A stretch of 64,000 nucleotides of DNA from the NCBI GenBank assembly GCA_030650425.1, contig JAUSED010000012.1, forward strand, positions 64,905-128,904. Reading direction: 5' to 3'. Shown one piece after another: positions 1 to 64,000 of this stretch (position 1 is the first letter of the stretch; every line of letters begins with the position of its first letter). Both the position numbers and the translations under genes were made by a program. The notes beneath the pieces were generated by a model that saw only the letters and a list, made by a program, of their open reading frames with translations, made no database searches and was not told the DNA's origin. The stretch is from Candidatus Omnitrophota bacterium. Lineage in GTDB: Bacteria > Omnitrophota > Gorgyraeia > Gygaellales > Profunditerraquicolaceae.

Positions 1-276
1 TGAGGCACGCATAGCTATAAGTTCGTTATTATGGTTAAGTTTGCTGAAAGTATAGATAGTGCTTAAAAGGCAGGCGAAGGGAGCGACCTGAATGAACATA
101 ACCGGAAGGTTGGCTAGATAAAACTGGATTAGCAGTGTAAAATGAACGTGCAGTTTTAAGATATCCTCAAGCCGCGAAAGCACGTCGATGATTATGTACA
201 TAAAAAGGAAAACAAAAATACAGGAAACAAAAATAGAGACTACTGACTTTAGAACATATCTGTCTAAGATGCGCAT
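1..276 (-). CDS. LptF/LptG-family LPS export permease, partial (N-terminal 92 codons; C-terminus lies beyond the window start)
   Basis: Reverse-strand translation from the ATG at 276 gives MRILDRYVLKSVVSIFVSCIFVFLF..., a typical YjgP/YjgQ permease N-terminus. The start overlaps the stop of the upstream paralog. Confidence 0.7.
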   Translation of the reverse strand, partial: MRILDRYVLKSVVSIFVSCIFVFLFMYIIIDVLSRLEDILKLHVHFTLLIQFYLANLPVMFIQVAPFACLLSTIYTFSKLNHNNELIAMRAS

Positions 277-1370
277 AATCTAAAAGTTAGGATTGTCCCC
301 AGCGTTCCGAAGATGATGTTAGGGGTCCACATGGCTAGTGCCGGGTTGATAAATCCCTCTATCCCCAAGGACTCGCAGCCGATAAGCAGTGGATAATACG
401 CGATAATAATCAGGATGGCTAGGCCAATATTAATAGATTTTTCCCTGCGCCGGGTAATTATAGCAAGTGGAATTCCCATGAGCACAAAGACGAGGCAGGA
501 GAAAGCGAGGGTTAATTTTTCATGGATTTCCACAATCAACGGAGCCGGATTTATATTCAAGCTCTTTAATCTTTTAATCTCATTCCTTAATTCCTGAATC
601 GTCATTTCTTTTTCTTTTTTCGCTATATTTCCGGATTTCTGGGCGTCAGCCAGGTTTAAGTTCATAAAATAAGTTCTAAAATTAAGCTTATAGAAATTAG
701 TGGGATTATTCGGGTCAGGTTCATCGCTTGTCCCATCCATAAGTTTTAATTTAACCGAATTTTTCTCCGGGATGGTGATAAATTCACCGCTTTTGGCGAC
801 GATGGTGCGCGTGGGCTTATCATCTCCTTGAGGTTCGTAGATGCGCACGTTAAGCAGCCGGTTACGCTTTTGGTCGACCTTATAAATAAATAAGACATAT
901 TTTTGAAAGGAATTGATGAAAACACCTTCTTCAAAAGCAGCGGTGGGATTTTTTACGCCTATTTGAATCAGGGTCTTGCGGTATTCATAGTGCGCGTAGG
1001 AGGCAGCCCGGTCATTGAATAAAACCAGCCCTAAACTTAAAATTAACCCTAAGGTGATTAGGGGAAGGATGAGTTGGAAAATATTTATTCCGCTTGCCCT
1101 TATGGCGATAATTTCGTTGTCGCTGGATAATCTGCCCAGGGACATAAGCACGGCGACCAAAATAGAGATAGGCAGGGCATAGGTGACGATGTAAGGGGTC
1201 ATTAACAGGAATAGTTTAATCACGCTTAAGATATCCACACCCTTGTTAATGACTAGGTCAGCGATCTTTTTGAGGTTACCCGCGATAATCATCACAAAGC
1301 TTAAGACACCGAGGGTCAGAAAGAATGGGCCGATAAATTCTTTTAACAAATAGTTACGCAGGATTTTCAT
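264..1370 (-). CDS. LptF/LptG-family LPS export permease (YjgP/YjgQ)
   Basis: 368-aa ORF with six predicted TM segments. The N-terminus MKILRNYLLKEFIGPFFLTLGVLSF and overall architecture match the family. Confidence 0.85.
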   Translation of the reverse strand: MKILRNYLLKEFIGPFFLTLGVLSFVMIIAGNLKKIADLVINKGVDILSVIKLFLLMTPYIVTYALPISILVAVLMSLGRLSSDNEIIAIRASGINIFQLILPLITLGLILSLGLVLFNDRAASYAHYEYRKTLIQIGVKNPTAAFEEGVFINSFQKYVLFIYKVDQKRNRLLNVRIYEPQGDDKPTRTIVAKSGEFITIPEKNSVKLKLMDGTSDEPDPNNPTNFYKLNFRTYFMNLNLADAQKSGNIAKKEKEMTIQELRNEIKRLKSLNINPAPLIVEIHEKLTLAFSCLVFVLMGIPLAIITRRREKSINIGLAILIIIAYYPLLIGCESLGIEGFINPALAMWTPNIIFGTLGTILTFRLCAS

Positions 1371-1373
1371 GGG

Positions 1374-2105
1374 TTAGTTGGCTAAAGTTAACACAAATAC
1401 AATATTCGCCCCGGCATCTTTCAGAGAAAGCGCCGCCTCGGAAGAAGTCGCGCCTGTAGTCAGGACATCATCAACGATCAGGATGTTTTTATTCTTTAAG
1501 TCACTGTCTTGAGAAACGAAAAAACTTTCTTTGACATTAGCGAAACGTTTATCCGTCGCTAGCCCGGTTTGGGTCTTGGTTAGGCGATGGCGGTAAAGCG
1601 CGTCAGTGATTAAGTCTTTCTTAAATTCGAGAGCGATCTGCCGACTTAAAATTTCAGCCTGATTAAACTCTCTTTCGCGCAGGCGCGCTTTATGCAGCGG
1701 GATAGGGATGATAAAATCAAGGTAATCAACAGGCAGTTCGTATTCTTTGATGAATTCGATCATTATCTTGCTTAAAGGCTTCCCCAGATGGTCTTTACTT
1801 TTATATTTGAATTCATGGATTAATTCTTTGGTTACCCCTTCATATAAACAGGGGCTGAAGGCGCGGTCAAAATGCAGCCTTTTTTTTAAACAAGCCGGGC
1901 AGATATTCTTGTTTAGGCTTTTTTTCTCAAGGTGCCTACCGCAGCTTGCGCAGAAAGGAGGCAGGTTTCTCTTGATCTTGAGCCGGCAGCCGTTGCAAAT
2001 GTATCCGTCGGTGTTGAACGCGTCAAGTTTGCGTTTGCAGGCCAGGCAAACTTTAGGATACGCGATATCCGTTAATCTCCGGATAAAACGAAACAACATG
2101 CACAT
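1374..2105 (-). CDS. comF: ComF-family protein (double zinc ribbon + phosphoribosyltransferase domain)
   Basis: N-terminal CxxC pairs CLACKRKL...CNGCRLKI and a C-terminal PRTase motif ILIVDDVLTTGAT. Confidence 0.8.
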   Translation of the reverse strand: MCMLFRFIRRLTDIAYPKVCLACKRKLDAFNTDGYICNGCRLKIKRNLPPFCASCGRHLEKKSLNKNICPACLKKRLHFDRAFSPCLYEGVTKELIHEFKYKSKDHLGKPLSKIMIEFIKEYELPVDYLDFIIPIPLHKARLREREFNQAEILSRQIALEFKKDLITDALYRHRLTKTQTGLATDKRFANVKESFFVSQDSDLKNKNILIVDDVLTTGATSSEAALSLKDAGANIVFVLTLAN

Positions 2106-2166
2106 ATGATAACAGCTAATTTATTGTTTGTCAATTACACCGATGATGTTATAATAAACTCCAATT

Positions 2167-2901
2167 ATGCAAAGAAAATCAAAGATAATTATTTCTTTAA
2201 GCGTGTTGCTGTTGGTTGTTTTGGCCGCGGCAGCTTTCTGTATATTTTTTGACGAAGCAGTCATCGTCAGGAAAAACACGATTTACCGCGTGAGAGCCGC
2301 GGATAAATTAGTGGCTTTGACTTTTGATGACGGCCCTTCTCCGGTATGGACGCCTAAAATACTCGATGAGCTGAATAAAGAAGGGGTTAAAGCCACCTTT
2401 TTTATGCTGGGCGCGCACGTGGAAAAATACCCCGCCGTGGCCGAGCGCGTGGCAAAAGAAGGCCATGAAATAGGTAACCACACCTATGATCACCATGTCT
2501 TGATTTATTATAAACCGGAAGAGCTTAAGGATGAGATAAATCATGCCGAACGCGTCATAAAAAACGTTACGGGTGTTACTCCTAAATATTTCCGGCCTCC
2601 CAAGGCCTGGCTTACGCAAAAAGAAAAAGTGATCATAGGCCGGATGGGGTATAAAGTTATCCTTTGGTCGCTTAATTCCAAAGATTGGGTAACTTTCCAT
2701 GATAAGCAGATTACCTCTTACATTTTAAGGCGTATCCGGCCGGGGGATATTATCTTATTCCACGATAGCGGAGGCGCTTTTACTACTGAAGGCGGTGATC
2801 GGGCTCAAACGGTTAAAACTATTTCAAGATTAGTGAGAAAACTGCGGGAAAGAGGATATAAGTTTGTAACCATATCCGAACTTTTAGAAGGGGCTAAATG
2901 A
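2167..2901 (+). CDS. Polysaccharide deacetylase (NodB homology domain) with N-terminal TM anchor
   Basis: Carries the LTFDDGP motif and the FFMLGAHVEKYP and HEIGNHTYDH His motifs. Confidence 0.85.
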   Translation: MQRKSKIIISLSVLLLVVLAAAAFCIFFDEAVIVRKNTIYRVRAADKLVALTFDDGPSPVWTPKILDELNKEGVKATFFMLGAHVEKYPAVAERVAKEGHEIGNHTYDHHVLIYYKPEELKDEINHAERVIKNVTGVTPKYFRPPKAWLTQKEKVIIGRMGYKVILWSLNSKDWVTFHDKQITSYILRRIRPGDIILFHDSGGAFTTEGGDRAQTVKTISRLVRKLRERGYKFVTISELLEGAK

Positions 2902-4541
2902 AAAAAAACAATTTAATTCATTTGTTAATCTTGATGGGTTTGGCCTACATATACTTGATGTTTGGAAACGGTACGCTGAGCTTAACCAATCCCGACGAAG
3001 TTTTTTACGCTCAGACAGCCAAAGAGATGATTCAGCATAAATCTTGGATGACCCCGTATTTATTCGGCCAGCCCCAATTTGAAAAGCCGATTCTTTTATA
3101 TTGGTTGATGCGTATCAGTATCGGGATTTTCGGAAATACCAGCTTTGCCGCCCGGTTTGCTCCCGCGTTTTTCGGTATCTTGGGAGTGATCGCGGTATAC
3201 TTCATAACTTTAATCGGTTTTAAGAACGAGAAAAAAGCGTTTATTTCAAGCCTGATTTTACTTTCCAGCGGATTTTATATCGGCTTATCCCGGAGTGTCT
3301 TTACCGACCTGATTTTCTCAGTGTTGATTCTGTTTGCGCTTTTATTTTTTTACTGGGGTTATGCCTATCCGCGCAGGAAGGGATGGGGTATTATATTATT
3401 TTTTGCCGCGATGGCTCTGGCGGTTTTAGCTAAAGGGCCGCTTGGCTGCCTGATTCCGCTCTCGACCGTCGTCGTATTCCTATTTATAAAGAAGGATTTG
3501 AAATTCTTATTTTCCAAATATTCTCTGTGGGGTTTGTTGGCTTTTAGCGTTATCGCGCTCCCTTGGTATATCTTAATGGAGATAAGGTATGGGGCAAGTT
3601 TTAACCGGGAGTTTTTTTATAATGACCACTTTGTCCGGCTGATTAAGGCGGAGCATCCCGATAACGATAAATGGTACTTTTATCCGTTCACAATGATCGG
3701 CACTGTTTTCCCGTGGTGCCTGTATACATTAATCGGGCTTGTTTATTTGCTTAAGAATATCAAACGCCATCTAGAAAGCTTTAATATTTTTCTGATCGTT
3801 TGGATAACGATGGTTCTGCTTATCTTTCAGTTCGCGCATTCTAAGCTGACCAGTTATATATTCCCGCTCTATCCGGCGCTGATCATTATCGCGGGAGATT
3901 TTATTTATAACAGTATATCCGGAAAAAATAAAGGCCGGTTATTTTATTTTTCATCTTTGATTATGGCGGTATTTATTTTAATCGTGTCAATAGGGTTAAT
4001 TGCCGCTCTTGGGGCTTTTGCCCCTTATTTGAGTTCCAAGGCGCCGGTTTACGCGTTGAGCGCCGCCTTGTTTATCTTGGGTATCTTGGCTTTGGTTTTG
4101 GTATCGCGCAAAAAGTTTTTAGGCTTTACTTTGGTATTGGCCTCATCGCTGTTAGTAATTTTATTCGGCTCGGCTTCTATCCATGAAGATATTGAGCCGT
4201 TTGTCTCTTCTAAGGCCGCCAGCGAATATCTTATTAAAAATTATACTTTCAGCGGCCCGATCATCTGCTCGAAGTTTTATGCGCGCGGGGTGAAGTTCTA
4301 TACCGATAAAGAGGTTGTCGTTGTGGATATCCCCGGGACGCCTTTCTTCAGTCCGCATCCTCTGCCTTTCTTGAATTCTCATCTTAAGGTGAGGGATTTC
4401 TTAGCTCAACGGCCGGTTAACTACGGCATTATCAAGAGGACGAATGTGAAAGACTTTGAATACCTGAGCGCCGGCTATTATAAATTTGAAGTGTTGAAAC
4501 AGATCGGCAATGAATATATCATCAGGGTAACGCCGCTATGA
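2898..4541 (+). CDS. GT39/ArnT-like membrane glycosyltransferase (PMT/ArnT family)
   Basis: 547-aa polytopic membrane protein. The N-terminal loop with PDEVFYAQTAKEM is characteristic of the ArnT/PMT family. Confidence 0.7.
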   Translation: MKKNNLIHLLILMGLAYIYLMFGNGTLSLTNPDEVFYAQTAKEMIQHKSWMTPYLFGQPQFEKPILLYWLMRISIGIFGNTSFAARFAPAFFGILGVIAVYFITLIGFKNEKKAFISSLILLSSGFYIGLSRSVFTDLIFSVLILFALLFFYWGYAYPRRKGWGIILFFAAMALAVLAKGPLGCLIPLSTVVVFLFIKKDLKFLFSKYSLWGLLAFSVIALPWYILMEIRYGASFNREFFYNDHFVRLIKAEHPDNDKWYFYPFTMIGTVFPWCLYTLIGLVYLLKNIKRHLESFNIFLIVWITMVLLIFQFAHSKLTSYIFPLYPALIIIAGDFIYNSISGKNKGRLFYFSSLIMAVFILIVSIGLIAALGAFAPYLSSKAPVYALSAALFILGILALVLVSRKKFLGFTLVLASSLLVILFGSASIHEDIEPFVSSKAASEYLIKNYTFSGPIICSKFYARGVKFYTDKEVVVVDIPGTPFFSPHPLPFLNSHLKVRDFLAQRPVNYGIIKRTNVKDFEYLSAGYYKFEVLKQIGNEYIIRVTPL

Positions 4542-4585
4542 TAGGGATTGACTGAGGCTGTTAAAAATAGTAAAATAAATCCGCT

Positions 4586-5143
4586 ATGGAAGATAATTTC
4601 AAAGAATTAAAAACAAAATTATTTGCCTTGTTGGAAAAAGAAGCCTTAAAGAGAGGTGACTTTTTGCTCTCGAGCGGCAAAAAAAGCAGCTATTATCTTG
4701 ACGGACGGGTGATTACCCTGACTCCTGAAGGCGCGTATTTAACGGCGAGTATTATTTTAGCATTGATCAAGGATAAGCAGATAGACGCGTTGGGAGGCCC
4801 GACATTAGGAGCAGACCCGATTGTGGGAGCGGTTAGCGTTTTAAGCCACATAAAAAATATTCCTCTAAAAACGTTTATCGTAAGGCCGGCGGCTAAAATT
4901 CATGGGACTAACCGTCAAGTGGAAGGCCCTGAGCTAGCCAAAGGGAGTAAGGTTATGTTGGTCGATGATGTAGCTACCACTGGCAAAGCGCTTATTGAAG
5001 CCAAGCAGGCCTTGGATAAACTGGGCATCATTACCAAGTCAGCCTTGGTGATCGTCGATAGATGCGAAGGCGCTAAAGAGAATTTGAGCAAAGAAGGCTT
5101 GAGCCTGGAATCTATATTTACCATAAAAGACTTCGGACTGTAG
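4586..5143 (+). CDS. pyrE: Orotate phosphoribosyltransferase
   Basis: 185 aa, PRPP-binding motif MLVDDVATTGKA, PyrE-like length and N-terminus. Confidence 0.9.
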   Translation: MEDNFKELKTKLFALLEKEALKRGDFLLSSGKKSSYYLDGRVITLTPEGAYLTASIILALIKDKQIDALGGPTLGADPIVGAVSVLSHIKNIPLKTFIVRPAAKIHGTNRQVEGPELAKGSKVMLVDDVATTGKALIEAKQALDKLGIITKSALVIVDRCEGAKENLSKEGLSLESIFTIKDFGL

Positions 5144-5146
5144 AAA

Positions 5147-5183
5147 ACAAGGGACCGTTTCCCTAAAGGGAAACGGTCCCTAA
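5147..5183. terminator. Perfect 13-bp stem hairpin (GGGACCGTTTCCC-taaa-GGGAAACGGTCCC) between pyrE and the next gene
   Basis: Seen directly in the sequence. No strong T-tract follows, so it could be a bidirectional or factor-assisted terminator. Confidence 0.45.
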
Positions 5184-5192
5184 TCGATTATA

Positions 5193-6437
5193 GTGCAAAA
5201 TAGAAAAATAGCGGTTGTCGGCGCGGGCCCTGCCGGGATGATCGCGGCAATTAAGGCCGCGCAACTTTCCCAAGAAGTAACTCTTATCGATAAAAACCCT
5301 TCCTTAGGCAAAAAACTCCTGCTTAGCGGCAAAGGCCGCTGTAATCTAACCAATACCTGCGATTTAGATTCATTCTTAAAAAGGTTTTCCAGAAACGGAG
5401 AATTTTTAAGGGATGCCTTTAAGAAATTTTTTAATCAGGATTTGATAAATTTTTTTGAGACAAGAGGCCTCTCGCTTAAAACGGAGAGGCAGTTACGGGT
5501 ATTTCCGGTTACGGACAGCTCGAGTAGTATAGTAAGCGTACTTGAGCAGGAATTGATTAAGCAAAACGTAAAGATTATGCGTAAAACCAAAGTAAAAGAT
5601 ATCTTGATCAAAGAAAATCAGCTAAAAGGATTATATCTGGAAGCCGGCGAATTCCTCCCTTTTGATAAAATAATTCTAGCTACTGGAGGGGCTTCCTACA
5701 GTTTTACCGGTTCAACCGGCGAAGGCTTAAGTTTGGCCAAGAGAGCCGGGCATAAGGTTATTCCATTAAGGCCGGGGCTGGTTCCTTTAGTGACCGAAGA
5801 AAAATATGCTCAAGATCTGGAAGGCCTTACCCTGAAGAATATCCGGCTTAAGTTTTACGCGGGTAAAAATGAAATTATTTCAGAAGTCGGGGAGCTCTTA
5901 TTTACGGGTTTTGGGATTTCCGGGCCGTTAGTGCTTAGCTTAAGCGGTAAAATTGTGGATTGGTTGAATAATAAGAAAGAGGTTTATCTTGAAATAGATT
6001 TAAAGCCGGGCCTGACTAGGGAACAATTAGATTCCCGTTTCTTAAGGGAGTTTAAGGCCAACGCGAAAAAAGGGATTAAACATATTTTGAAAAACATACT
6101 CCCTTTGAGATTAATTAATTTATTTATTGAGCTGGCTAAGATCCAACCCCACAAAAAAGCCAATCAGATTACCTTGAATGAGCGCCAGGCGTTAGTTTCT
6201 CTGCTTAAGGGTTGGCGTTTAAATATCGCTGGTTCCCTTCCGCTGGAAGAAGGGATGATTACCCGGGGTGGAATTTCCTTAAAAGAGATTAACCCTCGCA
6301 CAATGGAATCGCGGCTAGTTAAGGGGCTATATTTTTGCGGGGAGATGATTGATGTGGATGCGGATACCGGAGGATTTAATCTTCAGGCGGCATTCTCGAC
6401 CGGTTATCTTGCCGGAGAAAGCGCTGCGGTAAATTAA
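5193..6437 (+). CDS. HI0933/BaiN-family FAD-dependent oxidoreductase
   Basis: N-terminal Rossmann motif IAVVGAGPAGMIAA; length and C-terminus typical of the YhiN/HI0933 family. Confidence 0.85.
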   Translation: MQNRKIAVVGAGPAGMIAAIKAAQLSQEVTLIDKNPSLGKKLLLSGKGRCNLTNTCDLDSFLKRFSRNGEFLRDAFKKFFNQDLINFFETRGLSLKTERQLRVFPVTDSSSSIVSVLEQELIKQNVKIMRKTKVKDILIKENQLKGLYLEAGEFLPFDKIILATGGASYSFTGSTGEGLSLAKRAGHKVIPLRPGLVPLVTEEKYAQDLEGLTLKNIRLKFYAGKNEIISEVGELLFTGFGISGPLVLSLSGKIVDWLNNKKEVYLEIDLKPGLTREQLDSRFLREFKANAKKGIKHILKNILPLRLINLFIELAKIQPHKKANQITLNERQALVSLLKGWRLNIAGSLPLEEGMITRGGISLKEINPRTMESRLVKGLYFCGEMIDVDADTGGFNLQAAFSTGYLAGESAAVN

Positions 6438-6551
6438 CGGGTCCTGCTCGGGCCTCGGGGTCCTGCCACCGAAGTTTCCCCATTCCTGCGGGCAAGTTTG
6501 TCCTCGGAATAGGGATGCCCCTCTCGGTGTCACCCCTCGGCAACATTTTAT

Positions 6552-7907
6552 ATGACACGAATTTACTTAGCGTCTAAATCTAAAGCACGGAAAGAATTAT
6601 TAGAATCTTTGGGCCTGAAGTTCAAAGTCCTGCCGAGTGCGGTTGAGGAAATAGGGAGCGTAAAGGGGATATCCTATATTAAACTTGTTAAATTAAACGC
6701 ACTGAAGAAAGCCGAAGATGTCGCCGCAAAAGTAAAAGATGGCGTAGTTATCGCCGCGGATACGATTATGGTTCAGCATAATAAGATATTCGGTAAGCCT
6801 AAAGATTTAAAAGACGCGATAGCTACGCTGAAGGCGATGTCCGGAAAAACTCAAACTGTTTATACCGGCCTGGCAGTGATTGAAAAGAAGAGCGGCAGAG
6901 TAATCGTTGATTATGAAAAGACCAGGGTTTATATGGATAAATTAAGCGATAAAGAGATCCGCGCTTATTTTGAAAAAGTTTCTCCGTTGGATAAAGCCGG
7001 AAGTTTTGATATACAGGGCAAGGGCGCATTCTTTATCCGCCGGATTGAAGGTTGTTTTTACAACGTGGTTGGTCTTCCTCTAAGAAAATTATACCGGATC
7101 TTTAAGCAGTTCGGTATAACAAACAATATTTTCTGTTTTCTGTTCTCTGTCTTCTGTTTTCTATCTTTATCCGGTTGTTCTACCGAATATAACATCGTTA
7201 CCGGAGAGCAGGAACTTTATTATTACAATACGGATAAAGAAGTACAGATGGGTAAAGCTATCGCTAAGCAGGTAGAGAAGGAAATGAAGCCCGTGGAGGA
7301 TCCTCTGGTTCAAAAACGCGTGGAGGATATCGGTAAAAAAATCGCCGCGGTTTGCGACAGGAAAGAAATAAATTATTATTTTTACGTACTTAATGAAGAT
7401 GATGTGAACGCCTTTTCGCTTCCCGGAGGATATGTTTTTATTTATAAAGGCCTGGTGGATAAAGTCTCTAATGACGATGAGCTGGCCGGAGTGATCGGCC
7501 ATGAAGTCAGCCATATTGTCGCCCGGCATAGTATCAAGAGGCTTCAGGGACAGCAGTTATATTCTGTGTTAAGAGTCCTCACGGCCGCAGCCCCTAGCAT
7601 GGGAGATGTCGGAGCAGCCGCGGATGTCGCGATTACGCAGCTAATCTTAGGTTACAGCCGGGAAGATGAGCTGCTTGCCGACCAGTTGGGTACCAGATAT
7701 GCCCGGTTGGCTGGTTATGATCCGAACGCGATGATAACTTTTCTTAAGAAATTGCAGGAGGTTCAGAAAAGGCGGCCCTTGGCCCCTATTTCTTACTTTA
7801 AAACACACCCTTATGTCCCGGATAGAATCCGCATCGTCAAGGAAGAGCTAGGTAAAGGAATGAATTTTAATGATTACATTAATATCCAAGATCAGCCGCA
7901 CAAATAA
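6552..7907 (+). CDS. maf: Maf-like nucleoside triphosphate pyrophosphatase (first ~190 aa) continuing in frame into an M48-family metallopeptidase preceded by a lipoprotein signal
   Basis: Maf N-terminus MTRIYLASKSKARKELLESLGL and ending ...NVVGLPLRKLY. A lipobox-type signal FCFLFSVFCFLSLSGCS follows at nt ~7130–7180, then an HEVSH zinc motif (HExxH) typical of M48. No stop separates the two parts. Confidence 0.7.
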   Translation: MTRIYLASKSKARKELLESLGLKFKVLPSAVEEIGSVKGISYIKLVKLNALKKAEDVAAKVKDGVVIAADTIMVQHNKIFGKPKDLKDAIATLKAMSGKTQTVYTGLAVIEKKSGRVIVDYEKTRVYMDKLSDKEIRAYFEKVSPLDKAGSFDIQGKGAFFIRRIEGCFYNVVGLPLRKLYRIFKQFGITNNIFCFLFSVFCFLSLSGCSTEYNIVTGEQELYYYNTDKEVQMGKAIAKQVEKEMKPVEDPLVQKRVEDIGKKIAAVCDRKEINYYFYVLNEDDVNAFSLPGGYVFIYKGLVDKVSNDDELAGVIGHEVSHIVARHSIKRLQGQQLYSVLRVLTAAAPSMGDVGAAADVAITQLILGYSREDELLADQLGTRYARLAGYDPNAMITFLKKLQEVQKRRPLAPISYFKTHPYVPDRIRIVKEELGKGMNFNDYINIQDQPHK

Positions 7908-8973
7908 GCTATATTTTGTTTTATTTTTTTTATTCTTGATTCTATCCGTTAATCCTTTAGCCGGAGCGGAAAATGAGGAGGCAGATTTGAATACGAATAG
8001 CCCTTTTGGGGTTTTAGAGTTTCTGCATTGGAATCATTCTTGGAACAGCTATAAATATGCCTGTGTCGCGGACTGGGATAGAGTGATTAAGTTAATGAAA
8101 GAGGCCGGCGTCGGTTGGGTAAGAATGGATTTTCTCTGGCAGGATATCGAGCCTGAAGAAGGCAAATTTAACTTTGAGAAATACGATAAAGTCGTTGGCC
8201 TGCTTTATCAAAACAATATTCATCTCCTCGGTATCCTTGATTACAGCGTGGATTGGGCTGCTACCTGCGGAGGCTGGAACTGTCCCCCCAAAGATAATCG
8301 GTTATTTGTTAAGTTCGCGATAATGGTCATTAAACGCTATAAAGATAAAATAAAATATTGGGAGGTTTGGAACGAGCCGGATTCATGCACCTATTGGTCA
8401 GAACAGGATGGCCTGAAGAGCTATTGCAGCCTGTTGAAAGATGTCTATCGGGCCGCAAAACTTGCTGATCCGGATTGTAAGATCCTCAATGGCGGACTCG
8501 CCTTAGGCCTGTCCAGCATCAACCGGCTTTATGACAATGGTGCCAAAAATTATTTTGACATATTAAACCTTCACTTTTTCGAAAACCCGGAGCACGGAGA
8601 AGGTGTGATTAAAGGAGTGATCAATTATCCCAAGCTGGCGTATAAGATCATGAAACGTAACGGCGACGGGAATAAGAAAATCTGGATTACCGAGATCGGC
8701 TCTCCCGGGGTAAAACGCGGGGTGCAGACTGATAATTGGTGGCTGGGGAAGAATCCCAGTGAAAAAGAGCAGGGAGAGTGGCTAAAAAAGGTTTATACGG
8801 AATTACTAAAAGATAAAAATGTGGAGAAGGTGTTTTGGGCGTTCTTCCGCGATTGTTCAGGCCATTGGGGGAATGGCGTAGATTATTTCGGGCTGATCCG
8901 CTGGGACTATTCCCGTAAACCCAGCTTTAAGGCCTATAAAGAATGTGTTGATAATTGGAAAAACAGTAAGTAG
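7870..8973 (+). CDS. Secreted clan GH-A glycoside hydrolase (GH5/GH39/GH42-like TIM barrel)
   Basis: Signal peptide present. Acid/base motif WEVWNEPD and nucleophile motif KIWITEIG. Confidence 0.65.
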   Translation: MITLISKISRTNKLYFVLFFLFLILSVNPLAGAENEEADLNTNSPFGVLEFLHWNHSWNSYKYACVADWDRVIKLMKEAGVGWVRMDFLWQDIEPEEGKFNFEKYDKVVGLLYQNNIHLLGILDYSVDWAATCGGWNCPPKDNRLFVKFAIMVIKRYKDKIKYWEVWNEPDSCTYWSEQDGLKSYCSLLKDVYRAAKLADPDCKILNGGLALGLSSINRLYDNGAKNYFDILNLHFFENPEHGEGVIKGVINYPKLAYKIMKRNGDGNKKIWITEIGSPGVKRGVQTDNWWLGKNPSEKEQGEWLKKVYTELLKDKNVEKVFWAFFRDCSGHWGNGVDYFGLIRWDYSRKPSFKAYKECVDNWKNSK

Positions 8974-8982
8974 ATAAAAGAT

Positions 8983-9066
8983 TGGTGCGGAAGGAGGGAG
9001 TTGAACCCTCAAGGGTTTCCCCACTAGCTTCTGAGACTAGCGCGTATGCCATTCCGCCACTTCCGC
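8983..9066 (-). tRNA. tRNA-Leu (anticodon CAG), type II with long variable arm
   Basis: Reverse complement folds as acceptor GCGGAAG/CTTCCGC, anticodon stem CTAGT/GCTAG with loop CUCAGAA, long variable arm, T-arm GAGGG-TTCAACT-CCCTC, and an encoded CCA. It is very similar to E. coli tRNA-Leu(CAG). Confidence 0.9.
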
Positions 9067-9172
9067 ATGACGAGTTAGTATATCCTAGCTCTTACCTCCT
9101 GTCAAATATAAAAGCATTGCCTGCCCATAGTTTTATTGTTATAATAATAATCTTAAATTAAGAGGATAAATT

Positions 9173-10129
9173 ATGCCTTTAGAGCACTTTAAGATAACCG
9201 GTATCGCTGTTTTCCAAATTTTTATTCTGGCGGTAATAGGGTATTTGCTGGTGAAGAGGAAATTTTTAGGAGGAACAGGCCTGGACGCCATCAGCAATCT
9301 GGTGATGGAGGTTACTTTACCCGTCCTTATCTTCTGCCAGCTAATTAAGGATTTCTCTTTCCAAGCTTATCCAAACTGGTGGATTTTTCCTCTTTTAAGT
9401 ATACTTATTACGGCCATAGGTTTGGCGCTAGGATTTCTCTTTTCGTTTTTGGTCAAGGGCGAGCTGCATAAATTGCAGTTTATCAGCTTGGTGGGTTTTC
9501 AGAATTCAGGATACCTCCCTTTGGCTTTGGCAGCGGCTTTACTCTCAGGAGAGCAGCTTAGCGCGATGTTTATCTATTTGTTTTTGTTTCTTACCGGTTT
9601 TAACTTAGTGATGTTTTCCGTCGGTACGCACATCCTGAATTTTCACAAAGAAAGGAAATTTGACTGGTCGAACCTTTTGAGCGCGCCGGTTGTGGTTACC
9701 TTAGTTAGTTTAATCATCATCCTTTTGGGTTGGAATAAATTTGTGCCGGATACAATGATCAAGCCGTTACGGATGTTAGGGGATAGCACGCTTCCTTTAG
9801 CTATGTTGGTAGTCGGTGGGAATCTGGCTGAAATAAGCCTGAAGGCCATTGACAAGAAGGCGATATCGCTTTTAATTTTAGCCAAGATGATTATTCTTCC
9901 CGCGCTAGGCGTGCTGTTAATTATTCCTTTGGGAATCCCGAAATTAATCGGTTTACTCATGCTTATCCAATTGGCCGCGCCTTCGGCAGTGACCTCATCG
10001 GTAATCCTGAGGAATTACAAAAAAGAGGATCTTTTGGTTAGTCAGGGGATACTGCTTACGCATATTGCCAGCATTATTACGATTCCCCTATTTTTAATTA
10101 TATATTTTAGCCAAACTATGCTAAAATGA
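9173..10129 (+). CDS. AEC (auxin efflux carrier) family membrane transporter
   Basis: 318 aa, ~10 TM segments with two-half topology. Confidence 0.6.
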   Translation: MPLEHFKITGIAVFQIFILAVIGYLLVKRKFLGGTGLDAISNLVMEVTLPVLIFCQLIKDFSFQAYPNWWIFPLLSILITAIGLALGFLFSFLVKGELHKLQFISLVGFQNSGYLPLALAAALLSGEQLSAMFIYLFLFLTGFNLVMFSVGTHILNFHKERKFDWSNLLSAPVVVTLVSLIIILLGWNKFVPDTMIKPLRMLGDSTLPLAMLVVGGNLAEISLKAIDKKAISLLILAKMIILPALGVLLIIPLGIPKLIGLLMLIQLAAPSAVTSSVILRNYKKEDLLVSQGILLTHIASIITIPLFLIIYFSQTMLK

Positions 10130-10581
10130 GTAAAATTGTCGCCTCTAACCATAAAGGATACCGGGATTATAGCGTTATCGAGAGTTTTGAGTGCGGCATT
10201 GAACTAAAAGGAAGCGAAGTAAAGTCCATCAGGCAGGCTAAAGTTACTTTGAATGACAGCTTTGCCCGCATTGAAGAAGGCGAGCTGTTTTTATATAACA
10301 CGCATATAAGTCCTTATGCTGAAGCTAGTTATATGAATGTCGAGCCAACGCGAAAACGCAGGCTCCTTTTGCATAAGAATCAGATTGAGAAGTTAGAGGG
10401 TAAGTTGACCCAAAAAAGCCTTACCCTCATTCCCCTAAAAGTGTATTTTAATGACCGGGGATTCGTAAAGGTTGAATTGGCTCTTTGTAAAGGAAAGAAG
10501 CTCTACGATAAAAGAGATGATATTAAGCGGCGCGAAACGGATTTACAGATGCGCCGGATGATGAAGAACATAAGAAAATAG
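10126..10581 (+). CDS. smpB: SsrA-binding protein
   Basis: 151 aa; conserved SmpB motifs (…NRKARHDYxI-like start, KRRLLLHKNQI, and a basic C-tail). Confidence 0.9.
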   Translation: MSKIVASNHKGYRDYSVIESFECGIELKGSEVKSIRQAKVTLNDSFARIEEGELFLYNTHISPYAEASYMNVEPTRKRRLLLHKNQIEKLEGKLTQKSLTLIPLKVYFNDRGFVKVELALCKGKKLYDKRDDIKRRETDLQMRRMMKNIRK

Positions 10582-11004
10582 GGGGTGAATTGGGCTCGAC
10601 TTAGGCCGTCGGGTAAGAGCAGCATGTCGCGGACGCATGGTTAGCCGCGTTAAAAACCCGTGCACAATACAAACGCAAACACAAAAAACCGTTTGTTAAA
10701 TAACGTTCAGCCAGTAATGGCAACTCCAGTAATGGGGATGCCGTTATTTGCTGGCGTTATGCCAGTCTTCGGTAACTAAATTACCGAAGCCTCTATCCAT
10801 CCAGCCTACGGGATGAAATAGAGACTTAGTAGGATAGTCCCGCGTAATTTGCCTTTGTAGGCGGGATGAAGCTTTTAAAGGCTGCGGTTTGCAAATCCTG
10901 CCTTGCGGGAGTTGCAAGCGTAAGCGTAAAACACAGGGCTAAACATGTAGCGGCTTTTATTCGGTTGTTTAAGGACGCCGGTTCGATTCCGGCCACCTCC
11001 ACCA
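10581..11004 (+). ncRNA. ssrA: tmRNA (transfer-messenger RNA), one-piece
   Basis: 5' end GGGGGUGAAUUGGGCUCGAC pairs with the 3' CACCUCC-ACCA, including the G3:U wobble alanine identity element. The T-arm is GCCGGUUCGAUUCCGGC. A long P2 helix pairs ~10605–10620 with ~10953–10968. PK1 stems: CGCGG (10628–32) with CCGCG (10645–49), and GCAUGG (10635–40) with CCGUGC (10658–63). It lies immediately 3' of smpB. Confidence 0.9.
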
Positions 11005-11101
11005 AAATTTTCCGACAAGGAAAATTTTGGTGGATACTCAAGCGAGCGTTAAAAACCGCGTCAAGCGGTTTAGCGAGCGGAGTATCTTTAAATCAAAATC
11101 T

Positions 11102-12220
11102 ATGAAAATCAAAAACCAGATAATTTTTGTATTAATTGCTTGCGTAATTATTATTTCATTATCGGGCTGCGCCACCGTACCGTTAAAACAAGCCTTTCCC
11201 ACTTATAGCCTCAACGGCGTAACTTATTATCCGCTCATTCCGCTTTGCGAGACAAAAGGAATAAATTGGCAGTATGATACGTTTACCAAGATCGCCGTTT
11301 TAAATAAAGGGGGGCATAGGATAAATTTAAAGGTTGGTGATGATTTGGTTTTGGTTGACCAGAGGGCGATTCTGCTTAATCACCCCGTAGATCTTTACGA
11401 GGGAGCGCCGGTTGTGCCGGCTAAATTCAAAGAGCAGGTTATCGATACCTTGTTCCGGGAAGAAAAAATATCCCCCAAAAAAGCAATCGTCTTTTCTATC
11501 TCCAGAAAGATTAAAAAGGTAGTGGTTGATGCCGGGCATGGGGGTAATGACCCCGGCGCGATAGGCAGGACAGGCCTGAGGGAAAAGGATGTTAATTTAG
11601 ATATTGCTAAAAGATTGGCCGCGCTTTTGAAGTCGGAAGGGGTGAATGTAGTAATGACGCGGAGCGTCGACAAGTTTATTCCTTTGGGTACGCGGGTACA
11701 GATTACCAATAGCTCAAAAGCGGATCTTTTCATGAGCATACATTCCAACGCTAATCACGCCAAGAGTGTAAATGGGTTTGAAGTTTATTATGTTGCCTCG
11801 AGTTTAAATGATGCCAAGCGCGCGCTTTTTGCCGCCCGCAACGCCAGCCTTAATCTGGATGACGCTTCGTTTGCCAGTAATTCCGTTAATTTGAAAGCTA
11901 TGCTTTGGGATATGATTTATACTTATGATCGCGCGGAGTCAATACAGTTGGCCAAAAATATCTGTAAATCCGTAGGGAGTAATATGGATGTCAGGGTAAT
12001 CGGGGTAAAAGACGCCCGCTACGCAGTCTTGCGCGGCTCAAGGATTCCGGCAGTATTGATCGAAACCGGGTTTGTTTCTAATTACAACGAAGAACGGATG
12101 CTGAAAAACGGTTTTTACCGTCAGAAAATCGCGGAGAGCATAATGGAAGGGATAAGCGATTATGCTCAGGAATTGATCTTAGCGGAGGTTGCTCAAAATG
12201 AGGCCCATAGGAGTTTTTGA
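11102..12220 (+). CDS. N-acetylmuramoyl-L-alanine amidase (Amidase_3, AmiC-like) lipoprotein
   Basis: Lipobox LSGCAT after the ATG at 11102 (the longer ORF from 11027 is probably an artefact). Amidase_3 motifs VVVDAGHGGNDPGA and FMSIHSNA. Confidence 0.85.
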   Translation: MKIKNQIIFVLIACVIIISLSGCATVPLKQAFPTYSLNGVTYYPLIPLCETKGINWQYDTFTKIAVLNKGGHRINLKVGDDLVLVDQRAILLNHPVDLYEGAPVVPAKFKEQVIDTLFREEKISPKKAIVFSISRKIKKVVVDAGHGGNDPGAIGRTGLREKDVNLDIAKRLAALLKSEGVNVVMTRSVDKFIPLGTRVQITNSSKADLFMSIHSNANHAKSVNGFEVYYVASSLNDAKRALFAARNASLNLDDASFASNSVNLKAMLWDMIYTYDRAESIQLAKNICKSVGSNMDVRVIGVKDARYAVLRGSRIPAVLIETGFVSNYNEERMLKNGFYRQKIAESIMEGISDYAQELILAEVAQNEAHRSF

Positions 12221-12989
12221 TTCCGGAGTAGGAGGATTGACTGTGGTCAAAGAATTAATCCGCCAGCTCCCTAATGAGAATATAGTTTATTTCGGCGATA
12301 CTGCCCGCGTTCCTTACGGGATTAAGTCTAAAGAAACGGTAATTCGTTTCTCCATTGAAAATATTCTTTTTCTGCTTAAGCATGATGTTAAATTTATTTG
12401 TGTCGCCTGTAATACTGTATCCAGCTTCGCGTTGCCGGAGATTAAGCATCATTTTCGGGTTCCTATCGTGGGCGTGATTACGCCCGGCGCAAGAGAAGCG
12501 GTCTATGCCACGCGGAATAAGCGGGTCGGCGTTATCGGTACCAAAGGAACGATTAAGAGCCGCGCTTATGAGAATGAAATTCGGCAGTTTGACCCCGCAG
12601 TAAAAGTTACGGCGATTGCCTGTCCTTTGTTTGTTCCTTTTGTCGAGGAGGGTTGGTTAGGCGGCGAGGTAGTCACAAGCGTGGTCAGGTATTATTTAAA
12701 GCCGCTGAAAGAGGCGGGAGTGGATACGCTTATTTTAGGGTGCACGCATTATCCATTGCTTAAATCCGTAATCCAAGAAGTGATGGGGAAGAAGGTTACT
12801 TTGATTGATTCAGCCAAACAAGTCGCCGTTGAAGTACAGGAGATCCTTTCCAACGAAGGGCTTTTGAATAAAAAAGGGAAGGCTAGGCATGAGTTTTTCG
12901 TCAGCGATAATCCTGAATGGTTTAGTAATCTGGCGCGGAGGTTTTTAGGCCGGCCATTAAGGAATGTAAAGAAGGTGACTAATGTATAA
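12189..12989 (+). CDS. murI: Glutamate racemase
   Basis: N-terminus IGVFDSGVGGLTV; catalytic Cys motifs CNTVS and GCTHYP. Confidence 0.9.
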   Translation: MLKMRPIGVFDSGVGGLTVVKELIRQLPNENIVYFGDTARVPYGIKSKETVIRFSIENILFLLKHDVKFICVACNTVSSFALPEIKHHFRVPIVGVITPGAREAVYATRNKRVGVIGTKGTIKSRAYENEIRQFDPAVKVTAIACPLFVPFVEEGWLGGEVVTSVVRYYLKPLKEAGVDTLILGCTHYPLLKSVIQEVMGKKVTLIDSAKQVAVEVQEILSNEGLLNKKGKARHEFFVSDNPEWFSNLARRFLGRPLRNVKKVTNV

Positions 12990-13341
12990 AATAAAAATAG
13001 AGGGAGATTTCAGTTCGGCGCATAACCTAAGGGGATATAAGGGTAAATGCGAAGAGTTGCACGGCCATAACTGGAAGGTGGAGCTTGCGGTAACTAGCCC
13101 CAAGCTGGATAAGATCGGCATGGTGATGGATTTCAAATTTTTAAAAGAAAAACTATACAACCTTTTAGATAAATTAGACCATAAATATTTAAACGAGATC
13201 GATTATTTTAAGAAGATAAATCCAACTTCCGAAAATATCGCCAAATATCTATACGATAATCTCAAATTAAAAGTTCCCGGCCTTTATTCCGTGACGGTTT
13301 GGGAATCGGATAAAGCCAGCGCCACTTATTATGTTAAATAA
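12982..13341 (+). CDS. queD: 6-carboxy-5,6,7,8-tetrahydropterin synthase
   Basis: 119 aa; zinc-binding CEELHGHNW motif. Confidence 0.9.
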   Translation: MYKIKIEGDFSSAHNLRGYKGKCEELHGHNWKVELAVTSPKLDKIGMVMDFKFLKEKLYNLLDKLDHKYLNEIDYFKKINPTSENIAKYLYDNLKLKVPGLYSVTVWESDKASATYYVK

Positions 13342-13990
13342 GAAGGCAGTTGTTCTTTTATCCGGCGGGCTTGATTCAGCCGTAACTTTATATTTTGCCA
13401 GGAGTAAAGGATTTGATTGTCATTGTCTTGCCTTTGATTACGGCCAGCGCCACCATCGGGAATTACAGGCCGCGCAAAAGATTTCCCGATTAACAGATTC
13501 TCCGTTAAAAATCATTAAAATTGTTCTACCATGGGGAGGTTCTGCTCTTTTAGATGATAAAATAAAATTACCAAGTTCTAAACACCCATCGTCCAGGGTC
13601 ATTCCTTCAACTTATGTGCCGGGCCGCAACATTATTTTTTTAAGCTTTGCTCTTTCTTTTGCTGAGGCAATCGGCGCCAGGGGGATATTCATCGGGGCTC
13701 ACGCTCAGGACTATTCAGGATATCCTGATTGCCGGCCGGAGTTCTACCGCGCGTTTAAAAAAGTAATTTCAACCGGAACAAAGGCAGGAGTGCAACATAA
13801 AGGAATTGAAATTACAACGCCGCTAATTAATAAGACAAAGGCTGAAATTATCAGGTTGGGAAATAAGTTGGGAGTACCATTTGAGTTGACTTGGTCTTGC
13901 TATCAAGGCGGAAAGAAACCTTGCGGCAGATGCGACAGCTGCTATTTTAGGAATAAGGGATTTAGGGAGGCGGGAATAGCACAAAAATGA
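13331..13990 (+). CDS. queC: 7-cyano-7-deazaguanine synthase
   Basis: PP-loop LLSGGLDS and C-terminal Zn cysteines CGRCDSC. Confidence 0.9.
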   Translation: MLNKKAVVLLSGGLDSAVTLYFARSKGFDCHCLAFDYGQRHHRELQAAQKISRLTDSPLKIIKIVLPWGGSALLDDKIKLPSSKHPSSRVIPSTYVPGRNIIFLSFALSFAEAIGARGIFIGAHAQDYSGYPDCRPEFYRAFKKVISTGTKAGVQHKGIEITTPLINKTKAEIIRLGNKLGVPFELTWSCYQGGKKPCGRCDSCYFRNKGFREAGIAQK

Positions 13991-14658
13991 GGGGAAGAAT
14001 AGCGGAAGTTTTCGATAGCATTCAGGGTGAGGGTCTTTATCTGGGGGAGAAACAGATCTTCGTGCGTTTCTACGGCTGTAACCTCGAGTGTAAATTTTGC
14101 GATACCAAACTAAAAAGTTTTATGGAATACGAGCCCGATGAATTATTCCAAGAGCTTAAATTATATCAGGACAGTTATCATTCAGTTTCATTTACCGGAG
14201 GAGAGCCGCTTTCGCAGAAAGATTTCCTAAAAGAGATGCTCAAGCTCACCCGTAAAGATAATTTTAGGAATTATCTCGAGACCAACGGAGTACTCCACGA
14301 AGAATTAAAAGAAGTCATAGATTACGTGGATATAGTGGCGATGGACCTGAAATTACCCAGTTCAACCGGCTTAGGTGATTTTTGGGAGGAGCATCGCCTA
14401 TTTTTAAAGATTGCTTCCAAGCGCGAGGTTTTTTTAAAGGTGGTAATCTGCAGCCAGAGCAAGGAAGAAGATTTAAAAAAAGCCTTAAGGCTGGTCCGTG
14501 AAACCGCGCCGGAAGCGGTTTTAGTCTTACAGCCGGATAGCAGTGTGGATAAGGTATATCTGCACGACAAATTACATACTTTTAAGGAGCTCTGTAAAAA
14601 AGAAAGAGTCACTGCTTGTTTGGTAGAGCAAATCCATAAAGTGATAGGAGTTAGATGA
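13987..14658 (+). CDS. queE: 7-carboxy-7-deazaguanine synthase (radical SAM)
   Basis: CNLECKFCDT cluster motif near the N-terminus; 223 aa. Confidence 0.9.
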   Translation: MRGRIAEVFDSIQGEGLYLGEKQIFVRFYGCNLECKFCDTKLKSFMEYEPDELFQELKLYQDSYHSVSFTGGEPLSQKDFLKEMLKLTRKDNFRNYLETNGVLHEELKEVIDYVDIVAMDLKLPSSTGLGDFWEEHRLFLKIASKREVFLKVVICSQSKEEDLKKALRLVRETAPEAVLVLQPDSSVDKVYLHDKLHTFKELCKKERVTACLVEQIHKVIGVR

Positions 14659-15086
14659 GAAGACAGAAGACTGAAGACAGAAGACAGAGATTTTCAACGT
14701 ATGAGGGGCTGCAAAAAAATATCAGGAATCTCAAGACTCCTGAAATTGAAGTCTGGAAGAATCAGTATCCGGATAAGGACTATACGATTGTTTTGGATAT
14801 TCCGGAATTTACTTGTATCTGCCCGAAGACAGGATTACCGGATTTCGCCACCATAAAAATAGAATATTTACCGGCGGCGTATTGCGTAGAACTTAAGTCT
14901 TTTAAGTTGTACACCATATTTTATCGGAAGATCGGCATATTTCATGAGCATCTGACGAATAAAATCTTGGATGATTTTGTGAAGGCCTCTGGGCCGCGTT
15001 GGGCCAAGATTACCAGCCAGTTTAATCCCCGCGGTGGAATTATAACTACAGTGATCAGGGAATATAAAGATGATCAAGACAATTAA
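14655..15086 (+). CDS. queF: NADPH-dependent 7-cyano-7-deazaguanine reductase
   Basis: Catalytic Cys motif CPKTGLPDFATIKIEYLP. The true start may lie downstream of the annotated M. Confidence 0.85.
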   Translation: MRRQKTEDRRQRFSTYEGLQKNIRNLKTPEIEVWKNQYPDKDYTIVLDIPEFTCICPKTGLPDFATIKIEYLPAAYCVELKSFKLYTIFYRKIGIFHEHLTNKILDDFVKASGPRWAKITSQFNPRGGIITTVIREYKDDQDN

Positions 15087-15924
15087 AGCTGATAAGATTA
15101 CTCAGGTTGTGGCAGATTTATGCGTGAAGGCGAATTGCGTTCTAAGGAGCGATGTCTTGCGTAAGCTTAAAGCCGCGTACAAGCAGGAAAAAAATATCCG
15201 GGCCAAAAAAGCGCTGGAAGCAATTATCAAGAATGCCGGGATAGCCCAAAAAGAAAAATTAGCGATTTGTCAGGACACCGGCTTGCCGATTGTCTTCATT
15301 GAATTGGGGCAGGATGTGCGGATTATCGGCGATCTTAAAAAAGCAGTGATGAGAGGGATTGAGTTAGGCTATAAAAAAGGAAATTTTAGAGAATCGATTA
15401 TCCGCGATCCTCTTAAAAGAGGTAAGCCCTTGTATAAAGGAACGATTATCCACGCAGATATAGTCAGGGGGAGTAAATTAAAGATAACCGTTTTACCAAA
15501 GGGATTCGGCTGTGAAAATAAATCCCAGCTTAAAATGTTTAATCCTACTGCCAGCCTCGATGAAATAAAAAAGTTTGTGGTTGATGTTGTTAGGTCCAGC
15601 GGTCCGGATGCCTGTCCGCCATATGTAGTTGGCGTGGGAATAGGAGGGGCAGCGGATTACGCCGGATTTTTAGCTAAGAGAGCACTGCTTAAGGGAATAA
15701 ACAGTGGACATCAGAAGGGACTGTCCCCGAAGGGGACTGTCCCTGAACTTGAACGAGAATTATTATTTGAAATAAATAAGCTCCATATTGGCCCCATGGG
15801 TTTAGGTGGAAAAACAACAGCATTAGCCGTAAATATTGAAAACTATCCTACGCATATTGCGGGTCTGCCTGTCGCGGTGAATATAAACTGCCATGCCTTG
15901 CGCAGCGCGAGTGTCAGATTATGA
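15070..15924 (+). CDS. Fe-S hydro-lyase alpha subunit (class I fumarate hydratase / tartrate dehydratase family)
   Basis: ICQDTGLP cluster-binding motif; 284 aa; followed directly by a beta subunit. Confidence 0.8.
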   Translation: MIKTIKADKITQVVADLCVKANCVLRSDVLRKLKAAYKQEKNIRAKKALEAIIKNAGIAQKEKLAICQDTGLPIVFIELGQDVRIIGDLKKAVMRGIELGYKKGNFRESIIRDPLKRGKPLYKGTIIHADIVRGSKLKITVLPKGFGCENKSQLKMFNPTASLDEIKKFVVDVVRSSGPDACPPYVVGVGIGGAADYAGFLAKRALLKGINSGHQKGLSPKGTVPELERELLFEINKLHIGPMGLGGKTTALAVNIENYPTHIAGLPVAVNINCHALRSASVRL

Positions 15925-16442
15925 AAAAAATAACTACTCCTTTAAAAGAAGCAGATATTTTAAGCTTACGAATGGGCGATGAGGTTTTATTGAGCGGTGA
16001 AATCTATACTGCGCGCGATCAAGCGCACAAAAGGCTGGTTGAGGCAGTAAAAGGAAGAAAAAGGTTGCCCATAGATTTACGCAGCGCGATTATCTATTAC
16101 TGCGGCCCGGCCAAAACTCCTAAGGGAAAAATTATTGGTTCCTGCGGTCCGACCACAAGCCGGCGGATGGACATATTCACGCCTTTATTGCTCAAAAAAG
16201 GTTTAAAAGGAATGATTGGTAAGGGAACCCGTTCTAAAGAAGTAAGGCAGGCAATCAGAAAGTACAAAGCAGTATATTTTTTAGCTCCGGCTGGATGCGG
16301 AGCGCTTATTTCAAAATATGTCAAAGCCTTAAAAGTAATCGCCTATCAAGATTTAGGCCCGGAGAGTATAACGCGACTTAAAGTAAAAGATTTTCCGCTT
16401 ATCGTAGGGATAGACGCTAAAGGAGGTAGTATTTATGGTTAG
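15921..16442 (+). CDS. Fe-S hydro-lyase beta subunit (class I fumarate hydratase family)
   Basis: 173 aa, overlapping (translationally coupled) with the alpha subunit. Confidence 0.8.
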
Positions 16443-17148
16443 ATTAGACGGACGAGGCAATGATAAAATCAGAAAAGTAAACATTACCCGTAATTATTTA
16501 AAATATCCGGAAGGTTCCTGTCTTATCGAGCTGGGGAATACCAAGCTTATCTGTACCGCGTCGGTGGAAGAGAGCGTTCCTCCGTTTTTAAAAGGAAGCG
16601 GGAGCGGATGGGTTACCGCTGAATATGGGATGCTTCCGCGCTCCTGCGACAGGCGCATACCGCGGGGGAAAGATTCCGGCCGGACCTATGAAATACAGCG
16701 GTTGGTGGGCAGGTCGCTGCGCACAGTTACGGATATGAAGTCTATGGGCGAACGCTCTATCTGGATTGATTGCGATGTGATTCAGGGAGACGGCGGCACG
16801 CGCACTGCCGCGATTACCGGGAGTTTTGTTGCTTTGGTTGATGCCTTAAGTAAATTGAAGAAATCCGGATTGATTAAAAACGTTCCGATTAGCGATTATG
16901 TTGCTGCTACTAGTATTGGAATCGTGAACGGTGAGATGCTTTTGGATTTATGTTACGAAGAGGATTCCAAAGCCGAAGTGGATATGAATATTGTGATGAC
17001 TGCCGCCGGCGAATTTATTGAGATTCAGGGGACAGCCGAGCGCAAGCCGTTTGCCAAAGAGAAAATGGATAAGATGCTGGTTCTGGCGCAAAAGGGGATC
17101 GAAGATTTATTCAGCGTTCAACGTAAGCTAGTTGGCGATATCTTATGA
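16435..17148 (+). CDS. rph: Ribonuclease PH
   Basis: [15 protein letters not shown]...[20 protein letters not shown]. Confidence 0.9.
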
Positions 17149-17747
17149 CAGAGTTGGTCGTTGCTACTAAAAATAAGAAGAAACTAAAAGAGATCAAAAT
17201 AATTCTTAAAGGTTTAAAGTTAAAAATAAGTTCTTTGTCAGATTATAATGATATTCCGCGTATCATTGAAAATGGAAAAACCTTTCGGGAGAATGCCGTA
17301 AAGAAAGCAGTTAAGGTTGCCCGGGCTAGCGGAAAGCTGGCCCTCGGAGAAGACTCCGGGCTTTGCGTTGAGGCGTTGAATGGCGCTCCCGGGATTTACT
17401 CGGCACGTTTTTCAGGGAAAGATAAGAGTGACGTTAAAAATAATTTAAAATTACTCAGGCTGCTCAAAGGCTTACCCTTAAGCGAAAGAAAAGCGCATTA
17501 TGTTTGCGCGGTTGCTTTGGCGGATAAAGATGGTTTGGTTGGAGTAGTTGAGGGCAAGTGTAATGGTATAATCGGGTTGGAATTAAAAGGCCGGCACGGC
17601 TTTGGTTATGATCCGTTGTTTGTTATCCCTAAATTCAAAAAAACCTTTGGCCAGTTAGATGAGCGCCTAAAGCACAAGATGAGCCATCGTTACCATGCTT
17701 TAGCAAAAACCAGAAACATTCTCAATAAATATATTGAGAAAGATTAA
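17145..17747 (+). CDS. rdgB: Non-canonical purine NTP pyrophosphatase (HAM1/RdgB)
   Basis: [14 protein letters not shown] start and the FGYDPLF motif. Confidence 0.9.
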
Positions 17748-17770
17748 GCTATTGATATAATAAAATTTCA

Positions 17771-17845
17771 CGGGGGATGGCTCAGTTTGGCTAGAGCGCT
17801 TGCTTTGGGAGCAAGAGGTCGAGAGTTCAAATCTCTCTCCCCCGA
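17771..17845 (+). tRNA. tRNA-Pro (anticodon TGG)
   Basis: Cloverleaf parsed by hand: acceptor CGGGGGA/TCCCCCG, D-stem GCTC/GAGC, anticodon loop UUUGGGA, T-arm GAGAG-TTCAAAT-CTCTC. CCA is not encoded. Confidence 0.85.
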
Positions 17846-17850
17846 ATTAT

Positions 17851-17927
17851 GCGCCTGTAGCTCAAATGGATAGAGCACCTGCCTTCTAAGCAGGCGGTTG
17901 GCCGTTCGATTCGGCCCAGGCGCACCA
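17851..17927 (+). tRNA. tRNA-Arg (anticodon TCT)
   Basis: Acceptor GCGCCTG/CAGGCGC, anticodon stem CCTGC/GCAGG with loop CUUCUAA, T-arm GGCCG-TTCGATT-CGGCC, encoded CCA. Confidence 0.85.
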
Positions 17928-17935
17928 GTAAAATT

Positions 17936-19138
17936 ATGAATAAAGCGGAAAAAACCATAGGGTTAGTGATTATAGGTTTTGCCATCGCCTTTGGCTTAGT
18001 CTATATACTCTTAAGCCTGACCGGCGAGTCTATTATCACTAGCCAGATCGAGCAGCTGACCCACAAGAAAACAACGATTGGGCATTTTAACCTTAGCCCC
18101 GCGCTTAATCTGGAGATAAAAGACCTTAAGGTTGAAGGTTTGGCCAAGATAAAATCGATTTCTATCACGACAAACCTTCCTAGTTTATTCACCGGTAGAA
18201 CGGTCTTTAACAGCCTGAAGATTGTCTCTCCGGAATTTACCTTCGTTAAAGCGCCAGCCCCTGCTTCTATTGTAGGCGAGGTAAAGGCAAGTACAGATGT
18301 TATTTCTCCTGCTCCTGCCGGGCAAGTAGTTGTAGCTGTAAAGCCCAGAGCAATAAGGTTGATGCCGCTAGGTTTTCGCCGAATACGAATAGAAAATGGG
18401 GTGGTTAATTTTCTTGACCAGAGCATCAGCGCAGACGGAATAAAAATAGTCTTAAAAGACATAAGCTGTAAGATTTCCAACCTTTATTTTTACCCGCGCC
18501 CTATCGCTACCAGTTTTGAGCTGAAAGGCAAGATTCCGTGGAGAGAAGGGCAGGATGTCGGCCAGCTGAATATCGACGGATGGGTGAATTTATTTAAAAA
18601 GGATATGCAGGCGACTTTAAAGATCAAAGATATCGACGCGGTTTATTTGCATCCCTATTATTCTAACTGGGTGAATTTGGAGAAGGCGCGCATTGAAAAA
18701 GCCAAGCTTAATTTTACCACTGATATCATCGGGTTGAATAATAATGTCAGCGCCGAATGCCACTTGGAGTTGACCGATATGGTGCGTAAGCCGCTTGAGC
18801 CCGGGCAGGGTGAAGAGAAGGCATCTAAGATTACGGATAAAGTGCTGGATATGTTTAAAACCGTTGATCAGGGAAAGGTCGAACTTAATTTTACCCTGAA
18901 GACCAAGATGGATAGCCCGCAGTTTGGCTTTGGTGCCTTCAAGATGGCTTTTGAAGAGAAAATCTCAAAAGGCTTGGGCCTCTTAAGCCCTAAGCCGGAG
19001 AATATTCTGGCCTTACCGTTTAAGATTATGGAAAACGGGGTGAAGAGTTTTGCGGATTTAACCCGGGCAATGATTGACGGCGTCTTTGCCATCGGTAGAG
19101 AAATCGGCCACGCAGGTAAAGGCTCAACTCAAAAATAA
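17936..19138 (+). CDS. Hypothetical membrane-anchored protein (possibly AsmA/DUF748-like)
   Basis: N-terminal TM helix followed by a long periplasmic region. No diagnostic motif recognised. Confidence 0.4.
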   Translation: MNKAEKTIGLVIIGFAIAFGLVYILLSLTGESIITSQIEQLTHKKTTIGHFNLSPALNLEIKDLKVEGLAKIKSISITTNLPSLFTGRTVFNSLKIVSPEFTFVKAPAPASIVGEVKASTDVISPAPAGQVVVAVKPRAIRLMPLGFRRIRIENGVVNFLDQSISADGIKIVLKDISCKISNLYFYPRPIATSFELKGKIPWREGQDVGQLNIDGWVNLFKKDMQATLKIKDIDAVYLHPYYSNWVNLEKARIEKAKLNFTTDIIGLNNNVSAECHLELTDMVRKPLEPGQGEEKASKITDKVLDMFKTVDQGKVELNFTLKTKMDSPQFGFGAFKMAFEEKISKGLGLLSPKPENILALPFKIMENGVKSFADLTRAMIDGVFAIGREIGHAGKGSTQK

Positions 19139-19194
19139 TTAATAGCCATGGTTTTGGTTGGTTATGGCGTCAGATTGTGAACTGTTGCATTGTC

Positions 19195-19223
19195 TTGACA
19201 GGTAAAGAGTTCTTTGATATAAT
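19195..19223 (+). promoter_or_regulatory. Consensus sigma-70 promoter (TTGACA-17 nt-TATAAT) 6 nt upstream of the HNH gene ATG, implying a leaderless or near-leaderless transcript
   Basis: TTGACA 19195–19200, 17-nt spacer, TATAAT 19218–19223, ATG at 19230, no Shine-Dalgarno sequence. Confidence 0.5.
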
Positions 19224-19229
19224 TATTTT

Positions 19230-19688
19230 ATGATAAAAAGAAAATGTAAAGTTTGCGGGAAAGTATTCTTTATAAAAAAATTTCATGCGGAAAAGGGGTG
19301 GGGAAAGTATTGTTCAGTTAAATGTCACGCAAAAGGGCAGAGAAATGGAAAATGGGTTGAATGCGTTTATTGCGGGAAAAAGATTTACAGGACACCCCGT
19401 GATTATAGAAAATCAAAAAGTAAGAGATTCTTTTGTTCAGTAAGATGCCATTGCTCATGGGAGAATAAAAATGTCAGGTGTGGAGTTAATTCTCCCAATT
19501 GGGTTGCAGGTGAAAGTGCTTATCGTGATTTAATGCATAGATATAATATTCCGTATGAATGCTCTAAATGCGGAATCTCTGATAAAAGGGTATTAATCGT
19601 GCACCATAAAGATGGCGATAGAAAAAATAATAGTATTAAGAATTTAGAACGCCTTTGTTGTAATTGTCACGCAATTTTGCATAACTAG
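19230..19688 (+). CDS. HNH endonuclease with N-terminal zinc-ribbon repeats
   Basis: Three CxxC...C(H) ribbons, then an HNH motif VHHKDGDRKNN...LCCNCHAILH. Confidence 0.8.
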   Translation: MIKRKCKVCGKVFFIKKFHAEKGWGKYCSVKCHAKGQRNGKWVECVYCGKKIYRTPRDYRKSKSKRFFCSVRCHCSWENKNVRCGVNSPNWVAGESAYRDLMHRYNIPYECSKCGISDKRVLIVHHKDGDRKNNSIKNLERLCCNCHAILHN

Positions 19689-19694
19689 TTTTAT

Positions 19695-19770
19695 GGTGGC
19701 TATAGCTCAATTGGTTAGAGCGTCTGACTGTGGCTCAGAAGGTTTGCGGGTTCGATCCCCGTTAGCCACC
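19695..19770 (+). tRNA. tRNA-His (anticodon GTG) with G-1
   Basis: Extra 5' G pairs with discriminator C. Acceptor GTGGCTA/TAGCCAC, anticodon stem TCTGA/TCAGA with loop CUGUGGC, T-loop TTCGATC. Resembles E. coli tRNA-His. Confidence 0.85.
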
Positions 19771-21199
19771 CTAATTCTAAATGGCGGTTTTCCGCCATAA
19801 ATTTGAAGTCGGAACTATAAGAAACAATTAGGGTTTTGTTATACAGCTTAAGGTTCGATACAATTTTTTGCAAAAAATCACGCTGGGCGTCGGGATTTGC
19901 CTCCGCTGCGATGTAACTGGCTTGGTGAGCAAGAGTTAGAAAGTTTTTGAAGTGTTCGAGCCAGTCCCCGTTACTGTCACCCTTTTCTGAAATATCGAAC
20001 TTCCTGCTAAACAATTCGGCTTTCTTCTGCTTATACTCTTCGTCGGTAATGATACCCTTTAGCGACATGTCCAAGAGCCGCTTTAGCTGGTCGTCAACCT
20101 CTTGCGTTTTCATTTCGCCGCTAATCCGGTTATGAACTTTTTCCGCTGCAAGGAACGCCCGCTCTCGCTCTAACTCTTTTATCATCCAGGCATAGGCATT
20201 GTCATCAAGCGCAACTTTCTCGATGGCCTCTTTGACTTGTTGGGCGAGATTTTCTTCTCTAAGAAAAACAGAAGACTGCTGGCAGGGATCGCGTTTTTTC
20301 GAGCAATGATAGTAGTGATGTCCTTTTTGAACCTCGGCTGTTATTTGGCAGCCACATTCAGCGCACCTTATAAACCCACGGAAGACAAAATAATGTTTCC
20401 TCTCGTAAGAAGGTTTGCTCCTGAATCTTAAAATCTCCTGCACCTTATCAAATAATTCTTTGTTTATAATAGGCGGGTGGCTGCCCTGGAAAATCTCGCC
20501 CTTATACACAAAGAGGCCAAGATAGAATTGATTCGTTAATATCCGGTGGACGTTACTGTACGAAAGCGGGCGCTTGGCTCTCTTGCTCACCAAGCCAGAC
20601 GCAGTCGCCAATTTTCTCAACTCATCAACCGTATATCTTCCTTCAGCGCACAAGGCATACAATCTCTGTACAAGGGGAGAGGCGAGGGGATCAACAGTTA
20701 TTTTACCTCTATCGTTTAAATACCCGATAGGCGCGAATGCGGGATATTCGCCAAGCCTTACCTTTTCGCGCAAGCCACGCTTAGTGTTTTCGCTTAGATT
20801 ATCAACGTAGTATTTACTCTGACCGAAAATAATATTGAGCATAAACTTGCCTTGTGCGCTGTTATCGAAGCGGTAAGTAGGGAAGCGAAGATCAAGGATA
20901 TCCCCGGTATCTACGAGATAGATAATTTTTCCGCCATCTATCGAGTTGCGCGCAAGTCTATCCGGATGCCAGGCGATGATGCCGGACGCCTCACCTTTCT
21001 CAATTCGTTTAATCATTTCGTCAAATATCGGGCGTCCGGGTGACTTAGCTGTCTTGGCTTCTTGAAATTCCTGAACTATTAAGAGGTTTTCTTTCTTGCC
21101 GTATTCGCGAACTTCGTTTAATTGCGACTGAATAGAGAGGACTTGCTTATCTTCTGTGTCGGTAGACTTGCGCGCATACAAGAAATATTTCATCTCCAC
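19715..21199 (-). CDS. Large serine recombinase (resolvase catalytic domain + recombinase domain + zinc ribbon + coiled coil)
   Basis: Catalytic motif YARKSTDTEDKQ near the N-terminus; zinc ribbon CAECGC...HCSKKRDPC; 494 aa. The last ~62 codons run through IR-L and antisense into the 3' half of tRNA-His. Confidence 0.9.
   Translation of the reverse strand: MEMKYFLYARKSTDTEDKQVLSIQSQLNEVREYGKKENLLIVQEFQEAKTAKSPGRPIFDEMIKRIEKGEASGIIAWHPDRLARNSIDGGKIIYLVDTGDILDLRFPTYRFDNSAQGKFMLNIIFGQSKYYVDNLSENTKRGLREKVRLGEYPAFAPIGYLNDRGKITVDPLASPLVQRLYALCAEGRYTVDELRKLATASGLVSKRAKRPLSYSNVHRILTNQFYLGLFVYKGEIFQGSHPPIINKELFDKVQEILRFRSKPSYERKHYFVFRGFIRCAECGCQITAEVQKGHHYYHCSKKRDPCQQSSVFLREENLAQQVKEAIEKVALDDNAYAWMIKELERERAFLAAEKVHNRISGEMKTQEVDDQLKRLLDMSLKGIITDEEYKQKKAELFSRKFDISEKGDSNGDWLEHFKNFLTLAHQASYIAAEANPDAQRDFLQKIVSNLKLYNKTLIVSYSSDFKFMAENRHLELGWLTGIEPANLLSHSQTL
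19773..19901. repeat. Left copy of a perfect 129-bp inverted repeat (IR-L)
   Basis: Reverse complement is identical over 129 bp to 21324–21452. Starts 3 nt after tRNA-His. Encodes 43 C-terminal residues of the recombinase. Confidence 0.9.
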
Positions 21200-21323
21200 A
21201 CCTCCTTAGAAAATTGGCGACTGCGTCCGTCAAGCATTTACGGAACTTATATCGCAGCGGGTCTGCTCAAAGAGCAGACAGTTATAAAATTTTGAGTCCT
21301 CAACAACTCAAAATTATTTAACA

Positions 21324-21452
21324 GGCAAATCCCGACGCCCAGCGTGATTTTTTGCAAAAAATTGTATCGAACCTTAAGCTGTATAACAAAACCCTAATTG
21401 TTTCTTATAGTTCCGACTTCAAATTTATGGCGGAAAACCGCCATTTAGAATT
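21324..21452. repeat. Right copy of the perfect 129-bp inverted repeat (IR-R)
   Basis: Identical to the reverse complement of 19773–19901. Lies 125 bp upstream of the recombinase start codon. Confidence 0.9.
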
Positions 21453-22080
21453 GGGGTCCTTGCTTTCTGGTAATCGAAAGATTTTTAGCTCCAAATATAC
21501 TTAATTTTTTCTCGTCTCTCTGAAACCCCTCTACTCCCCGGGGTAAAGCCCTAAGGAAACAGCTTAAAATGCACCGCGCCCACAAACAAATTCTTTCCCG
21601 GAAAGAACCTCTACTACTATATTATCGCCGCTCTGCCCCGCCCTTTAAGGTTACTGTATCTAATACCGGGGTAAAGCTGGTCTCTAAGGAAACAGCTTAA
21701 ATGCACCGCGCCCTGGGGGGCGCTCCCACATTGAGCGTGCATTGGCGCTCGCTGGGCCGCTCGCTTCGAGCTAATTTTAGTGCGTGTGCGGCGCAGCTGT
21801 GGCTTGCGCCGGGCGGGGGCGGCGCAAGCCACAGCGTCCTCACCCGACATGCTGTTACAAGCTAAAAACAAAATTTTTTAGAGAGGTTCGTCCGCTATGC
21901 CGCTATTACTCCCCAAATACAGCTTTGGACGCGGCATTGCTGCGCCTCTCCCGATCAACACTTTAAAGCTCAAACATTGGGGCGGGCGTGGTGCTGCCTG
22001 TCCTCCGCAGGAGGAGGCACGTCCGCCCCACATCTACCCTTGGCTCCGGCAAAATTTGGTGCGGGCAAATTTTGCCTAAC
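21453..22080. other. GC-rich (about 65–70%) structured non-coding segment with two ~45-bp direct repeats and several perfect hairpins
   Basis: Direct repeats 21538–21581 and 21666–21713. Perfect 16-bp hairpin 21796–21835. 10-bp hairpin GGCAAAATTT/AAATTTTGCC near 22040–22075. No ORF with coding character. Confidence 0.4.
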
Positions 22081-22201
22081 CCTTAAAACCATTAGCTCAA
22101 AGAAAGAACGAAAAAGAGATATTTTAAAAAGCACTTTTGGTGTATAATATTGCTTAATAATGATGGATTAAATATACTTTCCTGATAATGCTATCATAAT
22201 A

Positions 22202-22423
22202 ATGCAACATAGTCAAGGGGGATTCATGTTAGGTCAAAACATAAAAAAATTTAGAAAAAAGAAAAAATTGACGCAGGATACACTTGCTCGAATTGCAAAT
22301 ATCCCCTATACAAGCATAACGAAGATTGAAACTGGCGTAATAAAGAAGCCTTCTGTTCAGGCAGTTGCTAAAATAGCAAAGGCTTTAGGTATTTCAATAG
22401 ATGCATTAATGGAGGGAGTTTAA
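22202..22423 (+). CDS. XRE-family HTH regulator (candidate R-M controller, C-protein)
   Basis: HTH motif LTQDTLARIANIPYTSITKIETG; small gene immediately upstream of mod. Confidence 0.7.
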   Translation: MQHSQGGFMLGQNIKKFRKKKKLTQDTLARIANIPYTSITKIETGVIKKPSVQAVAKIAKALGISIDALMEGV

Positions 22424-22454
22424 AAATAGGCATATTATACGAGGAGATAAAATT

Positions 22455-24392
22455 ATGCAAAATTTAATCGATGACTTGCTGAAGTTATTAAAAAAAGACG
22501 AGCGTCTTGTTTCGCAAGATGGCGTACTTTTAAAAAATCAAACACAGGAATTGGCGCGCAAAAATGATCCCCAGCTCATAAAACTTTTGCTTTCTGATAA
22601 AGCCATAAAACAGCACTTCTTTTTTGAAGTCGAAAAGGCTCTGATTTTTGATAAAGAAAAATTCGTCCGCTTTGTATCCAATAAACAGTTTTTACCGGAT
22701 TCATATACCACATTTTCTCAAAATATTGGACTATTGCACGAAGATGGAAGGATGTTCAGAGAAATTAATGCTGAAAAAGAAGTTGTTTTGGTTTGGCCTT
22801 ACAAGGATTGTATTTTGGAAGGCGGGATGACCAAAGAAGACCTAAAGCGCGATGAGATTTTTTATAACGAAACCTTGGCGCCGGATGACATTAACCGCTT
22901 GATGGATGCCAAAGTTTTCACCGATTTCAAACGGATAGACAAAAAGGGCGAGCATAAACTGGACGGCTTCAAGCGTGATGAAAGAGGTACAATTAAAGAC
23001 AATTTGATTATTAAAGGAAATAACCTTCTTGCACTTGCTTCGCTTAAAAAAGAATTCGCAGGGAAAGTGAAATTGATTTACATTGATCCGCCATATAATA
23101 CCGGAGGTGCCGTTGATACCTTTACATACAACAATGACTTTGATCACTCCACGTGGTTAGTTTTTATGAAAAATAGGCTTGAAATAGCCAAATCATTTCT
23201 GAGAGAGGATGGATTTATTGCAATTACTATCGATCACGAGGAATTATATTATTTAGGCGCATTAGCCGATGAAGTATTTCGTAGAGAAAATCGGGTTGGT
23301 TTAGTCACAATCTATATAAATCCAAAAGGAAGACAGCATGAGAAGTTCTTTTCTGCTGCGACTGAATACATGCTTATATATGCGAAAAATAAAGTTAGTG
23401 CGAAATTTAATAAAATTACGCTAGATGATGAGATAGCCGAAACTTTTGATTTTTCTGATGATGATGGGGATTATCGCTTGGAAAAATTTATTAGAGCAAG
23501 AACTAGTACGTCGAGAAAAAATAAGCCGGATTTTTATTATCCGATTTATGTAAGTAACGATCTGAAGGATATTACGCTCATTAAGAAACCTGGCTATAAG
23601 GCGGTATTTCCTATCCAAAATGGTGTTGAATACTCTTGGAAAACTATTTCCAAGACATTTGATGAGCGAAATATAAACGGCTTTTTTGTTGCCAAAAAGG
23701 AACAAGGCGAAATTGTTATTTATCATAAATACTACGAACAGCAGGTTTTAAAGAACCTATGGACTGATAAAAAGTATTTTCCTGAATTTCAGGGAACAAA
23801 CTTGTTAAAAAAACTTTTGGGGGCGAACCTGTTTAGTTATCCTAAATCTTTGTATGCGGTGGTAGACACATTAAAGATTATGACCAGCGGAAATGATATT
23901 GTTATGGATTTTTTTGCAGGCTCAGGCACCACTGGGCACGCAACCCTAGCGTTAAACGAGGAAGATGAACAACAGAGGCAATTCATTTTGGTTGAACAAT
24001 TAGATAGACATATTGATGTTTGTATAAAAAGAATAAAAAAAGTCTTGGAACAAAGCACAAAACAGAACAACTTCATATATATGGGGCTCGCAAAATGGAA
24101 CGAGGATTGGATAGAAAAAATAGAAAAAGCTAAGACCGGAAAAGAGCTTGCCAAACTTTGGGACGAGATGAAAGAAATCGCCTTTTTGAGCTACAAAGTT
24201 GATCCAAAAACAGTTGATGCAAATTCCAAAGAATTCGCAGATTTGGGGATTACCGACCAAAAGAAGTTTTTGGTTGAATGCTTGGATAAAAATCAGCTTT
24301 ATATCAATTTGAGCGAGATTGAGGATAAAGAATACGGGGTGAGCAAAGATGATAAAGATCTGAATAAGAGCTTTTATAATGGGAAACAATGA
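22455..24392 (+). CDS. mod: Type III R-M Mod subunit (beta-class N6-adenine DNA methyltransferase)
   Basis: Motif IV DPPYNTGG precedes motif I FFAGSGTTGHA (beta-class order); 645 aa; overlaps the start of res. Confidence 0.85.
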   Translation: MQNLIDDLLKLLKKDERLVSQDGVLLKNQTQELARKNDPQLIKLLLSDKAIKQHFFFEVEKALIFDKEKFVRFVSNKQFLPDSYTTFSQNIGLLHEDGRMFREINAEKEVVLVWPYKDCILEGGMTKEDLKRDEIFYNETLAPDDINRLMDAKVFTDFKRIDKKGEHKLDGFKRDERGTIKDNLIIKGNNLLALASLKKEFAGKVKLIYIDPPYNTGGAVDTFTYNNDFDHSTWLVFMKNRLEIAKSFLREDGFIAITIDHEELYYLGALADEVFRRENRVGLVTIYINPKGRQHEKFFSAATEYMLIYAKNKVSAKFNKITLDDEIAETFDFSDDDGDYRLEKFIRARTSTSRKNKPDFYYPIYVSNDLKDITLIKKPGYKAVFPIQNGVEYSWKTISKTFDERNINGFFVAKKEQGEIVIYHKYYEQQVLKNLWTDKKYFPEFQGTNLLKKLLGANLFSYPKSLYAVVDTLKIMTSGNDIVMDFFAGSGTTGHATLALNEEDEQQRQFILVEQLDRHIDVCIKRIKKVLEQSTKQNNFIYMGLAKWNEDWIEKIEKAKTGKELAKLWDEMKEIAFLSYKVDPKTVDANSKEFADLGITDQKKFLVECLDKNQLYINLSEIEDKEYGVSKDDKDLNKSFYNGKQ

Positions 24393-27300
24393 TGTTATAT
24401 GACGAATTTAATACATATAAAAATTTTGCCGGTGCCGATGTTTTCAAAAATAAGGCGTTAGCAAAATCGGAGATTTTGAAAAGTATCAATCCGGCTTTTC
24501 CTGCGCGTGAATACCAGAAGGAAACGCTGGGACGGTTTTATTATTATTGTGAAGAATATCACCAAAAACAAAAGCCGATCCATTTGATGTTTAATATGGC
24601 GACCGGTTCGGGCAAGACGCTCATCATGGCGGCCAATATTCTATATTTATATCAAAAAGGCTATCGTAATTTCATTTTTTTCACCCGCCTTGGCAATATC
24701 ATCCAAAAGACGAAAGCCAATTTTCTCGATCCGACTTCTAAGAAATATCTCTTTGCCGACAAAATAGTATTTGGCGGGAAAGAAGTAAAAATCAATGAAG
24801 TAGATAATTTTGAGGGCGTCAGTGATGAGGACATAAGCGTTATTTTTTCTACCACATCGCTTTTACACTCTCGTTTTAATTACGCCCGCGAAAATGTTTT
24901 AACTTACGAAGATTTTGAGGATAAGAAAATTGTGTTGATTGCCGATGAAGCGCATAACTTGTCAGCGGAAACAAACGGTAAGATTAGCAAAACTGATGAA
25001 GAAGACCGCCGAAATTGGGAAAACACAGTAATGCGGATTTTGAACGCCAACAGCCAAAAAGACAATGTGCTTTTGGAATTTACGGCTACTGCCCGGCTTG
25101 AACAGGAATACCCGGAAATCATTGAAAAATATAAAGACAAGGCAATTTATCGGTACGATCTTAAAGAATATCGCTTGGACGGATTTTCAAAAGATGTGCG
25201 AACGTTACAGATTGATGCGCCGATTATGGAGCGAGTGCTTTCGGCGGTGATTATTTCACAGTACCGTTTAAAAATAGCGGGAAAGCACAAAATCGCATTA
25301 AAGCCGGTAGTTATGTTTAAGGCCAATAGGGTAAGTATTCCCAAGGAAGGAATATCTAAAGCGTATAATCCGCAAATTGTCGTTTCAAGTATTTTTAAGG
25401 ATTCTTTTCACAAGCTTATTGCCGGGCTCAATGAAAAAGCAATTCAACAGCAAGCCAAAATCAAAGATGACACATTACAAAAGGTTTTTCGATTCTTCAA
25501 AGAGCAAAAAATCTCACTATCTAATTTGGCGGAAGAAATCAAAAATGATTTTGCGCCTGAAAAATGTATAACAGTTGATGATGATAAAGATTTGGAGCAA
25601 AAACAACTTCTGTTGAATTCACTGGAGGATCGAAATAATGAAATTCGAGCGGTTTTTGCTACTGAAAAATTAAACGAAGGTTGGGATGTTCTCAACCTTT
25701 TTGATATTGTCCGTCTTTACAATAGCCGTGACGCTAAAGGCAATAAGCCGGGGAAAACGACGGTTCAGGAAGCACAGCTGATTGGGCGAGGAGCAAGATA
25801 CTATCCATTTACGATTGCGGATTTTACTGATCCATATCGCCGAAAATATGATGCTGATACACAAAATGAGCTTCGGATTTTAGAACAGCTTTATTATCAT
25901 AGCGTTACCAATACCAGATATATTCAAGAGCTAGAAACTGTCCTAGTCCGTGAAGGCATTATTCCTTCTCGAACAGTGCAAAAAGAAATAAGAATAAAAG
26001 CCGATTTTAAACTTAGCGATTTTTGGAAGGAAGGATACATTTTCTTAAATTCACGCAAGCAAAATTTGGGTAAGGATATTTTTGCGCTTTCGGACGCCAA
26101 AGCGGTATTTGATTACAATGCCGAAAGCAATATTTTTCAATTACCGACAAGAGAAGCAATTGAAAAAGATTTATTCGTTGCTGGCGCTGGTGTTGGAGAA
26201 AAAGCTAAGATAGAAATCAAGGAATTTAGACTCATTGACTTAGGAAGGCATGTCATTCGCACTGCTTTGATGAAGATACCTTCTGGGCAATTTAACGAGT
26301 TAAGCAAGATATTCGGCAATATAGAATCTGCGAAAGATTTTATTTCAAACGAAAAATACCTTGGTGGAGTCAAAATAAAAGTCAAGGGCACAAGTGAGCA
26401 GGTAGCGAATCTTCTGCAGGTTGAAAAATTAAGCATTGCCGGATTTGTGGTTGATAAAGTGCTAATAATTGCAACTAAAGAGAAAAAAGAATACTACGGG
26501 ACAAATGAATTTAAGGCTCATTTGGTCCAGAAGATATTTGAAAACGATAAAGTGCTCCAGTTGGACAGTGAAAGCCCGAGAGCGCAAAATATGCGGGATT
26601 TCGATTTTGATAATAAGGAATGGTTTGCGCAAAACGAAATCTGGGGGACTAGCGAGGAAGAGGCATTTTTGCGATTTATTGATGAGGCAATAGCCAAACT
26701 ACAGAAGAAATATCAAGATATTGCCTTGCTCCGCAATGAGCAGTTTTTCAAAATTTACAGCTTTGAAAATGGCGAGCCATTTTATCCGGATTTTGTTTTG
26801 TTTTTGACCGAGAAGAAGACGAAGCAAGAAGTTATGTATCAAATATTTATTGAGCCCAAAGGCGACCAATTCTTGGATGCGCAGAACACCTTTGAACAAT
26901 CTAAAGAAAGCTGGAAGCAAAAATTGCTTCTTGAAATAGAAAATAATCATACTGTTGATTTAAAAATAGAAAACAAGGATTTTCGTTTAATAGGCTTGCC
27001 TTTTTATAATAAGCAATTGCAGGAGAAGTTTAGCGAGGCTTTTGAGCGATTTGTTGATTCGCCCAGACAGGAGAAATCGGATTTATTCTTTAGCGATGTT
27101 ATTCCGGAATCAACTTACTCAGAAGGCTATCTCCCAATTTGCGATCTTCAGGCAGTAGCAACTTCTTTCCGAGAGCAAAAGACTCCTACGATTAAAGGCT
27201 GGAAGCCCGCGAAGAAGAAGTATACAGAGGGTTATTTTATCGCTCAGGTCATAGGCAAATCTATGGAATCGACCATACCTGACGGAAGCTGGTGTTTGTT

Positions 27301-27562
27301 CCGGCCAGACCAAGGCGGTTCGCGTAATGGCAAAATTGTGTTAGCTGAATCACGCAGGGTAACTGATCCCGAAACCCAGCAAAGTTTTACCATCAAGAGG
27401 TATAGAAGCGAAAAGAGGCAGTTTAAGGATGAAACGTGGATCCACACCAAAATAACTCTTTCCCCGGACAATAAAGAATTCAAAGATATCGTCCTAAAAA
27501 ATGTTCGTGAAGATGAATTCCACATAGCGGCGGAGTTTGTGGAGGTCTTGTCAAAAGAATAG
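24389..27562 (+). CDS. res: Type III R-M Res subunit (SF2 helicase + endonuclease) with C-terminal LexA/S24-like autopeptidase domain
   Basis: Walker A MATGSGKT; DEAH box LIADEAHN. The C-terminal ~120 aa align to the LexA C-domain: GKSMESTIPDGSW (Ser motif), NGKIVLAE, and FTIKRY (Lys). Confidence 0.8.
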   Translation: MMLYDEFNTYKNFAGADVFKNKALAKSEILKSINPAFPAREYQKETLGRFYYYCEEYHQKQKPIHLMFNMATGSGKTLIMAANILYLYQKGYRNFIFFTRLGNIIQKTKANFLDPTSKKYLFADKIVFGGKEVKINEVDNFEGVSDEDISVIFSTTSLLHSRFNYARENVLTYEDFEDKKIVLIADEAHNLSAETNGKISKTDEEDRRNWENTVMRILNANSQKDNVLLEFTATARLEQEYPEIIEKYKDKAIYRYDLKEYRLDGFSKDVRTLQIDAPIMERVLSAVIISQYRLKIAGKHKIALKPVVMFKANRVSIPKEGISKAYNPQIVVSSIFKDSFHKLIAGLNEKAIQQQAKIKDDTLQKVFRFFKEQKISLSNLAEEIKNDFAPEKCITVDDDKDLEQKQLLLNSLEDRNNEIRAVFATEKLNEGWDVLNLFDIVRLYNSRDAKGNKPGKTTVQEAQLIGRGARYYPFTIADFTDPYRRKYDADTQNELRILEQLYYHSVTNTRYIQELETVLVREGIIPSRTVQKEIRIKADFKLSDFWKEGYIFLNSRKQNLGKDIFALSDAKAVFDYNAESNIFQLPTREAIEKDLFVAGAGVGEKAKIEIKEFRLIDLGRHVIRTALMKIPSGQFNELSKIFGNIESAKDFISNEKYLGGVKIKVKGTSEQVANLLQVEKLSIAGFVVDKVLIIATKEKKEYYGTNEFKAHLVQKIFENDKVLQLDSESPRAQNMRDFDFDNKEWFAQNEIWGTSEEEAFLRFIDEAIAKLQKKYQDIALLRNEQFFKIYSFENGEPFYPDFVLFLTEKKTKQEVMYQIFIEPKGDQFLDAQNTFEQSKESWKQKLLLEIENNHTVDLKIENKDFRLIGLPFYNKQLQEKFSEAFERFVDSPRQEKSDLFFSDVIPESTYSEGYLPICDLQAVATSFREQKTPTIKGWKPAKKKYTEGYFIAQVIGKSMESTIPDGSWCLFRPDQGGSRNGKIVLAESRRVTDPETQQSFTIKRYRSEKRQFKDETWIHTKITLSPDNKEFKDIVLKNVREDEFHIAAEFVEVLSKE

Positions 27563-27639
27563 ATCAATTTTTTAACGTCAAGTGAAGAGCGTAATAGTGG
27601 GTCACGGGTATTGTATTTTGCATAATTGAGTCGGTTCAA

Positions 27640-28482
27640 ATGGAAATAATTCTAAACATAGTATCGGGTGGTCTTTCAGGCGCATTGTTAGTGTGGCTTT
27701 TGCGCCACTGGATTTCTGAGCGCATAAAAGAAAGCATAAAACACGAGTATGCGCAAAGACTTGAAGCATATAAGGCTGAACTTAATGCCAATATCCAGTC
27801 AGTGTTACATGAACAGCAACTATATCAACTTCGAACGTCTCTTTTTTTTGAACACCAGCGGCTGGCGTTCGCTTCTATCCTTAGCCAGATTGCTGAAACT
27901 AAGCAAAAATGGTTTGAAACTGGATATGATTCAGAGTTGGGGTGGCAAGAGCAGGTTCCAGTACCTACTGGGGAATACGATAAACTGAAAAAGGCATATT
28001 ATGATCATCAGCTTTTTTTAGATCAGGATTGTATTTTTGCGCTTGATTTAGTTCTTGAAGCAATGAGCGATTCATTCCCAGTTCAAGAGGGGGATGGTAC
28101 ATTGCATCATAGAGACTGCGAAGAGCCTTATGAGCGCTTGGTGTTCTTGCAAGAACGAGTTGCTCTGCTTTTTCAGGAAAAAATAGGGCTCAGAGTGTCG
28201 CAAGAAATAAAGACGGAGCTTGCTCTTTTAGGGGCAATCAGATTGCTCAATCGTTATCATTTTAAGGATATAGATCTGCCGGTTAAAGGGCCTTTGAAAT
28301 TGACTGCCGAAGATAAAGCTTTTGATGCTGTGATTAAGGCAGAAAAAAATAAAGCGGAATTGGTTTCAAAGTTAACTGAATTTAGAAATCATCTGGAGAA
28401 GGAAGGTTTCTTTCATGATGCATGGGAAATGGCAACCCGATGCCTTAATCTCCTTTCTGCCACAAAGAAAATTCCTACATAA
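27640..28482 (+). CDS. Hypothetical protein with N-terminal TM helix
   Basis: ORF with coding-like composition only; no motif recognised. Confidence 0.35.
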   Translation: MEIILNIVSGGLSGALLVWLLRHWISERIKESIKHEYAQRLEAYKAELNANIQSVLHEQQLYQLRTSLFFEHQRLAFASILSQIAETKQKWFETGYDSELGWQEQVPVPTGEYDKLKKAYYDHQLFLDQDCIFALDLVLEAMSDSFPVQEGDGTLHHRDCEEPYERLVFLQERVALLFQEKIGLRVSQEIKTELALLGAIRLLNRYHFKDIDLPVKGPLKLTAEDKAFDAVIKAEKNKAELVSKLTEFRNHLEKEGFFHDAWEMATRCLNLLSATKKIPT

Positions 28483-28565
28483 CAAAAACATTGACAAAGC
28501 AGGACAAATAATGTATATTTTAAGTAGAGAATATTATAAATGTCCCAAATCGAGGACAAATTAAA

Positions 28566-29705
28566 ATGGATAGATTGATTATTATAGGCGAGCGCCTCAA
28601 ACGCGCTCGCGAATCGTTGGGATTAACTCAAGAAGATGTGGCCGCCAAGCTTGAGATTGGCAGGCCTCGTTATTCTGATATTGAAAACGGTAAAAGGGAC
28701 GTTCCGTTAAAAGATCTCTACCGGTTTGCTGAATTTTACGGACGTCCGATCGATTATTTCGTTAAAGAAACCTTATTGACTGATAGCGGGTTCAAAGTTC
28801 TTTTCAGGAAGACCGAAGGCGACGAAGAAGTTGCTCGAGTTGTTACTGAATTTGAAAATCTATGTGAGAAAATGTGCGAGCTTGAGAATATATCAGGCGT
28901 TACAGTCCGGCCGCCAGTCAGTCAGGATTATCAATTTGAACGGAATAGAGAATGGTATTGGGGCAAGCATTACGCGGATATTGAAAGAAAACAACTTGAT
29001 CTCGGCCAAGCCCCACTGCGAAATTTAAGCCAGCTTCTCGAAGAGAAACGCGGCCTTAAGATTTTTTATCTGCCTATCCCGCCTGAACGCGGCGTTTACG
29101 GAATGTTTACTTATGATCAGAAGATGGGCGGATGCGTTCTTATTAATTCAAATCCGAATTTTGGCAATCAGCTTTTTTCGCTCGCGCATGAATACGCTCA
29201 TTTTGTGTTCCATAAAGAGAAGTTGGGTATTATTTCGACGGAGCAAGAGAGAAACTCAACAGATGAGAAAGTCGCGAATAGTTTCGCAAGCAATTTCCTA
29301 ATACCGGAAGATACCTTGCGCGATCTTTTTAGTATGAGAATCAAGGAAGATGATGATGTTAAGTCGGAAGATGTTATTTATCTTGCGGATTATTTCGGAG
29401 TTAGCTTTACCGCAATGGTATATCGCCTTAATAATTTAAAACTTATTACAGATAAGATTAAAGATGAACTTATAAATTATACTTGGGTAACCTCCGTTCG
29501 TGAATCGATGGGGATATCTGAGCCGGAGCGTAGCAGATCGAAATTTCCTACCCTTTACCTGCATCTCGCCATTAAGGCCTTTCAACAGGGGAAATTAACT
29601 ACTGCCAAACTCGCCGACTTCCTGGAAATTCCTCTTTATCAAGCGATGGATCTGGGGAGAAAATTAAGAGGGAGTATTCAGGATGGGCCCGGCGACTCTG
29701 TTTAA
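28566..29705 (+). CDS. HTH-XRE / ImmA-IrrE (M78 metallopeptidase, COG2856) fusion protein
   Basis: N-terminal HTH LTQEDVAAKLEIGRPRYSDIENG; C-terminal zinc motif SLAHEYAHFVFH. Confidence 0.8.
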   Translation: MDRLIIIGERLKRARESLGLTQEDVAAKLEIGRPRYSDIENGKRDVPLKDLYRFAEFYGRPIDYFVKETLLTDSGFKVLFRKTEGDEEVARVVTEFENLCEKMCELENISGVTVRPPVSQDYQFERNREWYWGKHYADIERKQLDLGQAPLRNLSQLLEEKRGLKIFYLPIPPERGVYGMFTYDQKMGGCVLINSNPNFGNQLFSLAHEYAHFVFHKEKLGIISTEQERNSTDEKVANSFASNFLIPEDTLRDLFSMRIKEDDDVKSEDVIYLADYFGVSFTAMVYRLNNLKLITDKIKDELINYTWVTSVRESMGISEPERSRSKFPTLYLHLAIKAFQQGKLTTAKLADFLEIPLYQAMDLGRKLRGSIQDGPGDSV

Positions 29706-30177
29706 CGGGAATAAAGTTGTTTTTGATGCCATGGTTATTATTAATTTCCATGGCCTTATTATGCTCGATAAGCTTATCGGTTGGGCTCCAAAAGAAATTG
29801 TTATTGAGAAAAGTATAAGAAAAGAAGCGAGCCATTCAATGAACGGCCCGATAGACCTTGAACCGTATATATCCAGCGGTTCTGTAATAGAAGAAGAAAT
29901 TCACGGCAAGGATCAAGAAGACCTTTTTTATGAGTATCGCAATAAAAGAATAGGTGATGCGGTTATCCATGCGGGTGAAGCCGCTTGCCTTGCGCTGGCA
30001 ATCTCAAAAGGCTACGGCCTTGCCAGCGATGAACTCGTTGTAAGGAATGAATTTAAATCTCGTTGTTCTGGCAAGACGTGCGTTCACTCGTGGGATATCG
30101 TGACAATTTCGCAGAAGCTCGGGTTTATTAATCAAGCCGAAGCGAACGCCTTGAAGAAAGGCTTATATTACGTATAG
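29683..30177 (+). CDS. Hypothetical protein, possible PIN-like nuclease fold (DUF4411-like partner of ImmA fusions)
   Basis: Overlaps the upstream gene by 23 nt. An early acidic residue in VVFDAMVIINF is consistent with PIN strand 1. Weak. Confidence 0.3.
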   Translation: MGPATLFNGNKVVFDAMVIINFHGLIMLDKLIGWAPKEIVIEKSIRKEASHSMNGPIDLEPYISSGSVIEEEIHGKDQEDLFYEYRNKRIGDAVIHAGEAACLALAISKGYGLASDELVVRNEFKSRCSGKTCVHSWDIVTISQKLGFINQAEANALKKGLYYV

Positions 30178-30179
30178 CT

Positions 30180-30518
30180 ATGCGAGGAAAATTTACACTT
30201 AATACCGCGAATATCGATGCCACAGTACCGGCTACCTCCGGCGCTTATGTGCTGGTTAACAGTAGCAATAACGCCGTTTATGTTGGAATGTCAGATACTG
30301 ATTTAAATGGCCGGTTAAAAAATCACCTGCCTGAGCGTGAAGAAAATTCGTGGATAAAGCGAAGCTTTCCGACAGACTTTTACTTTGAGTCGACAGCTAA
30401 TTCGCAAGAAGCTTATAGATTGGAATGCGAATGGTTCCATCAATATCGTCCGAGCTGTAATACCGCGCATCCTGCAAAATTATCTTATAGCTGGGCCTGC
30501 CCAATCTGCGGGTTATAA
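30180..30518 (+). CDS. GIY-YIG domain protein
   Basis: GAYVL...YVG...R...E spacing typical of the GIY-YIG core; 112 aa. Confidence 0.55.
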   Translation: MRGKFTLNTANIDATVPATSGAYVLVNSSNNAVYVGMSDTDLNGRLKNHLPEREENSWIKRSFPTDFYFESTANSQEAYRLECEWFHQYRPSCNTAHPAKLSYSWACPICGL

Positions 30519-30660
30519 ATCCCTGCATTTTCTGAAATCGCTGATAATATTTTGAAACCATCGTTCAGATAATTGCCCCGCTATTCGAAAATTTAGAATA
30601 GTTCGCTTATATAGATTTTGATTGCTCGGGCGTATGGGTATATAAGGGAGTATTATTAAA

Positions 30661-33600
30661 GTGATTCCAATTTTTTTCTGCCATATATGCGGGACAAATG
30701 GTAATTGTAATTTAGTAATTAAGCTAGCCGAGAAATTAACAGGCGATATTGAAGGGATAGACCCTTTTGTTGCTTGTCAAAATGAACGATGGAATTCTGC
30801 CAAAGACTTAAATGCGTCATTAAGCCAATCATATATCTTCATCCCAATTGTCAGTCCAGGATTTAAAGATAGAAACAATTGCACTTCAGAATTAGCGCAA
30901 ACCCGGAATCGAAAACAATTCGGGAAATTTCCTCTTATTATTCCTATTAAATTTAATTGTGGCGATGCTCTTATGAATAATCTTGGTTTTACCATAGATC
31001 AAGAAACGGAACAGGGCGATAAGTGGATAGACTTCTCTAATGAAGTCGAATTTGATTCGAAATATGAAGAATTATATCGGCGGATTCACTACTGGTCAAT
31101 AGACAATGATCTGGTAACAAATAAAGATTTCCACAAAGACCGTAAGGTATTAGATGTTATATTGGGCGAGAATGATCCAACATCCAGCCAGATAAAAATA
31201 GCTATAGATTATTGTCGTAAAGGACAAGAATACAGCCTGTATTTTTTGAAAAATCTTTCCAATCCTAAATGGCTGAGTCATTTGTATGCATCAGGGTTTT
31301 TTGCTTTTAATCCAGTTCCAGTAGAATCAGAAAAAAATGAAGGATTTTACAGTATTCCATTATGGGCAGCTGTTATATTTTTAGAAAAAATTGCTGTGGG
31401 CTTGGGTAAAAAAGATAAAGAAAGAATGCTTGATATTATTCGCAAGGTATCTAAGCCAGCTCCTCCTGCAGTAAAGCAAGATAATTGGAGAACATGGCAA
31501 TCGTTTGTAAAAATTCTCTCAAAGTTACAGATTGATGACATTTTAAGCGATGACATTGAGATGATCGCAGAATGGCTATATAGTAAATTTGATACATCAA
31601 TGGTGGTTATTGAGATTGGAAAAACTCTTTTGCCGAAGGTACTAACAGAAGTAAAAACAGCTGAGGATGCTAACAAGGTTGTTCGGATTATCCAAATTGT
31701 ATTAGATTCTGTCAGAGTTGAAAGAAGACATGGCATGATGTCTCACGGTCTTCAAAAAATGTTTAAAAATAATTCTGATTTACTCGGAGAAAAATGTGGG
31801 TTAGCACTTTTGGAAATTATACGAAACAAACTTGAAAGCGTTGTAGAAGAAAAGGATGATGCATATTGTTATATTTGGCGTCCTGCTATTGAAGATAGCG
31901 AACAAAATGTCGCTTCAGATGAGTATAGGCATATTCTTATTGCAGGTTTTAGGGATATTTATCTTAAATTCGCCTCTTTTCATAATGCAGAAACCTTTTT
32001 GCAATCATGTTACGAGTCGCCCAGAGATATCATCCAACGTATAGCATTTTATGTTATCGGTAAGCTATTTGATAAATATAAGAAATTAGCAGAGGAGATC
32101 CTGCTAAAAGACGCCAATAAAACATTTCTCAAAAGTAATTATCACCACGAGTTATATTTTTTGATCACAAAACATTTCACATTGTTATCAACGGATGTCC
32201 AATCTTCAGTGATTGATATTATTTCTGGCCTGACTGGTGATTGGAAAGATGATTCGGACAAGGATAGATTAAACTGTATGCTTCGTAGACGATGGTTATA
32301 TGCGGTTAAACAATCTGGATACAATATTTCAAATGAGTTAGAAGACAAATATTTTAAAGATATTGAATATAAACCTGAACATCCAGAATTTTTGAGTTAT
32401 ATCGGTCCTGTGTCATGGGGTGATGAATCAATGTTTTCATCGGCAGAGTTATTGTCTAAAGGTGGCATTGAAGAAATGGTTACCTTTTTAAATAATTTTG
32501 AAGGCAAAAATAGATTTGGAGAGACAGCTATACGAGAAGCAGGCCAGTCTTTTAAAGAAGCGATTAAAAATAAGCAGGAAGTATTTGATAATCATTTGCT
32601 TGAGTTTAAAAAGCTTAAATATGAGTATTGGTATTATGCAGTGCAGGCTTTTGAAGAACTCGTGCAAGATAAAAAGACGATTGGATGGGAGAAGGTTTTA
32701 GAGTTTTGCAATGAGATTATTTTAAGTGAAATATTATGGGATGGCAAAGGCAAAAAGAGCGATTACCCGCTTGAGCCAAAAAAAGATTGGATCCCGGCCG
32801 TTATATCAGATTTACTGAGAAAGGGGCTTCAAGAAGATTCAATCATTTTTACAGAATCGCAATATGGGTTAATTGATAAGGTTGTTAGGGTACTGCTTGA
32901 TAAACAACCCAGTACAGCGAGTGGAGATGATAAGGATGCGTTGACAGAAGCGATTAATACTACAAAAGGGCACGTGTTGGAATGTCTCAAGAGTTATGTC
33001 CTAAGAAGATATAGAGATTTTGAAAGATTGCCCGATAAAGGAATCAGGGAGAAAGAATCTTTTTGGAAAGAGGTAGAGCCATTATTTGTTCGGGAGATTG
33101 AAGGAACAAAGGAAGGAAGCTTCGAATTTTCAAGTCTATCCGGTGCTTATTTGCCTAATCTGTATTATTTGAATAAAGATTGGGTTACTTCGAATATTAA
33201 CAATATCTTTCCTACTGAAGAAAAACATTGGCGATGCGCTATGCAAGGATATTCTTACGTGAATACCGTTTATGCGGTTATCTACAATATATTAAGAGAT
33301 AACGGTCATCTCAAACGTGCACTTGATACAAAATTTTCGAACGATCAGACAAGAAGCCGAATTATAGAAAACATAGCGGTATCATATTTAAGGGGACAAG
33401 AGACTATAGATGGTCAAAACAGCTTATTTAAATATATTTTAGAGAAATGGAACCACGATGATATTGAAGAAATAATAAGTCTGTTTTGGTCTCACAGGGA
33501 TGTTGAATTAGACTGCGAACAAAAGGCAAGAATATTTAATTTTTGGCGGCATTGTTTTAATCAGATAAAAGGGAAAGAGGACGCACATAAGGATATTCTT

Positions 33601-33945
33601 TCCGATTTGAATCTGCTAGCGGTGTTCTTTGATCCGTTAACGGCAGAACAGGTGGATTGGTTAAGACAGTCAGTTAAATACGTGGAGGAGCGTTACCATA
33701 GTTCATTCCTGCTGGAATATTTTGATAAATTAGCAGAGAACAATCCCAAAGATGTGGGAAACGTATTTTTAATAATGTTAGAGAAAACCATCCCATGGTA
33801 TAAACAGGAAAATATTCAATCTGTCGTTGAAAAGTTTTATAAAGCAGATTTGAAAAATGAAATTGCTAATCCAATTTGTGATAAATATGCAAGGGCGGGC
33901 TTCGAGTTTTTGATAGAAGTTTATCAAAAATATAACAAGAAATAA
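30661..33945 (+). CDS. Large (1094 aa) protein with N-terminal TIR-like domain and a long alpha-helical/Trp-rich C-terminal region
   Basis: GTG start with AAGGGAG RBS. TIR-like blocks PIFFCHICG (betaA), SYIFIPIVSPGFKDRNNCTSELAQ (betaC-alphaC with the Glu), FPLIIPIKF (betaD). Confidence 0.5.
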   Translation: MIPIFFCHICGTNGNCNLVIKLAEKLTGDIEGIDPFVACQNERWNSAKDLNASLSQSYIFIPIVSPGFKDRNNCTSELAQTRNRKQFGKFPLIIPIKFNCGDALMNNLGFTIDQETEQGDKWIDFSNEVEFDSKYEELYRRIHYWSIDNDLVTNKDFHKDRKVLDVILGENDPTSSQIKIAIDYCRKGQEYSLYFLKNLSNPKWLSHLYASGFFAFNPVPVESEKNEGFYSIPLWAAVIFLEKIAVGLGKKDKERMLDIIRKVSKPAPPAVKQDNWRTWQSFVKILSKLQIDDILSDDIEMIAEWLYSKFDTSMVVIEIGKTLLPKVLTEVKTAEDANKVVRIIQIVLDSVRVERRHGMMSHGLQKMFKNNSDLLGEKCGLALLEIIRNKLESVVEEKDDAYCYIWRPAIEDSEQNVASDEYRHILIAGFRDIYLKFASFHNAETFLQSCYESPRDIIQRIAFYVIGKLFDKYKKLAEEILLKDANKTFLKSNYHHELYFLITKHFTLLSTDVQSSVIDIISGLTGDWKDDSDKDRLNCMLRRRWLYAVKQSGYNISNELEDKYFKDIEYKPEHPEFLSYIGPVSWGDESMFSSAELLSKGGIEEMVTFLNNFEGKNRFGETAIREAGQSFKEAIKNKQEVFDNHLLEFKKLKYEYWYYAVQAFEELVQDKKTIGWEKVLEFCNEIILSEILWDGKGKKSDYPLEPKKDWIPAVISDLLRKGLQEDSIIFTESQYGLIDKVVRVLLDKQPSTASGDDKDALTEAINTTKGHVLECLKSYVLRRYRDFERLPDKGIREKESFWKEVEPLFVREIEGTKEGSFEFSSLSGAYLPNLYYLNKDWVTSNINNIFPTEEKHWRCAMQGYSYVNTVYAVIYNILRDNGHLKRALDTKFSNDQTRSRIIENIAVSYLRGQETIDGQNSLFKYILEKWNHDDIEEIISLFWSHRDVELDCEQKARIFNFWRHCFNQIKGKEDAHKDILSDLNLLAVFFDPLTAEQVDWLRQSVKYVEERYHSSFLLEYFDKLAENNPKDVGNVFLIMLEKTIPWYKQENIQSVVEKFYKADLKNEIANPICDKYARAGFEFLIEVYQKYNKK

Positions 33946-33973
33946 TAATTTAAAGCCCTCTTTAGGGGAATCA

Positions 33974-35755
33974 ATGAATTTAAATCAAGTCGGAGTTTAT
34001 GTACCGGTATCAGAAGTGTTCCCGGATATACAAAGCAATCTTGAAACTTTCAAAGATATATTGCAACAATTAAGTCGTACTGACACATTATTTTGGTGCG
34101 CAAGAATAAATTTAATTATCACAAATCCTATTGAAAACGGCCATATTTCAAGGCAGCAGGTTGCAATCGACAAATTTTTGACGAAGAGCGAGATTGAGGC
34201 AGTAAATCAATTTGCCATGGCTCATGGCGGGGCTAATAGAGTTACGGTCTTTTTCCGAGGCCAACTCCTTGAATTAATGCGATGGGCATTGCTGTATTGT
34301 CACAATCATCCTAACGATGGAAAGACTTTTGAAGATCCAAATACAAGAAGGATGTTTGTACAGGCTGCACTTATTGCAAGTGATCTTTGGTCAAAGTGGG
34401 TGTATGGAAATAGGTTCTCTTTAGAGGGAGGGATAAAGATTGCAAGGGAAAGATCCTTAGGAGCTATTCGAAAAGCCATTGAGGGCACATCGCTATGTGC
34501 AGAATTGACGAGATCATTTGGAAGGGGATGGACTATTTTTATGGATTATTTTCGTAAGCAATATGGTTTGCTTGCTAGCGAATTTCAGTCCAAAGCAGGT
34601 TTATCAATTGAGGACTATTTTAAATGCCTATTGATTATCACAGTTCATTTTGCCAATCCTAGAAGCAATAATACCGGCATTTTTAATGCAACAACTTTTG
34701 CTGATTCTACACCGTTGAAAGACGTGTTTCAGAAATATATCACATTTGAGTCACAGTCAATAGATGAGTTTAAAAACGCATTATGGGGCAGTGGTATAAA
34801 TAAATTAGAAATGCAATATGAAATGGAATATGATTATTTATCTATGAGAGAAAAACCAATTTTACGTGCTGAGGATAATCGAGCAATTATTTTAGATCCA
34901 ATATTTTATAGCGAAAAAGCAAGTATTGGGCCGTTGTTTGTATTGACAAAGAATAAAGCACGTGGGAAAGCAAACGAGGTTTTTAGTGCCTTCGGCAAAG
35001 CGTTTGAAAATTATTCCTGTGACATTCTGAATAAGATGTTTCCAGATATTAATGCTATCAAACAATTGTTTTGTAATCTGAAAAAAAAGGATTTAAACGA
35101 AAGAGAATCAGAAATAGACGCTTGTATTAATAAAGGCTCTGAGTCGGCCATATTTGAAATAAAAGCAGTTTGGATTCGCGAAGATAAAATATTAAATGAA
35201 AATTATGAGACATATCTACAGCATTTAAGAGAAAAATATGGTGTTGTTGGGCAGCAGGACAATCCAAAAGCGCAAACAATTAAAGGAGTTGGGCAGCTCG
35301 CACGAATATTAAATAATATATTTCGTGAGGAATTTCAGGCAAATAACAGAGAATTTAGTGAAATTGTAACAATTTATCCCATACTATTAGTTTATGATAG
35401 TTTTTTAACCGCGCCAGTTTATGGCAATTTTCTTGCTTCAGAATTTGAAAAATTACTTAAACCGGATCACAAAAGGGGCTCTGGCGAACTCATTAAAGGC
35501 AGATTCACGGTGCATCCCTTAATCATATTAACAATAGAAGATCTAGAAAATTTGGAACTTTCGGTCGAACATTTTAGTTTTTTCGAACTATTATCTGATT
35601 ATTCAACGAGCTGCCCAGACCGTTTGATATCTCTAAAAAACTACATTGCTGACTCGAAATATAATAAACAGATATATCGCAATAAAAATCTTGCCAATAA
35701 GTGTCTAGAGCTATTTAAAGAAGCCAAGCTAGCAATAGCGACAAAAGAGCAGTAG
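33974..35755 (+). CDS. Hypothetical protein (593 aa), unknown function, co-operonic with the TIR-like gene
   Basis: 28-bp gap to the upstream gene; no recognisable motif. Confidence 0.35.
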   Translation: MNLNQVGVYVPVSEVFPDIQSNLETFKDILQQLSRTDTLFWCARINLIITNPIENGHISRQQVAIDKFLTKSEIEAVNQFAMAHGGANRVTVFFRGQLLELMRWALLYCHNHPNDGKTFEDPNTRRMFVQAALIASDLWSKWVYGNRFSLEGGIKIARERSLGAIRKAIEGTSLCAELTRSFGRGWTIFMDYFRKQYGLLASEFQSKAGLSIEDYFKCLLIITVHFANPRSNNTGIFNATTFADSTPLKDVFQKYITFESQSIDEFKNALWGSGINKLEMQYEMEYDYLSMREKPILRAEDNRAIILDPIFYSEKASIGPLFVLTKNKARGKANEVFSAFGKAFENYSCDILNKMFPDINAIKQLFCNLKKKDLNERESEIDACINKGSESAIFEIKAVWIREDKILNENYETYLQHLREKYGVVGQQDNPKAQTIKGVGQLARILNNIFREEFQANNREFSEIVTIYPILLVYDSFLTAPVYGNFLASEFEKLLKPDHKRGSGELIKGRFTVHPLIILTIEDLENLELSVEHFSFFELLSDYSTSCPDRLISLKNYIADSKYNKQIYRNKNLANKCLELFKEAKLAIATKEQ

Positions 35756-35893
35756 TCACTTTGCGTGGCTGTATATAAGATCGCACTAAAAATAAACATG
35801 ATGACCGTATTTGTTTTATGGCTGCAAATAGTTGGAAATAAAACGATAACCAAAATTAATGTGATATCATAGAGATAAACTAGAAGTTTAAAT

Positions 35894-37069
35894 ATGTTAT
35901 CTTTCGAGAAAGAATTTCAAGAAATTGGACATTGTGGTGGGCAGTATACTGTAGATGTAAAAACTGCCGCTGATGGACGTAGAAGCTATCAGTTGGGTAT
36001 GCGGCATTCGCGTCCAACCCCGGCGTCATTTTTTGCTGTTTATTTTCTTCCACAAGGTATTCCTGTTGGCATGATTCAGCTTGGAGGCATTGGGCAAGCG
36101 TGGAATCCTGCGCCAGTTCCCGGTAGTCTATCAATCTTTATTGCTTCAGATACTCAAAGCATGTTTGGTCATCAATGTCAAAGGTGCGGTGGCTACTGGA
36201 GATCAAGATCGTCTCCTGTGCGCTGGCAAATGACATGTCCTTATTGTGGGTTACGAGCTGAAAGCCATGCCTTTTTGACGGAAGGTCAGCTTAAGTATGC
36301 TAAGGCTTGTTGCGAGCTAATAGAACAAGCCCTATCCTCTGATAAAGACGGTGAATCTGTTGTGGATATGGACAAAGTGGCAGATGCAGTAGGAAAAGAC
36401 AGCGAAAAACCAAAGTTTTATTATGCAGAACAAAGCCAGCAGAATAAATACACATGTCCGGTTTGTAAAGAACTTAATGACATACTCGGGCGATATGGCT
36501 ATTGCTCCAGCTGTGGTACATATAATGGTGTTTATGAGCTCGAAAGTGATCTAAAGGATATTCGCGATAAGATTGCAAAAGGCAACCAGTATGAAGATTG
36601 CGCGAGAGATGCAGTAGCCGCTTTTGACAGTTTCGCTCGTCAAATAGTAAAACAGCTGGCAAAACGTATCCCTATGACACCTGCACGACAAAAAGAATGG
36701 ACTGGAAAGCTGTTCCATAATATAAAGCCATGCGCCGATGCCTTAAAAACCGTTTTTGACATTGATGCATTTAAGAGCTTTAAACAGGACGATATTAGTT
36801 TTGCTGTTTTTATGTTTCATCGAAGGCACATTTATGAGCATAACGGGGGCGAGGTTGATGAAAAGTACATTAAAGATAGCGGGGACACCTCTGTGCGTGT
36901 TAAGCAAGTTATACGCGAAAGCTCCCAAACAGCAAATAGAATTGTTGGTCTTGTTTCCAAGATGGCGCAAAATATTTCTGATGGATTTCATGAGATTTTT
37001 CCGGCTGAAGATATGCCGATTAAGCTCCAGCAGAATTCAAGGAAGAGCAAGGTCGCGACTGGCGTTTAA
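35894..37069 (+). CDS. Hypothetical protein (391 aa) with two zinc-ribbon motifs; GC-richer than its neighbours
   Basis: CQRCGG...CPYCG and CPVCK...CSSCG; codon usage is more GC-rich than flanking genes. Confidence 0.35.
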   Translation: MLSFEKEFQEIGHCGGQYTVDVKTAADGRRSYQLGMRHSRPTPASFFAVYFLPQGIPVGMIQLGGIGQAWNPAPVPGSLSIFIASDTQSMFGHQCQRCGGYWRSRSSPVRWQMTCPYCGLRAESHAFLTEGQLKYAKACCELIEQALSSDKDGESVVDMDKVADAVGKDSEKPKFYYAEQSQQNKYTCPVCKELNDILGRYGYCSSCGTYNGVYELESDLKDIRDKIAKGNQYEDCARDAVAAFDSFARQIVKQLAKRIPMTPARQKEWTGKLFHNIKPCADALKTVFDIDAFKSFKQDDISFAVFMFHRRHIYEHNGGEVDEKYIKDSGDTSVRVKQVIRESSQTANRIVGLVSKMAQNISDGFHEIFPAEDMPIKLQQNSRKSKVATGV

Positions 37070-37159
37070 TGGCTGGTTTGATAATACATCGGATTAAACG
37101 GCGTCGGTTGGCTGATCATAAGTGTTCGGACAGCGCGAAGCCATCGACCCCAAATGTTA

Positions 37160-37217
37160 CCCTCATACGAACACAGGCTCAAGCGAGCCACAGATTCGTA
37201 TGAGGGTTTTTCTTTTT
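37160..37217 (+). terminator. Rho-independent terminator (12-bp perfect stem CCCTCATACGAA…TTCGTATGAGGG followed by TTTTTCTTTTT)
   Basis: Seen directly in the sequence; closes the 30.6–37.1 kb block. Confidence 0.75.
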
Positions 37218-37251
37218 ATGAGGCAGAAAGAAGCGTAAAGCCCTCAGAAAT

Positions 37252-37295
37252 ACGTTAAGCACGTTAAGCACACGTTAAGAGTTAAGCATTAAGCA
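37252..37295. repeat. Tandem array of 5 copies of the 8/9-mer (A/C)CGTTAAGC(A)
   Basis: acgttaagc-acgttaagc-acacgttaag-agttaagc-attaagc. Confidence 0.6.
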
Positions 37296-37507
37296 GACAC
37301 TTTCCAAACTAATCGGGAAAGTGTACCTGACCCAAGATGGACAATGTCCCTTTCCGGAACATCCCTAAAAGGCTGCCTTAAATTTATATTCTACCTGTAT
37401 ACAGAGAATTCTTTCTGCCGCGCCGTATTTCTGGGCGTCCTGAGTGGAAATATTCCAACCAGTTATATCCTTGGGCATTCTTTTAAAATACACTGAAATA
37501 AAATCTT

Positions 37508-37550
37508 TGACAAAAATAGTTACATATGCTAACATTCGAATATATTAAGA
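37508..37550 (+). promoter_or_regulatory. Putative arsR promoter (TTGACA-17-TAACAT) with an overlapping imperfect palindrome AACATTCGAATATATT as a candidate ArsR operator
   Basis: -35 at 37508–37513, -10 at 37531–37536; the palindrome centre TTCGAA overlaps the -10; RBS AAGGAG precedes the ATG at 37563. Confidence 0.4.
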
Positions 37551-37562
37551 TGAAAGGAGACT

Positions 37563-37886
37563 ATGGGAAATAAACTTTATGAACTTCATGCCCAGATGTG
37601 CAAGGTCTTTACCTCGCCAAAGCGCTTAGAAATATTAAATCTTTTAAGGAATAATGAACTATCGGTAAACCAAGTAGCAAAAAAAGCCAATATTCGGCAA
37701 GCAAATATCTCACAGCACTTGAGTATTTTGCGAGAAAAAGGAATTGTCAAGACGCGCAGAGCCGGTAAGACAATCTATTATTCCTTGGTTAGTCCTAAAA
37801 TTATTAAGGCCTTCGATATTATAAGAGAAATGCTTTTAGAACGGCTTGCTGAGAACGATAAATTGATCAAAGGCATTCGTAAATAG
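37563..37886 (+). CDS. arsR: ArsR/SmtB-family transcriptional repressor
   Basis: wHTH segment ELSVNQVAKKANIRQANISQHLSILREKGIV. Confidence 0.85.
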   Translation: MGNKLYELHAQMCKVFTSPKRLEILNLLRNNELSVNQVAKKANIRQANISQHLSILREKGIVKTRRAGKTIYYSLVSPKIIKAFDIIREMLLERLAENDKLIKGIRK

Positions 37887-37995
37887 AAGAAAGACGAATT
37901 AGTTGAAGGCGCGGAAATTTGTTGTTTAACCGACGTTACCAATGCCATAAAAACGAGTAAGCAAACGCTGGTATTCTAAAAAAAGGGGGCATTAG

Positions 37996-38736
37996 ATGCT
38001 TAATATAAATCCGGATGAAATTAAGAAGTTGGTGAAAGATAAATATAGCGAAGTGTCAAGAGATCCTTGCGGAGTATTTAATTTTCCGGTAGGTAAAATA
38101 TTTGCCTTAAAAGTAGGTTATCCTAAAGAGGTATTGGATAATTTGCCTTCTTCTCTGACCGAATCCTTTACCGGTGCGAATAACCCTCAACCCTTTGTGG
38201 AATTGAAAGAGAAAGAGGTAGTTTTAGATCTGGGTTGTGGGGCAGGACTGGATCTTTATTTTTATGCGAAGAGCGTTGGAGAAAAAGGCAAAGTTTATGG
38301 TTTAGACATCTCAGAAGACATGGCCAACAAGGCAAAGCAGAATATGCGGCTAGTAGGAATAAAGAACGCGGAGATTTCTGTAGGCGAATCCGACAATCTC
38401 TCATTTAACGATAATTTCTTTGACGTCGTTGCCAGTAATGGCATATATAATCTTTCTCCCGATAAACAGGCGGTGATGAAAGAGGTTTATCGTGTATTAA
38501 AGCCGGGTGGCCGGACTGTATTCTGCGAGATTGTTTTAAAAGAACCGTTATCAGAAGATGAACGAAAGAGTCACAGCGATTGGTTTAGGTGTATCGGCGG
38601 AGCCTTGGTGGAAAACGATTTTATTGATTTAATGACAAAAGTAGGATTTAAGAACATAGAAGTCATCTCTAAATGCCGCAATGCCCGCACAGGACATCCG
38701 TCTGCGATATGCGCCAACATCAGGGCTTATAAATAA
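37996..38736 (+). CDS. arsM: Arsenite S-adenosylmethionine methyltransferase-like (class I SAM MTase)
   Basis: SAM motif VLDLGCGAGLD; length, Cys positions and arsR context match ArsM. Confidence 0.7.
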   Translation: MLNINPDEIKKLVKDKYSEVSRDPCGVFNFPVGKIFALKVGYPKEVLDNLPSSLTESFTGANNPQPFVELKEKEVVLDLGCGAGLDLYFYAKSVGEKGKVYGLDISEDMANKAKQNMRLVGIKNAEISVGESDNLSFNDNFFDVVASNGIYNLSPDKQAVMKEVYRVLKPGGRTVFCEIVLKEPLSEDERKSHSDWFRCIGGALVENDFIDLMTKVGFKNIEVISKCRNARTGHPSAICANIRAYK

Positions 38737-38748
38737 GTTTGGAGTGAA

Positions 38749-39555
38749 ATGAATAAAGAAAAAGATAATCGTACGATACCAATACTTGCAAATAAATATT
38801 ACCGGAAACCGTCAGTTTTTTGTCCGGCAAATTTGCTGAAGCAGGCTCGGCGTCAGAAGTCGCTGCCATCCGGCAGTGTGCCGGAGATATGCGTACTCGA
38901 TCCCGATGGCGACCTATCTTCATATCTTCGGGATTCTTCTATAGGGAAGCGCAACCCTTACTGGGCCTGTTATCACACAGACCTTTACAATATAGAACTT
39001 GAAAGTCTATCCGTAGGCGTAATTGGGCGGGCTGTAGGCGCTTCCTTTGCCGTACTTGTAGCGGAAGAGTTATTCGCATCGGGATGCCGGTTGCTAATTA
39101 GTATTACTTCGGCTGGGCAAATTAAACCTGTCCATAAACCACCGTACTTTATTTTAATCGATCGCGCCTTAAGAGACGAAGGGACTAGTTATCACTATAT
39201 ACAGGAATCGACTTACGCTAGCATTCGTCCAGACATCCTTGCCATGTTAAATGGAATTATTAAGAAGAAACCCTTAGTTATCCAAGGCGCGGTCTGGACA
39301 ACCGATGCGCCATTTCGTGAGACAAAAGAGGCTATTTCCTTTGCGCGCTCGGAAAATTTACTTGCCGTCGAAATGGAGGCCGCTGCACTCTATGCTTTTG
39401 CGCAGGCACGCAAAAAGAAAGTTGTATGCTTCGCTCATGTTACAAATCAAATGGGCTTGATTGATAAAGATTTCGAAAAAGGTAAAGATAATGGGAATGC
39501 TGTTTTACTTCAGCTTATTTCAAATGTAATTCACGAATGGAAAAAAGCTGCCTAA
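38749..39555 (+). CDS. PNP/UDP phosphorylase-family protein (MTA/SAH nucleosidase-like)
   Basis: Family motif AVEMEAAALYA. Confidence 0.65.
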   Translation: MNKEKDNRTIPILANKYYRKPSVFCPANLLKQARRQKSLPSGSVPEICVLDPDGDLSSYLRDSSIGKRNPYWACYHTDLYNIELESLSVGVIGRAVGASFAVLVAEELFASGCRLLISITSAGQIKPVHKPPYFILIDRALRDEGTSYHYIQESTYASIRPDILAMLNGIIKKKPLVIQGAVWTTDAPFRETKEAISFARSENLLAVEMEAAALYAFAQARKKKVVCFAHVTNQMGLIDKDFEKGKDNGNAVLLQLISNVIHEWKKAA

Positions 39556-39579
39556 TGTTTTTATTTAAGGAGAATAACC

Positions 39580-40155
39580 ATGAAAATTAGAGAAAGCGGG
39601 ATGCCTGAGCGCGATATGTGGGAAAAGTTCTTTAACCCCGCAAAAATTCTGGCTACGCTTGGCTTAAATAGTCAAACAGGTGATGTAGCGGAGTTCGGTT
39701 GCGGCTACGGTACATTTACGATTCCAGCCGCAAAAGTTATTAAAGGGAAAGTTTATGCGCTGGATATCGAGCCGGAGATGATCCGCATTACTGATGAAGA
39801 AGTTAAAAAGCACGGTTTGAGTAATGTGCAAACTGTGGAACGTGATTTTATAACGGAAGGTTCTGGCCTGCCCGATAGAAGTGTGGACTATGTAATGCTT
39901 TTTAATATCCTTCATCTTGAAAAGCCTATGATGCTGATTAACGAGGCAAGACGAATCCTGAAGGATGGAGGCAGGCTGGGAATCATCCATTGGAATTACG
40001 ATCCTAAGACACCTCGCGGCCCTTCAATGGATATCCGGCCAAAGCCGGAGCAATGTATTAAGTGGGCCGAGAGCGCAGGATTTAGCAATGCGATTCAATA
40101 TGATTTGAAGCCGTATCATTACGGGATTCTTCTTAAACTCTCCAGAGATAGTTGA
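39580..40155 (+). CDS. Class I SAM-dependent methyltransferase
   Basis: Motif I VAEFGCGYGTF. Confidence 0.7.
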   Translation: MKIRESGMPERDMWEKFFNPAKILATLGLNSQTGDVAEFGCGYGTFTIPAAKVIKGKVYALDIEPEMIRITDEEVKKHGLSNVQTVERDFITEGSGLPDRSVDYVMLFNILHLEKPMMLINEARRILKDGGRLGIIHWNYDPKTPRGPSMDIRPKPEQCIKWAESAGFSNAIQYDLKPYHYGILLKLSRDS

Positions 40156-40232
40156 AAAAATCTCCCCCCAAATAAGGGGAAGGGGAAGAACTAATTGACA
40201 ATTGTTCATTTTTTCTTTAAAATAATCCTATT

Positions 40233-40460
40233 ATGAACAAAGCGAAATTATTAAAAGTCGTAAATCCCATTTTATTTGTTGTGTTTGTCATTCAAGCGGC
40301 AATGGGCCTAGTGATGTTTTTTAACCTAAATTTTATCAGTCTCCGCCTTGCCTTCCTAATCCACAAATATAATGGCGTGCCTTTGATTATATTGTGGTTA
40401 ACCCATATTACCCTTAATTGGAGTTGGGTAAAAACGTCCTATTTCAGTAAAAAATCTTAG
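40233..40460 (+). CDS. Small two-TM membrane protein (hypothetical)
   Basis: 75 aa, two hydrophobic helices. Confidence 0.35.
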   Translation: MNKAKLLKVVNPILFVVFVIQAAMGLVMFFNLNFISLRLAFLIHKYNGVPLIILWLTHITLNWSWVKTSYFSKKS

Positions 40461-40520
40461 AGGTCTATCTCTCTGCCGGGGAAGCAGGGATATAGCCGCT
40501 GGTCACATTTTCATTAAATT

Positions 40521-40898
40521 ATGAGCGTTGCGAAGGCGAAAGCATATTATACGGATAGAAGCGGCCCTAAAAAACTGAATTGCGCCCAGTCGGTAATCGC
40601 GGCGTTTAGGGAAGAGTTTGGCTTAGATGAGAATACCGTTTGTCTCTTCGCATCTTTTGGCAGCGGCAGGGCTCCGGAAGGAGAGTGCGGGGCTTTCTAC
40701 GCCGCAAAATTTATTTTGCAGGTGAATCATCAGGATAAATTAGATGAATGCCAAAATATATTCATCTCTAAGGCAGGGTCTCTTAAGTGTAAAGAAATCA
40801 GGAAGATTAATAAACTTCCGTGCCTTGGTTGCGTGGAAACGATAGCGGGATTTCTCGATAGGGTTAAGATTAAGTTACCTTATAGTCGAGTACTATAA
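40521..40898 (+). CDS. C_GCAxxG_C_C family protein
   Basis: CAQSV...GECGAF...C pattern. Confidence 0.65.
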   Translation: MSVAKAKAYYTDRSGPKKLNCAQSVIAAFREEFGLDENTVCLFASFGSGRAPEGECGAFYAAKFILQVNHQDKLDECQNIFISKAGSLKCKEIRKINKLPCLGCVETIAGFLDRVKIKLPYSRVL

Positions 40899-40961
40899 CA
40901 GGCCGTAAAATCATCTCATCCCTTCCGGATACAAAAAATCAAGGGTTATAGAAAACTAAGA

Positions 40962-41984
40962 ATGAAGACAAAAATAATCTGTACGATAGGGCCGGCGAGC
41001 AGTAATTATTCTACTTTAAGGAGAATGATGCTTGCGGGCATGGATGTTGTCCGGCTTAATTTTTCTCACGGGAATTATGCCAGGCATGAGGAAATTATTC
41101 ACTTAGTCAGGTCCTTGAATAAAAAATATTCAAGGCACCTAATGATATTAAGTGACTTAGAAGGCTATAGGATAAGAATAGGAAAACTTAAACAGGAAAT
41201 CCCTCTGGAAAAAAGGCAAATACTTATTTTGAGTAATGAGGCAGCTATCTGTGATAAAAACTCGATACCTTTTGATTACTCAGGGCCTCTAAGTGATCTA
41301 AAAAATAGTTCGTTTATCTACATTGATGACGGAAATATCGCGCTTAAAGTTAAATCAAGGGATAAACACCGACTTCAGACGGAAGTTATTGTTCCGGGGC
41401 TCTTAAAGGAACATAAGGGAATCAATATCCCCGGTATTAAGCTTAGGTTTAGCGGTTTGACAGAGAAGGATAAAAAAGATATAGAGTTCAGCGTAAAAAA
41501 TAGAGTGGATTATCTCGCCCAGTCATTTGTAAGGAGTAAAAAAGATATCTTGGCCTTTAGGGATTCCGTTAAAAGCAGGCACCCTGATTGTAAGATAATT
41601 GCTAAAATTGAAAATAGGGAAGGCATCAGGAATATCGATGAAATCATAGCGATTTCTGACGGGATTATGGTAGCGCGCGGGGATATGGGAGTTTCCTTGC
41701 CTATTTATGAAATAGCCGTGATTCAGAAGATGCTTATTAAGAAATGCAACCGCGTGAAGAAAACCGTGATTACCGCGACTCAAATGCTTGAGAGTATGAC
41801 TGAGAATTTAAGGCCGACGCGCGCAGAAGTGACTGACGTCGCCAACGCCCTTCTTGATGGATCTAATTACCTTATGCTTTCCGCAGAAACTGCAGTAGGA
41901 AAATACCCTGTTGAATCGGTGAAGATGATGAATCAGATCATTAAATTCACTGAAACCCATCTTAAAGATATAGAGGAGGCGTAA
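40962..41984 (+). CDS. Pyruvate kinase-family protein, short form (barrel domain only, 340 aa)
   Basis: Motifs [29 protein letters not shown]; lacks the C-terminal regulatory domain. Confidence 0.7.
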
Positions 41985-42617
41985 ATGGGATTAATCTCGC
42001 TTTTATTCAGCAATCCGGTACTTTTTATTATTCTAGCCGTTGTGCTTCTTTACTCTATTATTTTGCATGAGGTTGCCCACGGCTGGGTAGCGCATCTTTT
42101 TGGCGATGATACAGCCCTGCATTACGGGAGATTGACGCTTAACCCCGCGCCGCATCTTGACCCGATAGGCGCGCTGATGCTCTTTCTGGTAGGATTTGGC
42201 TGGGCAAGGCCGGTTCCGGTAAATTACTCCAGCTTTAGCAATACCCGTTTCGGATTATTTTGTGTTGCCTTGGCAGGATGCCTGACGAATATAGTTATAG
42301 CAGTAACGGCGTTAATCTTACTGCAGTTTAGTCTTTTTAATAGTAACTCAGTGCTTTCCGCCACACTGCCTATTGTCATAAAAATCAATATCATTCTGGG
42401 CGCTTTTAATCTAATTCCCATTCCTCCGCTTGACGGCTCAAAAATCCTGATGAGTTTTCTTCCTTACAGAGCGCAAGAGGGCTTGTCAAGATTAGAACCT
42501 TATGGATTCTTTATATTAGTTCTTTTGCTATTTACCGGATTATTAAACCCCGCGATAACTTTTATGGAAAATCTCATCTATGGGGGAATAGGTTTTTTGT
42601 TTAGTTTTTTCAGATGA
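41985..42617 (+). CDS. M50 (site-2 protease) family zinc metalloprotease
   Basis: HEVAHGWVAH plus the NLIPIPPLDGSKIL motif; polytopic membrane protein. Confidence 0.8.
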   Translation: MGLISLLFSNPVLFIILAVVLLYSIILHEVAHGWVAHLFGDDTALHYGRLTLNPAPHLDPIGALMLFLVGFGWARPVPVNYSSFSNTRFGLFCVALAGCLTNIVIAVTALILLQFSLFNSNSVLSATLPIVIKINIILGAFNLIPIPPLDGSKILMSFLPYRAQEGLSRLEPYGFFILVLLLFTGLLNPAITFMENLIYGGIGFLFSFFR

Positions 42618-42640
42618 ACAATAAATTAAGGAGGGATTAA

Positions 42641-43594
42641 ATGCGGAAAAAAATCAGGATTATTATTCTGGCAGTTATTTTTCTCCTCGGATTTTGTTTA
42701 GCGAGAGATTTTTTGATCAAGTCGTTAATCGGCACCGTAGCAACCAGCGTTACCGGCGCGCCCACCAGCGTAGGCGGCCTTTCGCTGAGTATAATGAGGC
42801 AATCGGTAAGGATATCCAACTTTAAGATCTATAACCCTAAGGGGTTTCCCAAAGATATTCTTGTTAATATTCCTCGGATGCGTGTTGCCTGTGATTTGGG
42901 AGCGCTGATCACCGGTAAAATCCATCTTAAGCAGTTAGACTTAGAAATTAAAGAGATAGGTATGGTCAAGAATAAAGAGGGTAAGTTCAACGTTGATTCT
43001 TTAAAAATAGCGGCGGAAAAATCCGGAGGCAAAGAGAAGAAGCCTGCTAAAAAGCTAGCTATGCAAATAGATGCTCTAAGTTTAGGGATGGGCAGGGTAG
43101 TAGAGAGGGATTACAGCGGCCAAGGCCAGCCTGTTGTTAAAGTCTATGATATAAATTTGAAGAAGAGCTATAAGAATATCACTAGCGCGCAGCAACTCGC
43201 TGCTTTAATTATATCTGAGCCATTGAAGGCGGCGGGGATCCAGGGGTTGAAAGTGTATGGGGTTTCTATGCTTGCCGGTGTAGCGGCTTTACCGGTTACG
43301 GCTGCCTTTACCTTTACCGGTAAAGATTACGCTCAGGAAACCTTCAATGTTACAGAGGAAAGAGTTTATGAAGCCGGTTTACAGGCGATCAAACTGGCAG
43401 GCAGAGTTATGCTGGAAAATAAAGGGAACGGGTTTATTAGAGCGGAGGTTAACGGAGCGCGGGTAAACTTTAAACTAAGAAAGCTTTCTGCAAAGTCTAT
43501 TCAGGTTACTATCTCCGCGCGCAAATTCGGCCTTCCTCAACCCGAGATAGCCTCTGGAATTATGTATCGCTTGAGCGAACAGCTAAAACATTAA
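42641..43594 (+). CDS. Hypothetical exported or membrane-anchored protein
   Basis: N-terminal hydrophobic segment; no motif recognised. Confidence 0.35.
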   Translation: MRKKIRIIILAVIFLLGFCLARDFLIKSLIGTVATSVTGAPTSVGGLSLSIMRQSVRISNFKIYNPKGFPKDILVNIPRMRVACDLGALITGKIHLKQLDLEIKEIGMVKNKEGKFNVDSLKIAAEKSGGKEKKPAKKLAMQIDALSLGMGRVVERDYSGQGQPVVKVYDINLKKSYKNITSAQQLAALIISEPLKAAGIQGLKVYGVSMLAGVAALPVTAAFTFTGKDYAQETFNVTEERVYEAGLQAIKLAGRVMLENKGNGFIRAEVNGARVNFKLRKLSAKSIQVTISARKFGLPQPEIASGIMYRLSEQLKH

Positions 43595-43651
43595 AACGAT
43601 TAAGACTTAAAGAGATCTTTTGGGGCGAGGAAGCATTAAGTAACCAAATTT

Positions 43652-45586
43652 ATGCTAAAAATCATCTGCTTCATTGCTGCGTTACTATTTAGTTCTCTAG
43701 CCACCACAGTTGTTTATCATAAAACTCAACAATCCGATATCTATTATTTTCAGGGTCACAGGTTTTTCAATGCCGGAAACTTTGATCAAGCCATAATTTT
43801 CTCTAAAAAAAGCCTGGCCATCAGGCCCCGTCGTTTGGACGCCTTAAAAGACGCGGCCTATTCCTGCCAGTGGACAGGAAGGCATAAGGAAGCGATAGAA
43901 TATTTCCGTACAATCCTTTCCATCAATCCAAAAGATATCCAAGTAAAAGAATCACTCGCCCTTACGCTTGCCTGGGAAAAACAATACGTCGAAGCTATAA
44001 ATATCTACCGGGACATAATCAAAACAACGGGGAATTATGGATTAAGAACGCGCCTTGCGGAGGTATTAATCTGGAATAAAGAGTTTGACAAGGCAGAGGT
44101 TTTATTGCGGGATATCCTTTGGAATAAGCCTCGCGACCTAGAGAGTATGATTAACCTCGCGGATATATTAAGCTGGCAGGGTAAATACGCCCAGGCAATA
44201 AAAAAATATACAAGGGCGCTGGTACTTTGTTCGGATAACCCGGATACCCAGATTTATTTGGAGGTAAAAAGGAAATTGGCTGATGTTTTATCGTGGGATA
44301 AGCAATATAAAAGAGCAATAGCTATCTACGATGAATTGATCAGAACAAAAGAAGATAAACAAGCGTGGCTGCAGAAAGCCCGTGTTCTGGGTTGGCAAAG
44401 GAGATATGTTGAGGCGGCTAACGCATATCAGGAGCTACTCGAGAAAACGGGCGATCCCCTGGTTGCGCTGGAGATGAAAGCAAAACAAGCGTATTGGGAT
44501 AGCCGAGTCAAGGGGGCGATAGATGATTACGCGAAACTGATTTCCTTGGATCCTAAAAATGAAGAAGCGATGTTTGATTTATCCCAAATTTATTCCTATC
44601 AATCGAAGTGGAAAGAGGCGATTGGAGAATATGGTAGGATACTTAATTTGACCCCGACCCATTTTAGGGCAAAAGAAGGCCTTAAAAAGGCCGGGCTTAT
44701 TTCTTCTCATCAATCACTTAAATCAGGATATGAATTCTATGAAGCGGATAGCTCTGCGAGAATGGACGATCTTAAAAGGCATTCATTCTTTAATAAATTT
44801 GTTTATCCGCTAGATCACCATCTTACATTTAATTTAGATTATAGATTAACTAACCGCCTGTTTAGCGATTTCGCCGATGTCTTGGAAAACGAAGGAAGGC
44901 TTAAGCTGGTGTATCTAAATAATCCCGATTGGCGGGCCGACGCATTTTACGATCTTGTTCTTTATAATAAGGATATCGATGCGATGCATACTTTTGGGAC
45001 AAGTTATAGTTTCAGATTTTTTGACAGGAATACCGCTAACTTTTCTTATGAGAGGAAGCGTCTTGAGAATAATAGCACGGTGATCAGAGAGCATTTTTAC
45101 GGCGATAACTTTAAGGGGCGTTTTGATATCGACATAAATAAAAGAATGAAATTGGGGGCGGATTATTTATTTACAAATTACTCCGACGGCAACAATAATC
45201 AAGAACCCGGGATAGACCTGCTTTATCATATCTTCCTTGAGCCTAAATCTCTGGCTTTAAGATACAGATATTTCTATCAGAATTTTTTGCATAAGGTAAG
45301 CGAATATTTTTCGCCCAAAGGTTTTTCCACAAATGCCTTAAAAATTGCCTGGCGCCATTTCCTGAATAAAGAAGAGATATTCTTTGGCGGCAATGACTTA
45401 TATTACGATTTAGCATATGAAGTTAGCGCCGATTCCACAGGCTTAGTCTTTCATAATTTTAGCGCCGAATTCAACTGGGATATTAATAAGAGGCTGAATC
45501 TGAATATTAAAGGTTCGGATACTCAATCAAGCGCAAACGTTTATAGAGACAGAAATATTATGGCTTCATTGAATTATTATTTTTAA
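43652..45586 (+). CDS. TPR-repeat protein with C-terminal beta-barrel (PgaA/BcsC-like EPS export component)
   Basis: Several N-terminal TPR units; C-terminal alternating-hydrophobic strands ending in the aromatic residue ...NYYF. Confidence 0.55.
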   Translation: MLKIICFIAALLFSSLATTVVYHKTQQSDIYYFQGHRFFNAGNFDQAIIFSKKSLAIRPRRLDALKDAAYSCQWTGRHKEAIEYFRTILSINPKDIQVKESLALTLAWEKQYVEAINIYRDIIKTTGNYGLRTRLAEVLIWNKEFDKAEVLLRDILWNKPRDLESMINLADILSWQGKYAQAIKKYTRALVLCSDNPDTQIYLEVKRKLADVLSWDKQYKRAIAIYDELIRTKEDKQAWLQKARVLGWQRRYVEAANAYQELLEKTGDPLVALEMKAKQAYWDSRVKGAIDDYAKLISLDPKNEEAMFDLSQIYSYQSKWKEAIGEYGRILNLTPTHFRAKEGLKKAGLISSHQSLKSGYEFYEADSSARMDDLKRHSFFNKFVYPLDHHLTFNLDYRLTNRLFSDFADVLENEGRLKLVYLNNPDWRADAFYDLVLYNKDIDAMHTFGTSYSFRFFDRNTANFSYERKRLENNSTVIREHFYGDNFKGRFDIDINKRMKLGADYLFTNYSDGNNNQEPGIDLLYHIFLEPKSLALRYRYFYQNFLHKVSEYFSPKGFSTNALKIAWRHFLNKEEIFFGGNDLYYDLAYEVSADSTGLVFHNFSAEFNWDINKRLNLNIKGSDTQSSANVYRDRNIMASLNYYF

Positions 45587-45589
45587 AAG

Positions 45590-47104
45590 ATGAGCTTAAG
45601 AAAAATAGCTAAATATGAAACCCTGGCGTTGTTTGCGATAGTCTCTATTATTGTTTATATCATTGTTAGGGGGACACTGCTCTTTTTTGCCGAATACAAC
45701 TCAATAGAAAAAGTCATGGCGATTATCTTGATCTGCGGTGAGCTTTTTGTAATAATCCATGGGCTGGGTTATACTTTAAATATTTTAAGAATATTAAAAA
45801 ATCCATCAAACCCGGAAACGCAAACGAGTCTCCTGAAAGAGGAGCCAACTGTGGCTGTACTGGTTGCCGCGAGGAATGAGCCAAGAGAGGTTTTAGAAGA
45901 GACGTTTATTACGCTGAATAATTTGAATTATAGGAATAAAATCATCTATTTCCTGGATGATAGTTCGGATGAAAAGTTTAGGCAAGAGGCGGATAGGCTA
46001 AGCAGGGAGTACAATCTTACTATTTTTAGGCGAAGCCAAAGGCGCGGGGCAAAGGCGGGTATTATCAATGATTGCCTGAAGACCTTGACTCAGGAATATG
46101 TGGCTGTTTTTGATGCTGACCAAAACCCGATCCCGGAGTTTTTAAATGCGGTTATGCCTCTCTTAGAAAATAATAAAAATCTGGGTTTTGTGCAGACCCC
46201 GCAATTCTATACAAATATAGAGAAGGGCAGGGTGGCCAGAGCGGCCGCGCTTCAGCAGGCGGTGTTTTATGAATATATATGCGAAGGCAAGAGCGAAGGC
46301 GGATCAATGTTTTGTTGCGGGACCAATGTCATCTTCCGGCGCAAGGCGCTTTTGGATGTTGGCGGTTTGGATGAATCTACCGTTACCGAAGACTTCGCGA
46401 CTTCCGTTAAGCTGCATGCAAAAGGCTGGAAATCGCTTTATTTTAATCACGTGTACGCCTTTGGTATGGGGCCGGAGGACCTCGCAAGCTATTTTAAACA
46501 ACAGTTCAGATGGGCGGTAGGGACGATTTCGGTTTTTAAGCAGGTGATTTGGAAATTTCTGACCAAGCCAAATTCATTGAAGCCTTTACAATGGTGGGAG
46601 TATTTCTTATCCAGTTCTTATTATCTAGTAGGTATTGCCTACTTGATTATGATTATCTGCCCGGTGATTTATTTATTATTCAGGATACCCTCTTTTTTTG
46701 CCAGTCCTGAAATATATTTTCTGGCCTTTCTGCCCTACATAATCTTTTCGACGGGTGTTTTTTATGTTGTGCTTAGAGGTAGGCAATATAAAATGAAAGA
46801 TTTATTTCTCGGCCAGTTATTAGGCGAGATTACCATTCCGGTTTATATACAGGCAGCGATTTCGGCTATACTGGGCAGCAAAATTACCTTCGGGGTCACC
46901 GGAAAAAACAATGCCAAAGCGATATCTTGCCTAAGGCTATGGCCGCAATTTACCCTGGTCTTTTTGTGTTTTATCGCGGTTATCTGGGGATTAAACAGGT
47001 TTATTTATGAAAGAGAGGCCGCAATCTTGGTAAATAGCTTCTGGACAATGTATCATTGTATTATCCTCTCTAGCGTATTTTATTTTAATCAGGAGGCCGG
47101 ATGA
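45590..47104 (+). CDS. Processive family-2 glycosyltransferase (cellulose/PNAG/hyaluronan-synthase-like EPS synthase)
   Basis: Motifs DDSSDE, FDADQNP, QTPQFY, and QQFRWAVG (QxxRW); N- and C-terminal TM helices. Confidence 0.8.
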   Translation: MSLRKIAKYETLALFAIVSIIVYIIVRGTLLFFAEYNSIEKVMAIILICGELFVIIHGLGYTLNILRILKNPSNPETQTSLLKEEPTVAVLVAARNEPREVLEETFITLNNLNYRNKIIYFLDDSSDEKFRQEADRLSREYNLTIFRRSQRRGAKAGIINDCLKTLTQEYVAVFDADQNPIPEFLNAVMPLLENNKNLGFVQTPQFYTNIEKGRVARAAALQQAVFYEYICEGKSEGGSMFCCGTNVIFRRKALLDVGGLDESTVTEDFATSVKLHAKGWKSLYFNHVYAFGMGPEDLASYFKQQFRWAVGTISVFKQVIWKFLTKPNSLKPLQWWEYFLSSSYYLVGIAYLIMIICPVIYLLFRIPSFFASPEIYFLAFLPYIIFSTGVFYVVLRGRQYKMKDLFLGQLLGEITIPVYIQAAISAILGSKITFGVTGKNNAKAISCLRLWPQFTLVFLCFIAVIWGLNRFIYEREAAILVNSFWTMYHCIILSSVFYFNQEAG

Positions 47105-48051
47105 AATATTGTTTACGCATAGCCGTATTTATTTTATTTCTAATAACAATATTTCCCTATCATGCGCGCGCCGAAGTAAATAAATCCTCTTGTTTTACCG
47201 GAGCTTTTTTAAGCGATAATCCCTCCAGTGAAGATATTCGTTATTTTAAGCATAGTTATGGGAAGAATCCATTTCTGGTGATGATCTTTATTGATTGGAA
47301 TAAGCCATTGCTTGCTAAAATAGTTCAGGACGTCTATGGAGAAAACTGCGTTTTGTTCATCACTTGGGAGCCGTGGGATGCCCTTAAGCAGACGGGTATC
47401 GATTATAACGCTTTAATTAACGGTAAATACGATAAATATATTACTGATTTCGCTTTGAGCCTAAAGAAAATTGATGAAGTTGTTTTTTTAAGATTTGCCC
47501 ATGAGGCAAACGGAGACTGGTATCCTTGGTCCGCAAAGAAGATAGGCAAAGAGAGCTACATTCAACTTTATAGGCATGTAAAGGATATTTTTGATCAGCA
47601 TAATCTAAATAAGGTGAAATGGATTTTTTCGGTAAATTGGGAGGATGTGCCTAAAGAGCAGAATGATTTTATGCTGTATTATCCCGGAGATAAATATGTG
47701 GATTATGCGGCTATTGATGGCTATAATTGGGGTAGAACTAAGCCGTGGAGTAAATGGATGAGTTTCCGGGAAATCTTCGTAAATAGATACAATGAAATTA
47801 CCAAGCATACGAATAAACCCGTGTTGATTTCAGAGTTCAGCTCAACAGCCAGCGGAGGGGATAAGGCTGTCTGGATAAGAGAGGCAATGCAAACGATTAA
47901 GGAGATGCCGGCGTTACGTGGATTTATCATTTTTAATCTGGAAAAGGAAAGAGATTGGAGTTTCCCTCCGGAAAGCAGTTACGGGAAAGAACTTAAGACA
48001 CAATTACGGGATGCATATTTTGTAGATAAGAAGGCGGGCTTATATGATTAA
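47101..48051 (+). CDS. Secreted GH26-like glycoside hydrolase
   Basis: RFAHEANGDWYPW (GH26 acid/base region); ISEFSS (nucleophile region); signal peptide. Confidence 0.6.
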   Translation: MKYCLRIAVFILFLITIFPYHARAEVNKSSCFTGAFLSDNPSSEDIRYFKHSYGKNPFLVMIFIDWNKPLLAKIVQDVYGENCVLFITWEPWDALKQTGIDYNALINGKYDKYITDFALSLKKIDEVVFLRFAHEANGDWYPWSAKKIGKESYIQLYRHVKDIFDQHNLNKVKWIFSVNWEDVPKEQNDFMLYYPGDKYVDYAAIDGYNWGRTKPWSKWMSFREIFVNRYNEITKHTNKPVLISEFSSTASGGDKAVWIREAMQTIKEMPALRGFIIFNLEKERDWSFPPESSYGKELKTQLRDAYFVDKKAGLYD

Positions 48052-48283
48052 GAAAGATGAATTGATTACTCTTTTAAGAAAAGGCTTGGATATGGAAGAG
48101 AAGGGTATTCCTATCTATGCGAGGCATATAGATAAGATTATCTTTCTTTCGGGGTTAAGCCAAGAAGATCAGGAAAAGATTAAAAGCACTTTGATGACTT
48201 TAAAGCAAGATTCAGAGGGCCATAAGATTATATTCCAAGAGTTGATTAATAAGATAACGGAGTCAACCCGCAATGTTTTCTAA
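48044..48283 (+). CDS. Small hypothetical protein
   Basis: 79-aa ORF, translationally coupled to its neighbours. Confidence 0.3.
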   Translation: MIKKDELITLLRKGLDMEEKGIPIYARHIDKIIFLSGLSQEDQEKIKSTLMTLKQDSEGHKIIFQELINKITESTRNVF

Positions 48284-48764
48284 AGATGATTATAAGGAAT
48301 ATTTTCAACAAATTGCCGGAGTAGAAAGGTTGATGATCTATAATGTGCAGGACCTGCTTATTTTGCTGGATGATCAAGAGTTAAAATATACATTGAGAAA
48401 TGTCGCTAGCGATGAATCAAGGCACTACGGTTATATCAAGGAGATTTTTGACTCCATTTTATTCCAGGATGAAGCTGAAAAGCGTAGATTTATCCGGATT
48501 CATTCTTTAGGGAGAGTGAAAATAAAAATAAAGGGTAAAGACGGTTTCATTGAGGCATATTGCGTGAATATCTCTCCGGGGGGAATTTGTATCGAGTCTA
48601 ACCAGAAAATTAATCCCCAAGATACCCTTGAATTATGGGTTGACTTTTTTAATGGCCGGGAGCCGGGGCACCATTTTGGCACCCTTCTTTGGCGGGCCGA
48701 GATAGGCGCTGATTTACAAATAGAGAGCATTCGTTATCAAGCAGGGGTACGTTTTAACGCGTAA
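48273..48764 (+). CDS. PilZ-domain c-di-GMP-binding protein
   Basis: RRFIR (RxxxR) and NISPGG (D/NxSxGG) motifs in the C-terminal half. Confidence 0.65.
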   Translation: MFSKDDYKEYFQQIAGVERLMIYNVQDLLILLDDQELKYTLRNVASDESRHYGYIKEIFDSILFQDEAEKRRFIRIHSLGRVKIKIKGKDGFIEAYCVNISPGGICIESNQKINPQDTLELWVDFFNGREPGHHFGTLLWRAEIGADLQIESIRYQAGVRFNA

Positions 48765-48818
48765 TAACTATTTAGATTAATTCCTTCCTATATTTTTCAA
48801 CGCAAGCCTCATTTTTTT

Positions 48819-48857
48819 CTTGTAATTGTCAACCAAATAGATTAAGATAATTGACAA
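48819..48857 (+). promoter_or_regulatory. Putative bioB promoter (TTGTAA-17-TAAGAT) overlapped by the inverted repeat AATTGTCAA-N16-TTGACAA(AT), a candidate BirA-type operator
   Basis: Arms at 48824–48832 and 48851–48857; resembles the BirA half-site TGT(T/C)AAC. Confidence 0.35.
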
Positions 48858-49772
48858 ATGGAAAAGGATATACTTCGATTACTGGAATTACCGTTTCCCG
48901 AGTTGATTTCTTTGGCGAACAGCACAAGAAATGAACATGCTGGTAAGCATATCGATCTCTGCAGCATTATGAATGCTAAATCCGGGATGTGCGCTCAAGA
49001 CTGTAAATTCTGCGCGCAATCCGCCAGGCACTCTACGGGAATAAACACCTATTCTCTTAAGAAAAGAGAAGAGATGCTTGAGCTTGCCCAAAAAGCTAAA
49101 GCTATAGGCGCGGACAGGTTTGATATTGTTACCAGCGGGAATAGCTTGTCTGCGGATGAGTTTGCGCTAATATGTGAAGCGATTCGAGAAATTAAGCATA
49201 AAATTGGCATCAAGCTATGCGCCTCCTTGGGTAAGCTTAGCGAAAAACAACTGAGCCAATTAAAAGAGTCTGGTTTAACCCGTTATCACCATAATTTAGA
49301 AACCTCACGGCGTTATTTCCCGCAGATCGTCAGTACACATTCTTTTGATGATCGCGTTGAAACCATTAAAGCGGTAAAAAAAGTTGGGTTGGAGGCTTGT
49401 TCCGGAGGGATTATTGGAATGGGTGAAAGTATGGAAGACAGAATTTCATTGGCGCTTACTTTAGAGGAATTGGGCGTTGACTCCGTGCCGATTAATATTT
49501 TAGTACCTATCAAGGGGACTCCTCTAGGGGAGAGGCCGCTTCTTTCTTGTACGGAGGCTATTCGTACCGTCGCTATCTTCAGGATTATTTTAAAGGAGAA
49601 GACGATTAAGGTTGCCGCAGGGAGAGAGTCAGTGCTTAAGGATTTTCAGGCGATGGCTTTTATGGCCGGGGCCAATGGTATGCTCATCGGCGGGTATCTT
49701 ACGATCAAAGGCCGGAGCGTGGATGAGGATTGGAAATTGGTTGAGGAGGTAAAAAAGCTGTGGCAGGATTAG
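48858..49772 (+). CDS. bioB: Biotin synthase
   Basis: Radical SAM motif CAQDCKFC; 304 aa. Confidence 0.9.
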   Translation: MEKDILRLLELPFPELISLANSTRNEHAGKHIDLCSIMNAKSGMCAQDCKFCAQSARHSTGINTYSLKKREEMLELAQKAKAIGADRFDIVTSGNSLSADEFALICEAIREIKHKIGIKLCASLGKLSEKQLSQLKESGLTRYHHNLETSRRYFPQIVSTHSFDDRVETIKAVKKVGLEACSGGIIGMGESMEDRISLALTLEELGVDSVPINILVPIKGTPLGERPLLSCTEAIRTVAIFRIILKEKTIKVAAGRESVLKDFQAMAFMAGANGMLIGGYLTIKGRSVDEDWKLVEEVKKLWQD

Positions 49773-50923
49773 ATCTGCAAATAGCAGAATTCTTAAAAGA
49801 GAAAGAGGATGCGGGCGAACTTAGAATCTTGAAGCCTATATCTGGAAGGCATAACGGGAGAATTTGTTTTAAGGAGCAGGAATATATTGATTTTTCTTCC
49901 AATGATTATCTGGGTTTATCCAGTCATCCAAAACTTATCGAAGAGAGTAAAAAGGCGATTGATAAGTTTGGTACGGCAAGCTCTGCTTCCCGCCTGTTGA
50001 GTGGGAGCCTCAACTTGCATCATTTGCTTGAGGAGAGGCTCGCTTGTTTTAAAGATAAAGAATCAGCCCTGGTTTTTAATTCCGGTTATCACGCCAATAT
50101 CGGCGTGATTAGCAGTATTTACGCGGATAAGGATGTTGTTTTCTCTGATCGCCTAAATCACGCCAGCATTATCGACGGAATACGTTTGTCTCAGGCGCAT
50201 TTTTTTCGCTTTCAGCATAATGATCTGGAACATCTGGATTCGCTGCTTAAGAAAGAGAGAAGTAAATTTAGGCATGCCTTGATCGTCACGGAATCACTAT
50301 TTAGTATGGATGGGGACAGGCCTCCGCTAAAGGAGCTGGTTTACTTAAAAGAAAAATATGATTGTCAGTTGATGGTTGATGAAGCGCATGCTACAGGCAT
50401 CTTTGGCCGGAATGGGAGCGGAGTGGTAGAAGAAGAAGGGTTGGTTAACAGAGTAGATTTATTGATGGGGACATTCAGTAAGGCGTTGGGAGGCTATGGC
50501 GGGTATTTGGCTGCCTCTAAAAGAATAACCGGCTACTTAGTAAATACAGCCAGAAGTTTTATCTATTCTACAGCTTTACCGCCTTCGGCTATCGCTGCTA
50601 ACTTGGCAGCTATTGAGATAATCAAGAATGAACCTTGGCGCAGGAAAGATCTTTTGGAAAATGTACGATATTTTCGGCAAGCCTTAAGTGAAAAAGGTTT
50701 AAGCCCTAAAGGCGAGGCCCAGATTGTTCCCTTAATTACCAAAGATAGTCTTAGGACAGTAGAACTATCCGAAAAACTTCAGGCTAAGGGATACTGGGTG
50801 CTTCCTATACGGCCTCCCACTGTCCCGCGGAATCAGGCGCGCCTGCGCTTTAGCTTGACTACGCATCATCATCAAAAAATCCTGCGAAAATTAATCGATG
50901 ATCTTACAGAGATCGGAATTTAA
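49760..50923 (+). CDS. bioF: 8-amino-7-oxononanoate synthase
   Basis: PLP-dependent fold-type I; the FSKALGGYGGY Lys region. Confidence 0.85.
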   Translation: MAGLDLQIAEFLKEKEDAGELRILKPISGRHNGRICFKEQEYIDFSSNDYLGLSSHPKLIEESKKAIDKFGTASSASRLLSGSLNLHHLLEERLACFKDKESALVFNSGYHANIGVISSIYADKDVVFSDRLNHASIIDGIRLSQAHFFRFQHNDLEHLDSLLKKERSKFRHALIVTESLFSMDGDRPPLKELVYLKEKYDCQLMVDEAHATGIFGRNGSGVVEEEGLVNRVDLLMGTFSKALGGYGGYLAASKRITGYLVNTARSFIYSTALPPSAIAANLAAIEIIKNEPWRRKDLLENVRYFRQALSEKGLSPKGEAQIVPLITKDSLRTVELSEKLQAKGYWVLPIRPPTVPRNQARLRFSLTTHHHQKILRKLIDDLTEIGI

Positions 50924-51593
50924 ATTCTTGGATCGGGGTTTCGAAGAAACCCTGGTTTGCCTTCCTGGCTGGGCTGCTGATTATAGGCTCTTTTCTTGGC
51001 TAGATCTAAAATATAATTATTTATTTGCCATGCGCTTGTCTCCTTTTGAATTTAGTAAACATCTTGCCGATTACCTGCATAAAATATCCGAGGATAAAAT
51101 ATCGCTCTTAGGTTACTCGCTGGGTGGATTTTTAGCAGCAGATTTTGCTAAAAATTATTCTGAGATGGTCGGGGAGCTTATCCTGTTGAGTATACGTAAG
51201 GGATATGATGGCAAAGTTATAAAGGAGATTAAAGAGAAGCTGATAAAAAATCAGAGGGGGTACCTTTATAGGTTTTATCTGGATTGTTTTTCCAAGGACG
51301 ATGCGCAAGGATTAGGCTGGTTTAAGCAGCATCTTTTAAAAGATTACTTAAAGGAGATGAGGTTAGAGGATTTGATGGCGGGTTTGGATTATCTGGAAAT
51401 AGCCAGAATCAATCCGCAATCCCTGCGCCCGATAAATAAAATAAGTATCTTTCACGGGGAAGACGATCGCATCGCTCCGCTGGAAGAGGCGAGGTCCATA
51501 AAATCGGAATTAGCGCGGGCCAAATTTATTGCTCTGCCTAAGCTGGGCCACCTTTGTTTTTTAAACCGCAGGCTCGAGGAAAATATCGTTTAA
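50898..51593 (+). CDS. Alpha/beta hydrolase, probable pimeloyl-ACP methyl ester esterase (BioH/BioG-like)
   Basis: Nucleophile elbow GYSLGG; Asp in FHGEDD; His in GHLCF; sits between bioF and bioC. Confidence 0.6.
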   Translation: MILQRSEFKFLDRGFEETLVCLPGWAADYRLFSWLDLKYNYLFAMRLSPFEFSKHLADYLHKISEDKISLLGYSLGGFLAADFAKNYSEMVGELILLSIRKGYDGKVIKEIKEKLIKNQRGYLYRFYLDCFSKDDAQGLGWFKQHLLKDYLKEMRLEDLMAGLDYLEIARINPQSLRPINKISIFHGEDDRIAPLEEARSIKSELARAKFIALPKLGHLCFLNRRLEENIV

Positions 51594-52354
51594 TGGAGAA
51601 AAATACATTAGTTAGGAATTTTTCCCGCTATGCGCATTTGTATGACAGTCACGCGCAGGTACAAAACTACACCGCTTCCTTGCTTCTCCAAGAGATAAAA
51701 GATTTTGAAGTAAACAAGATTCTTGAAATAGGGTGTGGCACGGGTAATTTTACTCTCTTGCTGAAAAATAGATTTGAGCATGCGCAGATTAAAGCTATAG
51801 ATATATCCGCGGAGATGGTTAAAATTGCCAAAGAGAAATTATTAGGCCGGAAAATAGAATTTGTTGTTACTGATGCGCGATATTTAGAATTGAGCGAATC
51901 ATTTAACCTGATTACTTCGAATGCCTGCTTGCATTGGTTTAGTAACCCGCAGGAGGTATTGTCAGGCTATAAGAAGCTGCTTAGGCGGAGAGGAGCGGTT
52001 TCTTTTTCTCTATTTGGACCGCGTACTTTCTGGGAATTAAAAGAGTCCTTAAACCGTATTTCCAAGGCCAGCATTTTAAGTTCCGGCGGTTTCTTGGATA
52101 AAGAAGGGATTAGCCAAATTATGCGCAATAATTTTTCTGAAGTTAAAATAAAAGAAACGGTATTTACCCAGACGCACGTTAGCCTTAAGGAATTATTCTA
52201 TAAAATAAAATACACCGGAGTAAGGGGGAATGGCCTTAACGGAAAAATAACTTTTACGCCCGGGTTTATCGAGAGATTAGAAAAATGTTATTTGGATAAA
52301 TTTAAAGAAATTAAAGCTACCTACCAGGTTTTTATTTGTCAGGGAAAGTCATGA
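51593..52354 (+). CDS. bioC: Malonyl-ACP O-methyltransferase
   Basis: ATG at 51593 overlaps the upstream stop (TAATG). FSRYAHLYD and ILEIGCGTGNFT motifs. Confidence 0.75.
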   Translation: MEKNTLVRNFSRYAHLYDSHAQVQNYTASLLLQEIKDFEVNKILEIGCGTGNFTLLLKNRFEHAQIKAIDISAEMVKIAKEKLLGRKIEFVVTDARYLELSESFNLITSNACLHWFSNPQEVLSGYKKLLRRRGAVSFSLFGPRTFWELKESLNRISKASILSSGGFLDKEGISQIMRNNFSEVKIKETVFTQTHVSLKELFYKIKYTGVRGNGLNGKITFTPGFIERLEKCYLDKFKEIKATYQVFICQGKS

Positions 52355-53046
52355 ATAAGGCTATATTTATTACCGGCACGGATACCGGTATAGGCAAGAG
52401 CGTAGTTACCGGCCTCTTGGCGAGATATCTTTTAGAGAGTGGCTGTAACGTTATCACGCAGAAATGGATCCAGACCGGTTCCCGGGGGTTTTCCGAGGAT
52501 ATCAAAACACATCTTAAGATGATGGGTAAAGACAAGGCGTATATAGGAGATTATCTGGAGAGTATTTGTCCATATTCATTCAAACTTGCTTGTTCGCCTC
52601 ATCTTGCCGCTCAAAGCGAAGGCAGGAAAATAAACCCGGGTAAGATTAAAAATGATTTTAGATTGTTAAGCGACTCTTTTGAGTTTGTACTCGTAGAGGG
52701 TGTAGGCGGGGCGCTGGTTCCCTTTAATCAAAAGCGTTTAGTGATCGATATCGCCAAAGACCTGCGCTTGCCGATTTTGATTGTCGTGGGAAATAAATTA
52801 GGGGCGATCAATCATAGTTTATTGACGATTGAGGCGCTAAGAGCAAGACGATTGAAAATTCTAGGGTTGGTCTTTAATAATTTCCCGCGCCAGAATCAAA
52901 GAGTGCTTGAGGATAATCAACGCATCATAGAATCAATGGCCAGAGAAGAAGTATTTGGTGCATTTAACCGGCAAACGGATTATAAAAAATTATATCAAGA
53001 TTTTAAGCGGATAGGGGAGAAGATATGCCTGCGCATCAATGGCTGA
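52336..53046 (+). CDS. bioD: Dethiobiotin synthetase
   Basis: P-loop ITGTDTGIGKS. Confidence 0.85.
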   Translation: MSGKVMNKAIFITGTDTGIGKSVVTGLLARYLLESGCNVITQKWIQTGSRGFSEDIKTHLKMMGKDKAYIGDYLESICPYSFKLACSPHLAAQSEGRKINPGKIKNDFRLLSDSFEFVLVEGVGGALVPFNQKRLVIDIAKDLRLPILIVVGNKLGAINHSLLTIEALRARRLKILGLVFNNFPRQNQRVLEDNQRIIESMAREEVFGAFNRQTDYKKLYQDFKRIGEKICLRING

Positions 53047-54377
53047 AAAAAGATCGGGAATACGTCTGGCATCCTTATACTCAGATGAAGGATTGCCGCA
53101 AGGTTCCCCCGCTTTTAATTAATTCGGCCAAAGGGGTAAAGCTTTATAGTGAAGAAGGTAATATGTATTATGATACTATCTCCAGCTGGTGGTGTAATGT
53201 GCACGGCCATAATCATCCCAAGATTAAAAAAGCGATATGCAAACAGTTGGATTTCTTAGATCACATTCTTTTTGCGGGACTTACCCATAAGCCGGCCATA
53301 GGCTTAGCGGAAAAATTAGTTTCTTTGACGCCGGCTAACTTAACCAAGGTTTTTTTCTCGGATAACGGCTCAACCGCGGTGGAAGTAGCCCTAAAAATGT
53401 CTTTTCAGTATTGGCAGAATGTTGGCGCCAGTAAAAAGAAGAGATTCGTCTCTCTGGATATGGGTTATCACGGTGATACGATCGGCGCGATGAGCGTGAG
53501 CGGGGTAGATCTTTTTAACAAAATATTTTCTCCGTTATTTTTACCCTCTTTTAAAGTGCCTAGCCCGTACTGTTATCGCTGCCCGCGGAAAAAGGAGAGA
53601 GATTCTTGTAATATTGATTGCATAAAGCCGCTAGAAGACTTGTGTAAGAAAAAATCCAAGGAGATAGCCGCTATTATTTTAGAGCCAATGGTGATGGCTG
53701 CCTCCGGAATGATCATTTATCCCAAAGAGTATTTAATCAAGGTGGCGGAATTAGCTAAGCGTTATAATATTCATTTAATTTTAGATGAAGTGGCTACCGG
53801 TTTTGGCCGCACAGGCAAGATGTTTGCTTTGGAACATGCTTCGGTAGAGCCTGATTTCCTTTGTCTTTCTAAAGGGATTACCTCTGGCTATCTGCCTTTA
53901 GCCGTAACTTTGACTACTGACAAAGTTTATCAGGCGTTCTATGGTGATTATGAGGAACGTAAAACCTTCTTTCACGGCCATACCTTTACCGCCAATCCGA
54001 TTAGTTGTTCCGCGGCATTGGCAAGTTTGAATATTTTTAAAGAAGAAGATACGCTGAAAAGAGTTAAAGAAATAATTCCTTTTTTCCACCTTCGGATGGA
54101 AGGGTTTAGAGATTTTCCCTTAGTGGGTGATGTACGCTATCTGGGTTTGATTGGTGCTATTGAGTTAGTAAAAGATAAAAAGACAAAAGAGGGATTTCCT
54201 TTTGAAAAGAGGATCGGTTTTAAGGCTTATCAATTAGGGCTTAAAAGACAGCTTATTTTAAGGCCGTTAGGAAATGTCATTTATTTGTTCCTCCCGCTTT
54301 GTATAACCAAGAGAGATTTGGAAGAGATATTAAATAGAGTTTATTTGGTAGTAAAGGCGTTGCAGACTCAAAAATAG
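53025..54377 (+). CDS. bioA: Adenosylmethionine-8-amino-7-oxononanoate aminotransferase
   Basis: Class III aminotransferase; 450 aa; LSKGITSGYLPL (Lys). Confidence 0.9.
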   Translation: MPAHQWLKKDREYVWHPYTQMKDCRKVPPLLINSAKGVKLYSEEGNMYYDTISSWWCNVHGHNHPKIKKAICKQLDFLDHILFAGLTHKPAIGLAEKLVSLTPANLTKVFFSDNGSTAVEVALKMSFQYWQNVGASKKKRFVSLDMGYHGDTIGAMSVSGVDLFNKIFSPLFLPSFKVPSPYCYRCPRKKERDSCNIDCIKPLEDLCKKKSKEIAAIILEPMVMAASGMIIYPKEYLIKVAELAKRYNIHLILDEVATGFGRTGKMFALEHASVEPDFLCLSKGITSGYLPLAVTLTTDKVYQAFYGDYEERKTFFHGHTFTANPISCSAALASLNIFKEEDTLKRVKEIIPFFHLRMEGFRDFPLVGDVRYLGLIGAIELVKDKKTKEGFPFEKRIGFKAYQLGLKRQLILRPLGNVIYLFLPLCITKRDLEEILNRVYLVVKALQTQK

Positions 54378-54406
54378 TAGGCTATAAATGTCCAATCTGA
54401 TTACAG

Positions 54407-54461
54407 CAGGGGACACTTTCCATCAGGGCTATCGCGAAGCCCTTTATAGGAAAGTGTCCCC
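54407..54461 (+). terminator. Nested hairpin (13-bp perfect outer stem GGGGACACTTTCC/GGAAAGTGTCCCC enclosing an AGGGC/GCCCT inner stem) downstream of bioA
   Basis: Seen directly in the sequence; the 3' flank is only moderately T-rich. Confidence 0.45.
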
Positions 54462-54806
54462 TACTGTTTGCTCTGAGCGAAAAAAATAGAAACGATCCCC
54501 TGTTTTGAAAGCGCTTCCAAAATATACCCCTGTTTTGACCTTGATAGCGTCGAGCTAAGTGTTATACTTTGAATGTAACTTAGGGGGAGGATGGAGGAAT
54601 GCAAACTCAAGGGGGGATTTTTTATGGCCAGAAAAACACGTACAAAAATCTGGTACTTTACCAAAAAGGAATATACTACATTTTAGTAAGACTAATAAGG
54701 ACGATACGATAATAGTCAGGTAGTGCATATTTAGCTGTTTCCGATGCGAACAAGAGAGTGGATCTGTGGAGTAAGGTATAGGTTATTTTCCTTTGCAAAG
54801 TGGTAA

Positions 54807-55163
54807 TTTAATAGTATAATTTCTACTAAAGAAGCCTTCATTACAGCCGAAGACTTATACCGCTCAAAACATTATGTCCAAGCTTTATTTTTTGGCCATC
54901 TTGCGATAGAAAAGCTTCTGAAGGCTAAAATTATTGAAACGACTAAACAGGAGCCCTTATATTCGCATGATTTGGTTATTTTATCAGGCTATGCAAAACT
55001 TAAACTGAATATAAAAGATCTAGACTTTTTAGCAAGAGTAAACGTATACAATATTCGAGCCAGATACCAAGATTATAAGAGGTCGCTCTATAAACAGGCA
55101 AATAAAAAGTTCACTGTAGCTGAATTAACAGCCATAAAAGAATTCTTTAAGAGGATAGAATGA
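54807..55163 (+). CDS. HEPN-domain protein (partner of the downstream MNT), with no canonical start codon upstream of the conserved region
   Basis: The open frame from 54807 encodes ...HYVQALFFGHLAIEKLLKAKII...YSHDLVILSGYAK. The first ATG is at 54972, inside the domain. Confidence 0.45.
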   Translation, partial: FNSIISTKEAFITAEDLYRSKHYVQALFFGHLAIEKLLKAKIIETTKQEPLYSHDLVILSGYAKLKLNIKDLDFLARVNVYNIRARYQDYKRSLYKQANKKFTVAELTAIKEFFKRIE

Positions 55164-55474
55164 CTTTAGAAAATGTAAAACAGCTGGCCTATAGATATAA
55201 AGCCGCGCTTATCAAAAACAATATACCTGTGGATTCAATATATCTCTTTGGTTCTTATGCCAAAGGTAAGCAGCGTTTGGGGAGTGATATTGATTTCTGT
55301 GTTGTCTCAAAGATATTCGGAAAGAATGACTTTAGGGAGATGGTTTTGATTAATCAGATTGCCAAACGTATCGCTTCACAAATAGAGGCATTTCCAGTTT
55401 CAGAAAAAGAACTAAAAGCCCGCAATAATCCTTTTATTACAGAGGCCCTCAAAACAGGCACCCGTATGGCTTGA
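55160..55474 (+). CDS. Minimal nucleotidyltransferase (MNT) domain protein
   Basis: LFGSYAKG...SDIDFCVV (the GSx9-13DxD motif). Confidence 0.75.
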   Translation: MTLENVKQLAYRYKAALIKNNIPVDSIYLFGSYAKGKQRLGSDIDFCVVSKIFGKNDFREMVLINQIAKRIASQIEAFPVSEKELKARNNPFITEALKTGTRMA

Positions 55475-55548
55475 TACTTTAGCTAAAACCAATCAAACCA
55501 ATCGAAATTTCTTGATTCTCCCGTCTATTCCGGCTATAATTAATAGCT

Positions 55549-56013
55549 ATGGAAAAACTCAAAGTTTTGTTTATTTGCAGGGATAATGCGATCCGTTCGC
55601 GGATGGCCGCGGGATTCCTAAATACTTATTTTGGAGAGCGTTATGAAGCGTATTCTTGCGGAATAAGCCCTTCAGCAATAAATCCCCGGGCACAAGAAGC
55701 GCTGAAAGAAATCGGTATCGATCCCCTGTCTGCTTCCCTGAAGAGTATCGAAGAACTTTCTGACGAAAAATTCGATTGCATCGTTACGCTTTGCGATTTC
55801 GCTAAAGCTAATTTACCGCTGCTTCCTGAACATAGAAAACAACTTCACCAGGGTTTCAAAGATTTTTGTTTACCCATGCTCTGTGAAAACGCGGGAAAAT
55901 CGAAAATGTGTTTTCCTCTCAAGGGCAAAAGAATTGAAAAAGACACTCTTACAGCATTTAGGTACCTGCGAGAAGAGATTTTCCATTGGATTGAAAACGG
56001 GATGGTATTTTGA
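55549..56013 (+). CDS. arsC: Arsenate reductase, LMW-PTP family
   Basis: P-loop CRDNAIRS (CX5R); 154 aa. Confidence 0.8.
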   Translation: MEKLKVLFICRDNAIRSRMAAGFLNTYFGERYEAYSCGISPSAINPRAQEALKEIGIDPLSASLKSIEELSDEKFDCIVTLCDFAKANLPLLPEHRKQLHQGFKDFCLPMLCENAGKSKMCFPLKGKRIEKDTLTAFRYLREEIFHWIENGMVF

Positions 56014-57446
56014 TCGGTAAAATTTTAGTAACCGGGGCCTCTGGTTATATCGGCGGAAGGCTTGTCCCGGAACTGCTGGACAGAGGATATCAAGTCCGGG
56101 TGATGGTCAGGGGAAGCCCGCTTGAATATAGCCGTCTTTGGCCTAAGGCCGAAATAGCGGTCGCGGACGCGCGCCAAATAGAAGGGTTAAGAATAGCCTT
56201 TAAAGGTATAGATACCGCTTATTATTTAATTCATTCCTTACAGCTGGGCTCTAAGGAATTTGCTGCCGCGGATTTACAGGCAGCTAGGAATTTTAGGCAG
56301 GCTGCGCAGGAAGCAGGAATCAAACGGATTATTTATCTTGGAGGGTTGGGCGATGTAAGGGGTGGTGTACTTTCAACGCATTTGCGCAGCCGGTTGGAGG
56401 TGGCTGAAGAACTAAAACGCGGGAAAGTTCCTGTTACCATTCTTCGCGCCGCAATCATCGTTGGTTCGGGAAGCGCTTCCTATGAAATTATTCAGCATTT
56501 GGTTAAGAGGCTGCGGATTATACCAATGCCTCGTTGGGCTAAGAATAGATGCCAGCCGATAGCTATCCGCGATGTAATTAAATATCTTGTAGGGGTGTTA
56601 GAGACACTAGAAACCAGCGGTAATTCTTTTGATATCGGGGGGAAAGATATCTTAACTTATGAAAAGATGCTTAAGGTTTTAGGAGAAGTTTTACGCAAAA
56701 AAATATTTTTCTTTCCTGTACCTTTTTCGAATATCCGTTTTTATGCCTATTTCGCCAGCCTCTTGACCCCGGTCCCCGCGTCAATAACCGAGTGCCTGAT
56801 GGAGGGCTTGAAGAATGAAGTTATCTGTCAGGATGAAAGGATTAAAGATATCCTGCCTTTTGAGGCCTTATCATATAAGGAAGCGATCATAAGAGCAATG
56901 ACCCGGGAGGAACAGGATAGGGTGCATACCCGATGGTCTGATGCTTATCCTCCTGCTCACGCGCTGGCTTTAAAACTCCATGAGCTTGAAAAAACGCCTG
57001 ATTATGTGGTGCATTATTCGCTGCTCACCGAAAAGAACGCCTCTTCGCTTTTTAGCTCCATCTGTAAAATCGGAGGAAAAGAGGGTTGGTTCCACAGTAA
57101 TTGGTTGTGGCGGTTAAGAGGAGGAATAGACCGTATCTTGCTGGGAGTGGGGACAGCCAGAGGAAGAAAAAGCCAGTCCAGCTTAAAAATAAATGACGTG
57201 GTGGATTTTTGGAGAATTGAAGATTTTCAGGAGAACCAAAGGCTGCTTTTACGCGCGGAAATGAAATTACCGGGTAAGGCTTGGCTGGAATTTAGCATTA
57301 CGGATGAGGGTGGTAAGAGAAAATTAAGTATCGCCGCCTACTACGATACGCAAAGCCTCTTTGGTAAAATCTATTGGTATTTATGCCTGCCTTTTCACCG
57401 CTTCATTTTTGTTAATTTGATTGAGGAGATCGAGAGGAGGAGTTGA
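56010..57446 (+). CDS. NAD(P)H-binding (SDR/epimerase-like) protein with C-terminal DUF2867-like region
   Basis: Motif ILVTGASGYIGGRL. Confidence 0.65.
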   Translation: MIGKILVTGASGYIGGRLVPELLDRGYQVRVMVRGSPLEYSRLWPKAEIAVADARQIEGLRIAFKGIDTAYYLIHSLQLGSKEFAAADLQAARNFRQAAQEAGIKRIIYLGGLGDVRGGVLSTHLRSRLEVAEELKRGKVPVTILRAAIIVGSGSASYEIIQHLVKRLRIIPMPRWAKNRCQPIAIRDVIKYLVGVLETLETSGNSFDIGGKDILTYEKMLKVLGEVLRKKIFFFPVPFSNIRFYAYFASLLTPVPASITECLMEGLKNEVICQDERIKDILPFEALSYKEAIIRAMTREEQDRVHTRWSDAYPPAHALALKLHELEKTPDYVVHYSLLTEKNASSLFSSICKIGGKEGWFHSNWLWRLRGGIDRILLGVGTARGRKSQSSLKINDVVDFWRIEDFQENQRLLLRAEMKLPGKAWLEFSITDEGGKRKLSIAAYYDTQSLFGKIYWYLCLPFHRFIFVNLIEEIERRS

Positions 57447-58411
57447 TAAGGGTGAGAATATTTAAAGTGTTCATCGGTGTTTTTCTTCTCTTCGGCCTGT
57501 CTTTTTTCTTCGGGTGTAATAATGAGCAGGGGGCTAAAAAGATAGATTTGGACAAAACAGAAGAGCTAAATGAAAATCTCCCGGAACCTAACCAATTAAG
57601 AATCGGGATTATTCCTGAACAGGATATTCGCAAGATGGCCGCCAGATATGAACCGCTGGCGGAATACCTTGGTAAAAAATTAAATTTAAAAGTAACTCTT
57701 GTTTATTTAGATAATTACGGCGAGGTTTGTGATAAGTTTATTAGTCAACAGCTTGACGCGGCCTTCTTCGGCAGTTTTAGCTACGCGCTTACGCATGCCA
57801 AAGCAGGAGTGGAGGCGCTCTCCCGGCCGGATTATCAAGGTGTCTCAACCTACAGGGGGCTGATCATTGTCAGGAAGGATGGCAATATAAAAGATCTCCC
57901 GGATATGAGAAACAAGCGGCTGGCATTGGTGCATCGGGCAACTTATGCCGGGTATCTTTACCCGTTATATTATTTTAAAGAACATAAAGTCGCGGATTTA
58001 GACTTATTCTTTTCTCAAGTTATATTTTCCGGCAGCCACGATAAGGCAATAATCGCGGTTTTAAACGGCCAGGCAGATATCGCTGTCCCTAAAGATCTTG
58101 TCTACGAGAGGATGCTAAAAGATAATCCTGATTTAGAGAATAAACTGCTTATCCTTTCTGCTTCTAAACCGGTTCCTTCAAATGCTTTTTGCGTAAGGAA
58201 AGGTTTGGGTTTGAGCTTGAAGGATAGGTTAAAAAATATTTTATTGAATTTAGAAAATGAACCGGAAGCCGGGCCTGTTTTAGTAGCTTTAGGCGCCAGC
58301 AGGTTTATTGAGACCAACGATAAAGATTATGCTAATCTCTATGAAATAATCAAAGCGTTGAAGATAGATTTAGACACTTATCCTTACTATGAGAGGCAGG
58401 ATATAGGATGA
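57443..58411 (+). CDS. PhnD/SsuA-like periplasmic substrate-binding protein (phosphonate/phosphite ABC-type)
   Basis: Lipoprotein-like signal, then a LRIGIIPEQD start typical of the PhnD family. Confidence 0.65.
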   Translation: MIRVRIFKVFIGVFLLFGLSFFFGCNNEQGAKKIDLDKTEELNENLPEPNQLRIGIIPEQDIRKMAARYEPLAEYLGKKLNLKVTLVYLDNYGEVCDKFISQQLDAAFFGSFSYALTHAKAGVEALSRPDYQGVSTYRGLIIVRKDGNIKDLPDMRNKRLALVHRATYAGYLYPLYYFKEHKVADLDLFFSQVIFSGSHDKAIIAVLNGQADIAVPKDLVYERMLKDNPDLENKLLILSASKPVPSNAFCVRKGLGLSLKDRLKNILLNLENEPEAGPVLVALGASRFIETNDKDYANLYEIIKALKIDLDTYPYYERQDIG

Positions 58412-59793
58412 AAAAATTCATAGGACTACGTAAAAAGATTCTCTTGAGCATGATTTTTCTTCTTTTGCTGCAGGGGTTAACTGCCGCATTCATTAATCAG
58501 GTCTTTTTGTTCAGGCTGTTGAAAACAGAATTTCAGAATAAAGGTTTAATCCACGCCAGAAGTATTGCCGCTTATAGCCTGGTGGATATTTTGACTCAGA
58601 ATAGCTCGCGGCTTAAGAAAATGTTAGATTATGAAAAAAGATTAGACGCGAATACGGCTTACATTTTTATCACCAATTCTTCCGGCCGAGTCCTCGCGCA
58701 TACCTTCCCAAAAGGGTTCCCGGTAGATTTAATTAAAGCAAACATGCTCCCTAAAAATAAAGATTTTAATATACAACTTCTGGATACTCAGCTGGGTTTT
58801 ATTTATGATATCAATATTCCTATTCTATTAGATAAGAGTTTGATTGGAAACGCGCGTTTAGGAATCCTCCAGAGCGGCATCCAGAGGACGATCATACTCA
58901 TTGATTCAGTTATCATTGTTGTTACGTTTCTTCTGATCATCATTGGGCTGATTTTAGCCTATAAGATATCTTCCTTAATTACCCAGCCGATTTCCAAATT
59001 GATAGAGGCTACGGAATCTATCCGCAAAGGCAATTTTTCAACTAAAATAGAGATCAGGACCAAGGATGAGATTGGCCTCTTGGCAGGCGCGTTTAATAAA
59101 ATGACTGCTTATTTAAGCCAACTGGTAGAAGAGGTAGGACGGCTTACTAGGCAGAGAGAGAGGGAGAGCATTGCTTTGGATTTACACGATACCTGCGCGC
59201 AGGATTTGGCTAATCTGATTAAAAGACTGGAGCTGTGCGAGAAGCTTTTTAAAATCGAACCTCTAAAGGCTTTCGAAGAATTGAATGCCCTAAAAGAAAA
59301 TATCCGCGGGCATCTTTTTAAGGCGCGCCAGGTCATCCACGGGCTTAAATCGCCGGAAGAAGAGGGCTTTCCCCTGTCGCAGAAGATAAATGAGTTTATC
59401 AGGAATTACCAGCAGCATGATAAGATTAATCTTAAATTCAATGTTTCCGGGCCAGTTAATAAAAATATTCCGGCGAATAAGGCAACGCACATTTTTTATA
59501 TCATCACCGAAGCGCTCACTAATATTAGAAAACATGCTCAGGCTAAAAATGTGGATTTATCCTTAGATTATAATGGAATAAATGAATTGATCATCAAGAT
59601 CAAAGATGATGGCATCGGTTTTGATCCTCAAAAGGCTGGATTATTAGCTTCGGCCAGCGGGAAATGGGGTTTAATGGGAATGCGCCAGAGAGCCGCTTCT
59701 TTGGGGGGTGCTCTAGTTATAAGCTCAATGCCTAAGCAGGGGACTGAAATCCTTGTCAGGATTCCATTTAGCGGTATAATATATAATATTTAA
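58408..59793 (+). CDS. Sensor histidine kinase (periplasmic domain + HAMP + HisKA_3 + HATPase), NarX-like
   Basis: Two TM segments, a HAMP region, the H-box LHDTCAQDL, and the G-box GIGFDP...GLMGMRQR. Confidence 0.8.
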   Translation: MKKFIGLRKKILLSMIFLLLLQGLTAAFINQVFLFRLLKTEFQNKGLIHARSIAAYSLVDILTQNSSRLKKMLDYEKRLDANTAYIFITNSSGRVLAHTFPKGFPVDLIKANMLPKNKDFNIQLLDTQLGFIYDINIPILLDKSLIGNARLGILQSGIQRTIILIDSVIIVVTFLLIIIGLILAYKISSLITQPISKLIEATESIRKGNFSTKIEIRTKDEIGLLAGAFNKMTAYLSQLVEEVGRLTRQRERESIALDLHDTCAQDLANLIKRLELCEKLFKIEPLKAFEELNALKENIRGHLFKARQVIHGLKSPEEEGFPLSQKINEFIRNYQQHDKINLKFNVSGPVNKNIPANKATHIFYIITEALTNIRKHAQAKNVDLSLDYNGINELIIKIKDDGIGFDPQKAGLLASASGKWGLMGMRQRAASLGGALVISSMPKQGTEILVRIPFSGIIYNI

Positions 59794-59810
59794 CAAAAAG
59801 GAAAGAAGCT

Positions 59811-60464
59811 ATGCAATCTAAAATAAGGCTATTGCTCTGTGATGATCACGCCATATTCCGCCAGGGTGTAAGGAAATTATTGGAATTAGAGCCTGATATT
59901 ATTGTGGTAGGAGATGCGGGTAATGGCCAGGAAATGCTGGATCTGCTTAAAAAAACAGGGCCGGATGTCATATTAATGGATATAGGAATGCCTAATATGG
60001 ACGGGGTTACTGCTACTTCTAAAGCTAAGAAAATATTGCCTCGCGCCAAAGTTGTTATTTTTACCGTCTTCGAAGATGAACCGCATATCTTTCAGGCAAT
60101 TAAGGCCGGAGCAATGGGGTATCTGTTAAAAGACGCGTCTTTTGATGAGTTAATCGCTGCTATCCGCAGTGTTTATAAAGGAGAGGCCCTGATCCAGCCG
60201 GTAGTAGCGACTAAGGTTTTAAAGGAATTTGCCATGCTCGATAAGCGAAAGCTGAAAGAGGGAGACAGATTTTACAGCGATTTAACCGAAAGAGAGAAAG
60301 AAATCTTGCGTTTGATTGCCTTGGGCGGCGCGAATAAGGAGATCGCTAAAAAGCTCGGCATTGCCGAAAAGACCGTAAAAAACCACATCAGCAGTATTTT
60401 CCAAACCCTGCATGTAAATAACCGCACGCAAGCCGCTATCTATGCTTTGGATAAGAAAATCTAA
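59811..60464 (+). CDS. NarL/FixJ-family response regulator (REC + LuxR-type HTH)
   Basis: LLCDDH...DVILMDIGMP receiver domain; C-terminal LTEREKEILRLIALGGANKEIAKKLGIAEKTVKNH. Confidence 0.85.
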   Translation: MQSKIRLLLCDDHAIFRQGVRKLLELEPDIIVVGDAGNGQEMLDLLKKTGPDVILMDIGMPNMDGVTATSKAKKILPRAKVVIFTVFEDEPHIFQAIKAGAMGYLLKDASFDELIAAIRSVYKGEALIQPVVATKVLKEFAMLDKRKLKEGDRFYSDLTEREKEILRLIALGGANKEIAKKLGIAEKTVKNHISSIFQTLHVNNRTQAAIYALDKKI

Positions 60465-60567
60465 GTAGGACTAAAGGCCCACGGAAACATAGGACTATTT
60501 ATTTTTACTCAAACAGGACTTTGGGCACTTGTATAGCTTTCTTAAATAATGTATAATTTACGGAATT

Positions 60568-61209
60568 ATGCTTAATTACTATCCGGTAAGTTTGAATCTG
60601 GAAAACAAGCAGTGTTTAGTAGTCGGCGCAGGGCCGGTAGCTGCCCGTAAAGTAGCCCGGCTGCTAGATTGCGGGGCGCTGGTTACAGTGATAGCCCCTG
60701 TGATTAACGCCGGCTTAAAGGCCTTGGCAAAAAAGAAAAAAATTACGCTTAAGCATAACCGGGTCAATTTAAGCGATCTAAACCGGGCTTTTCTGGTAAT
60801 CTCTGCAACCGGTGAGAGAAAAATAAATACCCTTATTTCTGCTTATTGCCGCAAGAAAGGCATTCTGGTTAATGTGGTGGATGCTCCCAGCGAATGTAAT
60901 TTTATTCTTCCTTCAATACTTAGGAGAGGAGATCTAACCATAGCCATTTCTACCAATGGGGTCAGTCCCGCCCTGTCAAAAAAGATCCGTCAGGAGCTGG
61001 AACAAAAATTTGGGGTTGAGTACCTGAAATTATTGCGTATATTGGAAGAAATCAGGCCCGAGGCTTTAAAGAAAATAAAAAGCCCGGAATCAAGAAAGAT
61101 TTTCTTTGAAAAAGCAGTTCAAACCAAGATGCTCAATCTTCTCAAAAAGAATAAAGAAGGCCGGGTGCGGGTAAAATTGAGAGCTATATTAAAAAATGCA
61201 GCCGTATAA
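60568..61209 (+). CDS. Precorrin-2 dehydrogenase / sirohydrochlorin ferrochelatase (SirC/CysG N-domain-like)
   Basis: Rossmann motif CLVVGAGPVAARK; 213 aa. Confidence 0.75.
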   Translation: MLNYYPVSLNLENKQCLVVGAGPVAARKVARLLDCGALVTVIAPVINAGLKALAKKKKITLKHNRVNLSDLNRAFLVISATGERKINTLISAYCRKKGILVNVVDAPSECNFILPSILRRGDLTIAISTNGVSPALSKKIRQELEQKFGVEYLKLLRILEEIRPEALKKIKSPESRKIFFEKAVQTKMLNLLKKNKEGRVRVKLRAILKNAAV

Positions 61210-61651
61210 TTATCTATCGGGATTTCAAGGGTTATATCTTAATTTACATATTATTACTATTACTTTAAGTTATTTTGTTTTTTTTATAGCTTCGCTCTGC
61301 GCGGTATTATACCTTATCCAGGATAACCTGCTTAAACATAAACAGATTGGGGTAATTTTTAACCGTCTGCCTGATCTTTTTTCTCTGGATAAGTTTCATT
61401 ACAGGGCGATAGGCCTGGGTTTTCCCATACTTACGCTTTCTATTCTTAGTGGTTTTATCTGGGTTAAGCATATCCGGGGCGCCTATTGGAATATTAATCC
61501 CAGGATGGTTTATTCTTTGAGCCTTTGGTTGGTGTACGCGCTGATCTTGCACGTCAGGTTGTCGGCTAAGTTGCGCGGTAGGAAGGTTGCCCAATTATCT
61601 CTCTTTGCTTTTTGCATTATTATTGCCGCCTTATTTAGCAGCTGTCGTTAA
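61196..61651 (+). CDS. CcsA/HemX-like cytochrome c assembly-family membrane protein
   Basis: 151 aa, 4 TM; positioned upstream of hemA as in hemAX clusters. Confidence 0.5.
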   Translation: MQPYNYLSGFQGLYLNLHIITITLSYFVFFIASLCAVLYLIQDNLLKHKQIGVIFNRLPDLFSLDKFHYRAIGLGFPILTLSILSGFIWVKHIRGAYWNINPRMVYSLSLWLVYALILHVRLSAKLRGRKVAQLSLFAFCIIIAALFSSCR

Positions 61652-61659
61652 TTTGGAGA

Positions 61660-62784
61660 ATGCGGATGGATTTAACGGTTGTCGGTATAAATCATAAAAC
61701 AGCTCCGGTAGAGATCAGGGAAAAGTTTTCTTTTCATCCTAAGCAGGTTGTCGGGGTAAACCGCCTGCTTAAAGAGACCGCTTTATTATCAGAAAACCTG
61801 ATTTTATCTACCTGCAACCGGGTAGAGCTGTATGCGGTATGCGCCAGGCATAAAGATTATATTACCAACATAGAAAACTTCCTCAGCCGATATCATAACC
61901 TGAATATCTCTGACTATAAGGATAGGTTTTACGTTTATAAAAACAAAGAGGCGGTGGAGCATTTATTTAAAGTTGCCTGTGGCCTTGATTCCATGGTTAT
62001 CGGGGAGATGGAGATATTGAACCAGATGAAAAAAGCGTTTCAGGACGCCAGAGAAAGTACTACTACCGGCAAGATTTTAAACAGGCTTTTTGAAAAAGCA
62101 TTTAACACCGCCAAGAGAGTTCGGACAGAAACCTTTATCAGCCGCGGGGCTGTTTCGGTTAGTTCAGTGGCCGTAAGATTGGCAGAAAAAATATTAGGCG
62201 GGTTAAGGGATAAAAAGGTCTTAATTATCGGCGCGGGCAAAGTAGGGGAGAAGTTAGTTTTAAATTTAAAGAAAGAGGGAATCGGCACGATGCTGGTAAC
62301 TAACCGGACTTTGGAGAAAGCTAAGGATTTAGCGTCCAGATTCTCCGCTGAAATTGTGCCATTTGAGGATTTTAAATCCAGTTTAGCGCGGGTGGATATA
62401 ATTATTACCTCTACCGGCTCTCCTCAGTATGTCATTGGTAAAGATGAGATTTCATCGCTTATGCCTTTAAGACAGCTTAGGCCGCTTTTTATTATTGACT
62501 TGGCTGTGCCGCGGGATGTTCAGTCAGAGGTAAATAAATTAGATAATGTTTATCTCTATAATATAGACGATTTACAAAAAACAGTGGATGAAACAATAGC
62601 ATTGAGGAGCAATGAATTGGATAGCTGTTTTAAAGTGATCGATCGCTCTTCAGAACACTTTCATCATTGGTTATTGAAAGAAGGTTTGCGGGTAGATAAG
62701 GAGGAAGCGCGGGGTGAAAAACAAGCCGTTGGTGTTGGGCTGCCGAAAGAGCAGGTTAGCGCTTGCGCAGGCAAAATTAGTTGA
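61660..62784 (+). CDS. hemA: Glutamyl-tRNA reductase
   Basis: LSTCNRVELY catalytic Cys motif; NADPH-binding IIGAGKVGE. Confidence 0.9.
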   Translation: MRMDLTVVGINHKTAPVEIREKFSFHPKQVVGVNRLLKETALLSENLILSTCNRVELYAVCARHKDYITNIENFLSRYHNLNISDYKDRFYVYKNKEAVEHLFKVACGLDSMVIGEMEILNQMKKAFQDARESTTTGKILNRLFEKAFNTAKRVRTETFISRGAVSVSSVAVRLAEKILGGLRDKKVLIIGAGKVGEKLVLNLKKEGIGTMLVTNRTLEKAKDLASRFSAEIVPFEDFKSSLARVDIIITSTGSPQYVIGKDEISSLMPLRQLRPLFIIDLAVPRDVQSEVNKLDNVYLYNIDDLQKTVDETIALRSNELDSCFKVIDRSSEHFHHWLLKEGLRVDKEEARGEKQAVGVGLPKEQVSACAGKIS

Positions 62785-63643
62785 AGATAGCTTAAGGCTG
62801 TTTTATCCCCGGCTTGAGTTTGAGCTAAAAACCTTAATCACTACCGGCGATAAGATTTTAGATAAAGCGTTAAATAAAATTGGCGATCAGGGTCTATTCA
62901 CCAAAGAGATCGAAGAAGCGCTATTAGGCGGTAAGATTGATCTTGCCATACATAGTTTAAAGGACTTGCCGGTTGAGCTCCCAAAAGGCCTTGAGATTGG
63001 AGCGGTTCCCAAAAGGGAAGACCCTCGCGATGTATTGGTTTCACTCAATGGTTTTAGCCTGGAGTCGCTGCCAAAAGGCGCTAATATCGGGACCAGCAGT
63101 CTCAGGCGTTCCGCCCAGCTTTTAAATATCAGGCCTGATTTGAATATACTGTCTTTACGCGGGAATTTAGATACACGGATTAAAAAATTAGAGCTGGGTT
63201 CATATGATGCGATTGTGCTTGCTTACGCGGGAATTAAACGCCTCGGCCTGGATTTAAAAATAACGCCTCTAGCCATAGAAAAAGTCTTGCCTCAGGCGGG
63301 ACAAGGGGCTTTAGGTATTGAAATTCGTTCAGGCGATTTAGCAACAGGTGATTTGGTTAGAGTTATAGATGACTATGACTCTCATCTGTGTGTTGACGCG
63401 GAAAGAGCCGTGCTTCTTGGATTAGGAGGCGGTTGCTCAACGCCGATTGGGGTATATGCCCGGGTAGACAATCAGCAGATTATTTTAAAAGCAGGCGTCT
63501 TTTCCTTGGATGGCAAGGTTGCGATAAGGGATGAGGCGGCTGGCCGGAAAGAAGACGCGCAAAGATTGGCTCAGGGATTAGCCGAAAGAATGCTAAAGAA
63601 GGGCACTCAGGAAATTATTGAGAACCTAAAAGAAAAGGGATAA
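62714..63643 (+). CDS. hemC: Hydroxymethylbilane synthase (porphobilinogen deaminase)
   Basis: LVLGCRKSRLALAQA N-terminus; cofactor-binding Cys GGGCSTPIG. Confidence 0.9.
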   Translation: MKNKPLVLGCRKSRLALAQAKLVEDSLRLFYPRLEFELKTLITTGDKILDKALNKIGDQGLFTKEIEEALLGGKIDLAIHSLKDLPVELPKGLEIGAVPKREDPRDVLVSLNGFSLESLPKGANIGTSSLRRSAQLLNIRPDLNILSLRGNLDTRIKKLELGSYDAIVLAYAGIKRLGLDLKITPLAIEKVLPQAGQGALGIEIRSGDLATGDLVRVIDDYDSHLCVDAERAVLLGLGGGCSTPIGVYARVDNQQIILKAGVFSLDGKVAIRDEAAGRKEDAQRLAQGLAERMLKKGTQEIIENLKEKG

Positions 63644-63644
63644 A

Positions 63645-64000
63645 TTGTCTAAGTCAAAAGTATATTTAGTGGGCGCAGGCCCGGGTGATTGCTCTTTAAT
63701 TACAGTAAGAGGGCTTGAATTGATTAAGACGGCGGATTGTATTATCTATGACTATTTAGCAAATCCCGGTTTGCTTAGATTTAGAAAAAATGATTGTGAG
63801 CTTGTTTATGCAGGTAAAAAAGCAGGCGCGCATACTTTACCCCAAAGTAAGATCAATCGACTTCTTGCAGACAAGGCGAAAATTCATCGCTCTATCGTGC
63901 GGCTTAAAGGAGGGGATCCTTTCATCTTTGGCCGGGGCGCGGAAGAGGCGCTTTACTTGCAAAAGAAAAGAATTAATTTTGAAATTGTCCCCGGGGTAAC
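63645..64000 (+). CDS. cobA: Uroporphyrinogen-III C-methyltransferase (CobA/CysG C-domain-like), partial; TTG start; continues beyond the window
   Basis: Translation from TTG at 63645: LSKSKVYLVGAGPGDCSLITVRGLEL...RLKGGDPFIFGRGAEE. Absent from the ORF track because it has no stop in the window. Confidence 0.7.
   Translation, partial: MSKSKVYLVGAGPGDCSLITVRGLELIKTADCIIYDYLANPGLLRFRKNDCELVYAGKKAGAHTLPQSKINRLLADKAKIHRSIVRLKGGDPFIFGRGAEEALYLQKKRINFEIVPGV

Follow-up and report, generated by a model that had tools for sequence, protein, structure and literature searches.

A TIR domain in the place of SIR2 on a Dsr1/Avs7-type sensor, next to a predicted GAPS1-like nuclease gene, in a defence island of an Omnitrophota bacterium

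The defence-associated sirtuin 1 (Dsr1; Gao et al. 2020, Garb et al. 2022) is a defence system encoded by one gene, and it depletes NAD+ (10.1101/2021.12.14.472415). According to the parts of its text available to us, the study in which the Dsr1 sensor was characterised (Nature 2026, PMC13581612) shows that Avs7 and Dsr1 share one type of sensor, on which the N-terminal effectors are interchangeable; the available parts of this paper and of PMC12803255 name the phage major capsid protein as the trigger and mention diverse effectors, with no explicit mention of TIR effectors in the same parts of the text. As far as these sources go, NAD+ depletion on infection and triggering by the capsid are known for the Dsr1 proteins of B. 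subtilis and E. coli only. In GAPS1, an anti-phage system from the GMT islands (Mahata et al.), one protein with a PD-(D/E)xK domain provides the defence and a capsid protein is the trigger (10.1101/2023.03.28.534373), with capsid trigger and dormancy known for the Vibrio and E. coli GAPS1 only. Here we analyse a locus in which a gene related to the first of these systems adjoins a gene with apparent distant similarity to the second.

The island and its genes

The window (the whole stretch of 64,000 nucleotides that was analysed, from a metagenome-assembled genome of Candidatus Omnitrophota) contains an island of about 17.5 kb located at a tRNA-His gene. The distal end of the island is formed by three co-directional genes, referred to below as P1, P2 and P3, which are separated by gaps of 28 nt (P1-P2) and 138 nt (P2-P3). 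The features are as follows:

19696-19771: tRNA-His
19715-21199, minus strand: large serine recombinase
22455-24392: type III Mod
24389-27562: type III Res
between Res and the HTH-M78 gene: gene for a 280-aa unknown protein
28566-29705: HTH-M78 antitoxin-like gene
between the HTH-M78 and GIY-YIG genes: gene for a 164-aa unknown protein
30180-30518: GIY-YIG gene
30617-30660, plus strand: 3'-terminal relic of a type I hsdR gene, directly upstream of P1 and including its ribosome-binding site AAGGGAG
30661-33945, plus strand: P1, 1094 aa, with a GTG start and the ribosome-binding site AAGGGAG 10 nt upstream
30661-31065, plus strand: TIR domain of P1 (residues 1-135), predicted NADase effector; codon of the catalytic-type Glu77 at 30889-30891
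31066-33945, plus strand: linker and Dsr1/Avs7-type helical repeat sensor of P1 (residues 136-1094)
33974-35755, plus strand: P2, 593 aa, GAPS1-like; helical domain at the N-terminus, predicted PD-(D/E)xK nuclease domain at the C-terminus
35036-35563: predicted PD-(D/E)xK core of P2 (approximately residues 355-530), with D382 at 35117-35119 and E395-x-K397 at 35156-35164
35894-37069, plus strand: P3, 391 aa; carries two zinc ribbons (CxxC...CxxC) and the invariant block RRHxYEHxGGExD
37159-37218, plus strand: intrinsic-terminator-like hairpin (37159-37207, 13-bp outer stem) with the U-run that follows it, at the 3' end of the co-directional gene row

The open reading frames, their sizes and both gaps agree with the original prediction, made from the letters of the window. 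The strong terminator it had placed after the third gene was also recovered by folding, with a free energy of -29.5 kcal/mol (z = -6.64) that was equalled by 0 of 200 shuffled sequences. Likewise, its description of the surroundings as a defence island, in which R-M and toxin-type genes lie by a tRNA and a recombinase, proved correct (tRNA-His, serine recombinase, type III R-M, HTH-M78 and GIY-YIG genes). The island has a GC content of 0.385 versus 0.41-0.43 in the flanks, and within its distal end P1 and P2 have 0.35 versus 0.431 in P3; from position 37563 on, the genes are of the housekeeping type (ArsR, methyltransferases, PNP, pyruvate kinase). We found no att-like copy of the tRNA-His 3' end as a direct repeat at the right border of the island, the Rfam search of the island matched the tRNA alone, and the PHROGs search returned 0 matches for every island protein. 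The 280-aa and GIY-YIG genes had no tblastn match among the genes of similar size near P1 homologs.

A TIR domain on a Dsr1-type sensor

P1 carries a genuine TIR domain at its N-terminus, as had been predicted from the pattern of strands and helices. At the level of the family, Pfam TIR_2 matches 10 of 10 full-length relatives at E<=0.01 (best 1.1e-8) and TIR profiles score 78-102 bits on more distant fusions of a TIR domain with the sensor, whereas P1 itself remains below the Pfam gathering cut-off (23.7 versus 28 bits, E=7e-5). A single-sequence phmmer search of the PDB with P1 gave a marginal match to the TIR domain of L6 alone, and the P1 family profile retrieved TIR domains exclusively (L6 at 1.9e-5); the best matches at the sequence level are the plant TIR domains of L6, RPS4 and RPP1, together with Cat1, and some family members show weak matches to ThsB_TIR. 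The AF2 model of the domain (pLDDT 86), compared with the PDB by Foldseek, has essentially nothing but TIR domains among its best 50 matches (probability 1.00), with TMt values of up to 0.74 for AbTir and with the TIR domains of SPARTA and SARM1 also present. The two motifs quoted in the original prediction correspond to strand A (residues 2-7) and to strand C with helix C, and the conserved Glu it had pointed out is Glu77, which sits in helix C, is invariant in 10 of 10 sequences and corresponds in the alignment to the Glu of the L6 motif WCLMEL. No SIR2 match was found in P1, whose residues 1-135 are TIR, and neither Pfam nor PADLOC detected an NTPase, NACHT or AAA domain.

The C-terminal part of about 970 aa, in which the same prediction had seen no recognisable domain, is in fact homologous to Dsr1: the PADLOC Dsr1 model PDLC04166 matches P1 with E=1.4e-146 over model positions 267-1226 of 1227. 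The region is Trp-rich in a mild sense (2.3%). P1 shares 44% identity over 974 aa with P0262, a SIR2_2-carrying protein of 1227 aa with the Dsr1 architecture, and the junction between effector and sensor falls at residue 135 of P1. The NCBIfam Dsr1 model (NF041818) scores 39.7 bits (E=1.3e-10) against an equivalog cut-off of 1400 bits, so that the transfer of the trigger specificity of E. coli Dsr1 to P1 is a long extrapolation. A sequence search of the PDB with the P1 family profile did not turn up any solved structure of a Dsr1 or Avs7 sensor.

P1 thus belongs to the Dsr1/Avs7-sensor family but has its effector domain swapped, with TIR in the place of SIR2. The P1-type sensor family comprises 4,974 representative clusters; among the best 150 of them (clustered at 50% identity), on which the effectors were surveyed, at least 17 are fused to TIR, 10 are fused to SIR2 and about 110 consist of the sensor only. 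The TIR-headed version is therefore a recurrent, real sub-family and not a one-off. In the 80 metagenomic loci, SIR2 is fused to the sensor or lies immediately upstream of it in about 52, and TIR is fused in frame in 15. Where the protein is split, the separate SIR2 gene is the only conserved neighbour of the sensor gene; in L005 and L006 it is a SIR2_2 gene that overlaps the sensor gene, and in L049 and L065 a SIR2 domain that matches Dsr1-type SIR2 queries occurs together with a TIR-fused sensor. The same hsdR-3' junction precedes a gene of the TIR-sensor type in L002, L037 and L038 and the separate SIR2 gene in L005 and L006, and the segment upstream of P1 is near-identical to these hsdR 3' ends, with the similarity decaying further upstream.

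P1 resembles Dsr1 in its homologous C-terminal sensor of about 960 aa, to which the effector is joined via the same linker, in its single-gene organisation with an N-terminal effector predicted to consume NAD+, in its location in a defence island and in the lack of a conserved downstream partner across 89 loci of its family. It differs in that the effector is TIR and not SIR2, which strictly precludes the name "sirtuin", in its score far under the equivalog cut-off, in the habit of its clade of being appended to type I R-M operons, and in its host, an uncultivated Omnitrophota bacterium. Unlike Avs7, P1 has no STAND NTPase (a feature it shares with Dsr1-type proteins), and since it is this NTPase that drives the tetramerisation of Avs7, that mechanism is not simply transferable to P1. 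With TIR-APAZ of SPARTA, the AbTir-type NADases and ThsB of Thoeris, P1 shares the TIR fold and the catalytic-type Glu, from which a similar NAD+ chemistry may be expected; in contrast to SPARTA, Thoeris, CBASS and Pycsar, it has no Argonaute, ThsA or CBASS/Pycsar partner, and sensing resides in the same polypeptide.

Possible modes of action of P1

By analogy with Dsr1, P1 most likely senses a phage capsid protein and depletes NAD+ via its TIR domain. The large helical-repeat sensor would bind a phage structural protein, the binding would bring the TIR domains of P1 molecules together and thereby create a composite active site around Glu77, and this site would hydrolyse NAD+, of which the phage would be starved, with P1 acting without a partner.

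It is conceivable that the TIR domain makes a signal, in the manner of ThsB or of plant TIRs, and that this cyclic ADPR isomer or related nucleotide activates an effector encoded elsewhere. The best sequence matches listed above are indeed to proteins that make signalling or ADPR-derived products, and the weak ThsB_TIR matches in the family point the same way. However, a conserved adjacent effector (ThsA-like, SLOG, Macro or caspase-like) is present in 0 of 89 loci, and among the neighbours in the window there is no match to a ThsA-like effector (SIR2-SLOG, Macro or similar). Moreover, the TIR domain sits exactly where other proteins with this sensor carry SIR2, a terminal effector that depletes NAD+, and the NAD+-consuming domains of AbTir, SPARTA and SARM1 are found among its structural matches as well, which makes a signalling role unlikely in our opinion.

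A remoter possibility is that the Dsr1-like cassette of the P1 clade serves as a dedicated second layer of restriction-modification and is not purely a free-standing capsid sensor. With its translation coupled to the type I operon at the 3' end, the cassette would keep watch over the R-M enzyme, or over the inhibition of this enzyme by anti-restriction proteins of phages, and would fire as a backup or guard when R-M is inhibited, as PrrC does with EcoprrI. TIR and SIR2 would then be interchangeable, sometimes doubled (L049, L065), NAD+-killing heads, and the copy in the window would be an escaped cassette that took along about 45 nt of hsdR. In each of the 6 distinct contexts first surveyed, and again in six metagenome loci of the close clade (L037-L042, of which at least L041 is the same contig as the earlier L008), a type I R-M operon is followed at its 3' end by a gene of the P1 clade or by a pair of SIR2 and sensor genes, with overlaps of 4 nt or gaps of 1 nt. 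In the window itself the hsdR relic persists upstream of P1, and P1 lies 3 kb downstream of the type III R-M genes. On the other hand, Hsd genes are nearby in just 13 of the 80 loci from the wider family, canonical DSR1 works alone when cloned, defence genes often cluster with R-M without any functional coupling, and the type I R-M system is gone from the window. We therefore find both the role as an R-M guard and the more elaborate scenario of an escaped second layer decidedly improbable, and prefer to regard P1 as a self-sufficient sensor and predicted NADase.

P2, P3 and the question of a common system

P2, to which no recognisable features had been ascribed, has a predicted C-terminal PD-(D/E)xK nuclease fold with the conserved D...(D/E)xK active-site motif, as well as family-wide similarity to GapS1. 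The NCBIfam GapS1 model (NF047931) matches 22 of 23 members of the P2 family at E<=0.01 (best 5e-15), and no other family was matched; P2 itself scores 30.9 bits (E=1.2e-7) against a cut-off of 320 bits. Judging from these profile matches, P2 is a distant relative of GAPS1 and, by the curated NCBIfam threshold, not a member. Like GAPS1, it is a single gene with a C-terminal PD-(D/E)xK domain and variable neighbourhoods, and the spacing of 15 residues between the D and K of the motif is the same in both (D313/K328 in GAPS1, D382/K397 in P2); it differs in length, exceeding the GapS1 profile by about 140 aa, and in its N-terminal half, which lies outside the match. The predicted nuclease domain (D382, E395, K397) would be the effector, and the N-terminal helical half presumably the sensor; no nucleotide-sensor domain (SAVED, CARF or SLOG) is recognisable in P2. 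The P2 family comprises at least 293 clusters from many phyla, without Pfam annotation. For P3, whose family of at least 831 clusters occurs in varying contexts without P1 and P2, PADLOC gave a weak match to PDC-M14A (E=4.6e-8). When a HEPN identity of P3, a guess based on motifs, was sought with Pfam and PDB profiles, these returned zinc-ribbon noise alone. Single-sequence phmmer searches of the PDB yielded nothing for either P2 or P3.

P1 and P2 are probably co-transcribed in this genome, given the 28-nt gap, the absence of a terminator between them and their similar GC content of 0.35. Their partnership is nonexistent outside this genome in the 115 related loci surveyed. Conserved synteny with the downstream genes, whose absence the original prediction had named among the findings that would refute its new block, is absent: P2 or P3 was found in 0 of 89 loci of the P1 family (0/9 and 0/80), and P1 or P3 in 0 of 26 loci of the P2 family. 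Close P1 homologs (79-83% identity) have an HNH gene or nothing after them, the downstream neighbours across the 89 loci vary among GIY-YIG, HNH_5, unknown or housekeeping genes, and DNA homology to the relatives of P1 stops exactly at the P1 stop codon. The genes ahead of P2 homologs are heterogeneous (GCV_T/DAO, AcrB, Eco57I R-M, CobT-VWA, a STAND-TPR protein and a GT4-conflict/NACHT protein), and the idea that the large co-directional genes among them form a hidden class of partners was rejected owing to this heterogeneity. A co-occurrence of P2 and P3 had been suspected for P0037/P0156, whose longest contigs are given with one and the same length; tblastn found no P3 in the contig, and an HD-domain gene follows P2 there. 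On this evidence P2 appears to be unrelated to P1 and mobile on its own, a GAPS1-like nuclease gene that simply lies next to it.

A true multi-gene defence system, in which the TIR protein senses and signals and the P2 nuclease, with or without P3, executes, would agree with the known pairing of TIR domains with nuclease effectors in signalling systems, as well as with the tight co-directional arrangement, the common low GC of P1 and P2, the good ribosome-binding site of P2 and the one strong terminator after P3, but is very hard to reconcile with the lack of co-occurrence from either side, the end of homology at the P1 stop codon, the divergent sequels of close homologs, the single-gene experimental precedents for both families and the lack of a recognisable SAVED, CARF or SLOG domain in P2.

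We consider it likely that the locus comprises three unrelated single-gene modules, namely P1 as a TIR-headed phage sensor and NADase of the Dsr1 type, P2 as a GAPS1-like nuclease and P3 as a stand-alone zinc-ribbon protein. The proposed two- or three-gene block unlike any known architecture is thus unsupported, P1 being of the single-gene type of the Dsr1 family, and what appeared to be a new defence block resolves into modules that can be interpreted one by one. The P2 family gains a testable assignment as predicted, distantly GAPS1-like nucleases. P1 and its relatives provide a clean natural swap, in which one sensor carries either SIR2 or TIR at an identical junction, and which may be useful for asking whether one sensor mechanism can switch on two unrelated NAD+-consuming folds without a STAND NTPase.

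Domain architecture of P1

The three co-directional open reading frames of the original prediction are present at exactly the coordinates it gave, with intergenic gaps of 28 nt (P1-P2) and 138 nt (P2-P3):

30661-33945: P1, 1094 aa, TIR domain plus Dsr1-type sensor; GTG start codon 10 nt downstream of an AAGGGAG Shine-Dalgarno sequence
33974-35755: P2, 593 aa, GAPS1-like PD-(D/E)xK protein; ribosome-binding site AGGGGA
35894-37069: P3, 391 aa, zinc-ribbon protein

The N-terminus of P1, for which a TIR-like fold had been suggested, is indeed a TIR domain. Taken alone, P1 scores slightly below the Pfam TIR_2 threshold (23.7 bits, E=7e-5; threshold 28 bits); TIR_2 is matched by each of the 10 full-length relatives (best E=1.1e-8) and PF01582 by 6 of them. 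In the PDB, a profile covering residues 1-170 retrieved TIR domains exclusively (L6 at 1.9e-5, then RPS4, RPPT-TIR, Cat1, RPP1 and SNC1), and the top 50 Foldseek matches of the AlphaFold2 model of this domain (pLDDT 86, pTM 0.82) were nearly all TIR domains with probability 1.00, including AbTir, MAL, L6, RPP1, SPARTA, SARM1 and MyD88, the exceptions being a single SEFIR domain, which is related, and a single protein without annotation. The Glu residue predicted to be conserved is Glu77 of an NCxxEL motif, which is invariant and aligns with the Glu of 'WCLMEL' in L6.

The remainder of P1, in which no recognisable domain had been seen, is the sensor of Dsr1 (defence-associated sirtuin 1, an anti-phage protein with an N-terminal SIR2 domain). 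Residues 133-1093 correspond to positions 267-1226 of the 1227 in the PADLOC Dsr1 model (E=1.4e-146), and the strict NCBIfam Dsr1 equivalog matches with E=1.3e-10, far under its cut-off. An exhaustive profile search of the sensor family yielded 4,974 representative clusters (2,034 at E<=1e-30), and its sixth-best match, the 1227-aa protein P0262, contains SIR2_2; the alignment with P1 (44% identity over 974 residues) begins at P1 residue 135, where the TIR domain ends. P1 is clearly a member of this sensor family, but it differs from Dsr1 in lacking the defining sirtuin feature and in falling under the equivalog threshold. Because ThsA, Argonaute and an NTPase are absent, P1 is not a Thoeris, CBASS, SPARTA or Avs7 system. 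P1 is identical to the hypothetical protein Q7K98_07660 from a Candidatus Omnitrophota MAG, and some TIR-sensor fusions are already labelled at NCBI, merely as TIR-domain proteins.

Exchange of effectors on the sensor

Among the top 150 of the 4,974 clusters, at least 17 are TIR-fused, 10 are SIR2-fused and about 110 consist of the sensor only (~930 aa). Proteins of the sensor-only form represent a split Dsr1: in two loci (L005 and L006) SIR2_2 is encoded by a gene of its own, which overlaps the beginning of the sensor gene. Among 80 metagenomic loci, SIR2 is fused or directly upstream in about 52, and an in-frame TIR is found in 15. Nucleotides 30617-30660 of the window, the ~45 nt directly 5' of the P1 start codon, are a relic of the 3' end of a type I hsdR gene, and the same junction recurs before TIR-fused genes in L002 (~3105-3149), L037 and L038 and before separate SIR2 genes in L005 (~6976-7020) and L006; in the P1 clade the cassette overlaps the last restriction-modification (R-M) gene by 4 nt or starts 1 nt after it. 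The exchange of effectors on one conserved sensor is a textbook case; the identity of the P1 domains and their modularity are established.

In two metagenomic loci (L049, sensor 1126-4377; L065, sensor 3666-6956) a TIR-fused sensor is preceded, at a distance of 57-105 nt, by a SIR2 gene of the Dsr1 type, so that each cassette holds two different NAD+-consuming domains.

P2, P3 and the surrounding island

The proposed partnership of P1 with P2 and the third gene did not survive comparison with other genomes. Relatives of P2 or P3 were absent near P1 homologues from 9 loci inspected by targeted look-ups and from the 80 metagenomic loci, and none of P1 or P3 lay within 8 kb of P2 homologues in 24 genome and 2 metagenome loci. 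An HNH_5 gene comes next after P1 homologues of 79-83% identity, and GIY-YIG and housekeeping genes after a 56% homologue; the neighbours of P2 homologues are mixed (glycine-cleavage, AcrB, Eco57I-type R-M and STAND/NACHT proteins). At the DNA level, the window stops matching its relatives at the P1 stop codon, and the GC content of P3 is 0.431 versus 0.35 for P1 and P2. P1 and P2 are probably co-transcribed in this genome, but we read this as a chance local outcome of how the island was put together; P2 and P3 are very unlikely to be partners of P1.

The family of P3 is large and unannotated, with at least 831 clusters. Its invariant features are two CxxC...CxxC zinc ribbons and an RRHxYEHxGGExD block, which might, at a guess from the sequence, be a HEPN-like Rx4H motif. 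Searches of the PDB, Pfam and PHROGs yielded nothing beyond a weak match to the PADLOC candidate PDC-M14A. Its homologues occupy varied small islets, 3' of a DpnII/MboI endonuclease gene, beside AAA_21 and RloB, beside TerB_N, or near toxin-antitoxin pairs. At several of the loci L116-L120 the gene directly 5' of P3 is of the restriction-endonuclease type (in L116 and L117, DpnII/MboI); in the window it follows the PD-(D/E)xK protein P2.

The row ends in a strong hairpin with a U-run behind it (37159-37218; -29.5 kcal/mol, z = -6.6), overlooked by a simple terminator scanner because its loop is long and internally structured; directly past it, at the right island border, is a short stretch of GTTAAGCA-like repeats (37254-37295). 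P1-P3 lie at the distal end of a ~17.5-kb island (GC 0.385, flanks 0.41-0.43), which starts with tRNA-His (19696-19771) and a large serine recombinase, also contains a type III R-M system, an HTH-M78 antitoxin-like gene and a GIY-YIG gene, and stops ahead of ArsR, methyltransferase, PNP and pyruvate-kinase genes.

Several further features were observed. Inverted repeats of 135 nt (19768-19902 and 21323-21457, 99% complementary) flank the recombinase gene, the left arm beginning at the tRNA-His 3' end and overlapping the recombinase C-terminal coding region; the segment could be invertible, or the repeats could be an artefact of assembly. The stretch 21200-22455 (~1.2 kb) has no ORF of at least 100 aa and no Rfam match. 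Inside it, 18 nt recur exactly as a direct repeat (21551-21568 and 21684-21701), and a hairpin with a perfect 16-bp stem lies at 21796-21835. The type III Res protein (24389-27562) bears a C-terminal Peptidase_S24/LexA-like domain (residues 929-1049, Pfam E=2e-9; weak NCBIfam lexA match); the fusion is unusual and may point to self-cleavage of the enzyme or SOS-linked control. At 28566-30177, the HTH-M78 peptidase protein, matched by PADLOC RmrA and CapP and by the NCBIfam spr1629 repressor/antitoxin, shares 23 nt with an ORF of 164 aa for which every library searched gave zero matches; the two are likely a toxin-antitoxin or regulator pair. Elsewhere in the window, ARAGORN finds a 424-nt tmRNA (10581-11004) with the atypical tag peptide ATPVMGMPLFAGVMPVFGN.

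Proposed action of P1

DSR1, a system encoded by a single gene, depletes NAD+ upon infection (10.1101/2021.12.14.472415). According to the passages of PMC12803255 and PMC13581612 on which we draw, its sensor is homologous to that of Avs7 (a STAND NTPase), the phage major capsid protein triggers both E. coli Dsr1 and Salmonella Avs7, and such sensors are paired in nature with diverse effectors, split forms included; the partners named there are "NADases, nucleases and protein kinases", and TIR is not among them. Therefore, we propose that P1 may be a capsid-sensing, NAD+-hydrolysing protein, in which the sensor would bind a structural protein of the phage (the capsid protein being the likeliest candidate) and thereby bring about TIR-TIR association and, in turn, hydrolysis of NAD+ at Glu77. 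By analogy, P1 very probably works like Dsr1, from which we infer its trigger, oligomerisation and chemistry; two points chiefly limit the analogy: P1 is far in sequence from the tested Dsr1 proteins, and it lacks a STAND NTPase to drive assembly. P1 is of mild interest in two respects: the clean exchange between SIR2 and TIR, and the habitual attachment of its clade to the 3' ends of type I R-M operons.
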